Part shown: in pieces, positions 1 through 64,000 of the stretch
Numbering within the stretch: position 1 is the stretch's first letter
Layout of the letters: each line of letters starts with the position of its first letter
Assembly (NCBI RefSeq): GCF_006345805.1
Contig: NC_043012.1
Span: 29,388,001-29,452,000, forward strand
DNA from: Octopus sinensis
Lineage: Eukaryota
DNA: 64,000 nucleotides
Direction: 5' to 3'
Notes under the pieces: generated by a model
Database searches by the model: none
What the model was told of the DNA's origin: nothing
The model's input: the letters and a program-made list of their open reading frames with translations, nothing else
Made by a program: the position numbers and the translations under genes

Positions 1-83
1 TTCAGGTCACTGCCTGGAATCGAACTCGGAATCTTGGGGTTAGTAGCCTGCGGTCTTAACCACTACGTCATATGCCTGTGGGC
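1..83 (-). mobile_element. tRNA-derived SINE head (element continues beyond window start)
   Basis: Reverse complement reads gcatatgacgtagtggttaag...gagttcgattccagg, with Pol III A-box-like and B-box-like (GTTCGATTCC) motifs; no convincing acceptor stem for a true tRNA. Confidence 0.6.
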
Positions 84-1740
84 ATATATTTGTGGACAAA
101 TATATGTCAAATGTAAATAATGTAAATAAGTCACTCACAGTTGTCATAAAAAAGAGGTATGTATTGAACACTCTAGCGATAGAGTTGCAAAAGGATGGAA
201 CGTGCATAGCTAGAACACATTACGTAATTCGTCTTCTCGATCAGGACTGATCTTAGATTAAGTATTAGCGACAGCTATATTGTTGGATACTACAGACGGT
301 TATACAAGTTTTTTAGTATAGAGGTAATGGTAGCCTCTTAAAGCCTCCATATGCTTGAATGATACTTGATACGAAAACCAAGAGAAAATGGTATTCATAA
401 TTGTAATAAAGGTGCACATATTGCTTATTATTACAATTATAAATGTATTACATCATATTTTAAGCCGCTTGGATTCAATTGCTGTAGAAAAAGAAACTAA
501 TTAGAATAAGATGTAAATCAAAATTGCATCACAAGAAAAAAAACTCCATAATATAATTCTATAAACGGAAAGGTTCGTGACACCCTGTTTTAGAACACAA
601 GAGAGAGGTTGAAATAGAAAGTGAGAGGGAGACAGAGCAAGGCGAGGATTGAATAAGCTCATATGTGAGATACATTCAGGAACTGGTTTATTGAGATTTG
701 CTGTGTTCGCAACATACATGGGTGTAACTGATAATCCAAAACAAATGGACACTAGGCGGGGTGTTTATTGTTTTACTGTTAGATTGGGGACAGCCATTGA
801 CTTAGACATTTTTCAACTTACTATGGTTACTGGATTCAGCCGTATCAATATCAATAGTCCCAGAAGCGGTCATGTCGAATTTTTGGTTAAATCTTGACTT
901 CGTTGCGAAACCGCTGCTTCAGCATCAATTTTTCTTTTCTTTTCTCCAGCCTCCGACACACCCAGTCTAACATCGTTACCTTTCTTCTCTCTTGTCTCTT
1001 CACCCTCGATATAACTACTCTAATTTGCTCAAACCTAGAGTCAACCAATTTGATTGTGCCTTACCGTGGGTAACAGATTTCGAGGGCACTCGATCGATGT
1101 TCTTTGTAACAATCAGGAAGTTCCAGATTCTGCAGCACCACACTACTATTTACACGTATCTCTGAATGGTTTTCCCCATTCCTCAAACACAAGGAGCAAC
1201 ATTTAACCTTCAGCCGGGGCTTCTCATCACCATATGGTCTTAAACATACCTCAGCAGTTTCTGATTATATTTTCAACTCCTACTTTCACACTCTACTGCG
1301 TGTAGGTCCTTTATTAGCTTCTGCGTAGTATGTATGTTCGACATATATGCGTAATAAATATGCATATTGTTTGAGTTTATTGGAAAACTTACATGAATAA
1401 CTGAAAGAAGCCCTAGATTTATTTTCAAAATGTTCGTACATATATGTACACACACAAGCATAGTATGAATTTTAATGTGCATATATCTTTTGGTACGCGC
1501 ACGCACGCACATGTGCGTGTATGTGTGTGTGGCCTATCTCTGTTGTGTGTGTGTATAATTCTGCATGCATAGGTATCTATATATGTCTGTAGTTGTATAT
1601 GTTCGAAGCAGTTTTTAAATCCAATCACATTTGTTTTCATGTGTATTTGTCTTAGTTTGTCTGTATGTACGTGCGTGTGTGCGCGCTCTCTTGTTGCTTT
1701 GTATGTGAGTTTCTAATTGTATTGAAGACTTAACCTCCTT

Positions 1741-1741
<1 letters not shown>

Positions 1742-1820
<79 letters not shown>

Positions 1821-1841
1821 GTGTGTGTGTGTGTGTGTGTG
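1742..1841. repeat. Compound (TG)n(AG)n(TG)n microsatellite
   Basis: Directly visible. Confidence 0.95.
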
Positions 1842-1913
1842 TTCGAATTGATTCCTTTACTTCAGTCCTATTTTCTTCCCTCTTATTACTTCTCGTCTTT
1901 TCTCTTCACTTTC

Positions 1914-2190
1914 GGCAGAATCGTTAAAGCTTCGGATAAAATGCCTTTGTAATATTTTTTCCAATACTTTACGTTCTGAGTTCACTTCCTGCCGTGATCA
2001 ATTTTGTCGTTCATACATTCATTGTCGACGCTATCGGTTAACCACCGCCCTTTAAAATTGCTGGGCTTGTGTCTAAGTGAGAAACCATTCTTTCACTTGT
2101 TTTGACTTTTATGTTCTCAGTTCAAACCCCGCTTAAGTCATTATCACCTTTCATTCTTTCGGGGTCGATGGTACTGACAAATTTTATCTC
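1914..2190 (+). mobile_element. SINE family A fragments (ggcagaatcgttag... head; gtcgactttgcctttcatcc-type body)
   Basis: Degenerate matches to the better preserved copies at 43003 and 47982. Confidence 0.5.
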
Positions 2191-2330
2191 CCTGATGGAG
2201 TTAGTCAATACACATGCATACATACTTATATGCCGTACTCATCAATCGCGAAGGAAGTTTATGTCTGACGTTGTATGAGATATGGAAACACTGGTAGTGT
2301 CGATCTGACTTCTCCTTTTCTCATTTAAAT

Positions 2331-2355
2331 TGTGTGTGTGTATACATATATATAT

Positions 2356-2430
<75 letters not shown>

Positions 2431-2443
2431 GTGTGTGTGTGTG

Positions 2444-2475
<32 letters not shown>
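2331..2475. repeat. (TA)n/(TATG)n/(TG)n microsatellite
   Basis: Directly visible. Confidence 0.95.
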
Positions 2476-2949
2476 TACTGACTCTTGGTAGAAAATTCAA
2501 CAAAAAAAGTACTCAATCTGGTAAGAAATAAATATTATCTATCTAAAGGTCACAATACATGTATTTAAACGCTACTAATAGTTTCATATTCTGAGAAAAC
2601 TCAAACATTGTCTTCAGGCGCAATCCACATATCATAACGAACTAAAGAAAATGAATAATCGAAGAAACGCGAAAAAAACTAAGAAGGCAGCATGTAGAAA
2701 ACGCAGACAGTAAACAATGGAAAACGGGGAAAAAAAAACAACCAGAAACTAAAATGTAAAGACTAAATAGTGAAAAAGTAAAAGCTATTCTTCTTAGACC
2801 TTAAATGATAAGGCTGGAAAAATATCAAGTCAGTCAGGCATAGGCAGAATTTTCCAATTTTTCAAAATATATTTATACATATGCATGCAACTGCGGGAAA
2901 TTTCTAACCTAGAATTCAATAGAGGGTTAGGTATTTTATAATCTTTTAT

Positions 2950-3325
2950 TCTTTCTATTTGTTTCGGTCATGCTGGGGCACTGCCTTCATGAATTTTAGT
3001 CGAACGAATCGACCCCAGTGCTTATTTTTTAGAGTCTGGTACTTATTATATAGGTCTCTTTTGCCGAACCCCTAAGTTATGGGGACGCAAACAAATCAAC
3101 ACACCGGTTGTCAAGCGGTGGTAGCAAACAAACACGGGCAAAAACACACACACATACATATATACTATGGGATTATTTCAGTTTCCGTCAATCGAATCCT
3201 TTCACAAAGTTTTGGTCAGCCTGAGGCTATGGTTGAGGACACTTGCCTAAGATATTGCGCTGTGGACTAAACAAGAAGCCCTGTGGTTGGGAAACAAATG
3301 TCTTACCACGCAGCCACGCCTCTGC
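2950..3325 (-). mobile_element. SINE family B (CORE-like tRNA SINE)
   Basis: Reverse-complement match to the copy at 24988-25342 (gcgtggctg head, gttcggcaaaaga, ggggtcgat, cagcatg tail). Confidence 0.7.
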
Positions 3326-5371
3326 TTATCACGCCCAAGCCTGCGCCTACATATGTGTGTGCGTGTGTGTGTATTTATTCCCATGAGCATCATTATACTT
3401 CTCTGACACAGCTCTATGTTAACATTTCACTCACTCTTAAGGTGACAAGACTTCTAATCGTCGCATCGTCTGTGTCTCAATTGATATTTTATACCACCTG
3501 TAAGTCTGATTTATCGGATTATTGTCACAAAAATGTTTTAGCTTTAATTTTTCTTCTTTTTCTCACAATAGCGAGAAATGTTTGCCGTTATTTCAATTTT
3601 GTTTCGTTGTATTGAAATATTCTTTGCAGCGGATTTCGTTATATCATGTCACTTAACTACTGTTTTAAGAGGATTTTGACCGTGGATTGAAACGAGTTTC
3701 CTTCTATTGAAAAGTCCATTTACGTTGGTATTCGTTATAATGGAATGATAAAATTAAAATGTCATCACCAACTACATCACGAACAGAGCTACTATCACTA
3801 CAATAAGAAAAAACAACAATAAGCCGATCACCACGATCTCTATAACCACCATGGCCGCCACCGATACAACGAGGATTTCTTATCTAGTCAACCAAGTTGC
3901 TAGAAATAACAACTAATTCTTCAGACAAAACTGTGTCGTTTTAGAAAGGAACTCTTCGGATAATGTGGTCTTCAGTTCTCTGAACATGTGAAAAAATGCG
4001 ATGGCCACAATCAGAATGTCTTTAATCATAACGTCTGCCCGATTAGAGCTGACCTGAGAGATAAAGAAAAACAACTCTGGTACTAGAACGACCGCTATAG
4101 TCACCGTCTACACCACGTACAACAACAACAATCGTACATATCTGTAAAGTATATAAAATCTAATCCAATAAACTCATTCTCAGTACACAGCCATTCATTA
4201 ATGTAACGCCGAATTATACTCTAGAATGTTCTTATCTCAATTAGAAACATATGCTGTAACATAAACAGTTTAAAATAATTAAAACTATTAGATGAATATT
4301 CATTCATAAGAACACACACGCATAGACAACAATTTTATTGGGAGTTTTTCTTTTATTGTATAACACAATCTGCAACTTTATGGTTTTGTATACGCGTGTA
4401 GCATGTGTATATGTGTGTGTGTATGTTTGCATTTATCTCTATTATTATACACGCATTCACATAACGCTTCTTTAAAAGAAAGGAAAACAAAAATTATTAT
4501 AAGTTTGTTACTGTCTCCACATATACGTCCCATTTTTTTTCTTTTTTGCCACAAAAAATGTGTTTGTGATATATAATTTCCATAAATCTTCTGCTAATTA
4601 TTATCAAATGTACAGGGACAATTACTGGTGAATCTTGACATGGTTATTTATAGGGTGTCTGCCAGATTCCCGCTGCTTTACTCGGTCCCCAGAAGATTCT
4701 ATCTCACCAAGATAGGCAAAAACAGTAGCAGTCTTCCGCTGTTACTGCGTTGTTCCAACAATTTCTCTAATCATCATCAAAATTCACAGGGTCTGTCTGA
4801 AGTGGTAGAGGAAATAAGTGAAGTTGGAACGTCGGTACCGTAGAACGAGGAATGCCAAGGCGGATGTAACTAACTGGATGTTGTGAGGCATCATGTGCTA
4901 CGACGTAGTATATTCGCAGTGTGATGTAGTGAAGTGCGGTGTAGAATTGTTGTTTAGCCCCAAGATGGCGCTAATCAATCAAACTTATGATCAAATGTAC
5001 TCAAACCATTACATACCAGGCAAAATCTCCGTTTTCTTTTCTTCTACAGTAGAGTGAGATTTAGGGAAAATCAAGCGATCGCGTAGATGCTCTCTCGGGT
5101 TCCCGTGGTGTAATGCTTTAAAATGTGGAGGGTTGTTTGCATTATGTGACGTAATGGGATCTAGTCTTTCTCACTCGCAAAATGAGCCGCACCCCACTTA
5201 ATTTTGCTCAGATTGCTTTCAATTTTGGTGTATCGATGCAACTCTGAAATTTGATTACGATCAACCAATTACTTTATCTCGTAAATTAAAGAAGCTGATG
5301 TTATTTGGAATTAAAGTTGGGAAATTTGGGTAATTTTCGCCAAGCAACAGACAGCTTGGCATTAACAGCTT

Positions 5372-5385
5372 GTTACCATGACAAC
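5372..5385. promoter_or_regulatory. RFX X-box-like motif
   Basis: gttaccatgacaac is one mismatch from GTTRCCATGGYAAC; a CRE-like tgacgtaa lies at 5147-5154 in apparently non-repetitive DNA. Confidence 0.35.
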
Positions 5386-5969
5386 CGCACGCTATGTTGT
5401 GATTGACTGTTGTCTGTACCGTTGATTTTTCACACTTGATTCTTCACACCACGAGATTCTTTTCACCCGCGTGTTTTGTTTTAATTTTTGTGTGTGTTAG
5501 TATATTACATATTTTTCTGTGCTTCTGTGTGTTAGTATTTTTCTGTGCTTTTTTTTTCTGTGTTAGTATCTTTACATATTTTCGTTTCATATATTTTTGG
5601 GGACTCATTGACTCAGATACCTGGATTTATGATTTCACTAGGTTAATTCTATTCATAAAAATTTTAATGAAGAGTATTTCTTAAACCATTAGCTTCACAT
5701 TTCAAAGCGTAGCTGAAATTTAGCTCATGTAACAGGAACTCAGCGGGGTATCGTGGAAAAGAGAAACTGTTGGTGATACAGCTAATTTGACATTATATTT
5801 GAATTCTGCATACAAAAAAGTATGAGATACAGGTATTCTTTTCCTTGGAACAAATTCTTTGTTGACCAGTGTTAATCTTTTCGTAGTTTACGAATCCAAG
5901 CACAAAAACGTTACTCAATTTTGAAGTTTTGGAGACAGACATGAATGCATAAATGTACATATAAACTTA

Positions 5970-7256
5970 CGAGGGGCATTCAATAAGTAATGCCCCTGAC
6001 CCACTTCCCATAGCAGTAGAGCAACGAAACTTGGCACAGTTATTAGTCTTTTCCTACATAGGAAGCACCCAGAGTTACGCATTTCTCCCATCGTTTGATG
6101 TAGCCCTGAAGACCGTTTTTGTAGAAGACTCCAGCTTGGTTCTCCAACCACGACGTGACTTCAGAAATCAAGGCTGCATCACCTGGGAAACGTTTTCCTT
6201 TTAAAAACAACTTCATGGCTGGGAAGAGGTGAAAATCAGAGGGTGCAAGGTCAAGAGAATAGGGGGATGGGGAGGAGTTCATAGCCGCACGCTTGTGCTT
6301 CTGATCTGGCGACACGCGAGTTGTGGACCGGAGCGTTGTCCTGCAGGAGGATGCCTTTGCTGATCTTGCCCAGCCTCTTGATTTTGATAGCTTCTCTTAA
6401 TTTCCTCAAAAATGAAGCATAATAGGCTCCTGTAATTGTGGTACACTTTGCCAGGAAATCTGTCATCACTACTCCATCCTGTTCCCAGAAGACTGTGAGT
6501 ATGTCCTTGCCAGCGGAGGGCTGCACCCTTGCCTTCTTTGGAGGGGGTGAGTCACGGTGCTTCCCTTGCATTGACTGGGCTTTGGTCTCTGGATCATAGT
6601 GATGGACCCAGATTTCATCCTGTGCAATCAGTCTTTTGAAAAACTTTGACTCATCTTCTTGGCACATCTCCAAATTCATCCTCGAGCACTCGACGCGTTC
6701 TTGCTTCTGAAAAGGTGTGAACAACCTGGGAATCCATCTGGAAGACAACCTTTACATATGCAAAGGGTCATGAATGATAGTTTCCACAGACCCGGTACTT
6801 ATCTTGACCTAATGGTTTATTTGGCGAATAGTTATGCGCCAATCTTCCAAAATGGCAGCCTCAACTTGACGGACAGATGCCTCATCAATGGCAGAAGGGG
6901 GCGACCAGATCTGGGAGCCTTTTCCACAGAGTTCCGACCATGTTTGAATTCACGATGCCAGCGTTTTACAAGGTCATATGATAGGGCATCATCACCATAA
7001 GTTATTTTCATTTCATCAAAAGTCTCCCATGGTGTGCGTCCTTTCAAATACAAAAAACAGATCACTGCTCTACACTCTAAAGGCTCCATTTCACACTTGA
7101 CTATGTTTAAACGCCTGGAAATCAGAAACCACAATTATTTCAGAGCTGTAATTCGCCATGTAATCTATAGAGATATGAATAATTTCACATGCAAAATTTC
7201 AGCAAGATCAATCAACTGCAAGTGGGTCAGGGGCATTACTTATTGAACGTCCCTCG
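5970..7256 (-). mobile_element. Full-length mariner transposon with frameshifted transposase (ATG ~7089)
   Basis: 37-bp TIRs (cgaggggcattcaataagtaatgcccctgacccactt, 3 mismatches) flanked by TA at 5968-5969 and 7257-7258; ORF pieces contain PRSGRP, WIPRL, QDEIW, LQDNAP and YSLDLAPSDFHLF. Confidence 0.95.
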
Positions 7257-8639
7257 TATATATGCATAAATACATCCACATGCACTTATATATTAATGAT
7301 GTACATAAATACTTGGCATAAAGTAAACACATGCAGACAAATATATTAACATAACAAATTTTAAAAAATAATACTAATATACAATCAATGAAGAGACAAA
7401 ACAGTAAGATGATACATGTTGATTTTATTAGGTATTTCTGTTTATTTAGAAACCTACAATGGATATGTCAGACGCTAAACTATAAATTTCACAGGGTACA
7501 ACCTTAAAGTTGACACCGCTCCGCTAAAAGCAGAAAATTTCTGTCTAGCTATTGGCTAAAAATATACAGTTTTTTTCGATTTTTAAACCCCTGTAACTTT
7601 TTCTCAATTTTTTATCCACAACATCATACCTACAAAGCAATGAGTCTGGAAGGCTACATTATTATAGCCGATTCTCAGATTTTTTACTTTCTTTAAAAAA
7701 TGCATAATGAAAAAAAAAAAAAACATCCACCTAGTGCAGTGGTATAGTTAAATATATGATAATGTGGTGCGATATAGGATGATATAGTATATTGTACGGA
7801 TGTCGAAATGAGACACAGTGTGATGTGCGAGTGTGCAGAGGCAACTAGCATTGTTGTGTATTACATATGCGTGTGGTTTGCTGTCTAGGATGGTGCAATA
7901 TCTTAACCTGTTAAATGGTATGCTGGGGTATAGAGTATAGTATTGGTATTTAACGCTGGCGGCGTCTAGTGGCGGTTGATTGTGTAGTTTGTTTAAATCG
8001 TTATAATCTGGTGTAGTGATGTGGAACGTATTCCAGTATGGTGCAGTGTAGTATTATAATGTCGCATGGTATTGTGTACACTTTAATGAGATGAGATACG
8101 ATAACTTGAAGAGTACAGTGGTGAATTGTGATGGGGATGGCGGTGTTGCTTAGCTCAAAATCGATAAAGAAACACTATGAAGAAAACCATTTAAGTTATG
8201 ACCATCTTACCATCTTATCTTTTTTTACTTTCTTTTTTCGTCAGGAGTATTGTACTTAGACCTAGAACTATACTTTATACTATTCAAGGAACACTACTTG
8301 TGTGTTACAAGTATATGTTTTCGAGGTTTGGTCGCTATTTCTATAGCACGTAGATTTGGTTCGTGACGTAATGTACTCCATTGATATACAGAATTTTAGA
8401 GTCTGTTGATGTTTAGCCCTTGGTAGGCTCTGATCAAGGGTATTCTAGTCATCAAATTAGTTGAGAGCTATGTTGGAGAATACTATTCCTTTTTCAAAAC
8501 GGCAGTGTGGTTTGAGTGATTTGAGAATTTGTTTGCTACCTCTAACAAGTCAAGCGCCCATGTAGAAACTCTCTTTCTAGTTGATGTATGATTATTACTG
8601 TGATCTATTATTTCATGGAAGTGGTGTTTACCCGATTTA

Positions 8640-10490
8640 ATTATGCTTCCAATAGAATCCCGACACGAGGTATAAGTTGAGGAGCATTTTGTACTTTCTG
8701 AAGAAAAGCTTTCTTTTTCTGCCTTTCATAATTGTTCTAATATTGTATTTAGGACTTTCGGATAATTCTTGCTGAACCTAGTAGACATATTTCCTGCACT
8801 AACAGGATAAGATCAAGCTTTTCAAAGTTTTGGTCTCAGATTTTTTGCTACTTTCCCTGGAGGCTCAAATAATGATCGGCAGTAATATGACCCAAGATTT
8901 TATACATCACGCTGGCATAATACAATGATTTCTTGTTCTTATCACTCTCGTGTCAAATGAGCATTTCATGTCGACAACATTATCCGGTCTGCTGTGTTGT
9001 TTTCTTCCTGTTTGTCTTATCACAACATTCTTCATCGTTTGCGAAGATTTGCACTTCTGTGCATTCAAAAGCAGATTTCCCGCAAACATTCCAGTGTATT
9101 ATTGCAACAATCTTATCATTCCTACACTTTTTGTATTCACTCTGAGCTAACTGTAGACATTCCAATACAATATGAGTCATGGTCTCATCTGTGTTATCGC
9201 ACATTCTGTATGTGGGTGAACAATCCTGATGATCTATCATCTTTTTGATCCAAATTACACTAAAAACCTGTTCCTGTGTTGCCAAGAATATTATTTCGCT
9301 CCCTTTCTTCAGCACCTCTTCCTTTATCCATAGTCAGCTGTCATCGTAATCCCTTATCTCTTGTACGTTTTTGAAAAATGATGAGTGAAACTTTTCTTAG
9401 AATTTTGATACCCTCTTTCACACTTACCTGTTTTCTCTTTCTGTGTTCCACAGATTCTGTAAATATTCTATAACTCGTTACCTTCTGAAATAATGTTTCT
9501 CCTTTTCTAGACTTGATCTTGTCTTCTTTAGTTCTCATATCTCTTCGACACGCATTAACCCTCTTCCTTCTTCTGCTCTTTTGCTGTATAATCGATCCAC
9601 ATCAGATTGGAAATACGTTGAGAGTTCATCGTGTTTTTTTGTCGTCGATGTCAACAAGCTCATCCTGCCTCTGTACAATATTTTTTATTCCGTACTTTAA
9701 TTAAGGACACCAGATGTATAAGATACTTATTTTTCTTCTGTATTGAATAATTATATATTCTCATTGAATTTATTGATCAATTCGTGGTCTTTTTATGTTT
9801 TCCCCACCGTTTCATCTCTCTCACAGCATCTTTTCGATACCAAAAGTCATCACATTGTCATTATTAAAAGGTCATACAGTTTGCACTAATGAATCCAGTA
9901 GGTTCTTGTTTTTGCCATAAAACAAATCCTCCATACATGGAGTGAATTCATTTTCACCACTATTCATTCCCAATGAGCACCCTTCCTAAATTTCATTTAG
10001 TATAATCGACAAAAGGATCAGTGCCATTACAAACATGATGAGAGAAAGGCTGTCCCATTGGAAGCTTTCTCTTCTGATCTGTATATCTTTCAAATTTTCT
10101 TCTCCTGATGCTAATTCTACTCACTAATAGGCATTGAGATTTTTAACAAACAACAAACGTTTCCAGGATCTTGAAAATTTCTAGGCACCGCTTGATACAC
10201 GAATGTGGGACTATATCGTACATAATTTTTTTATTGGTTCACTTCAGGTATAAATTTGTCAATTACATTCTGTAATTTCTCAAGATCATCTTGTCAATCA
10301 TTAATTAATTGGTCTTTTATTGTTTTGTTTTCTTTTCAACAGCCTTTCTGTTCATCGTGCTTTTCATGTGTTGCTATAAATTCCCTACTTATCCAAACGT
10401 TTCCATTTATTTAGTAGATACTTGAATTGGATGGTAGTTTGAGGCAAGTTCTTATTTTTGTTAGCCACAATGGTACCTATCCTTTTGATA
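8640..10490 (-). mobile_element. Degenerate R4/Dong-type (RLE) non-LTR retrotransposon, RT plus C-terminal region
   Basis: Hand-translated remnants YDIVPHSCIKRCLEIF and SFQWDSLSLIMFVMALI (GIFQGDSLSP-like), plus THIVLECLQLAQSEYKKCRNDKIVAIIHW from the ORF track. Confidence 0.8.
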
Positions 10491-10546
10491 TGCACTCTTT
10501 TTTGCTGTATTACTATGGTTTCGTGGAGATTTTTAAACTTTTTCGG

Positions 10547-11325
10547 TCATTGACTCCAATACTAGATTGGTACTCTGTTTTATCGACACCGAAGGATGAA
10601 AAGTAAAGTTGGCCGAAGCGGAATTTGAAATCATAAAGCAAAGAGTCAGAACGAATGCCCAGGAACATTATTTTCGGCGTTCTAATGATTCTGCCAGCTT
10701 GCTAACTTGATACAACGTATTAATATAATTAAGTATTAATTTTATATAATTATACAAATATTAGATAAAAACAATACTTACTGTTGGTTCATTGGTCGGG
10801 GGAGACACAAAATGTATCTTAACAAGGCGAAGCTATAATTCAATGGCCGAGAGCCATAAAGGACACGTCTTTCATCTTACTATCCCCGGTTAATCGCTGT
10901 GTTATGAATTGTACTGAGCGACAGACAATTTGGTTTGTGGTATCTGTTCTAGCACTATGTCCTGAGTTCGAATCCTGCCGGGGACAACTTTGCCTTTCAT
11001 CATTTCGGGTTCAATAAGATAAATCACTAGTCAAGTACTGGAGTCAATGGCATCGACGAACCCATAGCCTTCAAATTTACTGGCCTTTTACTTAAATCGG
11101 AAACTATCAAGGCTGCGAGTTGGTAGGATTGATAGTGCGTCGAAATAAATGCTTTGGAGTATTTCATCCGTCACCTTACGTTCTGTCTTCAAATCCCGTC
11201 GAGGTCGATTTTACCATTCATTTTTTCTGGGTCGATAAAATAAAGTATCAGCGAAGCACAGAGGTTAATGTAATTGACTTGTTTCTCCCCTCAAATCTGC
11301 TGGCTTCGAGTCAAAATTGAGAAGA
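10547..11325. mobile_element. Cluster of three SINE family A copies (10547-10703 minus; ~10930-11105 and ~11110-11325 plus)
   Basis: Shared gagttcaaat/gttcgaatcc B-box and ggtcgatttt/gcctttcatc body motifs. Confidence 0.6.
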
Positions 11326-11659
11326 ATTCATCTTAGTATAGAAGAAACCATTCCTCTTATTATTATGAAACGGTCTGATGCAGTTCTGTATCGGGAGTGT
11401 GATCTAGTTACAAAGTTTCAGTATAATGTAGCGCTCTAAGATGTGGTGTGCTGTAGGCCTGGAAAGATTCATTCGTTAATTTTATGGCTGGGTTTAACAA
11501 TAAAGCCTTCGCAATTCTGAGAGTTTCATTACTTACTTACAAGTATTTCAAGTTATTTTATCACTTACACTTGATGTTTATTGATGTGTTAACTACCAGT
11601 TTTCTACTAGAAGACGTTATCTAGCTACTCGGAATGCACAAACACATTCACATGAAAAC

Positions 11660-11662
<3 letters not shown>

Positions 11663-11716
<54 letters not shown>
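11663..11716. repeat. (AC)n microsatellite
   Basis: Directly visible. Confidence 0.95.
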
Positions 11717-11718
<2 letters not shown>

Positions 11719-12346
11719 TATAGTATGAATGTACGTTTACGTATGTGTATGTATGTAGATTGTGTTGTGTATTTATCTGTATATTTTAGCATATTTCTAT
11801 ACATTTACATGTCTATAAACTTTGTAGTCGATGTATAAGATATACAAATGAACACTGACGCGTGTACCCTGAATGTCATTCTGAACCGAATTAGCATGTC
11901 ACAATGTGAGAAGGCTGAACCTTGGTATTACAGATACAATCTATAGAGAAGGAGAAAATAAGCAAAACCGGTGCTAGTATTTTATTTACCAGGCCTCGAT
12001 AGAATGAAAGGCAATGTTGAGCTCAGAGCGTAGTAAACTGAATCAGATATCGCAGAAAGAGTTCTAGGCAACACTCTAAGAATTCAGTTAATCATGTCAA
12101 GTTTTTAGTTAGATATTAAATGGTAGGAAGCTCTTTGAAGTACATTTTGCATTTAAAGAGATGATATTTCAATTTAACGATATTTCAACATTTGCAATAC
12201 ACTTGGAATCATGCTTATAGAAAATATCAGGCGTTATAATTTTTTCCTATATCTGCGTCATTCGTTATTGGTAAAGATCCTGTGCGCGTGTGTACCTTAT
12301 TACGCAAGCAGTTAATTAGATGCATTGCACAATGTGTAAGAAATTA

Positions 12347-13320
12347 TCTATTACATATGTAGAAAATCGGTGTCTGTTTGTTTGTGGCGTTGTTAGCTAA
12401 CTCATCCTACGTCGTTTTATTGATTTTGATGAAACTTGACACGTGAGTAGAACTCATGTCTGGAAATCTTGTCACATACTTAGATTGTTGAAAAAATTGC
12501 TAATTCCGCCCCTGGAAGGGACCTTTATATCTACCTCATGTAACTAATTTTTTTAAACACCCAAGGGAAATAACCCATAGCCCCTGTACAATATCTTTGT
12601 TAAACACTCAAGAGAAATTACCCATTTCATTGGTTATGTTCGATTACGTTGAATATTGATTTTTATGTGTGTCCAATTTCTAATTTTTGCAAACAATATC
12701 ACTTTATTTGACACGTGAGTAGAATTCATGTCTGGAAACCTCGTGACATACTTAGATTGTTGAAATAGGGCTCCTCCAATGGATCCTTCTATCTACTTCA
12801 ATAGTTTTTCTGTGAATGACAGCAGTTATGCATTTCCCAGATGCCTTCGCTAAGCAGAATAATGTCGTTGACGCTTGACCCTTCTCACCTCTTCTAAGCC
12901 ATCACTAGCTGAATGGAGATAACAGACCTCCAACGAAATCATTTGCTCTCAACAATATGCCTATCCTTCTGGCTGCTTTCGATAGTTATAAAAACAAGAA
13001 CTCCGTAAGTTAAAGGCAGTTACTGAGAGCGACCGTCAGTGTGTGAACGTAATTATTGCACTTTCTTCAAACATTTCATTCATATATTTATATAACCTCT
13101 CTCACCAGCCTCTGACAATCTTTCTCTCCAGCCTCCCAAAACCTCTCTTACCAACCTCCAACAATCTCTCTCTCCTCCAGCTGACAGTTTTGTGTACTTT
13201 TTCGTGACGGAAAATACACCTTTTGTGGTAGTTATAACGAAATTGCTTTCCTATATCAGAGTAATAAGGCGTTTCAATAGAACATCTTTACTCCCGGGAA
13301 TTACCAAGTACATCAGCTAG
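12347..13320 (+). mobile_element. Non-autonomous Helitron-like element
   Basis: A|TC start at 12347 and CTAG|T end at 13320, preceded by a decayed cccggg hairpin; gtctgtttgtttg motif near the 5' end; internal ~60-bp direct repeats at 12436 and 12708. Confidence 0.55.
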
Positions 13321-13364
13321 TATAAGAATATAGGAATTATTTAAATATATGTTCGTATTTGAAC

Positions 13365-13520
13365 AGCGAGCTGACAGAATCGTTAGCACGAGTTCAAATT
13401 CCGCCGAGTTCGATTTTTGCCATTCATCCTTTTGGGGTCGATATAATAAGTACCATTTGAACAGTGTTACTAATACAAACTCTCTCCCTAAATTATCGGC
13501 CTTGAGCCAAAATTTGAAAT
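13365..13520 (+). mobile_element. SINE family A
   Basis: gcgagctgacagaatcgttagcac...gagttcaaattccgccgagttcgatttttgccattcatcc. Confidence 0.7.
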
Positions 13521-14898
13521 TTTGTTCGCGCAGCTTTGGTTTAGGTCGTTTGTTTAACGTCACATATATCACTTTTGAACATCATTTCGTCATTTCGGCG
13601 ATTCCGTTTATGCTTTTTATTTTTCAAAAGAATTATGTTCATTTTATGTTTATATCATTTCTGAGTTACTGAGGAAGACTTGCTCGCTTATCTGGCACTT
13701 CAACGATGACCATTCGTTTTTTAATTTATTTTATTGAATATTTTAAAGATTAAATAATAGATTACATATGTCAAGCGAAAAAAGAACACGAGAGTCGATA
13801 TCTCTCTTTCTCCCTACGTATGTATGTATGTATGTATGTATGCGAAATGATCTGTCAAGGGACTCCCTCACTCTATTCTCTGCACATCATTAGCATAGAT
13901 ATTTCACAGATACACATATACACACGCGCACACATATATACACACATATACACACACGGACATATAGACACACAAGCATATATAATGTTTTATCCAAACG
14001 GGGTCTTGGAAAACGCAACATGTTATCAAATGGTTTGGGTGCAGTAGATTAGTTCCACATTCTGCTACTATACACGACGTAGTTTTACAATCTGCATAAC
14101 TGTAGAGAAGCAGAATCCGCGTGCGGTCTATAAAAAAAGAAAAGCTATAAAAGGTATTTATAAAAAAAGAAAAAAGAAACTTAATCGGTATATGAAAGAC
14201 ATGACCCTCTTCAACAGCATAATTAACAAAAGATACCTAATAATTGCAAATAATACTGATGAAGAGGACTAGATGTGTAACTGGGTCTTTCAGCAGTCGT
14301 AATTAATATCTACAAGTTTTCTCAAAGATGTGTACACTATACAAATCTTAAATACCCTTACATTTTCTGTGTTCCTCCTTTTTTTATGTATCATATATAT
14401 ACAAATAAGAAGATAATTTATTTTCAAACGCAGAAACGCTGATAGAACAGCAGAAATATTACGTAAATTACCATACAAAGCGGAAAAATTTGTCAACAAA
14501 CAATCATGGGAAACGAACCTATATCTTTTGAAGACTCCAGCCAAGTGCTTTATCATTAAGCTAAACAACTGATTAACAAATTAATCCGTAATTTTAAGCG
14601 GCATGAAGCTGAGAGTACAACTACGCGTATATAAATATAAACAGTCTAATATGGTTACTGGTCAACTAGTCTTGCCAAGCTGGCAGCATACAGGACACAA
14701 GTTGTGTGTCGTTAACCAGCCGGAAAAAGACCTTTTCCCTTCAGTTAAAATGAAGTAACATTCTTCTTTATAAGTACAGGCATATTATAATGGCAAAAAA
14801 ACGAAACAAAACAAAGAAAACAACAAAAACGTTAATGTCTCGTCTTGTTATCTCTTATATCTCATCTAGAGATTTTAGAACTAGCTATATATATTTAT

Positions 14899-15099
14899 TT
14901 CTTTTACTTGTTTCAGTCATTTGACTGTGGCCAAGCTGGAGCACCGCCTTTAGTCGAACAAATCGACCCCAGGGGTTATTCTTTGTAAGCCTACTACTTA
15001 TTCTATCGGTCTATTTTGCCGAACCATAAGTTAAAGGGACATAAACATCCCAGCATCGGTTGTCAAGCGATGTGGGGGGGGGAACACAGACACAAATAC
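14899..15099 (-). mobile_element. SINE family B 3' half
   Basis: Close reverse-complement match to the tail of family B copies. Confidence 0.75.
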
Positions 15100-15134
15100 A
15101 TACATATACATACATACATACATACATACATACA

Positions 15135-15168
<34 letters not shown>

Positions 15169-15190
15169 CATATATATGTATATATATATG

Positions 15191-15279
<89 letters not shown>
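15098..15279. repeat. (TACA)n/(TA)n microsatellite
   Basis: Directly visible. Confidence 0.95.
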
Positions 15280-15282
<3 letters not shown>

Positions 15283-15445
15283 GTTATCGCCATACTAATA
15301 TGGCATTCTTATAAAAATAAGAAAAAAGCTGTCCGCTTATTAGCTCCATGAGGCCATCGCCTTAAGTTAGCTATTTGATACACAAACTGTATCCATATAA
15401 CCTTCGAACAAGGGAGGTCAGTCGCTCCACACTACTTGACCGGCA

Positions 15446-15487
15446 GCTACAGACGCGTTTCGGGGTATTGCCCCTTTTCAATGCAGC
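15446..15487 (-). ncRNA. Minimal type I hammerhead ribozyme (PLE-type) with U3-A8 core variant
   Basis: Minus strand: gctgca-UUGAAAA-gggg caata cccc-GAAA-cgcg-UC-tgtagc; stem I 6 bp, stem II 4 bp, palindromic ACGCGT stem III, GUC triplet. Confidence 0.7.
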
Positions 15488-16199
15488 GTAGCCAGCCAGT
15501 AGGTGTCGCTTCCGACAATCTCTGTTCGATGGTTTTATTTACCTAGTTTCGGTGGAATACATCCACTTGTTTTCAATAATAGAAATATTAAAATAACTAA
15601 GTCTCTCTAAAAGAGAACAGCTTTTTTCTTATTTTTATAAGAATGCCATATTAGTATGGCGATAACTATTATTTTCCGGGAACGCTGCCGCTGTTCTCTT
15701 TTAGAGACTGTTCTCTTTTAGAGACTGGTCACTTCATCTATTATCATTATTATTTTAGTGTCCTTTGTCTAAAACCTTTCGCGCGCACCCTGTGAGAATG
15801 GACTATACAGAACAGGAGGAGACAAGTGGGATGAAAGTCGCGGAAGAGGTCACAAGATGTGCGACGAAAGATTTCAGGCAAAGGATACTAAAATAATAAT
15901 AATATAATAATAATAATAATAATAATAATATAATAATAATAATAATAATGCTTAAGTGCAGAATGATAAGGAAAATGTAATTTTTTTTTCACATCCATAA
16001 TTTTATTTAACAGTTATTTACATCATCTTTACGAGACCTACACGTGTTTCCACTGCAGCGACTGCACGCTGTTGGATATGAAACTAGGTGTCATGGTCAG
16101 TGGAGTACGTGGACAAAACGGGTAACTTGCACCACTTAAGCCACTCTAATTACCATATATAATTAAAAATCAAATCACTAGAAACCATAAGGTAACAAA

Positions 16200-17900
16200 T
16201 CCGAATAACCAAACACAAATTAATTTACAAGCCAAAGCTATAATGGAAAGATATAGAGTAGAAGATAAAACAGAACCATACGAGCCTAAAACCACTAGGA
16301 TTAATCTTATGGACCACAAACCAAACTTTAACACTAACCCTATTGTTAGATTCATACGCCCCTCTAAATCGGACATAAGTAGGATAAATAAACATATAAT
16401 AGGTAAGTATATACCCACAGTAAGGAACATAAAGCTGAAACTCTGGTCTAGTTCTTACGAAGTTATTGACTGGATCATTAATATCCTTAATAAAAACAGA
16501 GCACGATTAATGCAAGTTGATATTACTAACTATTACTCCTCCATTAACCCTATCCTCATCTTTGCTAGAAATAACTAGAGAAGAGATAGATGTTATCTTA
16601 GTAGCTAGAAAATCAGTTATCTGGGTGAGAAAAGATTGGCCGATGTTCGACATTACTATGAGATCAACAAACTCCGCGCTATTTATCATAAACAAAGAAT
16701 TCCTTGAAATAGGAGGGGCTCTATGCAAGAAGAACCTGGGACTGTCCATATCAATAAAGGAGGAACATAACTCTGTCAACTTTCTTGATGTTACTTTAGA
16801 TTTAAATGCTGGAATATATAAACTTTATCACAAGCGAAACACGAACATTAGATGCATAAATAAAAATAGCAATCACTCTAGATGTATAACCCAATCAATA
16901 GTAGAGAACGTATCTACCCGTATTTCTAACCTGTCAGCGAACGAAGAAAATTTTAAACTAAACGAGGGCTTTTTTGATTTAGCACTGGAAAAGACAGGAT
17001 ATAGGGTAAAATTAAAATTCTACAATAACAACGATAGAATAAATAAATGTAGTAACAAGGACAATCATAACAATAATCGCAGTATACAAAATAACTGAAA
17101 AAAAGTGATTAATAGCCAAATAAGGACAAAGGGTAGAGTTAAGGGCAAGAAATTTGAACACTGGGAAAATAACCGTAGAATACCAACTAATGAGAAGGTG
17201 GGAAGGGATCTTAAAGAATTAGTATCGCACAAAGGTACAATAAACTCAGTAATTGAAACATTATACCAGGGAAATAGGTTAAACACGTTTACTATGACCT
17301 TAACTTAAACTACAGGCAACCATACCAAAAAGTGACTAACTCAAACGTGAGACTAGGAAGTGAAGACAAGAACGCTAGAAAGTGAAATCCGGAATGTCAA
17401 CAACGGGAAAAGAAGAAATAAACTAGAAAGTAGACAAAATAAGTTAGAGATTACCTCTAATGAAACCAACATAGAAATTAATAACAGAATAAGAAGAATT
17501 AATATCTGTGATTGCGCAAGGAACAGACAATGTCCTTTAAATTTCGAATGTAAGACTAAAAATGTGGTTTACATGTGCAAAGTTACCTCAGGAGACAAAG
17601 AGTATTTCTATATAGGTGCTAGCTCACGTTTTATTAAACAAAGAATAGATGAGCATGAAAATTCTTACAGATATAGGAAAAAAAAACAACACTAGCCTGA
17701 GTAAATTAATTTGGTCACTGAAAAATAGTAACAAGATATACTCAATAGGCTGGAATATTATCAGTAAGGCTAAACCTTATAGAATAGGGGATAAAAGATG
17801 CGACTTTTGCTTAAGGGAAATGTACTAAATTTTCACTTTAAATTTAACATAATATACACAAGGCAAGAACGTACTCTAAGATGCCTTTATACAAGAAAAT
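16200..17900 (+). mobile_element. Penelope-like element remnant (RT plus GIY-YIG), catalytic RT segment deleted
   Basis: FIRPSKSDISRINKHI, VNFLDVTLDL, CKTKNVVYMCKV...YFYIGASSRFIKQRIDEH, and hand-translated GWNIISKAKPYRIGDKRCDFCLRE at ~17750-17820; no YxDD motif seen. Confidence 0.85.
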
Positions 17901-18135
17901 TTACGATTAAACAATTTAAATAAACAAATTACACTTTCTATAATATTGAAAATTACTAAAATACCAGTCGAGAAACTAAGAACCACAAAATAAATCAAAC
18001 AAGAAAAATATTCTTTGAAATGAGTTGAATACTAAACCTGTAATATTAATGATAAACATTCAGTCCAACTGATATGTGTCTGTTTAAGTTGTATACATGA
18101 CTGTTACTATGTTGAAGGTTGTATAAATACACATA

Positions 18136-18795
18136 GAGTGAGCCCTCGTTTATCACGGTAGATTGGTTCCGAGACCGGCCACGATAACTGAATTTCCGAG
18201 AAGTAGGGACACCGTATTTATAGTATTTATTTAACGTGTATTTGGACTTTTAAAACCCCCCCTGTACTGTTAACAACCCACCCATTACAGTAGTCTATTA
18301 ATTACAAGGACAGCTGTTAAGCAATAACACTTTCTCCAGGGATACAGGCATCCAGCAGCAGGACCTCCGTAATGCCATGATGGACCGTGAAGTCTGGCGT
18401 AGCATGGTAAATTCCATTGTCTCGACCACGGTCGAACAATGATGATGATGATGATAACACTTTAGATTTAAAAAAATAAAGTTTGTTATTGTACTCAACA
18501 CGAAAGAAGTTGAAGTAAAATTTGAATGATGATGATGATGATGATGATGAAGTTGACGGCGGCGCCCTTTCCTGGGACACCTCTTCCAACCGTAGTAGTA
18601 GCAGCAGGAACTAGCTCTTTTTGCGAGGCTGCTTCTTTTTCCGTTCAAAAAGCATCTTGTAGGAATTCATGACTTTGTCGACCTTGTTGCAAAATTGCAC
18701 AGAACGAACCATATCGTCGTCCCATTCCTGTGACCCTTCTTTCAATTCTTTAACCAGGTTGCAGCCGTTCCAAAGTCAAGCCAGTTTGGTCGACA
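18136..18795 (-). mobile_element. Tigger/pogo-type DNA transposon 3' remnant, interrupted by an RTE fragment
   Basis: TA + gagtgagccctcgtttatcacgg TIR-like end; minus-strand translation LWNGCNLVKELKEGSQEWDDDMVRSVQFCNKVDKVMNSYKMLFERKKKQ resembles a Tigger transposase C-terminus. Confidence 0.6.
18300..18455 (+). mobile_element. RTE-like LINE 3' end
   Basis: RDTGIQQQDLRNAMMDREVWRSMVNSIVSTTVEQ* followed by a (TGA)n tail. Confidence 0.65.
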
Positions 18796-18805
18796 ACTTC
18801 TTCCG

Positions 18806-18938
18806 CTTCTTCTTCTTCTTCTTCTTCTTCTTCTTCTTCTTCTTCTTCTTCTTCTTCTTCTTCTTCTTCTTCTTCTTCTTCTTCTTCTTCTTCTTCTTCT
18901 TCTTCTTCTTCTTCTTCTTCTTCTTCTTCTTCTTCTTC
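18806..18938. repeat. Pure (CTT)n, ~44 units
   Basis: Directly visible. Confidence 0.95.
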
Positions 18939-18939
18939 A

Positions 18940-19400
18940 CGAAAACGGTATATGCCCCCTATACCGCAACAAGTTCTGGAATAGGTTGGAGAGGGACACC
19001 GACAAAAGAAATAAAAACAATACTTGGTATGATAACAAGAAGTTTCGCAGTGTACTGTTTGTTGATGCTACACCTAAGAACGAATTAAGTAAGGCATTCA
19101 AGAAAATCCTGCGCACAACTGGCCTTAATAACAAAGTTGTAGAAAAGACAGGTTGGAATATCAAATCTGTATTAAGTAGATCATATTCATTTGATAGAAT
19201 CACATGTCAGAATAATAGTGCAGTATGTTCTACAAACCCACATGTGAACTGCAAAACCAAGAGCACTGTACACCAGATTAAGTGCCAAGAAGGAGCTTGC
19301 GCAATTATCCCAGAGTCATATATTGGTGAGACTTCTAGGAGCATCAATGATAGGTTCAAAGAACACCCGAACAACCACATTGAAAAAAAACACCAAACTC
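18940..19400 (+). mobile_element. Second Penelope-like GIY-YIG endonuclease fragment
   Basis: ORF 18986-19480: SVLFVDATPKNEL...NCKTKSTVHQIKC...SYIGETSRSINDRFKEH. Confidence 0.8.
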
Positions 19401-21599
19401 CATCTTCTATCAGCATTCTGGATATTCATGTGCTTGCATGTCTGTGTTTGTGTATTTTCTATGTATGTATGTGTGTGTGAGCGTGTGTTTGCATATGTAT
19501 GCACATCTGTCTCCTGGTGTGTGCATGTCTATGTGTGTGTATGTGTGTGTGTGTTTTGCAACTATGTACCATATGTGCCCTTGTGTGGAGTAAAGTGTGT
19601 GCGTATATATATGGTCATGTGTTTCAGTATTCTTTGTAAACGAGGAACTAAGATGCCATACTGGTGTCGTTGTCGAATCCTTGACTTCAGCAATCTTCCA
19701 AGAGAATGTTGTTTTTAGTCAATATTTTTTACTGAATATTTCTTGGATTATTTTTTCCTCAAACAGTTTCCAAAACAGAAATTTCAGAAATTTCTCTTGA
19801 ATCATAAACTCAAAATTTATACATTGAAGATGATGTATAATAAATGTGCCCCATTTTAATAAATACAGAACCAAGTATTGCATCAACTATTATTGAATAG
19901 TATTTTGCTTTTGATCTTCCAGAAAGTGTTTCAAAACAGTGTAGGGGCAAAAAGAAATCAATTCATTTAGTGAATTAGCTGCATGGTTCTCTTTTTTTCC
20001 CAGATTTCTTTGATCTTCCCGACATGGTTTCAAATAGGGATCCTTGTCTAAACAAAAGATCAACCAATCCAAGGAAGCTACCACTGTAAACATAATCAAT
20101 AAAGTAAGAGGTGCCACAGAATATTAACTGACCTTCATCTAAAGAGGAAATAATGTTAATTGGACAGAGTAAAATAGTACTCCTTAGCCTCTTATACATC
20201 AATTTGTCTATGGAGAAAATCTTCAGTGCTTGGGCGAATCCTTTATTCGAGCTCTTTCCATAAAAGACAATTCAATTTATATTGGTTACTACGGTCATGT
20301 TTAGGAAATTTGTCCCAATTTTCTCCGTTCTTCTCTGATAGGTAATCCATTCTATATTGACAAAGCAAACTCTTTGGTAAGGAACACAGCCTTTTCTAAA
20401 GATTTGATACAATAAAGAAAACATAGCTTGTTTCTTTACACTGACCGATATCTTTAAGACATTTCTATTTTGTAATTCCCGTTCATTAAATAAAGATATT
20501 CACGATGCTTAGAAATGTTTGGGATAGGGTTCATGCAAATATTTTGCAATGTTTCTTGCACTTCTTTGTATTATATTTCCAATATCAAATCTATCCTATA
20601 TGTTATTGGAGTGTTCTTTCCTATAGTTTGGGTTTAAGTTAGTGGTATTCTATTCGCTTACAAGTGTGATCTCTTGGGTATTGTAGGTGATTTATGTTTA
20701 ACAATGTCACTCTATGCTTCAGATGAAGTCTTTTAGTTTTCAGTTTGTTATTGAGCAGAGAATTCAGTTTCTGCTGATAAATACTTATGCGTTAGCTTTT
20801 TGGAAGTAATATTCATGTCCAGTAATAACCTCTTTCCTTTGTGTTCTTATACTTCTCTTTCAGTTCTCTTTTTGCTCTCTAGATTTCTGCTTATGCTTTG
20901 CAATAATAAGATAGAAACATATGTAGGAAATTAAAAGTGTGCTTTTTGAGATAACAGCTACGTTGATTTATATTTTCTTTTCTGTTTATTTCCCACGTAC
21001 CAACAAAATAAGAATACTCTTCCGATTTGGCTTACAGAATAATGCAGTAATAATTGTATATGCATGGCATGAAAACGAGATACAACAGGTTTCAGAATAT
21101 TTCATTTTTTTTAATATACATATAACATCAATCAAAGCAAGTTTTATATCAATGTATTTATGAATGTACATATGTATATTAATATGTCGATTAATTAATA
21201 CGTTATAGAAAACACTAGTCGATATTTATGTAATTTGCATAGTCAGTGATATAATTTGTTTTGTAAGAAAAGCATTATCAAAATCAGTTATGAGGAAAGA
21301 CAAAAGGCAGTTTTGGGGTTCACTCGATTAGGACATGCCTCACATTAAAAATCTGCTGTGAAAGTTCAATGTCGAAGGCAATAATTTGAAGTTGTTTTCC
21401 AATTAACGTTTCGTTGTAGCTTCACATGAGTACCAGCGGATCATAGAACAGAAACTGAAGAAAACAAAGATATATACGCATTTTTAAACTTGATGTGGCC
21501 AAAAGGTTCCAAATCTATTACAACATCTATTACAGTTTGAATCATGAGTTGATTCTGTTCTGTTGCGTTACTTCGTGTTGTCTATATAATAAAGGACTC

Positions 21600-22125
21600 A
21601 TGAAAGATTTTACTTTAGCAATGGAAGATGGGTGAGGAGTACAATCCAAATAAACGGCGTGTTCTATAGCTTCCGGTGGACATGGCGTTCACGTGGAGAA
21701 TGGCCAGCAGCCCCATCACCTCGCGTGGCTCATTTCTCAGACGGGCTGCGGTTATCCCAATTTTGCGGAGGAAATCGGCAGTGCAGGGTCCGAGACATCT
21801 CGACGGCGACTGGCACAAACTGATAGCGGCCAGTAGGCTCCAACATTTATCTATTTTTACTCTCCTCTGCGTTGCGGGCAGCGATACTCGGGTTTGTGGC
21901 CATTGTAGTAAGGCTGGAGGCGGAGAACGTGTCGCTGCACGCCGTGTCCCAGAAGAGGTATCTGCCTCTTTCGTATGGGAAGATGGTTATCCCGCTGGGG
22001 CGCTTATCCTCCCAGCAGTCGAGACCTACTGGCTCCAGTTGAAACGGGAAGCCAGCCGCATCGAGGCCCCTTTTAATTATGTAATCCAGAGCTAGGTGTC
22101 GGGTTGGGTGGGGGTGGGGTGGGCT
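21600..22125 (+). mobile_element. GC-rich probable non-LTR (L1/Tx1-like) 3' remnant
   Basis: GC-rich block; FTWRMA, SIFTLLCVA and SLHAV motifs weakly resemble the Tx1 C-terminal region; ends in a G-tract. Confidence 0.3.
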
Positions 22126-22274
22126 CGCGTTATGGCGACAGGGTAATGGATGCAGTCCGAAGTCATTGAGATGTATATTAATATTTAACGCATTATCCGA
22201 TGTGAATTAAATTGTCCCCATGTTAGTTAAAGCTGAATGTATAGCGGTTTAGTATGATGGAAGTTTTGACGCTA

Positions 22275-22530
22275 CATGTTAGCAGAATCATTAGCACGCC
22301 GCACAACATGTTTAGCAGTATCTCGTCCGTCTTTAGTTTTGGGTTCAAACTGCGCAGAAGTCGACTTTATCTTACACCCCCTTTGTGGGTCGTTAAAATA
22401 AGTACTATTCAATCACTGGCTTCGATTTAATCGATTAGTCCCCTTTCCCAACATTTCAGGACTTGTGCCTTTAGTGGAAAAGAATGTGGTGCAAGGCGAC
22501 TTCGGCGGGATTTGAACTCAGAACGTACAG
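22275..22530 (+). mobile_element. SINE family A plus a short inverted SINE fragment
   Basis: gcagaatcattagcacgccg...gggttcaaac...gtcgactttatc...tttcaggacttgtgcct. Confidence 0.65.
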
Positions 22531-22659
22531 GGACGTAAAACAATCGTCAATGTATTATATCGAAGCTAAGACTTTAGTTGTGAACAAACAGGTCATTAAG
22601 CGTTACATTATGTATTTTTTCTCATGCGCGTTTGATATGCATGTGTCTCATTCTTTAAA

Positions 22660-23782
<1,123 letters not shown>

Positions 23783-24208
23783 GGCTTATCTACAGCGTAT
23801 ATTGATATTTCGGCATAATTCTGTTGTCTTATTTATTGCTTTGTAAGTTTAGATTTCCATTTAGCTGCTAATCTATCCATTACGTAGCTTAAGTTCATGG
23901 CATGTAAATTATGAAATTGAGAGGATGAGTTGAGATGAGTTGCTTCCTATCAAACTTTCTGAAACCGTTCCAGTTCAATTTTCCTCCTCTCATAGACCAG
24001 ATGCACATTTCATTGGTTCAACAGAAGCTTGTAATGTTAGGATAAATTCAAAATCCTAGTTAGGTGGAGGTTGTGTTATCGGTGACTACAGTAAAGTAAT
24101 TTTCTGTTTATTATATGCTGATCCCTGAGCCCATGGAATGTCGATAGCGAGTTTACCATCTCAAGCGTTAGAATTAAATGAGTTAATGCATATTATCCGG
24201 CATTCGTT

Positions 24209-24673
24209 TTTCACATGTAGGATCTTTGGTCGTTAGGGCAACTGCTGTGATATATTTAGTGCTCTATTTTCTAACCATGTCTTTGACACGGTTTTATCTA
24301 ATAAATCCCTATGTTTCGAAAGTACATAATAATTAAATATTTTATTTGGTTACTTACAGCATAATGTTATCTATCTTTTCTTTAGGGTCCAGTGAAAGCG
24401 TATATATAACTTCAGTAAAATTATATCATCCAACTATTACTTCTCTTCATTTCTATAAAGAAATACTTAATGCGCTTTAAAACTTATAGACAGAACTTTA
24501 CTAAACTTATGCATACCTTTTCGTTGGACCCTCCAAATAAAATATTTGTGTGTATGTACTTTCATAACTCGAAGTTTTGTTAGATATAACCGTGTCAAAA
24601 ACATGGCTAAAAAAATAGAACGCTAACAATCTAACAGTAGCTGCCCTAACGACCAAAGATCCTACACGTGAAA
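24209..24673. mobile_element. ~95-bp inverted repeat pair, probable MITE
   Basis: 24209-24300 (cacatgtaggatctttggtcgttagggca...gacacggttttatcta) is an imperfect reverse complement of 24581-24673. Confidence 0.5.
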
Positions 24674-24987
24674 GATGAAAGAAACAGCCAAGGTAAATTG
24701 GAATTGCTAAATACACCGAATGGTTCTACTAGGATATTGCTGATTATTGCATTGCAAACATAATAATGAAATAGTAGTAGTATTAGTAGTAGAAGTAGTA
24801 ATATGATCCCTTATTGCTCTGCAGTCGTTTTAATTCCCCCTTTCTCTAAAGCATTTGGATCCTTTCTTACCCGAAAGCAGTTCAGATTCTTTGTCGTTCG
24901 CCATAGACATTTTGATCCCTCGTTGCTCTAGGACAGCCGATAACGTTCCCATTTTTATATTCATTTTCTAAAAGTTGGTCATTGTAC

Positions 24988-25342
24988 GCAGGCGTGGCTG
25001 CGTGAGAAGAAGCTTGCTTCCCAACCACATGGTGCCGGGTATTCCACTGCGTGGCCCCTTGGCGATGTGTCTTCTGTAAACTCGTGCCAACCAAAGCCTT
25101 GTGTGTGTGTGTGTCTTTGATCTGTGTTTCACCCCCACCACAGTTTGACAGTCTGTGTTGGTGTATTGACGTCCCTCGTAACCTAGCGGTTCGGCAAAAG
25201 ATCCCGCTAGAATAGGTACCTGGGTTAAAAGGAGAAAAAATATTAAGTGCTGGGCTCGATACATTTGCCTAAAACTTCTTCAAGGCGATGCCTCAACATG
25301 GTAGCAGTCAAATGACTGAAACAAGGAAAGGATAAATAAAGA
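24988..25342 (+). mobile_element. SINE family B (CORE-like), near full length
   Basis: gcaggcgtggctgcgtgagaagaagcttgcttcccaacc tRNA-like head, ccttggcgatgtgtcttct CORE-like segment, conserved tail. Confidence 0.8.
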
Positions 25343-25568
25343 TACTTAAATGAGAAAGTGGTATTTCTGACAGAATATGAACTAATCCCCTAAAATGATT
25401 TTATTACTTAGAGTGTACAATCATTAATTCTCATCATGCTTCTAATATTGTATGGCAACAACAGTAATTTCATGTTTGAACTAAAACCAGTTACAGTGTG
25501 TGCTGTTAATAAAAATATTGACCAATCCTTAATGAAGCCAAATTATGATAAAGGCCTTCATTTTAGAG

Positions 25569-25824
25569 CAGTCTTTCTCAACCATTTTTTACCTATGGAC
25601 TCCTTTGATTCCTATTTTACTCGGATGGACTCCCTTAGCCATACGATGTTTAAAAATCCTTACTGTATATTTTTTAGCAAACATTATTAAGAATTGTGTA
25701 ACGAAAAATTGCGAAAATATCTCGTGTATTGTAGAAATATAACTAATGTATTGCGGATAAATTTTAACAACAACATCTTATATGGACCCTCAACGGCCGT
25801 GTGGACCCCGGTCGAGAATCAGTG
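25569..25824. mobile_element. hAT (Charlie-like) MITE
   Basis: Ends cagtctttctcaacc / ggtcgagaatcagtg resemble CAGTGGTTCTCAACC TIRs; the 8-bp TSD is not well preserved. Confidence 0.5.
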
Positions 25825-25954
25825 TTTGGGAAAATCCATATTTCTAAACATTCTTCCAGGAAGTCGTTTTTACATTTGTGTAGGAAACCTACCATACAGT
25901 CACATTCCTCCCCACTATATGAGAAATATATATATATTGATTCAGTAGTTTCGG

Positions 25955-26085
25955 GGCAGGAAGTAAGTGTCCAAGTGGTATTTATTCTATCAGTCCCGGT
26001 GGCATTCGAACTCAGAACGTAAAGGTGGACGACATATCACTAAACATTTTGTCCGGTGCACTAACGATTCTGCTAGCTCGCTGTC
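25955..26085 (-). mobile_element. SINE family A
   Basis: ttcgaactcagaacgtaaag...ctaacgattctgctagctcgc. Confidence 0.6.
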
Positions 26086-26644
26086 TTATGTGAGAAATAT
26101 ATATCGATAGTATCAACAAGGAGTGGAAAGAAAAATCAAATAAGGATAAAAACATTTTTTGCGATAGGACAACATTAATATATAACAATACTACAAATTG
26201 TAGTCTCCCCCCTCTCTCTCTATTCATCTATCTATCTATCTATTTGCTTCTCTGCCTTTCTATCTAAATGAACATAAATACACCAACACAGGCACACACA
26301 CTAGGCACACATGCGCGCGCATACTCATGCACTAATGTAGCCATGTTACATTGTCTACAAATTATAGTTAGAGAAAATACATTTATTTTTAAATACTGAT
26401 ATTTACATACGAAAATATACTTTGCATAGATTAACCCGGAATTTCGTAATGTTTTATATTCAAAGTTTGCTTAAACTAAAGACTTCGCAACGACAAAGAC
26501 CTTTTTTCACGGGTGGAAAGATGAAACAAGAAAGAAAGAATTTGGCGGCAATTTATTTTAAATTTTTGCTACAGTTAGCTGTAGGTTGTGTTCAGTTTTT
26601 GCTTGTTTTGTTATTTTGTGACTAGCACGCACGCACACACACAC

Positions 26645-26675
<31 letters not shown>

Positions 26676-26699
26676 AGCAGATATACATATATGTATTAG

Positions 26700-27400
26700 T
26701 AAAGTCAACGCCGTTGGAGAGCATAAAGATTAAAAGCTGAGTTGAGCTAACATGCAGGGCTGGAAGCCATCTGAAAATTGGGAAAAAATTATCATGAGGA
26801 TTCACACCAGGTATCAAAATGCTGACATCATGACTGCAGCTCAATGCTCTGTGAACAGTGTAATGACTGTAAGACATGACATGGACAGCTGCAACAGAGA
26901 CTACAAAGTCGTGGCCAGCAGGAAGGGACACAGCAAGCGTTCTGATTGCGTCTGTACACCGGAGTTCATCCAACAACGGGTGAACAGGGCTTTAGGCTCA
27001 ATTCAAACGACTATGTGAAACTGTTATGAACTTGGTTACTCCCTGGCTAGAGGGAGTTGCTTCTAGAAGGTCATTTGTGCGTCAACGTGGATGTCTGAGA
27101 AGTTCTACGACTTCACCAACCTCAAATTCTGGTCACCTAATTCCACCAGTTGTTATTCCATCTATTACTATGTGTGGGACACAGTTGGGGAAGACACCAT
27201 CTGCAACGTCAAAGCCCAACTGGTGGCCTAGGTCAAGCAGGTGTTCGAAGTTCTTCCCAGAAAAAACAATAAGGAACGCATTCGTCACATTCTGGAGCCG
27301 TCTTGAGGCTGGTATGGAAGCCGAGGCCGGCTGCTTTGAGAAAGCTGTTATCTCCCGATCATAATCTAGTTGATTTTTTTTCATATTTTGAAATATTTTA
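26700..27400 (+). mobile_element. Internally deleted Tc1/mariner-superfamily transposase remnant
   Basis: RKGHSKRSDCVCTPEFI (N-terminal) and hand-translated WMSEKFYDFTNLKFWSPNSTSCYSIYYYVW, a decayed FWPPNSPDLNPLDYYVW motif. Confidence 0.6.
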
Positions 27401-28259
27401 ATTTTTGTTTCGAATTTTGTGTTTTCTATTCCTTTTATGCAAACTGTGAAATTTAGCTCCAATACCTGCACCCCACCACCACACACGCATACATACATAC
27501 AAATATACATACATACATAATACATACATACATACATACACACATACATACATACATACATACACACATACATACATACATACATACGTGTGTGTGTGGG
27601 CGTATGTGACTACATAATTCACATGTGCACCGAAGCATGAATAAAACATATACACATCACAGACACATACACACATACACAAAGACACACATATATATAC
27701 ATATACATATGCACACACGCGCACGCGCACAAACACACGTGGAAACGCACACACAAACACACATACACACAATATTTTACAAGGAAAATTTTGACGCTTT
27801 CGATATTTCGATTCTTTCAGGCTCTGTATTGCTTTTGGCAGATTGTTCCTTTGTTAGGATGAGTAATCTGAATGAGTATTTAGTGTGCTGTAGGTAGATA
27901 AATTCGATGAATCGGAAGGCGGGAAACAGAAAACCATGGGAGAAAAGTATGTGCTTGTAGAGGGTCGGTTGATATAAAGGTATGATGAAGAAAGCTATTC
28001 TGGTTTGATACACACACACACACACACTACACACATACATATATATATATCCAGAATATATCCAGAAATAGGAATTGTACTTTTTTCTCCACATTACTTT
28101 TTATTTATGCGTTTACTAGTGTGTGTGTGTGTGTTTCAGTGTGTGTAGGCGCAGGCGTGGCTGCGTGGTTCCAGGTTAAGTCCCACTGTGTGGCACCTTG
28201 GTCAAGTGAATTCTATAGCCTATAAAGGTAAAGGATAAAAGATATACCTATCTCTCTCT

Positions 28260-28318
<59 letters not shown>

Positions 28319-28370
28319 GATTAAACATATATCAGAAAAGAACAGCTGTATATATATATATATATATATA

Positions 28371-29168
28371 CTAGCAGTATAACCCAGCCTTACCCGGGAT
28401 TAAGTTATGATTATTAAGCTAATCAAGTACTTTATTTCAAACCAAACTAAGTAATATCGACTCTCAACAAAACACTTTTTTACACAGCGTCAAATAAAAA
28501 CAAAACTATTTCGCACCCAAAGAAATGTGTGTGTGAGAGAGGAGGGGAGAAAGATGAATGATTTAAAATAAATATATTGTAATTGTTGTGTGAGAAAGTA
28601 TATATACTATGATTATAAAATATGGTGTCTTTCAAAAGCATCCTGAATTTGAACACTATATCTCATGTTTAAGAAAAAACAAAACATTTTACATTTTATT
28701 TTTTATGAACGTCATCACTCTATCTTTGTTTTCCCCCTTTTTTTTTGTTAGACGCCGTGAAACTCTCTTCCACTTTTCTTTATCTTATTTTTTTTGCTAG
28801 ACGCCGTCAAAAAGCTATGGCTGAAAATAGATTTTTATGAACGTCGTCACTTACTCTCTCTCTCCCTCTCTCACTTTGTCTTTCCCGTGAAAATCTCTGC
28901 CCCTCTTCCACTTTTCTTTATCTTATTTTTTTTGTTAGACGCCGTCAAAAAGCTATGGGTGATATTTTTATGGCTAAAAGCTATGGCTGAAAATAGAATT
29001 TTACCGCTATCTGCGGGTGCCTCGGGAAAAAAAATAAGTTGACAAAACCCAGATAGGATGTTGACGAATGTCCTAAAATTTGAGCGACATGCGTGCTAAT
29101 TTGTGGACGTGCATAAATTACAATAACGTATACACACACACACGCACACACATCATGCCTTTTATAGA
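28371..29168 (-). mobile_element. Non-autonomous Helitron
   Basis: Minus strand A|TC(TATAAAAGG) start; 3' hairpin cccgg-gtaagg-ctggg then ttatactg CTAG|T; internal ~135-bp duplications. Confidence 0.8.
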
Positions 29169-29174
29169 TATGAC

Positions 29175-29232
<58 letters not shown>

Positions 29233-29307
29233 GATAGATAGATATAGGTTTGAGACATGTGTCTGGTTATAAAATAGTCCGACTTACAGAATATAAATGA
29301 TATCAGG

Positions 29308-29389
29308 AGTTAAATGGGAACAGTTTTACGAGACCAACAGCTGTTTCCAGAAACAGCTGTTGGTCTCGTAAAACTGTTCCCATTTAACT
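29308..29389. repeat. Perfect palindrome, 40-bp arms with 2-nt spacer
   Basis: agttaaatgggaacagttttacgagaccaacagctgtttc-ca-gaaacagctgttggtctcgtaaaactgttcccatttaact. Confidence 0.95.
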
Positions 29390-29559
29390 TGGTGGTCCGG
29401 AATAATGATAGCTACTTGGATCCATTATCGGTTAACACCTTCTCCATCCTCAGAGGAGAGATTACAGTGAAGAATGTTCACAGGATGGAGTTTAAAGATA
29501 GAATGATTTTGTGGAGAGCAAAGTGTGTTAGGAAGGGGAGTTGGGGGTATTTAGATAGA

Positions 29560-30900
29560 GAGTAGTTGGAGGAGAAAATAGATTCCAGAGTCAGCATTAA
29601 TAATGAGGCTTGTGATAGTAGTAGAGGTGGAAGGTAGGAAGAAGGGTGGTTTAGGTAGTATGTGAGTGATGAGCTTTGTGATAGTTTGTATGAAGGCTAT
29701 GGAGTTAAAGTCTGAGATGGTGAAAAGGGGTTGTTAATAATTGGGGGAAATGAGTTGACTGGTTCTGTAGGTAAAGGCGGTGAGGAGGTGGTCAAAAGTC
29801 GTGGGACAAAGGAATTGGGTTGGTAGTTTTCAAAGGAGTGGAGTTTTGTTAGGTACTGTTTGAGCTTGGGGAGGGGAGGGAGGATAAGAGTAAAGTGGAG
29901 GTGGTTGATTTAAAGATTTGGAAGAAATGTAAGATGTATGTTTGGGAATGAATAAGAGGGGGCGGTTAGTATTTATTAAGCTGTATGTTATATACATAAC
30001 CTCAAATCGCAAAATATTCCATACACCTTATATACTGGTCCATCGTAAGTGAAGCTCCCTCATACAATGCAAATATTGGTAAGTGTACGTTATGTCCAAA
30101 AGAACCATTAACTATTATTCGCCTTCACAACTCGTTACTCAAAAGATTCTCTAATATCATTTAATCTTGTAAACACAGCTACTACTCAGCTTTCATGCAC
30201 ATCGCTAAATCTATATAATCCTATAAGTTTTGATACCCAAAAATGTCAATTTAAAACAAAGTCAGCCTTGCAACCTACTACTTAATAAAGACTACCCCCA
30301 ATCCATCTTATTCCTTCCCAAGCATACATCTTAAATTTCTTTCAAATCTGCAAATCAACCACTTCCACTTTCCTCTTAGCGTAAAATAAAAAATATGTAT
30401 TGTTTTTAATTTTGTATGTTATCGAATGTCTGTAGTAGCTTCTGTCTTAAAGTAGCATAGTTTTGAACCTTTGCGTAGAGCAATTTCAATTCAGTAATCT
30501 TAAAAATATATAAATAAACGTTTATTTCACATCTCTCTTGCTTTTACAAGGATTAGGCAACGGAAATACTGAAGTGAGAATCTAGTGCTAACTAGTGATT
30601 ATAGTTTAAAAAGCAAAAACTACTTCATCTAGAAAGCTGATATCTCAGATATGCTATTTCTGCATTGCATTGAGTCAGCACACCAAATTTGGTAAAAACT
30701 CGAGCAGGCGTTGGGAATCCCACCTAGAATTTTGCATGATTTGGGTTAAAAGTGGTGATCAATTTCTTAAGTTGGGGGTGATGTTTTTTGAAATAATGTA
30801 AAATAAATGTTATTCATCGAATTACATTATAGGGTTATAGGTTGCGAAGAAGAGCTTTGCTCGAAACGTTAAACCATCTTTCTTCCTTCCCTTAGCGTTT
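29560..30900. mobile_element. Penelope-like 3' remnant with inverted duplicated segment
   Basis: Plus-strand YWSIVSEAPSYNANIGKCTLCPKEPLTII...SCKH at ~30030-30180 matches the PLE C-terminal CxxC region; ~29880-29990 is an inverted copy of ~30275-30380. Confidence 0.6.
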
Positions 30901-30966
30901 GCTAATACTTTACATTACCACGTTCTCGCATTGTTTTTGTGTTGGTTCTTCGTTTTTTGGGGGATT

Positions 30967-30969
<3 letters not shown>

Positions 30970-31048
<79 letters not shown>

Positions 31049-31076
31049 ATATATGTAATATATATGTATGTATATT

Positions 31077-31107
<31 letters not shown>

Positions 31108-31113
31108 GGTATA

Positions 31114-31163
<50 letters not shown>

Positions 31164-31174
31164 ATATATATATA

Positions 31175-31234
<60 letters not shown>

Positions 31235-31235
31235 C
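30970..31235. repeat. (TA)n microsatellite
   Basis: Directly visible. Confidence 0.95.
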
Positions 31236-31545
31236 ACTGTTGTGTGCGTGTGTCTATACTGCACAACCTGTGAGATCGTTGGAGTGGTTGCAAGTACTGA
31301 TTTTACTGAGATCTTCCGTGTTCTCACAGACATCTGACATACGCACCTTATCTAAGCATCCAAAGGACCCAACACTCAGACAAATACGGGAGTATGTCCT
31401 CATAAATGAAACTTCCCCTATACTAAATAGGAAATATACATAGTAGATATACCCCCATTCCCACATTTTACACAGGTAGAGTAGAATAGTTAGTGGGCTG
31501 TTAGGTAGATAGATGTATGTATATATGTGTGTGTGGGTGTATGTA

Positions 31546-31577
<32 letters not shown>

Positions 31578-32477
31578 AAGAGAGAGATAGATGCATGTGT
31601 TTGTATGGGTAGGTATATGAATATATATATGTATATGCACATGTATGTAAGCATATGGATATGAAAGTAAACAGATCAGCATACAGACGGATAGTTACAT
31701 AGTTATATGAACAAACAAGCACACATATGCAAATGAAGACTAAAATACATGACCATATATATACACAGATACACTTTACTTCACACGAGGACACATATGG
31801 AGACACATGTCCACACATATGGAGCTGCACACCCATACATACAAACACGGTACATAGTTGGAAAACACACACACACACTCAGATATGCATACACAAGGAG
31901 ACAGACGCACACACTTACAAGCACGCACACGCACACACACACACATACGCACACGCACACGCGCGCGCACATAGATAAAAACACACAAACACGGACATGC
32001 AAACGCATGAATATGCAAAATAGATGCATACAAATGTACACACATAGATAGATATGCACGCACACACATAAATGCATACACACACTTGCATACATACATA
32101 CATGTATGTATAGGCACTCACACACACACACTGATCCACACACATGCGCACAAACAAACAAAAAGGAACGCAGTGTGAGTAACGGACAGAGTCAACGAAT
32201 ATTGAAAAGGTTGCAAGACGCAACGAAAATTTTAGAAAAATAAAGAAATAAGTGGAAATTTTGCCGGTGAGTATGTTAAATTATAAGACACCAAAATAGA
32301 ATGACTCTCCCCAGACACAACAGAATATGCTTCAACACACGAACTCACATAAAGAATCTTGCAAACCAAATCCAATATGTATGTATGGGTGTATGTATGT
32401 ATAGATATATAAATCCTTAAATCCTTAAAAATGTCTCAGCCCGAAAGTTGCGGCTATGCTGGCGCACCATATATATA

Positions 32478-34092
32478 CAGTGGCGGCCAAAAGGTTCAGA
32501 ACAGCATTGTTTTCGTCAGAAAAGTAGATATAATTTTTTATCAAAGTTGTTTTATATTCTATAATTTTCACAGACAATAAATACGATATTATTTATTATT
32601 GCCTGAGATTTTGGTGTAATTTGAGAGCATAATACAAAAGTTATGGATGATTTAGTGATTTACTGCAAAACCCATGGCGGCCAAAATGATCAGAACGGTT
32701 GCTTTTACTCCGTGTTTTAGTATACTCTAATGTTTTGAATTTGTTTACGTGACGGTTAATTTACTAAACATTAGTAAAAATATTTGCAGTGTACTTTGTT
32801 AATATAATGCCACTTACTCCGTTACCAGTTCGTCAGCAGATTATTAAGCTTCGAAGGAAGGATAATTTAAGTATTGGATCTATTGCAAAGATTGTTAACA
32901 AGTCAAAAGTGTTGTACACGGTATTCTTAAGGTCTACGATGATTGTGGTTCGTGTGAATCAAGAAAGTTTACAGGTAGGCCAAGAAAAACGACCAAGAGA
33001 GAAGATCGTGCTATGGTAAAGTTGATTAAAAAGGACAGATTTAAAACTGCTGCTGCTGTTTTCTCGGAAAATGAGCATTGTATGAAGAAAACTTTATCTC
33101 GAAAAAACTGTGTCTCGTCGTTTAGTTGAACATGACCTACAAGCAAGAGCACCTGCAGTGAAGCCACTGATCAGCTCCAAGAATAAAAAGTGTCGTCTTA
33201 CCTTTACAACCAAACATGTGTTGTGGTCTCAAGAAAAATGGCAAACGGTGCATTTCAGTGATGAATCTAAGTTTATGTTATTTGGCTCAGATGGGAAAAG
33301 GTACGTTCGTAGAAAAGTAGGTGAAAAATTGTCGCCTAAATGCCTTAAGACTAGTGTTAAATTCGGTGGAGGAAGTGTCATGGTTTGGGGTATGATATCT
33401 GAAGATGGTGTGGGCCCTTTGGTGCTATTACATGGAAAGGTAAATGCAGGAGTTTATAAGCAACTTGTAAAAGATCATGTCTTGCCTGTGTTGAGAAATT
33501 CAACTAAGCGACCACCTATATTCATGCAGGACAATGCCCCATGTCACAAGGCTAAGGTGATCATGAACTTCCTTAAGGCTGAAAAGGTTATTGTTATGGA
33601 TTGGCCTGCTCAAAGCCCAGATCTCAATCCTATTGAAAATGTATGGAATATTCTAGGAGAACGTTCGAAAGCCAGAAATCCTAAAACAACTGAGCAATTA
33701 TGGAATGCCCTTCAGGAAGAATGGAATAAGATCACCCAGCAAGAAATTGAAAATTTAATTTCCTCATGCAGTCAAAGATGTCAGAGTGTGATTGAAGCTA
33801 AAGGGCTTCACACTAAATATTAAATAATTCCAGTATTCTCTGTCATTTTTAATTATTTTGTTATTTTTTCAACCGTTCTGATCATTTTGGCCGCCATGGG
33901 TTTTGCAGGAAATCACTAAATCATCCATAACTTTTGTATTATCCTCTCAAATTACACCAAAATCTCAGACAATAACAATTAATATTGTATTTATTGTCTG
34001 TGAAATTATAGAATATAAAACTACTTTGATAAAAACTTATACTTGCTTTTCTGACGAAAACAATGCTGTTCTGAACATTTTTGCCGCAACTG
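32478..34092 (+). mobile_element. Full-length Tc1 transposon (DD34E) with long IR/DR termini
   Basis: TA TSDs at 32476-32477 and 34093-34094; ~224-bp TIRs (32478-32701, 33870-34092), each with two tggcggccaaaa..cagaac repeats. Confidence 0.97.
32807..33823 (+). pseudogene. Tc1 transposase, two frameshifts in the N-terminal third, catalytic domain open
   Basis: MPLTPLPVRQQII...; GRPRKTTKREDR in a shifted frame; FSDESKF, QDNAPCH and WPAQSPDLNPIEN with exactly 34 residues between D and E. Confidence 0.9.
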
Positions 34093-34309
34093 TATAACTG
34101 ATGTGTTATAATACTATTCCACAGCCTTATCAACAATCCAAGCACCTGATGAATAAATAATGCAAGAAAAATGTCCAACTCCTTTCTTGATATACATACA
34201 GTAGTATGTATGTAGTAGTACCTCAGTTTACAAACACTTCTCATCATGGGCAAATCGGTTTATGAACATTTCAGGTAACAAACGGCCTTCAGAAATTAAG
34301 TTCATACAT

Positions 34310-34411
34310 ACATGCATACAAATACATACACATACAAATACATACATACATACATACATACATACATACATACACATACAAATACATACATACATACATA
34401 CATACATACAT

Positions 34412-34447
<36 letters not shown>

Positions 34448-34551
34448 GCACACATATATGTATATATGTATTCCACAAACACACAAGCACATAAACATAT
34501 ACACACACATACGTATAAATGTGTATGTATATGTGTGTTTGCGTGTGAGTG

Positions 34552-34620
<69 letters not shown>

Positions 34621-34631
34621 GAGAGAGAGAG

Positions 34632-34670
<39 letters not shown>
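34310..34670. repeat. (TACA)n/(CA)n/(AG)n microsatellites
   Basis: Directly visible. Confidence 0.95.
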
Positions 34671-34673
<3 letters not shown>

Positions 34674-34799
34674 ATAAGGTTGTGTATCAATATATATTCA
34701 CCTTTCACTCAATCTTTGTGAATTTATCATTCCAATACAAACTCTACCTCATCTCGATAATTTAGTACAAAAAAAAAAGCTAAATCAAAACATAAAAGG

Positions 34800-35023
34800 T
34801 GAGAATTCCTCGCCATATCGCGGTTCACCAACCGTAATTTATTATTTAAGCTGACGCCGATTCCTCCGTGATGTTGTTTTACATTTATAATAAAATAAAT
34901 ATATACAAATTATAAAAATAATTTTAAAAATATACAATACAGTATTGTTTCTACTTCGCGGATTTTTACATATCGCGGAGTGTTTTGGAACGTAACACCT
35001 GCGATAGTCGAGGGATTACAGTA
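34800..35023. mobile_element. Tigger-like MITE remnant
   Basis: cctcgccatatcgcggtt... and ...cttcgcggattttt...cgcggagtgttttggaacgtaacacctgcgatagtcgagggattacagta, typical of Tigger-type termini. Confidence 0.5.
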
Positions 35024-35467
35024 TTGAACATCAGTCATTTCTGGCCAAATGAAGCCACACCTCCCTAGGACCATTCTGTAGCTCTGGAGGCTACGGTTGG
35101 CCAATCGCAACTCTATATTAACTAAACAGAAAAAGAGAAAATGAAAACGCAGGTAGAAAGCATAAGAAAAAGAGGTATGAGTTTATAAAATCTTTCCGAA
35201 AAACGTCGGCTGCTGCCTGTCGTTATCTGCAGTTGAGTCTTTGGCTCTCTCGTACTATTGCCACAGCGATTAGCAGTTCACTATAGGTAGGTACTGTGAC
35301 TGCTGCTGAAGTTGCTGCTGTGACTGACATAGGATACACAAACACAGATACAGGCAACCACACACACCCACGCACACACACGCACACACACACACACCTG
35401 TGTGCGCCTGTATACACACATATACTTGAAGATACATATGTAAACACATGTGTGTGTGTGTGCGCGC

Positions 35468-35815
35468 TGCGCTCGGGTGGTCTAGTGGTTAGGTGTTGCA
35501 CTCGCGATAGCGAATTCGGGATTTCGATTCCCAAACAGGCGGTGTGTTGTGTTTTGAGCAAATAACCTCATCTTTCGTTGCTTGAGTCTACTCCGCTGTA
35601 ACTCTATGACGGGATAATTGGTCAGCCCGCTTAGCCATCTGGGTGATATCATTCAAAAGCTCAAACAATATGAAAAATCGCAATCCGATAGTGTATAACA
35701 ACATAGTGTATAACAACATCCGATAGTCATGTCGATACAGTAGTTCTGGGTTCAGTCTCACAGCGTAACACCTGTGTTAGTTGATCTGGTAGACGGAAAC
35801 TAAAAGAAGCCCATC
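35468..35815 (+). mobile_element. tRNA-derived SINE (third family)
   Basis: gggtggtctagtggttagg A-box, ttcgattccc B-box, ttgagcaa CORE-like segment. Confidence 0.55.

Positions 35816-35817
<2 letters not shown>

Positions 35818-35900
<83 letters not shown>
35818..35900. repeat. Pure (TA)n
   Basis: Directly visible. Confidence 0.95.
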
Positions 35901-35903
<3 letters not shown>

Positions 35904-36039
35904 TTTTATTTTATTATATTATATTTTATTATATTTTTATTTTATTTGAGAACAAATCTTTGTGGAGAATGGCGATTTGACGTCTATATCTAGCATGTTG
36001 ACTGTCCACCTTTTCGTGTTCAGTCCTTAATTGGTATAT

Positions 36040-36660
36040 ATATATATATATATATATATAACGTCATCCCTAAAACCATTAACAATGAAATAGATGCCAT
36101 CGCTGATACTTAAAATTTTTAGACTTTGCAGCAGAAGAGTTGTGACACCATTCCATGGGTTGAGCCTTCATTTCTTGATCATAATAAAATGTCCACGTTT
36201 CATTCCCTGTCACCAGATCAGAAAAAAAAGGTGAATTCATTAGTTTCAAACACTCACAGCTTATCAAAGCAGATTTCCACAATACTCTCCTCCAAATCGG
36301 TTGTCAATTGCCGAGTTAGCCACTTTGCACACAGTTTCCGATATTTGAAGGTTTCCACCATCTTTCACTGCACTGTATTGTGACCACAATCCAAATGTGC
36401 GGCACGCTCATTACACTGGGACTTGTCTGTTTGCCCCAATTACTTCGTTCACTCGCCGGCGACTTGACGCGGGAGTCGTGGATGACAATCTGCCACTGCG
36501 TGGTCATCACTTCTTTAAACTTCATCTGTGCATTTTGCTCCTGTCAGTGGGGTTATTTCTGTTCTTTCCTGTAGTCCCCTATGCATGTTAGCCTGCAGAC
36601 AGCCTGCAGTACTCCACCATGAAGAACTCAATGACAGCACACGACTTCTTGGAAACCATT
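36040..36660 (-). mobile_element. Degenerate mariner transposase remnant
   Basis: LVTGNETWTFYYDQEMKAQPMEW (TGDETW-like), YRKLCAKWLTRQLT (WVPxxL-like) and a frameshifted DD-RSGR motif. Confidence 0.75.
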
Positions 36661-37019
36661 ATTTACCTGAAATGAAGAACAGGAAGAGAGCTATTATAAA
36701 GAAAGAGTTACCCAAATCGAGCAGAAAATAAAATAGTTAATAAAATGGTTATACCCGCTTTTGACTTACTTTCGGTACAATCCACATTGCAATCCATTTT
36801 ACCCAACGCATAAGGTTTGTACTACGTAAAAAATATTTTTTTATATATTTTACAATTCTTATATTATGATATACATGTATAAATATGTACGTATGCATAC
36901 AAATATACGTACAGGCATTAATACAGAAATTTGCTCAGGATTGTTCGAAAGAGCCTCGATACTGTGGCGCAGTATCGGGGACATTGCGACACATTTGTGT
37001 ATACCGTTAAATAATAAAA

Positions 37020-37068
<49 letters not shown>

Positions 37069-37159
37069 GAAGAAGAAGAAGAAGAGAAGAGAAGAAGAAG
37101 AAGAAGAAGAAGAAGAAGAAGAAAACGCTTTTCTCTAAACACGGGGGTGGGGGTCGACA

Positions 37160-38165
37160 AAATACAAAAATAGGAACAAACTACAGTGACACACTGATTT
37201 CAGATGACATATCAGAAATGGTTAAAGAGACAAAAAACAACGTGAAAACAGAATAATAATATATACTAAAGAAGAAATCGAGAGAAAAATCACTCCATGG
37301 CCAATATCCTGCAAGGCTTAACAGAGAAGTGAGCCTAAGTAGAAGCCAACTATGGCTCAAAGGCTCTGGACTAAAAGCTGAAACAAAAGGATTGATTCTC
37401 GCTACACAAGTCCAAAGCCTGACCACAAACCACTATAAAAGCAAAATGATGAAAACAGGCCTTTACACTAAAAGCAGAATATGCAACCAGCACAGTGAGG
37501 CAGTTGACTGCATTATCTCTGCCGTCCAGTCCTTGCCAAATCTGAATATATATATACAGACATGACGGAGTAAGTAGTTATATTTACTGGATACTATGCC
37601 AACACTAAAAGCTGCCAACCTAAAATGCCAACCTAAAAACTGACAAGAAAAGGTATAGACATATGCCAAGCAAGGTACAAGACGACGACTAGGACACAAT
37701 CATCTGAGGTATGCCCGTTAAGGATTAGAAAAAAAAAGCAAAGAATCCTGCTTTCTGATAGATATTGCAGTGCCTTCTGACCAAAATATTGCTTAAAAAC
37801 AATTGCAGAAATTGTCAAAGTACAAAGATCTCGAAATTAAAGTATTAAAGATGTGGGGCATGGAGGCGAAAACAATACCAGTAATAATTGAGAATAATAA
37901 AAAACAAACATGAAGAACAACGTAGAAGCTATAGTTGGACCCTCAAAGTTGGATCCAAAGATGGTCCTACTAGGAACAGCTCATATCCTACGCAAGACAC
38001 CATCAATTCAATAATACAACACAAACAAAAAACAACAGCACACCTCAAGGAAAAAAGCTATCAATACAGTACCGGGATGAGTTCGCACACTCTCAACAGC
38101 AGAAAAGTACACACAATGCATCCCAAAAACACAAAGGTGTAGCAGTAGAAATTTGCTTCAATCTA
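37160..38165 (+). mobile_element. R4/Dong-type 3' fragment between (AAT)n arrays
   Basis: GQYPARL...SQLWLKGSGLKAETKGLILATQVQSL; DIAVPSDQNI...LSKYKDLEIK. Confidence 0.85.
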
Positions 38166-38184
38166 CCAAATGTTGAACAGTTAC

Positions 38185-38201
38185 AATAATAATATAATAA
38201 T

Positions 38202-38233
<32 letters not shown>

Positions 38234-38238
38234 TAATA

Positions 38239-38300
<62 letters not shown>

Positions 38301-38365
38301 TAATAATAATAATAATAATAAGAATAATAATAATAATAAAAATAATTAAAATAATAATAATAATA

Positions 38366-38426
<61 letters not shown>

Positions 38427-38496
38427 TAATAATACAAAAATAATAATAATAATAATAATAAAATAATAATAAAAAATAATAATAATTATAAATAAA

Positions 38497-38530
<34 letters not shown>

Positions 38531-38534
38531 TAAA

Positions 38535-38600
<66 letters not shown>

Positions 38601-38602
38601 TA

Positions 38603-38636
<34 letters not shown>

Positions 38637-38722
38637 TAAAAAATAATAATAATAATAATAATAATGATAATAATAATAATAAAAAATTAATAATATAATA
38701 ATAATAAAATAATAAAAAATAA

Positions 38723-38795
<73 letters not shown>

Positions 38796-39082
38796 TAATA
38801 ATAATAATAATAAAATAATAATAAAATAATAATAATAATAAAATAATAATAATAATAAAATATTAATAATAATAATAATAATAAAAAATTAATAATAATA
38901 ATAATAATAATAATAAGAATAATAATAATAAAATAATAATTAATAATACTAATAAAAAATAATAATAATAATAATATAATAAAAAATAATAATAATAATA
39001 ATAATAATAATATATAATAATAATAATAATAATAAAAATAATAATAATATAATAATAATAATAAAATAATAATAATAATAAT

Positions 39083-39113
<31 letters not shown>

Positions 39114-39119
39114 TAATAA

Positions 39120-39160
<41 letters not shown>

Positions 39161-39164
39161 TAAA

Positions 39165-39211
<47 letters not shown>

Positions 39212-39236
39212 GAATAATAATAATAATAATAATAAA
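38185..39236. repeat. ~1.05-kb imperfect (AAT)n array
   Basis: Directly visible. Confidence 0.95.
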
Positions 39237-39824
39237 AATGCCCTGATGCAGTACCATGCCCTGATGCAGTAAATGCCCTGATGCAGTACCAGGCAGTGGC
39301 TCTCATGGCTTCTGATCTTAACTGATTGGAAGTGTTATCATGTACATTGTTTTGTCTTGGTATAAAAGATGGGCTACAGCAAATATTCTGCTCAATACCA
39401 CAGATTGCTTGTCAGTTGTTTGACCTTAACCAGTTGAGCATGTCCCTTAGTGGCTGACGATATGTGCATCTCTGATCACGAGCAGAAGTAGTGGGGGAGC
39501 ATCATAGCCATGTGTTGAAATGGATGCTGGGGGTTTGAATAGTTCACCTCTGGAAACATGGGTGGTTCTTTCAACATCCTTAAACAACCCTTATTCGGGG
39601 ACCGTTGAGCGGGATGGGCTACTCAACCTGAAGAAAATTCAAACTGGGCCCCACCTGCAAGGTCATGTGCTGTTTATCTTGATATGAGATCACCATGTCG
39701 CGCACATATGGTGTGATGCATGTGCCTGGTGTACCTTTATCAGACGGGTAGTCAAGATGGGTATATTGGGCTTCGTATATTTTACCCCAGTGTCACTTTG
39801 ATGGCATGAACTGCTCTCTCACTC
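39237..39824 (+). mobile_element. ~590-bp apparently non-coding element embedded in (AAT)n
   Basis: Sharp junctions with AAT repeats on both sides; no long ORF; starts with three copies of tgccctgatgcagta. Orientation inferred by analogy to the Dong fragments. Confidence 0.5.
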
Positions 39825-39856
<32 letters not shown>

Positions 39857-39859
39857 GGT

Positions 39860-40260
39860 GCACCACATATGCTATGTAGATGACTTTGCATGCCCCTTTG
39901 ACCCACGAATAGTCAAGAAGACGAAAAGATAGATAGATGCAACCCTCTTAAGTACGAAATAGCCAGGCTATGGAAAATGAAGAAGATGAAGATAGTGGCA
40001 ATTATTGTTGGATCCTTGGGAACAGTATCATAAGGCAACAATAGGAATATAAAGGAAACTGGATAAGAACGCCCAGTACAACTGTTACAAAAGATTTACC
40101 TCCTTGGCACGGCCGGAATAATCAGGTAAGTATTAGACAGCTGAAAAGCGCGAATAGCATGGTGTCGTAGGCTGCAGGTAGTAAACCGTTAAACATGCAA
40201 GACTCCAGGAGCTCCAACAAAACCTGTGATAAAGAGAAAATGATAAAATTAATAATGATG
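39860..40260 (+). mobile_element. R4/Dong-type 3' fragment (different subfamily)
   Basis: DFACPFDPR...PLKYEIARLWKMKKMKIVAIIVGSLGTV...LQKIYLLGTAGIIR* pattern; AAT upstream. Confidence 0.7.
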
Positions 40261-40279
40261 GCTAGAGTACATAATAATA

Positions 40280-40590
40280 TGGGCAGTACTTGTCAGCACA
40301 ATCTTTTGGATTTCTCTGAGACCTGGTTCTCCTGAGATTTTATCTAAATGTTTCTGACATCCCTTTTTTTTATCATATCTAAGGTACCTACAATAACCGG
40401 AACAGTTCTCGTTTTAAGATGCAGCATCTTTTGTACTTTAATTTCCAGATCCTTATATTTATTTAGTTTATCAATTTCCTTGACAGATATGTTTGTATTA
40501 GTGGGAACGCTTACATCTATTAGCGTACAAGTATTTTCTTCCTCATCTTTAATAATTATGTCTGCTCGATTACCTTGCATCGTTCTGTCT
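40280..40590 (-). mobile_element. R4/Dong-type RLE fragment
   Basis: ORF 40344-40580: NRADIIIKDEEENTCTLIDVSVPTNTNISVKEIDKLNKYKDLEIK. Confidence 0.85.
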
Positions 40591-40622
40591 GTGTCATTAT
40601 TATTATTATTATATTATTATTA

Positions 40623-40754
<132 letters not shown>

Positions 40755-40785
40755 TTTATTGTTATTATTAATATTATTATTATTA

Positions 40786-41615
40786 TCTTCTTTCAATTTT
40801 GTTTCCATTTCTTGCCAAGTATCTTCCCAACATCTAGGACAAAGAAACTAACTTTATACATTCAAATAAAGACACCAGATTGTTCATTTACAAAGTTATG
40901 TGGTAGAAAAAAAGGGGAAGAAAGACAAAGAGAAAAAGAAACAAAGAAACAAAGAAAGAGAAAAAGAAAACTGAAAACAAAATAAAGGGGAAATGGGAAA
41001 GAAACTTCACATTGGCAATGCTCTTCTCAATACGTGAGCTACCAGTTAAGACGATCTTTTGCACTTCCTGCATAGATGGTAAGCCAGGGATCATCCTCAA
41101 ATAATTTTCAATTCTTTTTTTGATCATTCCAAATGTTCCTGCAATCACTAGTATTGTAATTGTCTTGAGATGCCTCATTTTTGGGGTTTCAATCAGCAAA
41201 TCTTTATATTTTCTGAACTTATCAAATTCTTTTGCCGAGATATTATGATCACAAGGTATGCTCATATCAATCAATAAATAAATTTTATTGTTTTGATCTT
41301 TCACAACAATATCTGGTTTATTAGCTTTGATGATCTGTTCTGTATGAATTGGAAAGTCCCAAAGAATTGTTACATTTTCTCCCTCAGTTACTGCCTCAGG
41401 GTGGTGCTTGTACCATTTGTCAGCAGTTTTGATTTTATGATGCCAACATTTTATCCAGTGTAGATATTGGCCAACTCTGTCATGTCTTGATTTGTTCTCT
41501 ACTGGCACTGAAACCTTTCACCCAGAGATTAGGTGATTCACTGTCTCAGTTTCATCGTTGCAGTATCGGCACTTTGGGTCTACTCCAATTTTCATCACAT
41601 TGGCTTGGTAGTTCC
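40786..41615 (-). mobile_element. R4/Dong-type C-terminal CCHC plus RLE fragment
   Basis: PKCRYCNDETETVNHLISG then RHDRVGQYLHW...ILWDFPIHTEQIIKANKPDIVVKDQ...IDMSIP. Confidence 0.9.
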
Positions 41616-41620
41616 GAATC

Positions 41621-41685
<65 letters not shown>

Positions 41686-41790
41686 CATTATTATGATCAT
41701 CGTCATCATCATCATCATTATTATTATTATTATTATATTATTATTATTATTATATTATTATTATTATTATATTATTATTATTATTATTAT

Positions 41791-42283
41791 TCTATGTTTG
41801 ACTTTTGCTTTATATTTGTACAAGTTGGTTCCAAGTCTCACCCAGAGACCTCAAGAGACAACAGGGTGGAAGTTCATGTTGTTGTTATGCCTAGTGTGCC
41901 ATATATTTGGGGGGTGAGGTGTTGTACTAATGAATGTCTAAAAAAAAAAGTGATTTTTTTTTTTTTAAACCGAAAATATGTTTGTTTTAAACCTTGAGAT
42001 TACATAGAAAGTATTTTGCGTAGGATATGAGCAGTTCCCATGAGCACTATCTTTTGAATTCTGCCATTTTTGGGTTTCCTGGTATCTGAGTTAGGTAGCT
42101 ATCAGCCCCTTTTGCTATCATTCCCAGGGCACCTATGACAACAGGTATTGTTTTAGTCTTCAGCTTCCACATTTTGCTGATTTCTATTTCAAGATCTTTA
42201 TATTTGCTCAGTTTTTGGTAGGTCTTGACAGATACGTTTATATCGATTGGGACAGTCATATCAATGAGGAGGCATGTTCTTTG

Positions 42284-42288
<5 letters not shown>
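41791..42288 (-). mobile_element. R4/Dong-type 3' fragment with 3' UTR
   Basis: MTVPIDINVSVKTYQKLSKYKDLEIEISKMWKLKTKTIPVVIGALG; abuts (ATT)n on both sides. Confidence 0.9.
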
Positions 42289-42359
<71 letters not shown>

Positions 42360-42491
42360 ATTATTATTATTATATTATATTATTATATTATTATTAATTA
42401 TTATATTATATCATTATTATTATTATATTAATTATTACTATTATTATTATTATCATCATCATCTTCATCATCATCATCATTATTATTATTA

Positions 42492-42531
<40 letters not shown>

Positions 42532-42599
42532 GTATTAATATTAATTATTATATTATTATTATTATTATTATATTAATTATTATATTATTATTATTAGTA

Positions 42600-42647
<48 letters not shown>

Positions 42648-42818
42648 TTATTATTATTATTATTATTATATTATTATTATTATAATTATTATTATTATAT
42701 CATTATTATTATTATTATAATTATTACTATTATTATTATTATTATCATCATCTCTTCATCATCATCATCATCATATTATTAATTATTAATTATTATTATT
42801 ATTATTATTAATATTAAT

Positions 42819-42850
<32 letters not shown>

Positions 42851-42919
42851 ATTATTATTATTATTATTAGTAATTATTATTATTATTATTATTATTATTG
42901 TTATTATTATTAATTATTA

Positions 42920-43002
<83 letters not shown>
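42289..43002. repeat. Imperfect (ATT)n array; related arrays at 40598-40787 and 41625-41790
   Basis: Directly visible. Confidence 0.95.
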
Positions 43003-43003
<1 letters not shown>

Positions 43004-43210
43004 AGCGGTGAGCTGGCAAAATCGTTAGCAGGTCAGACAAAATGCTTAGCGGCATTTCGTCCGTCTTCGCGTTCTGAGTTCAAATTCCACTGAGGTTTCC
43101 TCCTCTCGAGGTCAGTAAAATAAGCACTAATTAAGCACTGGGGTTGATGTAATTGACTTACCCCCTCCCCGAAATTGCTGTCCTTGTGCCACAATTTGAA
43201 ACCAATATTA
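43003..43210 (+). mobile_element. SINE family A
   Basis: gcggtgagctggcaaaatcgttagc...gagttcaaattccac...ggggttgatgtaattgact...gtccttgtgcc. Confidence 0.8.
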
Positions 43211-43299
43211 TTTTTATTTTGTTTGTTCCTTTATCGACACGTATTGTACTTCGTTCCCGTAAGTTTGCTATTGTTTCTACCGTTACACAAAGTTATATA

Positions 43300-46200
43300 T
43301 TGAACATTTGTTATCGTTTTGTAGAAAAAAACTAACCAGAACCATTGGGAGCTGGTTAGTTTTCTCCATCCGTAGCCTTTGTAGGTTAAATTTTGGTTTG
43401 TTTTGCAAACACGCCCCTCAATGTTTGTTTAAAAACTGAAAGATGACGGACGAGGATCATTCGTCCGCTGAAAAAGAGAATCAACAATCCGCATAACAGA
43501 ACAGCGACATTGTGAAAATCAACGATAACAGCAGCGGTGGTAACAACAACAACAAGGCAACAAGAGCAGCAGCAACAACAACAACAACAACACGAGGGAA
43601 CTACGAAGCTAATTTTCCGCTGCTAAAAATTTCAGCACTACCATCACAGGAACTACAAAAGAGAACAATGTCAGCTCAACGCAACACCAACATTAGCAAG
43701 AACATTGCCACCTCCACCAACACCACCAGTAAAAACAGCAAATCCACCGACACATACATCAATACAATGGGTCTTGCACTAGCGTGTCACCGACTGGAGA
43801 AAGTTGACGTGTCAGGAAAACGTTAAGTGACATCAAAGAGAACAATATTTCGAAACATTTCAAAGGAAATGCAAGAATATACAAGAAAAAAAACTGGTAT
43901 CAACAAGTTTATTTCATCAAAAATCAAGAGTCTGGAGCTGACGGCGCAGGTCCAGATTGAAAAATGCCTAAGATCAGTCTGTGGGATAAAAACGTATATC
44001 ACCGTGGAGACGCTTTGTCACAGTTGAAGCGAGATTCCCAACAGAAAAAAAAGCCAAAGAAAGAGAAATGACACCCTCAAAAGTGAGGAATTGTGATTAA
44101 TTCCGACATATCTCAGTCGGAGAGTGGTGAAAACAAAGGCAGCAGAGGTACCACTCAGAAGTGAACATCTCTTGGCTGGTCGCAACGTATAAAGAATACA
44201 ACAATTCTCCAAGTGTATAAAATGGGAAAAGAAAAATTGGCCAGGCACAGGAATGGAATTATTGATTCAATTGAGGAAGTATCGAAGTTATCCCTGATTT
44301 GATCATCCTCCCTTACGGTACACAGCTATTCGTATCAGCCGAGGGCAGAACACTGAGATTCTACATTTGTGACGAAACAAACCACGTAAACGCTTTCTGC
44401 CCTATGAAAAGCAAAGGAAGACCCCTGCTATTGCAGACATTTCTAACATAACAGCAGCGGCAACAGCAACAACATCAAAAGCAACAGCAGAAGCAACAGC
44501 ATCTCCACCAGCATCAGTGCCAAGAGCATCAGCATAAACAGAAAGAGCAGCTGGAGAGATCCCTTCTACAACATCAGCAACAAGTACCGGTACCAACACC
44601 GAGAAAGAAAATAGCGTCATCTTCCCCCATTGCAACCGAAAGAAGCCTCAACCACACCAGTCGATCAGACCATCAACTTGGAAATACGTGACTGTGCAGA
44701 CATAATTTTTACCCCGGCCACAGATTTCTCCTTCAATGAAAACTCTTCTAGCAAGTAAAACATGTTGAGAAAACTACCAGAATGGATTTTGATGAAAGGG
44801 AAAGAAAAAAATTACAAAATGAAAAGTGTTGTAAAAGACTAAAAATAAATATATTAGAGGAGGAGAAACGGAAGCCAACAAACCAGCACACACCATACAT
44901 CCTACACCAACATAAACTACAAACATCTCCAACACTAGAAAAACCACCAACATCACAAACATCTCAACAAACGAAAACGCATAACAATCCAAACCAACAA
45001 CATGCGCTACATTTTCAAAGCATCAACAATTACATAGCCAAAGACACAAACAACATGAGCTTAATAAAATGTAGTTAGAGATACACAGACTTTACTCTAA
45101 ATGAATATATCGAACCTCCGCATAGCACCCCTATTCGCATAAAAGTTATAAAAGCAATGCAACAAACGTTCAACAAACTGAAAGCAAGATATCCCCAAGG
45201 AACGGGAGATTTCTGTTGGGTCATGAACAAAACACGCTACAAAAAATGCAAGTGGAGACACCTACAAATAAAGAGAAAAGGACATCCGTTTCTCCACAGA
45301 AACAGTATGTGATTCGTTTCACTTTCCTTCTCTCTTACAAACATGATCTTTCTCAGAATAGGCAATATAAATGTAAGCTGCCAAGGGTCCCCTTGGAAAC
45401 AGGGCCACATAATCAATGAACTCATGTCAATGAGTCGTGGCTATCAGTGAAACCAAACTTTCCAATCAATATACATTCATGAACATTTTCGGTCGATACG
45501 TGATTTACTTATCTCTATGTCAACCGGGAATAAGGTGGGGTGTAGAATTGCGGTTTGTTCCAGAAAGTCCTAGATCTCAATATAATAGCCATCTTTTTGG
45601 ACCCAGAAGGTAATTTGGTGGTCCCGGACGTGAACAGAGGCAACAAGGTACTTCCGGATTGGTCGTTGTTTATGCTCCGACAGGGGCAGGACTGCCAGAT
45701 TTCTTCAGACGTCTGGAAGGTTTTCTGGAAACATCTAGGACGCACGTTTAAATTGTGTGGGACTAGGGTGCAAAAGCCTCGCAAACCTGCTTAGACCTTT
45801 TCATTTGTCTCAAAGCTAGCGATTGGATTTCCCAAATGTGCTAATGTGGACATCGACGAACCTCATCAGATCATTAAAATAGTCTGTAGGCCAGTAGATA
45901 AGGATGGCATAAGTTGTTCACTTTTTAAAATCGTTTGTGATCTGCACGGTCGACCCAGATAGGCTTCGTAGGCAGGGATCCGGTTACTAGAAGCCGAATG
46001 CAGATACCTGATTAAAGAATCAGTTAAGAAAGCATAGACGGGTCAACTCTCTACAAAAAATGGTTGCTTACCCTGTAAAGGGCAATTAGAGTAGAATCCT
46101 TTTCGTTTAGTAAGGTATTAGTATAGAAAGAAATAGAACAGAGGGAAACTTAGAAATTTAGAAGAAGCGTTTAGGAAAGGTATCATAACCGACATGCTCT

Positions 46201-47806
46201 CAGCAAGATTGGCCCAGCATGAATTCTTCAACATCAAGCATGAAGGATGCATTGTCAGAGCTAAGGTGCATGCTCTAAGAAACGAGGAGAAAAAGTCGCC
46301 CGATTGGCTTGAATAGCAGAGGTACAACATGGCAACAAAGCCACAGATCGGTCTTTAGTGGACCAAAATAGGTACATGCTACTCAAGTGTTTAGGTCGAC
46401 TGGTAATCTGGAAAGAAGGATGGACATCAGTGCCTACCGCGATGGCATACTACGACTTTCAGCAAGGGCGGTGGGTCGTTGCGAAAGGCCGATAACAGCC
46501 GTGGAAACATAAGATGCAATTATGGGGTCCACGGGGAAAATGTCGCTTAATTTTGATGGTCTCCAGGTGAAGAACTGGGACGAAGTGACGAACAGGCTCG
46601 CTTATTTCACCTACAAATGGACCGTGCCTCAGTTTACGTCTGACAAAACTGGAACGCATACTTTTTCGCTTTCTGTGGAAAAGACACGTATCACTGACCA
46701 GGCGCTCCTTTTGTTGCCAACACCTGCTAAGTAGAGGACAGGGCGTGTTGTCGCTGCTGATGCGCGTACATGCTCTGAGGCGATCAAATCTCCAGCGCTT
46801 CCTCCTGATCGTCGTTTGTCAGACTCGTCTTCTGCAGTTCTTCTCTTTGATTGCTGTCCTGGACCCAGCGTAGACCGAGGTAGGTCGCTTTGCACCTAAA
46901 GTGTCATCAGTTGCTCACAGTCCTCTGTCAGTCGGGCAATGCGGTCGATGGAAGTTCCGCTTTAGCGTTGTATGGAGGGTTAGCGGCGGGCAAGTGCGGC
47001 GACATTCTCAGGGAGACTCTGGGCCTTGAGGAGAAACAACTGGATGGTCAGTTCCGTAGGACTTTCAGGCCGGAGCTCAAGTGTAATTTTCCGAAATCCC
47101 TGGCTCTGCAGTGATACCGGGGAAACTCTGCTGGTTCGAGACAAGCTCTACAGGCACAGAAGTGTGTCAGACGGACGTATCCGACATCTACGCCGTTAGA
47201 TGAAACCGTTCTCCATGCACTCGTCCAGTGTCCGGGCATTGCTGACTTGTGGAGCTTTGTCGAACAGCTGTTGACGCACTTAGGACGGATCTGGTTACCA
47301 GCCAAGTCATTAGGCTCGCCCCGCCGCATTCTTTTGGCCGGGAAGGAAAGGCAGTTTTCCTCTGATGGCTATGGCGAAAGACAGAGTGTGATGGACGAGG
47401 TTGAAAGGACTGAAGATGGATACTTTCCTCTTCGGCCAAGCCCTTATCGACATTTTCAAATTTCCTTTGAAAAGGTAAGTGAAGGTATAGAGATAAGCGC
47501 AGCACCCTAGTATTTTTTGTTGACAGGTGGGTGAATGCAGCGAGGATGGCCCGTGCGAATGAGCCGGAAGGTTTGGGAAGGAGAGAGGTGTCTGCCTAAG
47601 GTGACCAGGATGTGTGGAATTTCTTAGTTGTCCCTGGGTGGAACTACCCACTTTTCGGGAATTTTGTTGATTAATTTTTTCTTGTTAATTGTTATTGTTT
47701 TTATTGCTTTATTGCATACATGAATTTTTGTGCTAATCCCCTCGTGTCCCTTGTATTTTATCGTCCGTGTGCTTTGTGTTCGGCCATTGTGGCTAATAAA
47801 AAGAAG
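43300..47806 (+). mobile_element. L1/Tx1-clade LINE, degenerate, RT core deleted
   Basis: T/N-rich ORF1 start (ATG 43443); decayed knuckle FYICDETNHVNAFC (44359-44400); frameshifted APE remnant VVVYAPTGAGLPDFFRRLE (~45660); CIVRAKVHALRNEEK; C-terminal LVRDKLYRH...DETVLHALVQCP; AATAAA at 47795. Confidence 0.85.
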
Positions 47807-47811
47807 ATTGT

Positions 47812-47871
<60 letters not shown>

Positions 47872-47890
47872 TATTATTATTATATTATTA

Positions 47891-47958
<68 letters not shown>

Positions 47959-48330
47959 CAATAATAATTATTATTATAATTATGGCGGCGAGCTGGCACG
48001 CCGGGCGAAATGCTCAGCGGTATTTCTTCTACCGTTACGTTCTGAGTTCAAATTCCGCCGAGGTCGACTTTGCCTTTAATCCTTTCGGGGTCGATAAATT
48101 AAGTACCAGCTACGCGCTGGGGTCAAAGTCATCGACTTACCTCTTCCCCCGAAATTTCAGGCCTTGTGCCTATTGTAGAAAGGATTGTTATTATTATTAT
48201 TATTGTTGTTCAGGCAGTGAGGTGGGAGAATCGTTGGCAACCGTGCAAAATGCTTAGCAGCTATTCGCTTGTCTGTACCTTCTGAGTTCAACTTCCGACG
48301 AGGTCGACTTTGCCCTTCATTAAACTGCGG
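47812..48330 (+). mobile_element. (AAT/ATT)n array followed by two tandem SINE family A copies (47982-48185, ~48213-48330)
   Basis: ggcggcgagctggcacg...gagttcaaattccgccgaggtcgactttgcctttaatcctttcggggtcgataaa...ending in an ATT tail. Confidence 0.8.
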
Positions 48331-48367
48331 TCATTAAACTGAAAAATGTTTTGAGGAATTAATCAAT

Positions 48368-48708
48368 CAACCCTATTAGTTATTTTTGTTAAGCCTTGTA
48401 CTTATTCCATCCGTCTCCCTTGCCGAATCATTAAGTTACGGGGACGTAAATGCAACAACACCGGTTGTCAAACACTAGTGAGGGACAAACACTCACACAT
48501 ACGCATAGACACACACACATATATATATATATATATACGCACACACGCGACGGCTTTATTCAGTTTCCTTCTGTTGCATCCGCTCACAATCCTTTAGTCG
48601 GCCCGAGGCTATAGTAGAAGATATTTACCCAAGATGTCACACATTTGGACTGAACCGGGAAGCATGTGGATGGGAAGCAATCTTCTTACCGTATAGCCAC
48701 GCCTGCGT
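48368..48708 (-). mobile_element. SINE family B
   Basis: Reverse complement of the gcaggcgtggct head and ccccgtaactta body. Confidence 0.75.
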
Positions 48709-48710
48709 CC

Positions 48711-48752
<42 letters not shown>

Positions 48753-50179
48753 GGGACAAAGAGCAGTTAAAGCCAAACTCCAATGTGTTGAATGGCCGTT
48801 GTTTTTTTTAAATAAGAGTAAAATAAAAACAAACGGACCTTTCTCCTTGGTAAAAAATGGTGTAAGGCGGGCAGAATAAATGATGTCTATTTTATTAATT
48901 AGTGTGGTCAATACAAAACTAGTTTCACGATTAATGTACAAACTAAATGAATCAATTAAAAAAAAAAAAATTAATTTAGAAGCACATGTTCCGATCTTCA
49001 GCTGTATATACCGTATTTTAAGAAAAATATAAATAACTATAAAATATATTTACCTTCTCTTATTCACATCAACTCGTAACCCAAGGTATTCAGTATACAA
49101 GATAAAGTAAGAGAGAGAGAAGAAACATACTTCTTCACCAGATTCAAACACGCTTTCTAATCTGTTGCTGGGCCGATAGCAGCAAATTACATAAATATAT
49201 ATATAAAAACAGAGAAGGAAAAAGAGCAGTTAAAGCCAGACACCAACGTTTTGATATATATATATATATATATATATATACACTAATAAAAGTGAAGTTC
49301 GATTCTTGCTTGCTTGCAATGTTTCACAACCAAACTGGCGCATCATGGAAAATACTATGAATTAAGTTTACCCTCAAATGTTAATATGAACGGAATGAAA
49401 CATGTTTCACGTAAATCAGAGAAGTTATTGAAATATTCGGGTAAAAACACCCCCAAATGGTGCATAATGGGAAAATGTTCCCTATATAACTTCATCCTGA
49501 AAGGGTAGAAACTCACTATTCGATTAGACACAGTGATTTGACGACGAAAAAATACGATTTGTTTTTTTACAGTAAATGTTTCTATTTTCGCTTTTGTTAA
49601 ACACAATATTTTAATCATTCCGAAATATTTTTAAGTGAATGTGATTTCAGAAATGTAAGTTGTTTGTAAGTATATTTTAGCTTTTTTTAAACACACAATA
49701 TTTTTATGTTTTTTTAAATTATTTTCAAGTGAACGACGTTACAAAAATTGTTTTTTTTTTTGCACATTTAGAGAATATTTTAAAGCGAAAATGACTTTGA
49801 AAATGTCATAAATATTTCGTAAAAGAACCGTTCATAAACTCGTTGTGAAATAATTTTTTCCATAGGTTTTTTGGGAGTGCATTCAACGTATCTCACCTCC
49901 AAAGATTCGGCTGTTACAGGAAGTGTCTTTGACGTTTCGAACCTACACTGTTCTATAGAAAGGAAAGAGGAAAGAAATCAGTAGAGAGAAGAGAGAAAAC
50001 GGAGAAACATATATGTACATACATACATAAATAATTAATAATCACAGAATAATCTTTTGTATCTTTAGACATTGACAACTCTACGTATGTCTGTATTTTA
50101 AAAAATGCGTGGCCTGACCTATCGATAGAAGTAGATATAAACATAAAATTATAAATACTTTTATCGCACCAATAAAATG

Positions 50180-50644
<465 letters not shown>

Positions 50645-50738
50645 CTGTATATATGTTCGCACCACTAAGCATTTTTCCCAGCGTGCTAACGATTCGGCCA
50701 GCTCACCGCCTTAATATATATATATTATATATTATATA

Positions 50739-50975
50739 GAGGGTACTATTATTCATAGGTACCGCATGCAAGGAGGAACTTTTGCAGTCAAAACTACTAA
50801 AATAAACAACATGTACCGAATGCATTGATTGCGAAATCACAGGTGATATGTAACTAAATTCTGTTTCTAAATGACTTGCTTTGAAGTTTTGCATTCGGTA
50901 CAATTTGTTTATTTTAGTAGTTTTGACTGCAAAAGTCCCTCTTAGCATGCGGTACCTATGAATAATAGTACCCTC
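50739..50975. mobile_element. 237-bp MITE with ~85-bp TIRs (GAG termini, 4-bp TATA flanks; Sola2-like by inference)
   Basis: 50739-50823 is a near-perfect reverse complement of 50890-50975; flanked by tata on both sides. Confidence 0.75.
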
Positions 50976-51094
50976 TATATAATATAAATAAATATTTCCA
51001 AAGTGGAAAAATTTACAGGTTTTTTTCTCTTACGAGGTTTTTCACGCTAACTACTGATAATTTCTTATAAAGATTTTATCCTCAATTTTAAATT

Positions 51095-51126
<32 letters not shown>

Positions 51127-52612
51127 TATATGTATGTGTGTGTATGTGTGTGTATGTGTGTGCATTTATAAATACATATTCATAGAGATGTAAGTGGCTA
51201 CATACGTACATAGGTAGGTGGAAGCGTTAATTTAATCAACTGCTTAATTGTAGAGTGTTTTAATCGACCCATCCAACATAGAAATAATCGAAATGGTTGG
51301 AATTATCTGTAATCCTAGAAGGACAACTTATATATGTTCATATGTTCGACCACTTGCAAAATATTCAACATATTTCAAACATTTCTTCTTCATTTCAAAA
51401 GCTAGGGATCTATTTGTAGGTGTTTGGAATGAGAAGTAAAATAAACAAATTTATCAGCGTGAACCAGTTAAGAAGAAAATTCGTCGAGAAGCAAGTATGC
51501 GGGGGGTGGGGGGTGGCGGATGTTGATTGTAAGTTATGCTACGGAGGAGAAGGAAGAATGGAGAGGTTGTAGAATGAGAGGAAGAAGGAGGGTTAGGGGT
51601 TGTAGAAAAAGAAAATATTCTTACGGGCATAAGCATAAAAATAAACTGAGACGCAGCAAAGCAATGGAAGTGGAGAAAGAGCTGGAAAAGATTTGAATAA
51701 ATGTGGAATGATGAAGTGAAAAAATAAATATATATATGAATAAATAAATAAATAATGAAAAAACTAGTTAAAATCAGGTATCTCAATCTGTAAACAAAGA
51801 CAGATTGAAAAACCAAGTCATAAAACAGGTATATAAGACGTGACGATAAACAAATTGGTTTCATGCTAGCCGTTTTCCAAGACTACAAAGAATATCACTA
51901 ACAACAAAAACAACAACAAATTCTAATGGTTTCATACTTTGACAGACGGCCAACGATTTTAGGGGAGGGGTTAAGTCGATTACATCGACACTAATCTCCT
52001 GCTGGTTCATATTTCATCGACCCCCCCCCCAAAAAAAAACCGATGTTGACGGAATTTGAAATCAGAATTAAGGAACCAGAATAAATAGCATTAAGTGGCT
52101 TGTCCTATGCTCTAACACTTCAGCCAACTCACCGCCAAATCGTTTAAAATTTTGGCACAATTCCATAACTCTAAGAGGTGGGGTTAGTCGATTAGATCGG
52201 TGTGCTAACGATTCTACTTGCTCGCAGCCTAAATAATAATAATATTAATATTTTCTAATAAAGGCACAAGGCCTGAAATTTTGTGGGAGGGAACTAATTG
52301 ATTGCATCGAGCCCAGTGTTTCACTGTTACTTTATTTATTGATCGCGAAAGGAGAAAAGAAAATGTTGACCTTTCAGGAATTTGAACTCAGAGCGTAAAA
52401 GCGGACGAAATGTCACTAAGCATTTTACCCGGCGTGTTATCGATTCTGCATTTCAAATTTAGGGACAAGGATAGCAATTACGAGGGAAGGGAATAGTCTA
52501 TTACATCGACCCTAGTGCTCAACTGGTATTTATTTAGTCGATTCTCAATGGTTGAAGGCAAAGTCGATCTCGCCGGAATTTCAACAGAATATTTCAACGA
52601 ACTTTCTGGGTG

Positions 52613-52868
52613 ACAGTACCTCCCTCTCCATCCTCACTTTCCTTTTCAGGTGGAACCGGAAAAAGTCAATGAGGCCTTGGTCAACGAGGAAGGCACCCGT
52701 CTTCAATCCTTTCAATTGCGTTCACCACACAAACTCTTTTGCCATAGCCACCAGACAGAGAAAAATTGCCCTCCCTTCCCAGCCAAAGGAAGGAGGCGGG
52801 GCGATCTTCACAATGGACTCAGGCGATAGCCGAATCCGTCCTACACGTGACAATAACTGTTCGACAAA
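52613..52868 (-). mobile_element. L1/Tx1 ORF2 C-terminal fragment (same family as 47250-47500)
   Basis: Hand translation FVEQLLSRVGRIRLSPESIVKIAPPPSFGWEGRAIFLCLVAMAKE; nucleotide similarity to 47256-47490. Confidence 0.8.
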
Positions 52869-53071
52869 ATAATAATAATAATCCTGAAATTTGGGGGAGG
52901 GGATATTCGATTACATCGACCGCAGTACACAACTGGTACTTATTATATGCTCCCGAAAGTATGAAAGACAAAGTCAGCCACAACGGAATTTGAACTCAGA
53001 ACGTTAAGGCGAGCGATATGCCACTAAGTATTTTACCCGGCGTGCTAACGATTCTGCCAGTTCGCTGCCTT

Positions 53072-53126
<55 letters not shown>

Positions 53127-53284
53127 TTAATATTAATAATAATAATAATATTAATAATAATAATAATGATAATGATAATAATAATAGCAACAACAACAAC
53201 ACAACCAACAATAATAATAATAATAATAATAATAATCCTTTCTAATATAGGCACAAGCCTTGAAATTGGGAGAGGGGATAGTTT

Positions 53285-53955
53285 GTTAGTAGCTGCAGAG
53301 GATCAAACAAAATGGACTAATTGGATGAAAGCCAAAAACCAATGTAGATTATGCAAATCAAAAGAGGGAAGCGTTACTCATATAGTGAGTGAATGTATCA
53401 TGCTGGCACAGAAAGAATGCAAGAAAAGACATGACAATCTAGGGAGAGCAATCCACTGGGAACTTTGTAGAAAGATAGGTTTTGAGCATGAACCTAGTAA
53501 ACTACTAGAAAGTAAAACGTACAAGACGTTGAAAGACTTTAAACATTCAGACTGACAGAGAAATAGAAGCTGGAAGACCTGATTGATAGTAGTAAAGAGA
53601 AGAGAAAGTGTCAGATAATTGACTTTAAAGTCCCAAATGCTGAAAAAATTAATATGAAAAGTATAGAGAAAATAGCAAATTACCAGGACTTAGCTATTGA
53701 ATTACAGAGACTATGGAAAGTGTGGGTAAAAATGTATCCCAGTAGTTATAGGTGCATTGGGAACTATCCTTAAAGATTTGAACAGATAAATAGAGGAAAT
53801 AGGCATAAAACCCTGTTTAGTACAGCTGTAGAAAACAGTGTTACTAGGGAGAGCTAGGATACTTAGTAGGGTTCTTGGCATCTAAGGTTACTTGTTGTAG
53901 CCCGATGTTAGGATTCTTTTCTTTTCCAACAGTCTAATCTGTTGAGTGTAAATGA
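53285..53955 (+). mobile_element. R4/Dong-type 3' fragment ending in (AAT)n
   Basis: LLVAAEDQ...CRLCKSKEGSVTHIVSECIMLAQKECKKRHDNLGRAIHW; VIGALGTI-like region downstream. Confidence 0.9.
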
Positions 53956-54041
53956 AAAATAATAATAATAATAATAATAATCATAATAATGATAATAATA
54001 ACAACAACAACAACAACAACAATAATAATAATAGCAGCAGC

Positions 54042-54147
<106 letters not shown>

Positions 54148-54366
54148 TAATAATCCTTTCTAATATAGGCACAAGGCACGAAATATTTGTGGGAGGGGTA
54201 AATCACATCAACTCCAGTGTTTCACTGGTACTTCATTCATCAACCCCCGAAAGGATGAAAAGCAAAGTCGACCGTGGCGGAATTTGAACTCAAAATTTAA
54301 GAATAGACGAAATGCCGCTAAGCATTTTCCCGGCAAACTAACGATTCTGCCAGCTCACCACCTTCA

Positions 54367-54411
<45 letters not shown>

Positions 54412-54876
54412 AACTTATAATAATAATAATAATAATAATGACGACGACGATGATGATGATGGTTTGAAATTTTTGCCATGAATACAGTAATTTTGGTGGA
54501 GGGGATGAGTCGATTAAATCGACCCCGGTAGTAAACTGCTTCTTAATTTATCGACCCCGAAAGAATGAAAGGCAAAGTAGACGTCGGCGGAATTTGAACT
54601 GGGTGTGTAAAGACGGACGAAATACCTATTTCTTTACTACCCACAAGGGGCTAAACATAGCAGGGACAAACAAGGACAGACAAACGGATTAAGTCGATTA
54701 CATCGACCCCAGTGCGTAGCTGGTACTTAATTTATCGACCCCGAAAGGATTAAAGTCAAAGTCGACCTCGGCGAAATTTGAACTCAGAGCGTAACGGCAG
54801 ACGAAATACGGCTACGCATTTCGCCCGGCGTGCTAACGTTTCTGCCAGCTCGCCGCCTTACTACAATAATAATAAC

Positions 54877-55016
<140 letters not shown>

Positions 55017-55245
55017 CAACAACAATAATAATAACGATCCATTGTACTGCATGCATAAGGCCCGAAATTTTGGTGGGAGGGGTATATCGATTACATTGAC
55101 TTCAGTGTTTCACTGGTACTTAATTTATCCACCCCGAAAGGATAAAAGGCAAAGGTGGAATTTGAACAAAGAACGTAGCGATGGGCAAAATAGAGATAAA
55201 CATTTCGCTCAGCGTGCTAACGCCTCTGCCAGCTCACACCATTTC

Positions 55246-55290
<45 letters not shown>

Positions 55291-55312
55291 GATGATAATA
55301 ATAATAATAATA

Positions 55313-55350
<38 letters not shown>

Positions 55351-55539
55351 TATAATAATAATAATAATGACGAATATGATAATAGAATTCATGGTGATAA
55401 TAATAATAAAACAATAGGTAATTGTAAAACAATCTTTCATTATTGATGTGTAAACATATTCTTTCGGTCACAAATGGAACGACGTAAATATGAGGCATGC
55501 CGTCAACTCTGATCGCAACGATTATATCTATATTATACA

Positions 55540-55556
55540 TTATATTATATAATTAT

Positions 55557-55605
<49 letters not shown>

Positions 55606-55651
55606 ATACACACATACAACACACACACACACACACACAGAGATATATATA

Positions 55652-55684
<33 letters not shown>

Positions 55685-55834
55685 ACATACATATATATAT
55701 ATGTGTGTGTGTGTGTGTATGTGTATATATATATATATAATATATATATTTATATACATATATATGTATGTATATATTGGTATATATATGTATGTAAATA
55801 CTATATATATGTGTGTGGTGTATGTATATATATA

Positions 55835-55869
<35 letters not shown>

Positions 55870-56036
55870 ATTAATAATATATATATATTATATATATATA
55901 TATATATACATACATATATATATATATGTGTGTGTGTATGTGTGTAATATATATTATATATAATATTTTATATATATGTTTATATATATATTATATATAC
56001 ATATATATGTATGTATTATATATGTGTATATATATG

Positions 56037-56096
<60 letters not shown>

Positions 56097-56440
56097 TTCA
56101 TCTATGTATACACACAAACACATATATTTATATATAGACATACACACCCCCAAAAAGAAATTATAGTTATATATATATATATGCATGTGTTATGAGGCTG
56201 TATTATATGTATTTATATGCTTAAGGGGGTGTGTGTCTGCATATGTAAATATATGCGTATGTGTGTGTCACACATGCACACACGCACACACACACACACG
56301 CACACACACACGCACGCAAACACACACACACCTATGTATATATATATATATATATACATACATATATACACATACATACATACATATATACACATACATA
56401 CATAGATACATTCATACATACATACATACAAATGAATATA
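55540..56440. repeat. Long (TA)n/(CA)n/(TG)n low-complexity block
   Basis: Directly visible. Confidence 0.9.
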
Positions 56441-56484
56441 TATAATTTCTTTTTAATTAGGCTCTTGTCTGTCACTTATCTATC

Positions 56485-56942
56485 GGCTGGTCTGTAGTTA
56501 CGTCTCGTTATTTACTTCCTCGAGTGAAGCGCCGCCTAGGAACAACTGTATAACCACACCACGCCTTTCTGTCCTCTCTCTCTCCTCTCTCTCTTTGCTT
56601 TTCTCTCCGTCCCCTCCTCTCATTCCATTCAGTTACGCTACCATCAACCTTACTGCAATCACGGAATAACAACACCAACTGTGCCCAATAACGACAACAA
56701 GACAATATTTTATCTTTCCCTTTTCCTCCCACACTTTGTGCCATTCAACTCTTCTTCAAAACTAAAAAAGGCAAAAAATTCAAGTTTGCTCGGAACATTT
56801 TGGATTTTAGTACCAAAGAAGCGAAGTCGATTGACGAAAAAGCGCCACCACGGCAAAATCTTCATCAAGTTCGGATCACGGTGTCTCTGGCTTTCCGCCG
56901 CTAAGTAGACGCCTCGTCCCACGACGCGGATGGAGAAACAGC
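56485..56942 (+). promoter_or_regulatory. Candidate promoter/5' UTR of the downstream first exon
   Basis: Unique, relatively CpG-rich DNA between repeat blocks; ttacgtc and acttcc motifs near 56500-56520. Confidence 0.35.
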
Positions 56943-57004
56943 ATGACTCCCTTATGGCTGCTGCTGCTCGTATGCACCTTTCACACCGTGCATGCATCTT
57001 GGTG
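56943..57004 (+). CDS. First coding exon of a secreted protein, possibly Wnt family (MTPLWLLLLVCTFHTVHA-SW-W|intron)
   Basis: ATG, hydrophobic core and VHA cleavage-like motif, then SW with a GTACGT donor at 57005 splitting the second Trp codon (phase 2), as in exon 1 of WNT2/WNT3A-type genes. No exon 2 found in the window. Confidence 0.5.
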
Positions 57005-57229
57005 GTACGTACATTATTTGTTGCATAATTGTTTTTTATTCGTTTCACCATTATACCTGCCTACACACATACTTACCTACCTACATGTGTGTGTGTGTAA
57101 ACACACACACCCACACATAAACATTCACTCTCTCACACACACATACACACACACACATATATATATATGCACACACACATATATATACACACACAATCAA
57201 TATGTACATTCAGATATACATATATACTA

Positions 57230-57230
57230 C

Positions 57231-57315
<85 letters not shown>
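57230..57315. repeat. (ATCT)n
   Basis: Directly visible. Confidence 0.95.
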
Positions 57316-57382
57316 GTTTGCTAGCTAGCTGTGTGTGTGTGTGTATGTGTGAGCGCGCGCGGGTATGTGTGTGGAGATAGAC

Positions 57383-57482
57383 NNNNNNNNNNNNNNNNNN
57401 NNNNNNNNNNNNNNNNNNNNNNNNNNNNNNNNNNNNNNNNNNNNNNNNNNNNNNNNNNNNNNNNNNNNNNNNNNNNNNNNNN
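57383..57482. other. Assembly gap (100 N)
   Basis: Run of N. Confidence 1.
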
Positions 57483-57788
57483 AAATAGGAGAAAATTTAA
57501 AACATTTACCCTGTAATTTCTTGTACGATGCACCGTTTCGTCTGTTGTTTATGGTAAACTAACCTGATTAAATTAAATCAAGCCAATCTTCCATAGGCCC
57601 TCAGATTCTTCAGCAAGAATAGCCAAGTCGGAACAGATATTTTCACGAGGCATTTCCGACCCTGCCAAGGCGATATCTGACCTAAATTTTTCAATCGTCG
57701 CGCACTCGCGCCAATTTATCAGCAGCAAATAAATAACCGTCGATTCCATTACGGAATTAACCAGAAAATTCATAATTAATCAATATAG
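57483..57788 (-). repeat. Inverted partial unit of the ~495-bp array, containing a minus-strand hammerhead (57516-57620)
   Basis: Reverse complement of the array unit, with a few single-base indels. Confidence 0.9.
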
Positions 57789-58267
57789 AATCTGAGGGCC
57801 TATGGAAGATTGGCTTGATTTAATTTAATCAGGTTAGTTTACCATTAAACAACAGACGAAACGGTGCATCGTACAAGAAATTACAGGGTAAATGTTTTTT
57901 TAAATTTTCTCCTGTTTACGGAATTGATCTTTATTTGCGGTTGAAGCTTTGGCTGTTATTTCTAGTGGGTGAATGGCCTATTATGGCCGTTCCTTGATTG
58001 TTGATGTTGAACTGTAAAAATGGTCTACGACTATTTAATTTTTTCCCACTAGGCCGCTGGTGGCAAAAAGAATTCTACAAAATTTTTTTCACCACCCTAT
58101 ATTGATTAATTATGAATTTTCTGGTTAATTCCGTAATGGAATCGACGGCTTATATTTATTTGCTGCCGATAAATTTGGCGCGAGTGCGACGATTTGAAAA
58201 TTTTAGGTCAGATATCGCCTTGGCAGGGTCGGAAATGCCTCGTGAAAATATCTGTTCCGACTTGGCT

Positions 58268-58374
58268 ATTTCTTGCTGAAGAATCTGAGGGCCTATGGAA
58301 GATTGGCTTGATTTAATTTAATCAGGTTAGTTTACCATTAAACAACAGACGAAACGGTGCATCGTACAAGAAAT
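58268..58374 (+). ncRNA. Type I hammerhead ribozyme, best copy
   Basis: atttcttg-CUGAAGA-[68 nt, tctg/caga base]-GAAA-cgg tgca tcg-UA-caagaaat; perfect 8-bp stem I, GUA triplet at 58364-58366. Confidence 0.8.
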
Positions 58375-58757
58375 TACAGGGTAAATGTTTTTTTAAATTT
58401 TCTCCTGTTTACGGAATTGATCTTTATTTGCGGTTGAAGCTTTGGCTGTTATTTCTAGTGGGTGAATGGCCTATTATGGCCGTTCCTGATTGTTGATGTT
58501 GAACTTAAAAATGGTCTACGACTATTTAATTTTTTCCCACTAGGCCGCTGGTGGCAAAAAGAATTCTACAAAATTTTTTTCACCACCCTATATGATTAAT
58601 TATGAATTTTCTGGTTAATTCCGTAATGGAATCGACGGCTTATATTTATTTGCTGCCGATAAATTTGGCGCGAGTGCGACGATTTGAAAATTTTAGGTCA
58701 GATATCGCCGTGGCAGGGTCGGAAATGCCTCGTGAAAATATCTGTTCCGACTTGGCT

Positions 58758-58863
58758 ATTTCTTGCTGAAGAATCTGAGGGCCTATGGAAGATTGGCTTG
58801 ATTTAATTTAATCAGGTTAGTTTACCATTAACACAAGACGAAACGGTGCATCGTACAAGAAAT
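58758..58863 (+). ncRNA. Type I hammerhead ribozyme copy
   Basis: Same core; stem II 3' side is variant (caagac); GUA at 58853-58855. Confidence 0.7.
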
Positions 58864-59248
58864 TACAGGGTAAATGTTTTTTTAAATTTCCTCCTGTTTA
58901 CGGAATTGATCTTTATTTGCGGTTGAAGCTTTGGCTGTTATTTCTAGTGGGTGAATGGCCTATTATGGCCGTTCCTTGATTGTTGATATTGAACTTAAAA
59001 ATGGTCTACGACTATTTAATTTTTTCCCACTAGGCCGCTGGTGGCAAAAAGAATTCTACAAAATTTTTTTCACCACCCTATATTGATTAATTATGAATTT
59101 TCTGGTTAATTCTGTAATGGAATCGACGGCTTATATTTATTTGCTGCCGATAAATTTGGCGCGAGTGCGACGATTTGAAAATTTTAGGTCAGATATCGCC
59201 TTGGCAGGGTCGGAAATGCCTCGTGAAAATATCTGTTCCGACTTGGCT

Positions 59249-59354
59249 ATTTCTGCTGAAGAATCTGAGGGCCTATGGAAGATTGGCTTGATTTAATTTA
59301 ATCAGGTTAGTTTACCATTAAACAACAGACGAAACGGTGCATCGTACAAGAAAT
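59249..59354 (+). ncRNA. Type I hammerhead ribozyme copy
   Basis: Same core; one T missing in the stem I 5' strand; GUA at 59344-59346. Confidence 0.7.
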
Positions 59355-59749
59355 TACAGGGTAAATGTTTTTTTAAATTTTTTTAAATTTTCTCCTGTTT
59401 ACGGAATTGATCTTTATTTGCGGTTGAATCTTTGGCTGTTATTTCTAGTGGGTGAATGGCCTATTATGGCCGTTCCTTGATTGTTGATGTTGAACTTAAA
59501 AATGGTCTACGACTATTTAATTTTTTCCCACTAGGCCGCTGGTGGCAAAAAGAATTCTACAAAATTTTTTTCACCACCCTATATTGATTAATTATGAATT
59601 TTCTGGTTAATTCTGTAATGGAATCGACGGCTTATATTTATTTGCTGCCGATAAATTTGGCGCGAGTGCGACGATTTGAAAATTTTAGGTCAGATATCGC
59701 CTTGGCAGGGTCGGAAATGCCTCGTGAAAATATCTGTTCCGACTTGGCT

Positions 59750-59855
59750 ATTTCTTGCTGAAGAATCTGAGGGCCTATGGAAGATTGGCTTGATTTAATT
59801 TAATCAGGTTAGTTTACCATTAAACAACAGACGAAACGGTGCATCGTACAAGAAT
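59750..59855 (+). ncRNA. Type I hammerhead ribozyme copy
   Basis: Same core; one A missing in the stem I 3' strand; GUA at 59846-59848. Confidence 0.7.
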
Positions 59856-60092
59856 TACAGGGTAAATGTTTTTTTAAATTTTTTTAAATTTTCTCCTGTT
59901 TACGGAATTGATCTTTATTTGCGGTTGAAGCTTTGGCTGTTATTTCTAGTGGGTGAATGGCCTATTATGGCCGTTCCTTGATTGTTGATGTTGAACTTAA
60001 AAATGGTCTACGACTATTTAATTTTTTCCCACTAGGCCGCTGGTGGCAAAAAGAATTCTACAAAATTTTTTTCACCACCCTATATTGATTAA

Positions 60093-60151
<59 letters not shown>

Positions 60152-60186
60152 GTATGTGCGTGTGTGTGTGTGTACGTGTATGAGTA

Positions 60187-60299
60187 AGGCGTAGGCTTGG
60201 CTTTATGGTAAGAAGTTTGCTTCCCAAACACGACTTCCTGAATGGATTTGGTAAACAGAAACTGAAAGAAGCCCGTTGTATAAATACATACATGCATAC

Positions 60300-60342
<43 letters not shown>

Positions 60343-60515
60343 AGTGTGTCTTTGTGTTTGTCCCCCACCACTGCTTAACAACCGGGGCTGGTGTGTTTAC
60401 GTCTCCGTAACATACCGGTTCGGCAAAAGAGGCCGATAGAATAAGTACGAGGCTTAAAGAAATAAGTAGCGTGGTCGATTCGTTCAAGCATGGCCGAAGC
60501 AAGTAAAAGAATAAA
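60187..60515 (+). mobile_element. SINE family B
   Basis: ggtaagaagtttgcttcccaa head, gaaactgaaagaagccc, gttcggcaaaagaggccgatagaataagtac. Confidence 0.8.
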
Positions 60516-61049
60516 TGACACACACACACACACACAGACACACACGCACACACACACATACATATATATATAGAGAAAAAGAGAGTGGGAGAGAGAGAAA
60601 GAAAGATAGCTATACAAAGCTCGAGTGTGTTTTTCTCATAACTGGAAGCACCATTGAACACATAGGCAGATCCTTTTTCGGCCGGAGAATTAACAAGAAA
60701 GCACTTGGAAACAAACTGGATCTCTGAAACTGAGTGTCTTGGACATGTGAAGCAAATATCTTACTGAAATGGTTTTGAATCTAAATTTCTTCTGTTTGAG
60801 CGAAAACAAAATGGAATGCCAAGTACATCGTTTTAGTTTTAACATTTAGTCTTTTTTGGCGGGTGGGGGGATTTGTCCGGTCATGAATCTTGAAATGAAT
60901 AATTTATTTTAAATAAATTAAGTTTAGACTTAGAGGTCTATCCCTTGGATTGGTGGCAGCAAAAGGATCTAGCGAGGAAGGGATCTGGCAACGAAGTGAT
61001 CGAAAGTGATAAGGTACTAAAAGAGAGTGACTGTCCCCAGACACAACAA

Positions 61050-61272
<223 letters not shown>

Positions 61273-61299
61273 GGACAAGTGAAATGGGCTCCAAGTAAG

Positions 61300-64000
61300 T
61301 TGGTCATTTTGTACGTTCAAAAGTGTTTATTGTTAAATATTTTGTGTTTAAAAGTTGTGCAACAACATCCACTGCAAACCTTGACTAATATCTTCACAAA
61401 ATTTCGCCCTTTGTGGGCAAAATTTTAAAAAATTCTCGTAGGCCTCGTGTTGTATTTTAGCCATTTTTATTTTCAAAAATGGCTACTGGTCACCACGAGG
61501 CTGAGGCGCAACTGAAGCGTGACGCCAAAACAAAAAAGCAAGATTTCCTGTCACCACGCGCTGAACTTGACTGTTTGAACGCTACATACACCACCACCAC
61601 CACCACCACCATCAGCATCGACAACAGCAACAACTACAAAACAAAGGCCACAAAGCCAAGCACCGTCACCGCCACCAATGATTCCACCATCAACACCGAT
61701 ACCACCACCATGGCAGCTTCTGCTACCACAACTGCTACCTCTGCTAACAACAACAATAACAATACCAAGATCGCCGCCACCAAAGACCGTGCGGTCAATA
61801 CGAATGCCGCCACTACAATATCTGCTACTACGACTGCCTCCTTTGCTACTAACACCACCACCGCCACCAAGAACGACAATAACAACAACAACAACAATTC
61901 CCTTCAGCCATTGTTCCCTCTACCACCAAGTGAAGGAGAGAAAGAAATTGCCGAAACTTGCTCAAACGCAGGGGCAAATTATGCAGAAAATTTTCCACCC
62001 CTTGCTAATTGCATAATCAGCAACCATGCACCTAATATATCCACAACCACCACCTCCACCACCACCTCCAACATAAATGATAAAAATGAAAATAACGCAA
62101 ATACAATTAACAAAGACAACAACAACAACAAGAACAACAACAAAAATGAAATAAATATTTTACCATCAAATGGTGAAGATATTATCATAACAGATTCAAC
62201 AATACCTGGAAAAACCACGTGCAAGAATATTTCGGATACAACAACAACACAAACACACAAAGACAACAACTGCCAGAATGTAAAAGTAAATTTCGCTGAC
62301 ACTCTGCGTCAGAAAAAAGAAATTATACAGTTCACGAATGAAGAGTTGATAGAGACAAGATCACTCTTCACAACCCAAGGGCAAGATTTAGTATTGCATA
62401 CATCTCAACACATAAAGGAACAAATAGAAAACCAATTATATATAAAATTTTTAAAAAACCCAAATAACAAAATGAACAGATCACAAAAACGGACATAGAA
62501 AAGTGTGCAAAAAGCATAATGAAAGTAAAAGAATATATAAACTGGGGTCCCCAGTTTAATACAGTGGTGGTCCGCTTCCCTAACCAGGAAGTGGCAAAAG
62601 CTCACTCTACCGAGTCTTTGGAAAATGATGAAATCATCATGGTACCATACTACAAGGCCAGAGAGTGAGTAAAATTACTATTAAAAATGTAGCCCCCCCC
62701 CCCGAGATTCCTAACAAATGGATAACAGGGGCAATCTGTTACCATTTGAAAACTATAAATATTTTAAAGACTGCCGTATACCTAAACGATAATTTGGGGT
62801 GGAAAAACAATAGTAGTAACCATCCAGATTGAGGGGGCCTCTATCGAGAACCTACCTGATAGGATCCACTTAGAAAATGGGCAAAGCCTATATGTTGTAG
62901 CAGAAGGCAAAAAGCCTAGATGCTACAACTGTGGCAGCCCAGAACATTTAATTGCCAAGTGCGTTCTGGTACAGAGAAAACAAGAAAGAACAAATCAGAA
63001 AACAAACAAAAAACCTTTGTTGCCAACACCAACACCACACTCAATGATGGAACAATGCCAAGAAAAGACAACAAACCAGCAAACAAACCTCAACAACATC
63101 ACCAAGAAAAGAAACAGCACCAACACAATCAGCGTTGACGTCGCAACCAATTCAACATACTGAAACAACACCAAAAGATAGACCAACACAAGCACCAAGG
63201 ACGACAACAAAAAAACCCCCAAAAAACAGTGACGAGAAGACAAATTCTACCCCTAACACCCCAACAACACAAACACCGCACAAAACATCAACAATTTCTA
63301 CAAACATACATATTAACGCAAATGCTTTGCCTTTACCCCCTTCTGATTTGTCGGACGACGAAAGTTCGACAGAATGGCAAATAGCCACAGGGGGTAAAAG
63401 AAAAAGATAAAAAAACAAACAAACAAGAAAGCGCAACCAAAGCAGGGAGATACCTGAATCCTGAAAGCTCCACACACAACCAAACAAGCACCAACACCAC
63501 AAAAACACACACAATGCTATCAGCGATAGACACCAAAGACTCCAAACTAATGGAGTACATCACAGCCCACACAAACATCTGTGAAGATGACTTCAAAACT
63601 AACAACCATCCACGCACTACACCACCCAAACAATCAAAATACTACACATCACACAAACACAACACCACACAATCAAAGCCCTCTTTCCAAATGCGGTTGG
63701 GGGGTTCCAAAAATACCTGTCACAAAAACTCTATAAAAACCTCCAAGACACATCAAAGGACGAGGAAGCCAAAACTTTCGACACAAGTAAGTAACTCTCT
63801 GTACCTTCCTTTCTGTGTTTTAAAGCACATACCCCAATAAGATCATGGTCAAGATTGGTTGTGTGAATGCGCGTGGCTTGGGGTCTCCTTGGAAGAAAGG
63901 ATACCTCCTAAATGACATCAAGTCACACGATTTGGGAATCATAGCCATAAGTGAGACCAGACTCAACGAGCCACGGGCTCTAAAGTCCATGTTTGGCGGA
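61300..64000 (+). mobile_element. L1/Tx1-clade LINE 5' part: ORF1 (from 61479, frameshifted) and start of ORF2
   Basis: 339-aa open N/T-rich ORF1 start; perfect CX2CX4HX4C knuckle CYNCGSPEHLIAKC at 62921-62962; same architecture as the copy at 43443. Confidence 0.9.
63845..64000 (+). CDS. LINE ORF2 N-terminus (APE endonuclease), runs off the window
   Basis: MVKIGCVNARGLGSPWKKGYLLNDIKSHDLGIIAISETRL, with the NxRGL and xETxL APE motifs. Confidence 0.85.
   Translation, partial: MVKIGCVNARGLGSPWKKGYLLNDIKSHDLGIIAISETRLNEPRALKSMFGG

What the first reader, a model, noticed from the sequence alone, without database searches (positions are those of the whole stretch)
56943..60092. Self-cleaving array in sense orientation within intron 1 of the putative Wnt-like gene
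Seen: four complete hammerheads lie on the same strand as the candidate exon, the first ~1.3 kb downstream of the donor. Inference: host pre-mRNA transcription could release ~495-nt monomers or circles, and co-transcriptional cleavage could dampen or gate expression of a developmental ligand, analogous to intronic ribozymes such as CPEB3. Caveat: a 100-N gap separates exon and array.
Basis: inference. Interest (0 to 1): 0.7.

Follow-up and report, generated by a model that had tools for sequence, protein, structure and literature searches.

The report
Hammerhead-ribozyme tandem repeat (animal retrozyme)
This is a short tandem array of a ~490-base repeat that carries a hammerhead self-cleaving RNA motif in each unit, which is the known signature of animal "retrozyme" mobile elements; nothing shows that it sits in, or regulates, a Wnt gene.

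Summary
Window 57789-60092 (+) is about 4.7 units of a 489-502 nt repeat, 97-99 % identical. Four units carry a complete type I hammerhead motif; none appeared in 200 shuffles of the window.

- A head-to-head inverted, 5'-truncated copy (57483-57788, minus strand) starts right after the N gap and has its own complete hammerhead.
- Every copy has an A10.1·C11.1 mismatch at the most conserved helix II pair, and helix II is 68 nt long. Rfam scores are therefore 18.7-22.7 bits against a gathering score of 34.
- Two of the four plus-strand motifs have weakened stems.

Low GC, no coding capacity, a strongly self-paired monomer, a palindromic helix III, a 3' end on an (AT)n microsatellite and the tandem-plus-inverted layout all match metazoan non-LTR retrozymes, which Penelope-like elements are thought to mobilise.

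The "Wnt intron 1" frame rests on 21 codons plus a GT donor. No Wnt-domain exon lies in the window and no database protein shares the peptide. A strong out-of-frame ATG lies 13 nt upstream. The gap hides the join.

Verdict: a new member of a known kind, activity untested, host-gene regulation unsupported.

The parts
56943..57005 (+). Candidate first coding exon: 21 codons, signal-peptide-like, followed by GTACGT at 57006-57011. Unverified; not shown to belong to the repeat or to a Wnt gene.
   Evidence: Translation. No Pfam match and no database protein sharing words. An out-of-frame ATG at 56930 in a strong context gives a 32-aa ORF.
57383..57482 (.). Assembly gap (100 N). It hides the outer end of the inverted repeat copy and the upstream insertion junction.
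   Evidence: The flanks share no overlap, and only microsatellites lie to the left.
57483..57788 (-). Inverted, 5'-truncated repeat copy, joined head-to-head to the direct array. It covers monomer positions ~226-493 plus 1-~45 and runs into the gap.
   Evidence: Inverted-repeat pairs I1-I15, alignment A1, and 95.6 % identity to the monomer.
57518..57619 (-). Complete hammerhead motif on the minus strand. Predicted cleavage between 57524 and 57523. Stem I is 6 bp.
   Evidence: Rfam Hammerhead_1 18.7 bits and a descriptor hit.
57789..60092 (+). Direct tandem array of about 4.7 units of 489-502 nt. It starts inside a hammerhead, just after the CUGAAGA box, and ends at ...CTATATTGATTAA against (AT)n.
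57789..57880 (+). Truncated hammerhead. It lacks the 5' arm of stem I and the CUGAAGA box. The cleavage-site half is present (GUA|C after 57873).
58270..58372 (+). Hammerhead copy 1, consensus form. Stem I is 8 bp, helix II is a 68-nt hairpin, stem III is 3-4 bp with a UGCA loop. Cleavage after 58366.
58760..58861 (+). Hammerhead copy 2. The core is complete. The 3' strand of helix II is altered (AACACAAGAC), which leaves 3 bp at its base. Cleavage after 58855.
   Evidence: Rfam 22.7 bits. It fails my descriptor. Alignment columns 478-484.
59250..59352 (+). Hammerhead copy 3. The core is complete. A 1-nt deletion in the 5' arm of stem I (ATTTCTG) leaves a bulged A in stem I. Cleavage after 59346.
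   Evidence: Not listed by Rfam at E<=10. Found by the descriptor only when one stem I mismatch is allowed. Alignment column 411.
59752..59854 (+). Hammerhead copy 4. Core and helix II are consensus. A 1-nt deletion in the 3' arm of stem I (CAAGAATT) leaves 6 bp intact. Cleavage after 59848.
60093..60155 (.). (AT)n microsatellite abutting the 3' end of the array; the probable insertion target.
   Evidence: TRF row 60093-60155 and the sequence itself. PLE-type elements favour (TA)n targets (PMC8557442).

Best explanation
The feature is one insertion of a non-autonomous retroelement of the metazoan 'non-LTR retrozyme' kind. These are short, AT-rich, non-coding tandem repeats in which every unit carries a type I hammerhead ribozyme.

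Inferred mechanism, by analogy with characterised members: a multimeric transcript of the + strand folds a hammerhead in each unit and cuts after GUA. Cutting may use a two-unit (dimeric) hammerhead, because helix III is short and self-complementary. The ~490-nt monomers carry 5'-OH and 2',3'-cyclic phosphate ends and are circularised by the RtcB tRNA ligase. The highly base-paired circles are then copied into DNA and inserted by the reverse transcriptase and GIY-YIG endonuclease of a Penelope-like element. This gives tandem units, a 5'-truncated inverted copy and a microsatellite target.

Shown here: the repeat, the motif, its non-chance occurrence, the architecture and the composition.

Inferred only: cleavage, circularisation, mobilisation by PLEs, and any transcription at all.

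The element is most likely selfish, or already decaying, and is not a regulator of a neighbouring gene.
For: - Type I hammerhead core and helices are present in five copies, and shuffles give none.
- The tandem units are 489-502 nt and 97-99 % identical.
- GC is 36.9 %, below the <45-50 % described for the class (PMC7229834).
- ORFs are 67 aa or shorter and have no homologue.
- Predicted circular monomers fold to -131 to -137 kcal/mol, z -2.9 to -4.6 against shuffles.
- The helix III segment ACGGUGCAUCGU is self-complementary: the dimer duplex is -19.5 kcal/mol against -1.7 for the hairpin. This matches the palindromic helix III of animal and PLE hammerheads (PMC4209133).
- The head-to-head inverted 5'-truncated copy, the tandem units and the (AT)n at the 3' end match the insertion architecture drawn for PLEs (PMC8557442).
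- The inversion junction is asymmetric (monomer position ~226 against ~421), so it is not a perfect fold-back artefact.
- A degraded RT + GIY-YIG element lies in the same window at ~16.1-17.7 kb.
Against: - The 10.1-11.1 pair, the most conserved pair after 15.1-16.1 (PMC3088659), is an A·C mismatch in every copy.
- Helix II is 68 nt instead of about 4 bp plus a loop, so the canonical loop1-loop2 contacts cannot be recognised.
- Rfam scores stay below the gathering score.
- There is no covariation evidence, because all copies are near-identical.
- Only one locus is visible, so dispersal in the genome, target-site duplications and expression are untested.
- No related sequence was found in metagenome or viral contigs.
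- The unit length of ~490 nt is slightly above the 150-450 bp usually quoted.
- Variants are shared by adjacent units: a 10-nt duplication in units 4 and 5, and a C/T difference at alignment column 269. This points to some DNA-level expansion, or to a multimeric template, not to a single rolling-circle copy.
- No hammerhead lies next to the PLE remnant in the window.
Confidence: 0.75

Rival explanations
1. The array lies in sense orientation in intron 1 of a Wnt-like gene. Co-transcriptional hammerhead cleavage of the pre-mRNA releases monomers or circles and dampens or gates expression of the ligand.
For: A signal-peptide-like 21-codon ORF with a consensus-like GTACGT donor lies on the same strand as four of the motifs. 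The exon region is unique within the window. Intronic sense hammerheads with proposed roles exist in amniotes, in RECK and C10orf118 (PMC3088659, PMC2933863).
Against: There is no Wnt-domain exon in the window. The peptide has no Pfam match and no database protein shares it. An out-of-frame ATG in a strong context lies 13 nt upstream. The sequence downstream of the array is a LINE-like element, not an exon. The gap makes adjacency and orientation unknown. The array is a young multi-copy repeat, unlike the conserved single-copy intronic ribozymes. Retrozymes are often intronic with no known effect (10.64898/2026.07.22.740005). From general knowledge, not checked here: slow ribozyme cleavage inside an intron need not prevent splicing.
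Confidence: 0.06
2. A catalytically dead satellite. The repeat descends from a hammerhead-bearing element, but the A10.1·C11.1 mismatch and the long helix II insertion have abolished cleavage. The array grew by unequal crossing-over or slippage at the DNA level.
For: The mismatch at the most conserved stem pair is present in all copies. Variants are shared by neighbouring units. Scores are below the Rfam threshold. Only one locus is seen.
Against: All 11 strictly conserved core positions, A15.1-U16.1 and a permitted H17 are intact in five copies. There are no substitutions in the core, although substitutions occur elsewhere in the unit. A natural retrozyme hammerhead with a U·U mismatch at the same position still cleaves, 22 %/h as a monomer and much better as a dimer (PMC7229834). 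The 3' end on (AT)n and the inverted 5'-truncated copy look like retrotransposition, not slippage.
Confidence: 0.17
3. Assembly artefact. The copy number, the inversion and/or the position of the array next to the exon were produced by assembly or scaffolding of a repeat.
For: The contig starts inside a repeat unit right at the gap. Any transcript or single strand across 57490-57910 forms a ~120-bp near-perfect hairpin (-228 kcal/mol, z -26), the type of structure that breaks assemblies. Most differences between units are 1-nt indels in homopolymer runs, as expected from long-read consensus errors.
Against: The inversion junction is asymmetric, and the inverted copy differs from the direct copies at several positions (95.6 % identity). 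It is therefore not a simple fold-back chimera. The units carry distinct substitutions, so they are not one collapsed copy.
Confidence: 0.15

Closest known systems
Metazoan non-LTR retrozymes (Cervera & de la Pena 2020, PMC7229834; Li et al. 2026 preprint 10.64898/2026.07.22.740005)
   Same: Tandem units of a few hundred nt, each with a type I hammerhead. Low GC, no ORF, no LTR/PBS/PPT, and strongly self-paired monomers. They occur in molluscs and many other phyla and are linked to Penelope-like elements.
   Different: The unit is ~490 nt, at or above the upper end of the quoted 150-450 bp. Helix II is a 68-nt compound hairpin instead of ~4 bp plus a loop. The 10.1-11.1 pair is an A·C mismatch. 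Expression, circles and genome-wide copies were not examined.
pDo500 satellite of Dolichopoda cave crickets, newt satellite 2 and Schistosoma Sm-alpha (PMC2837043)
   Same: Satellite repeats with one hammerhead per unit (about 500 bp in pDo500 by its name; not read in the paper) whose multimeric transcripts self-cleave into monomers. A single or a double-hammerhead mode is possible.
   Different: Those hammerheads are compact (49 nt in pDo500), keep G10.1-C11.1 or compensate it, and are conserved across species. Here the motif spans 103 nt and conservation could not be tested.
Minimal hammerheads in the pseudo-LTRs of Penelope-like elements (PMC4209133, PMC8557442)
   Same: A palindromic helix III that suggests dimeric action, a longer-than-usual helix II with irregularities at its 5' base, tandem plus inverted 5'-truncated insertion architecture, and microsatellite targets.
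   Different: No RT/EN ORF lies between the repeats here. Helix I is long (8 bp) and helix III is a real 3-4 bp stem, unlike the minimal motifs. The PLE remnant in this window carries no detectable hammerhead.
Conserved intronic ribozymes (HDV-like in CPEB3; hammerheads in RECK and C10orf118; PMC3088659, PMC2933863)
   Same: A self-cleaving motif that may be in sense orientation within an intron.
   Different: Those are single-copy and conserved over long evolutionary distances. This is a multi-copy, near-identical repeat of transposon type, and its intronic status is unproven.

Membership tests
Hammerhead ribozyme, type I (Rfam RF00163) | Conserved core: C3-U4-G5-A6-N7-G8-A9, G12-A13-A14, A15.1-U16.1, and H17 (not G) at the cleavage site | tested here: met
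   CUGAAGA ... GAAA ... U-A|C is present in four + copies and one - copy.
Hammerhead ribozyme, type I (Rfam RF00163) | Three helices around the core, with helix I open-ended | tested here: met
   The minimum-energy fold of the isolated region gives stem I (8 bp), helix II and stem III. The descriptor hits only in the array and never in 200 shuffles.
Hammerhead ribozyme, type I (Rfam RF00163) | Watson-Crick pair at 10.1-11.1 (normally G-C) | tested here: not met
   A10.1·C11.1 in all copies, flagged as non-canonical in the Rfam alignment. Natural U·U exceptions exist (PMC3088659, PMC7229834).
Hammerhead ribozyme, type I (Rfam RF00163) | Score at or above the curated Rfam gathering score | tested here: not met
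   No match at the gathering score. Scores are 18.7-22.7 bits against 34, penalised by the ~55-nt insertion in helix II.
Hammerhead ribozyme, type I (Rfam RF00163) | Compensatory changes that support the helices | not testable with these tools
   The only copies available are 95-99 % identical. No relatives were found in the searchable collections.
Hammerhead ribozyme, type I (Rfam RF00163) | Site-specific self-cleavage | not testable with these tools
   Requires transcription and cleavage assays.
Metazoan non-LTR retrozyme | Short tandem repeats (about 150-450 bp), each unit with a type I hammerhead | tested here: met
   About 4.7 direct units of 489-502 nt, slightly above the quoted range, plus one inverted partial unit.
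Metazoan non-LTR retrozyme | Low GC (<45-50 %), non-coding, no LTR/PBS/PPT | tested here: met
   GC is 36.9 %. The longest ORF is 67 aa with no homologue. The units are simple head-to-tail copies with no terminal repeats.
Metazoan non-LTR retrozyme | The monomer folds into a highly self-paired (circular) RNA | tested here: met
   Circular minimum-energy folds of -131 to -137 kcal/mol, z -2.9 to -4.6 against shuffles. This is a prediction only.
Metazoan non-LTR retrozyme | Expressed as linear and circular monomer RNA | not testable with these tools
   No transcriptome of the source organism is available.
Metazoan non-LTR retrozyme | Many dispersed loci in the genome, with insertion signatures | tested here: inconclusive
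   There is one locus in 64 kb. The 3' end lies on (AT)n and an inverted 5'-truncated copy fits PLE-type insertion. The upstream junction and any target-site duplication are hidden by the gap.
Metazoan non-LTR retrozyme | Co-occurrence with Penelope-like elements in the same genome | tested here: met
   Window 16511-17095 aligns to the RT part of P0145 (E 4e-15), and 17357-17692 aligns to the GIY-YIG part of P0145 and its relatives (best E 3.5e-16). P0001 passes the Pfam GIY-YIG cutoff. The element is degraded, and its link to this repeat is not shown.
Functional intronic ribozyme (CPEB3 / RECK type) | Lies within an intron of a transcribed gene, in sense orientation | tested here: inconclusive
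   The exon is a 21-codon prediction, and a gap of unknown size and orientation intervenes.
Functional intronic ribozyme (CPEB3 / RECK type) | Single-copy motif conserved across species | tested here: not met
   This is a multi-copy, near-identical tandem repeat. Cross-species conservation could not be tested.
Wnt gene | Exons that encode the Wnt domain (PF00110) | tested here: not met
The peptide has no Pfam match. Later exons could lie beyond the window.

The most novel reading that the evidence does not exclude
The 103-nt motif is an active, previously undescribed hammerhead variant: A·C at 10.1/11.1 and a 68-nt compound helix II that could act as a regulatory or protein-binding arm. The array also truly sits in sense orientation in the first intron of a secreted-ligand gene, so that host transcription feeds circRNA production and cleavage, or the 120-bp dsRNA hairpin, modulates that gene.
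Probability: 0.05. Interest if true: 0.6.

Novelty: new member of a known kind. Interest (0 to 1): 0.25.

Why it matters
If it is active, this adds a member with an unusually large helix II and a non-canonical 10.1-11.1 pair to the retrozyme and hammerhead repertoire. It would be a natural test of how far the hammerhead scaffold tolerates such changes. Otherwise it is an ordinary repeat insertion. The practical lesson for the scan is that tandem hammerhead arrays in animal DNA should first be read as retrozymes. Their position near a short exon-like ORF, across an assembly gap, is not evidence of gene regulation.

Tried and rejected
- Rfam at gathering scores over the whole window found nothing. 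The whole-window E-value scan was swamped by microsatellite-driven miRNA-model hits.
- TRF did not report the ~490-nt period. The array was defined with the repeat finder, blastn and MAFFT instead.
It was replaced by a regex and tblastn search for Wnt hallmarks, which was negative.
- Attempts to reach other copies or assemblies all failed: exact look-ups of two transposon ORFs and two repeat-encoded ORFs found nothing on record; a homology search with the 67-aa repeat ORF found nothing; exact DNA scans of metagenome and viral contigs found nothing.
- The homology search with the RT-like ORF gave nothing at E<=1e-3. The exhaustive representative search with the GIY-YIG ORF did work.
- The source organism could not be identified. 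The closest relatives of the GIY-YIG ORF are unnamed Logan/ENA contigs.
- A perfect fold-back chimera was considered as the origin of the inversion and rejected, because the junction is asymmetric and the arms differ.
- An alternative core register using the second CUGAGGG was considered and rejected, because it lacks G8-A9.
Full report
**1. What is in the sequence**

Between 57483 and 60092 the window holds a repeat with a unit of about 490 nt.

- The direct part (57789-60092, + strand) has about 4.7 units. Measured between predicted cleavage sites, the full units are 493, 489, 491 and 502 nt long. They are 97.4-99 % identical.
- Pairs of full units differ by 2-6 substitutions and 2-4 indel events. 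Most single-base indels fall in homopolymer runs, so some may be assembly errors.
- TRF missed this period. The repeat finder, blastn and MAFFT define it.

**2. The hammerhead motif**

Each complete unit contains, in order:

- stem I 5' arm AUUUCUUG
- CUGAAGA
- a 68-nt helix II
- GAAA
- stem III CGG-UGCA-UCG
- U-A, then the cleavage site
- stem I 3' arm CAAGAAAU

This is the type I hammerhead topology. Three results support it:

- The isolated 121-nt region adopts exactly this three-way junction as its minimum-energy fold (-30.5 kcal/mol, z -2.95).
- A 23-nt part of it occurs five times exactly. Shuffles gave no match.
- A relaxed structural descriptor hits only inside the array. It found nothing in 200 dinucleotide shuffles of the 64-kb window, both strands.

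**3.

- Rfam reports nothing at gathering scores. With permissive settings, Hammerhead_1 matches at 18.7-22.7 bits against a cutoff of 34, because of the ~55-nt insertion in helix II and a non-canonical pair.
- That pair is 10.1-11.1, the most conserved stem pair of the ribozyme after 15.1-16.1 (PMC3088659). It is A·C in every copy. A natural precedent exists: the axolotl retrozyme motif HHR_Amex2 has U·U there and still cleaves 22 %/h as a monomer, and much better as a dimer (PMC7229834). A·C itself has not been tested, as far as I could find.
- Canonical metazoan type I motifs have helix I of 6 bp, helix II of 4 bp and helix III of 1-2 bp with a palindromic loop (PMC4209133). Here helix II has 4 bp, then a large internal loop, then an 18-bp interrupted hairpin. 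The usual loop-loop contacts cannot be recognised.
- The helix III segment ACGGUGCAUCGU is fully self-complementary. The predicted dimer duplex is -19.5 kcal/mol against -1.7 for the hairpin. A double-hammerhead mode, as in newt, cricket and PLE motifs, is therefore plausible.
- Status of each copy:
  - 58270 is the consensus form.
  - 59752 keeps 6 bp of stem I.
  - 58760 has a weakened helix II base.
  - 59250 has a bulge in stem I.
  - The first plus-strand copy (57789-57880) lacks the CUGAAGA box.

**4. The inverted copy and the gap**

- Right after the N run, 57483-57788 is a copy of the unit on the minus strand (95.6 % identity). It carries its own complete hammerhead at 57518-57619.
- It is joined head-to-head to the direct array. 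In monomer coordinates the inverted copy starts at about 226 and the direct array at about 421. The junction is therefore asymmetric and is not a simple fold-back chimera.
- The inverted copy runs off into the gap. The gap therefore hides the rest of the element and the upstream insertion junction.
- Left of the gap there are only (ATCT)n and (TG)n-type microsatellites. There is no repeat sequence and no overlap with the right flank.
- I could not establish continuity, distance or relative orientation across 57383-57482. That question stays open.
- If the right-hand contig were flipped, the single minus-strand motif would become the sense one. 'Sense orientation' is therefore not a robust property.
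- Any transcript across 57490-57910 would form a ~120-bp near-perfect hairpin (-228 kcal/mol, z -26).

**5. What it is**

The features fit the metazoan non-LTR retrozymes described by Cervera and de la Pena (PMC7229834) and tied to Penelope-like elements in a 2026 preprint (10.64898/2026.07.22.740005):

- tandem units, each with a type I hammerhead
- GC of 36.9 %
- no ORF above 67 aa, and no homologue for the longest one
- predicted circular monomers that are much more stable than shuffles
- a 3' end (...CTATATTGATTAA) directly on an (AT)n microsatellite
- tandem units next to an inverted 5'-truncated copy

The last two points are the architecture and target preference described for PLE insertions (PMC8557442).

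A degraded RT + GIY-YIG element lies in the same window. ORF 16511-17095 aligns with the RT part of a 473-aa protein (P0145; E 4e-15, with the motif C region deleted). ORF 17357-17692 aligns with the GIY-YIG part of that protein and its relatives (best E 3.5e-16; the closest relative, P0001, passes the Pfam GIY-YIG cutoff). No hammerhead was detected next to it, so a direct link is not shown.

Older names for the same type of element are hammerhead satellites, such as pDo500, newt satellite 2 and Sm-alpha (PMC2837043).

**6. How it probably works**

These steps are inferred from the characterised members, not shown here.

1. A multimeric plus-strand transcript is made.
2. The hammerheads cut it, perhaps acting in pairs.
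3. The monomers are ligated into circles by RtcB.
4. The circles, or multimers, are reverse-transcribed and inserted by PLE machinery.

Variants shared by adjacent units argue that the array was not made in one rolling-circle pass from a single circle. These are a 10-nt duplication in units 4 and 5, and a C/T difference at alignment column 269. A multimeric template or later DNA-level expansion is needed.

**7. The Wnt / intron 1 interpretation**

- The candidate exon is ATG at 56943 through TGG TGG at 57005, followed by GTACGT. It encodes MTPLWLLLLVCTFHTVHASWW, which looks like a signal peptide.
- From my own knowledge, several Wnt proteins have a WW shortly after the signal peptide, so the guess was reasonable. 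I treat that only as a lead.
- Tests gave no support:
  - No Pfam hit for the peptide.
  - No protein among 5.8 billion clusters shares three 5-mers with the ORF.
- An ATG 13 nt upstream (56930) has G at -3 and G at +4 and opens another frame of 32 codons.
- Downstream of the array come a SINE-like repeat and a LINE-like element (CCHC zinc-knuckle ORF; an endonuclease-like ORF start, judged by eye, at the window end), not an exon.
- Later exons could lie beyond 64000, so the gene model cannot be excluded.
- Even if the array is intronic, that is common for retrozymes: 43.9 % of Xenopus tropicalis copies are intronic, and they are depleted from introns relative to intergenic DNA (10.64898/2026.07.22.740005).
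- The conserved intronic ribozymes invoked as analogues are single-copy and deeply conserved, which this is not.

**8. Verdict**

This is a real, non-random hammerhead-bearing tandem repeat. It is best filed as a new member of the known animal retrozyme or hammerhead-satellite kind. It has an unusual long helix II and a non-canonical 10.1-11.1 pair, which leave catalytic competence open. The regulatory Wnt-intron reading is unsupported and, with this window alone, undecidable. The source organism was not identified.

Noticed in passing
window 16150-17692 (+) and 18734-19477 (+): Degraded retroelement with an RT-like ORF and a GIY-YIG endonuclease-like ORF in RT-then-EN order, as in Penelope-like elements. 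A second GIY-YIG-like ORF lies 1.3 kb further on (Pfam GIY-YIG E 0.008). No hammerhead was detected nearby.
   Followed up: partly
window 57490-57910: The inverted and direct repeat copies form a ~120-bp near-perfect hairpin with a ~177-nt loop (-228 kcal/mol, z -26). It is a potential dsRNA source and a likely cause of the assembly break.
   Followed up: yes
window 56930-57028 (+): An upstream ATG in a strong initiation context (G at -3, G at +4), 13 nt before the proposed start codon and out of frame with it. It gives a 32-codon ORF that overlaps the candidate exon.
   Followed up: partly
window 61479-64000 (+): LINE-like element: a 339-aa low-complexity ORF, then an ORF with a CCHC zinc knuckle (62786-63160, Pfam E 3.4e-4), then an ORF start at the window end that by eye resembles the start of a LINE endonuclease (no Pfam match).
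   Followed up: partly
window 60280-60486, with copies at 50371-50586, 14956-15170 (-), 3002-3149 (-) and 25100-25229: A dispersed ~200-nt SINE-like repeat, 73-76 % identical between copies. One copy lies just downstream of the array.
   Followed up: no
window 6046-7134 (-) and 33110-33823 (+): A mariner-type transposase remnant (Pfam Transposase_1 E 1.9e-18, HTH_48 E 5.5e-9). Separately, an uninterrupted 237-aa ORF that looks by eye like a Tc1 transposase; it was not tested against Pfam.
   Followed up: partly
window 14498-14570 (-): A tRNA model match just below the Rfam cutoff (28.4 against 29 bits). It could be a decayed tRNA gene or a tRNA-derived SINE head.
   Followed up: no
window 38185-39239 and 42288-43002: Very long trinucleotide arrays: (AAT)n of about 360 units and (TTA)n of about 238 units. 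The window gave 94 tandem-repeat rows (overlapping rows describe the same array). These microsatellites produce dozens of spurious miRNA-model hits in permissive Rfam scans.
   Followed up: no
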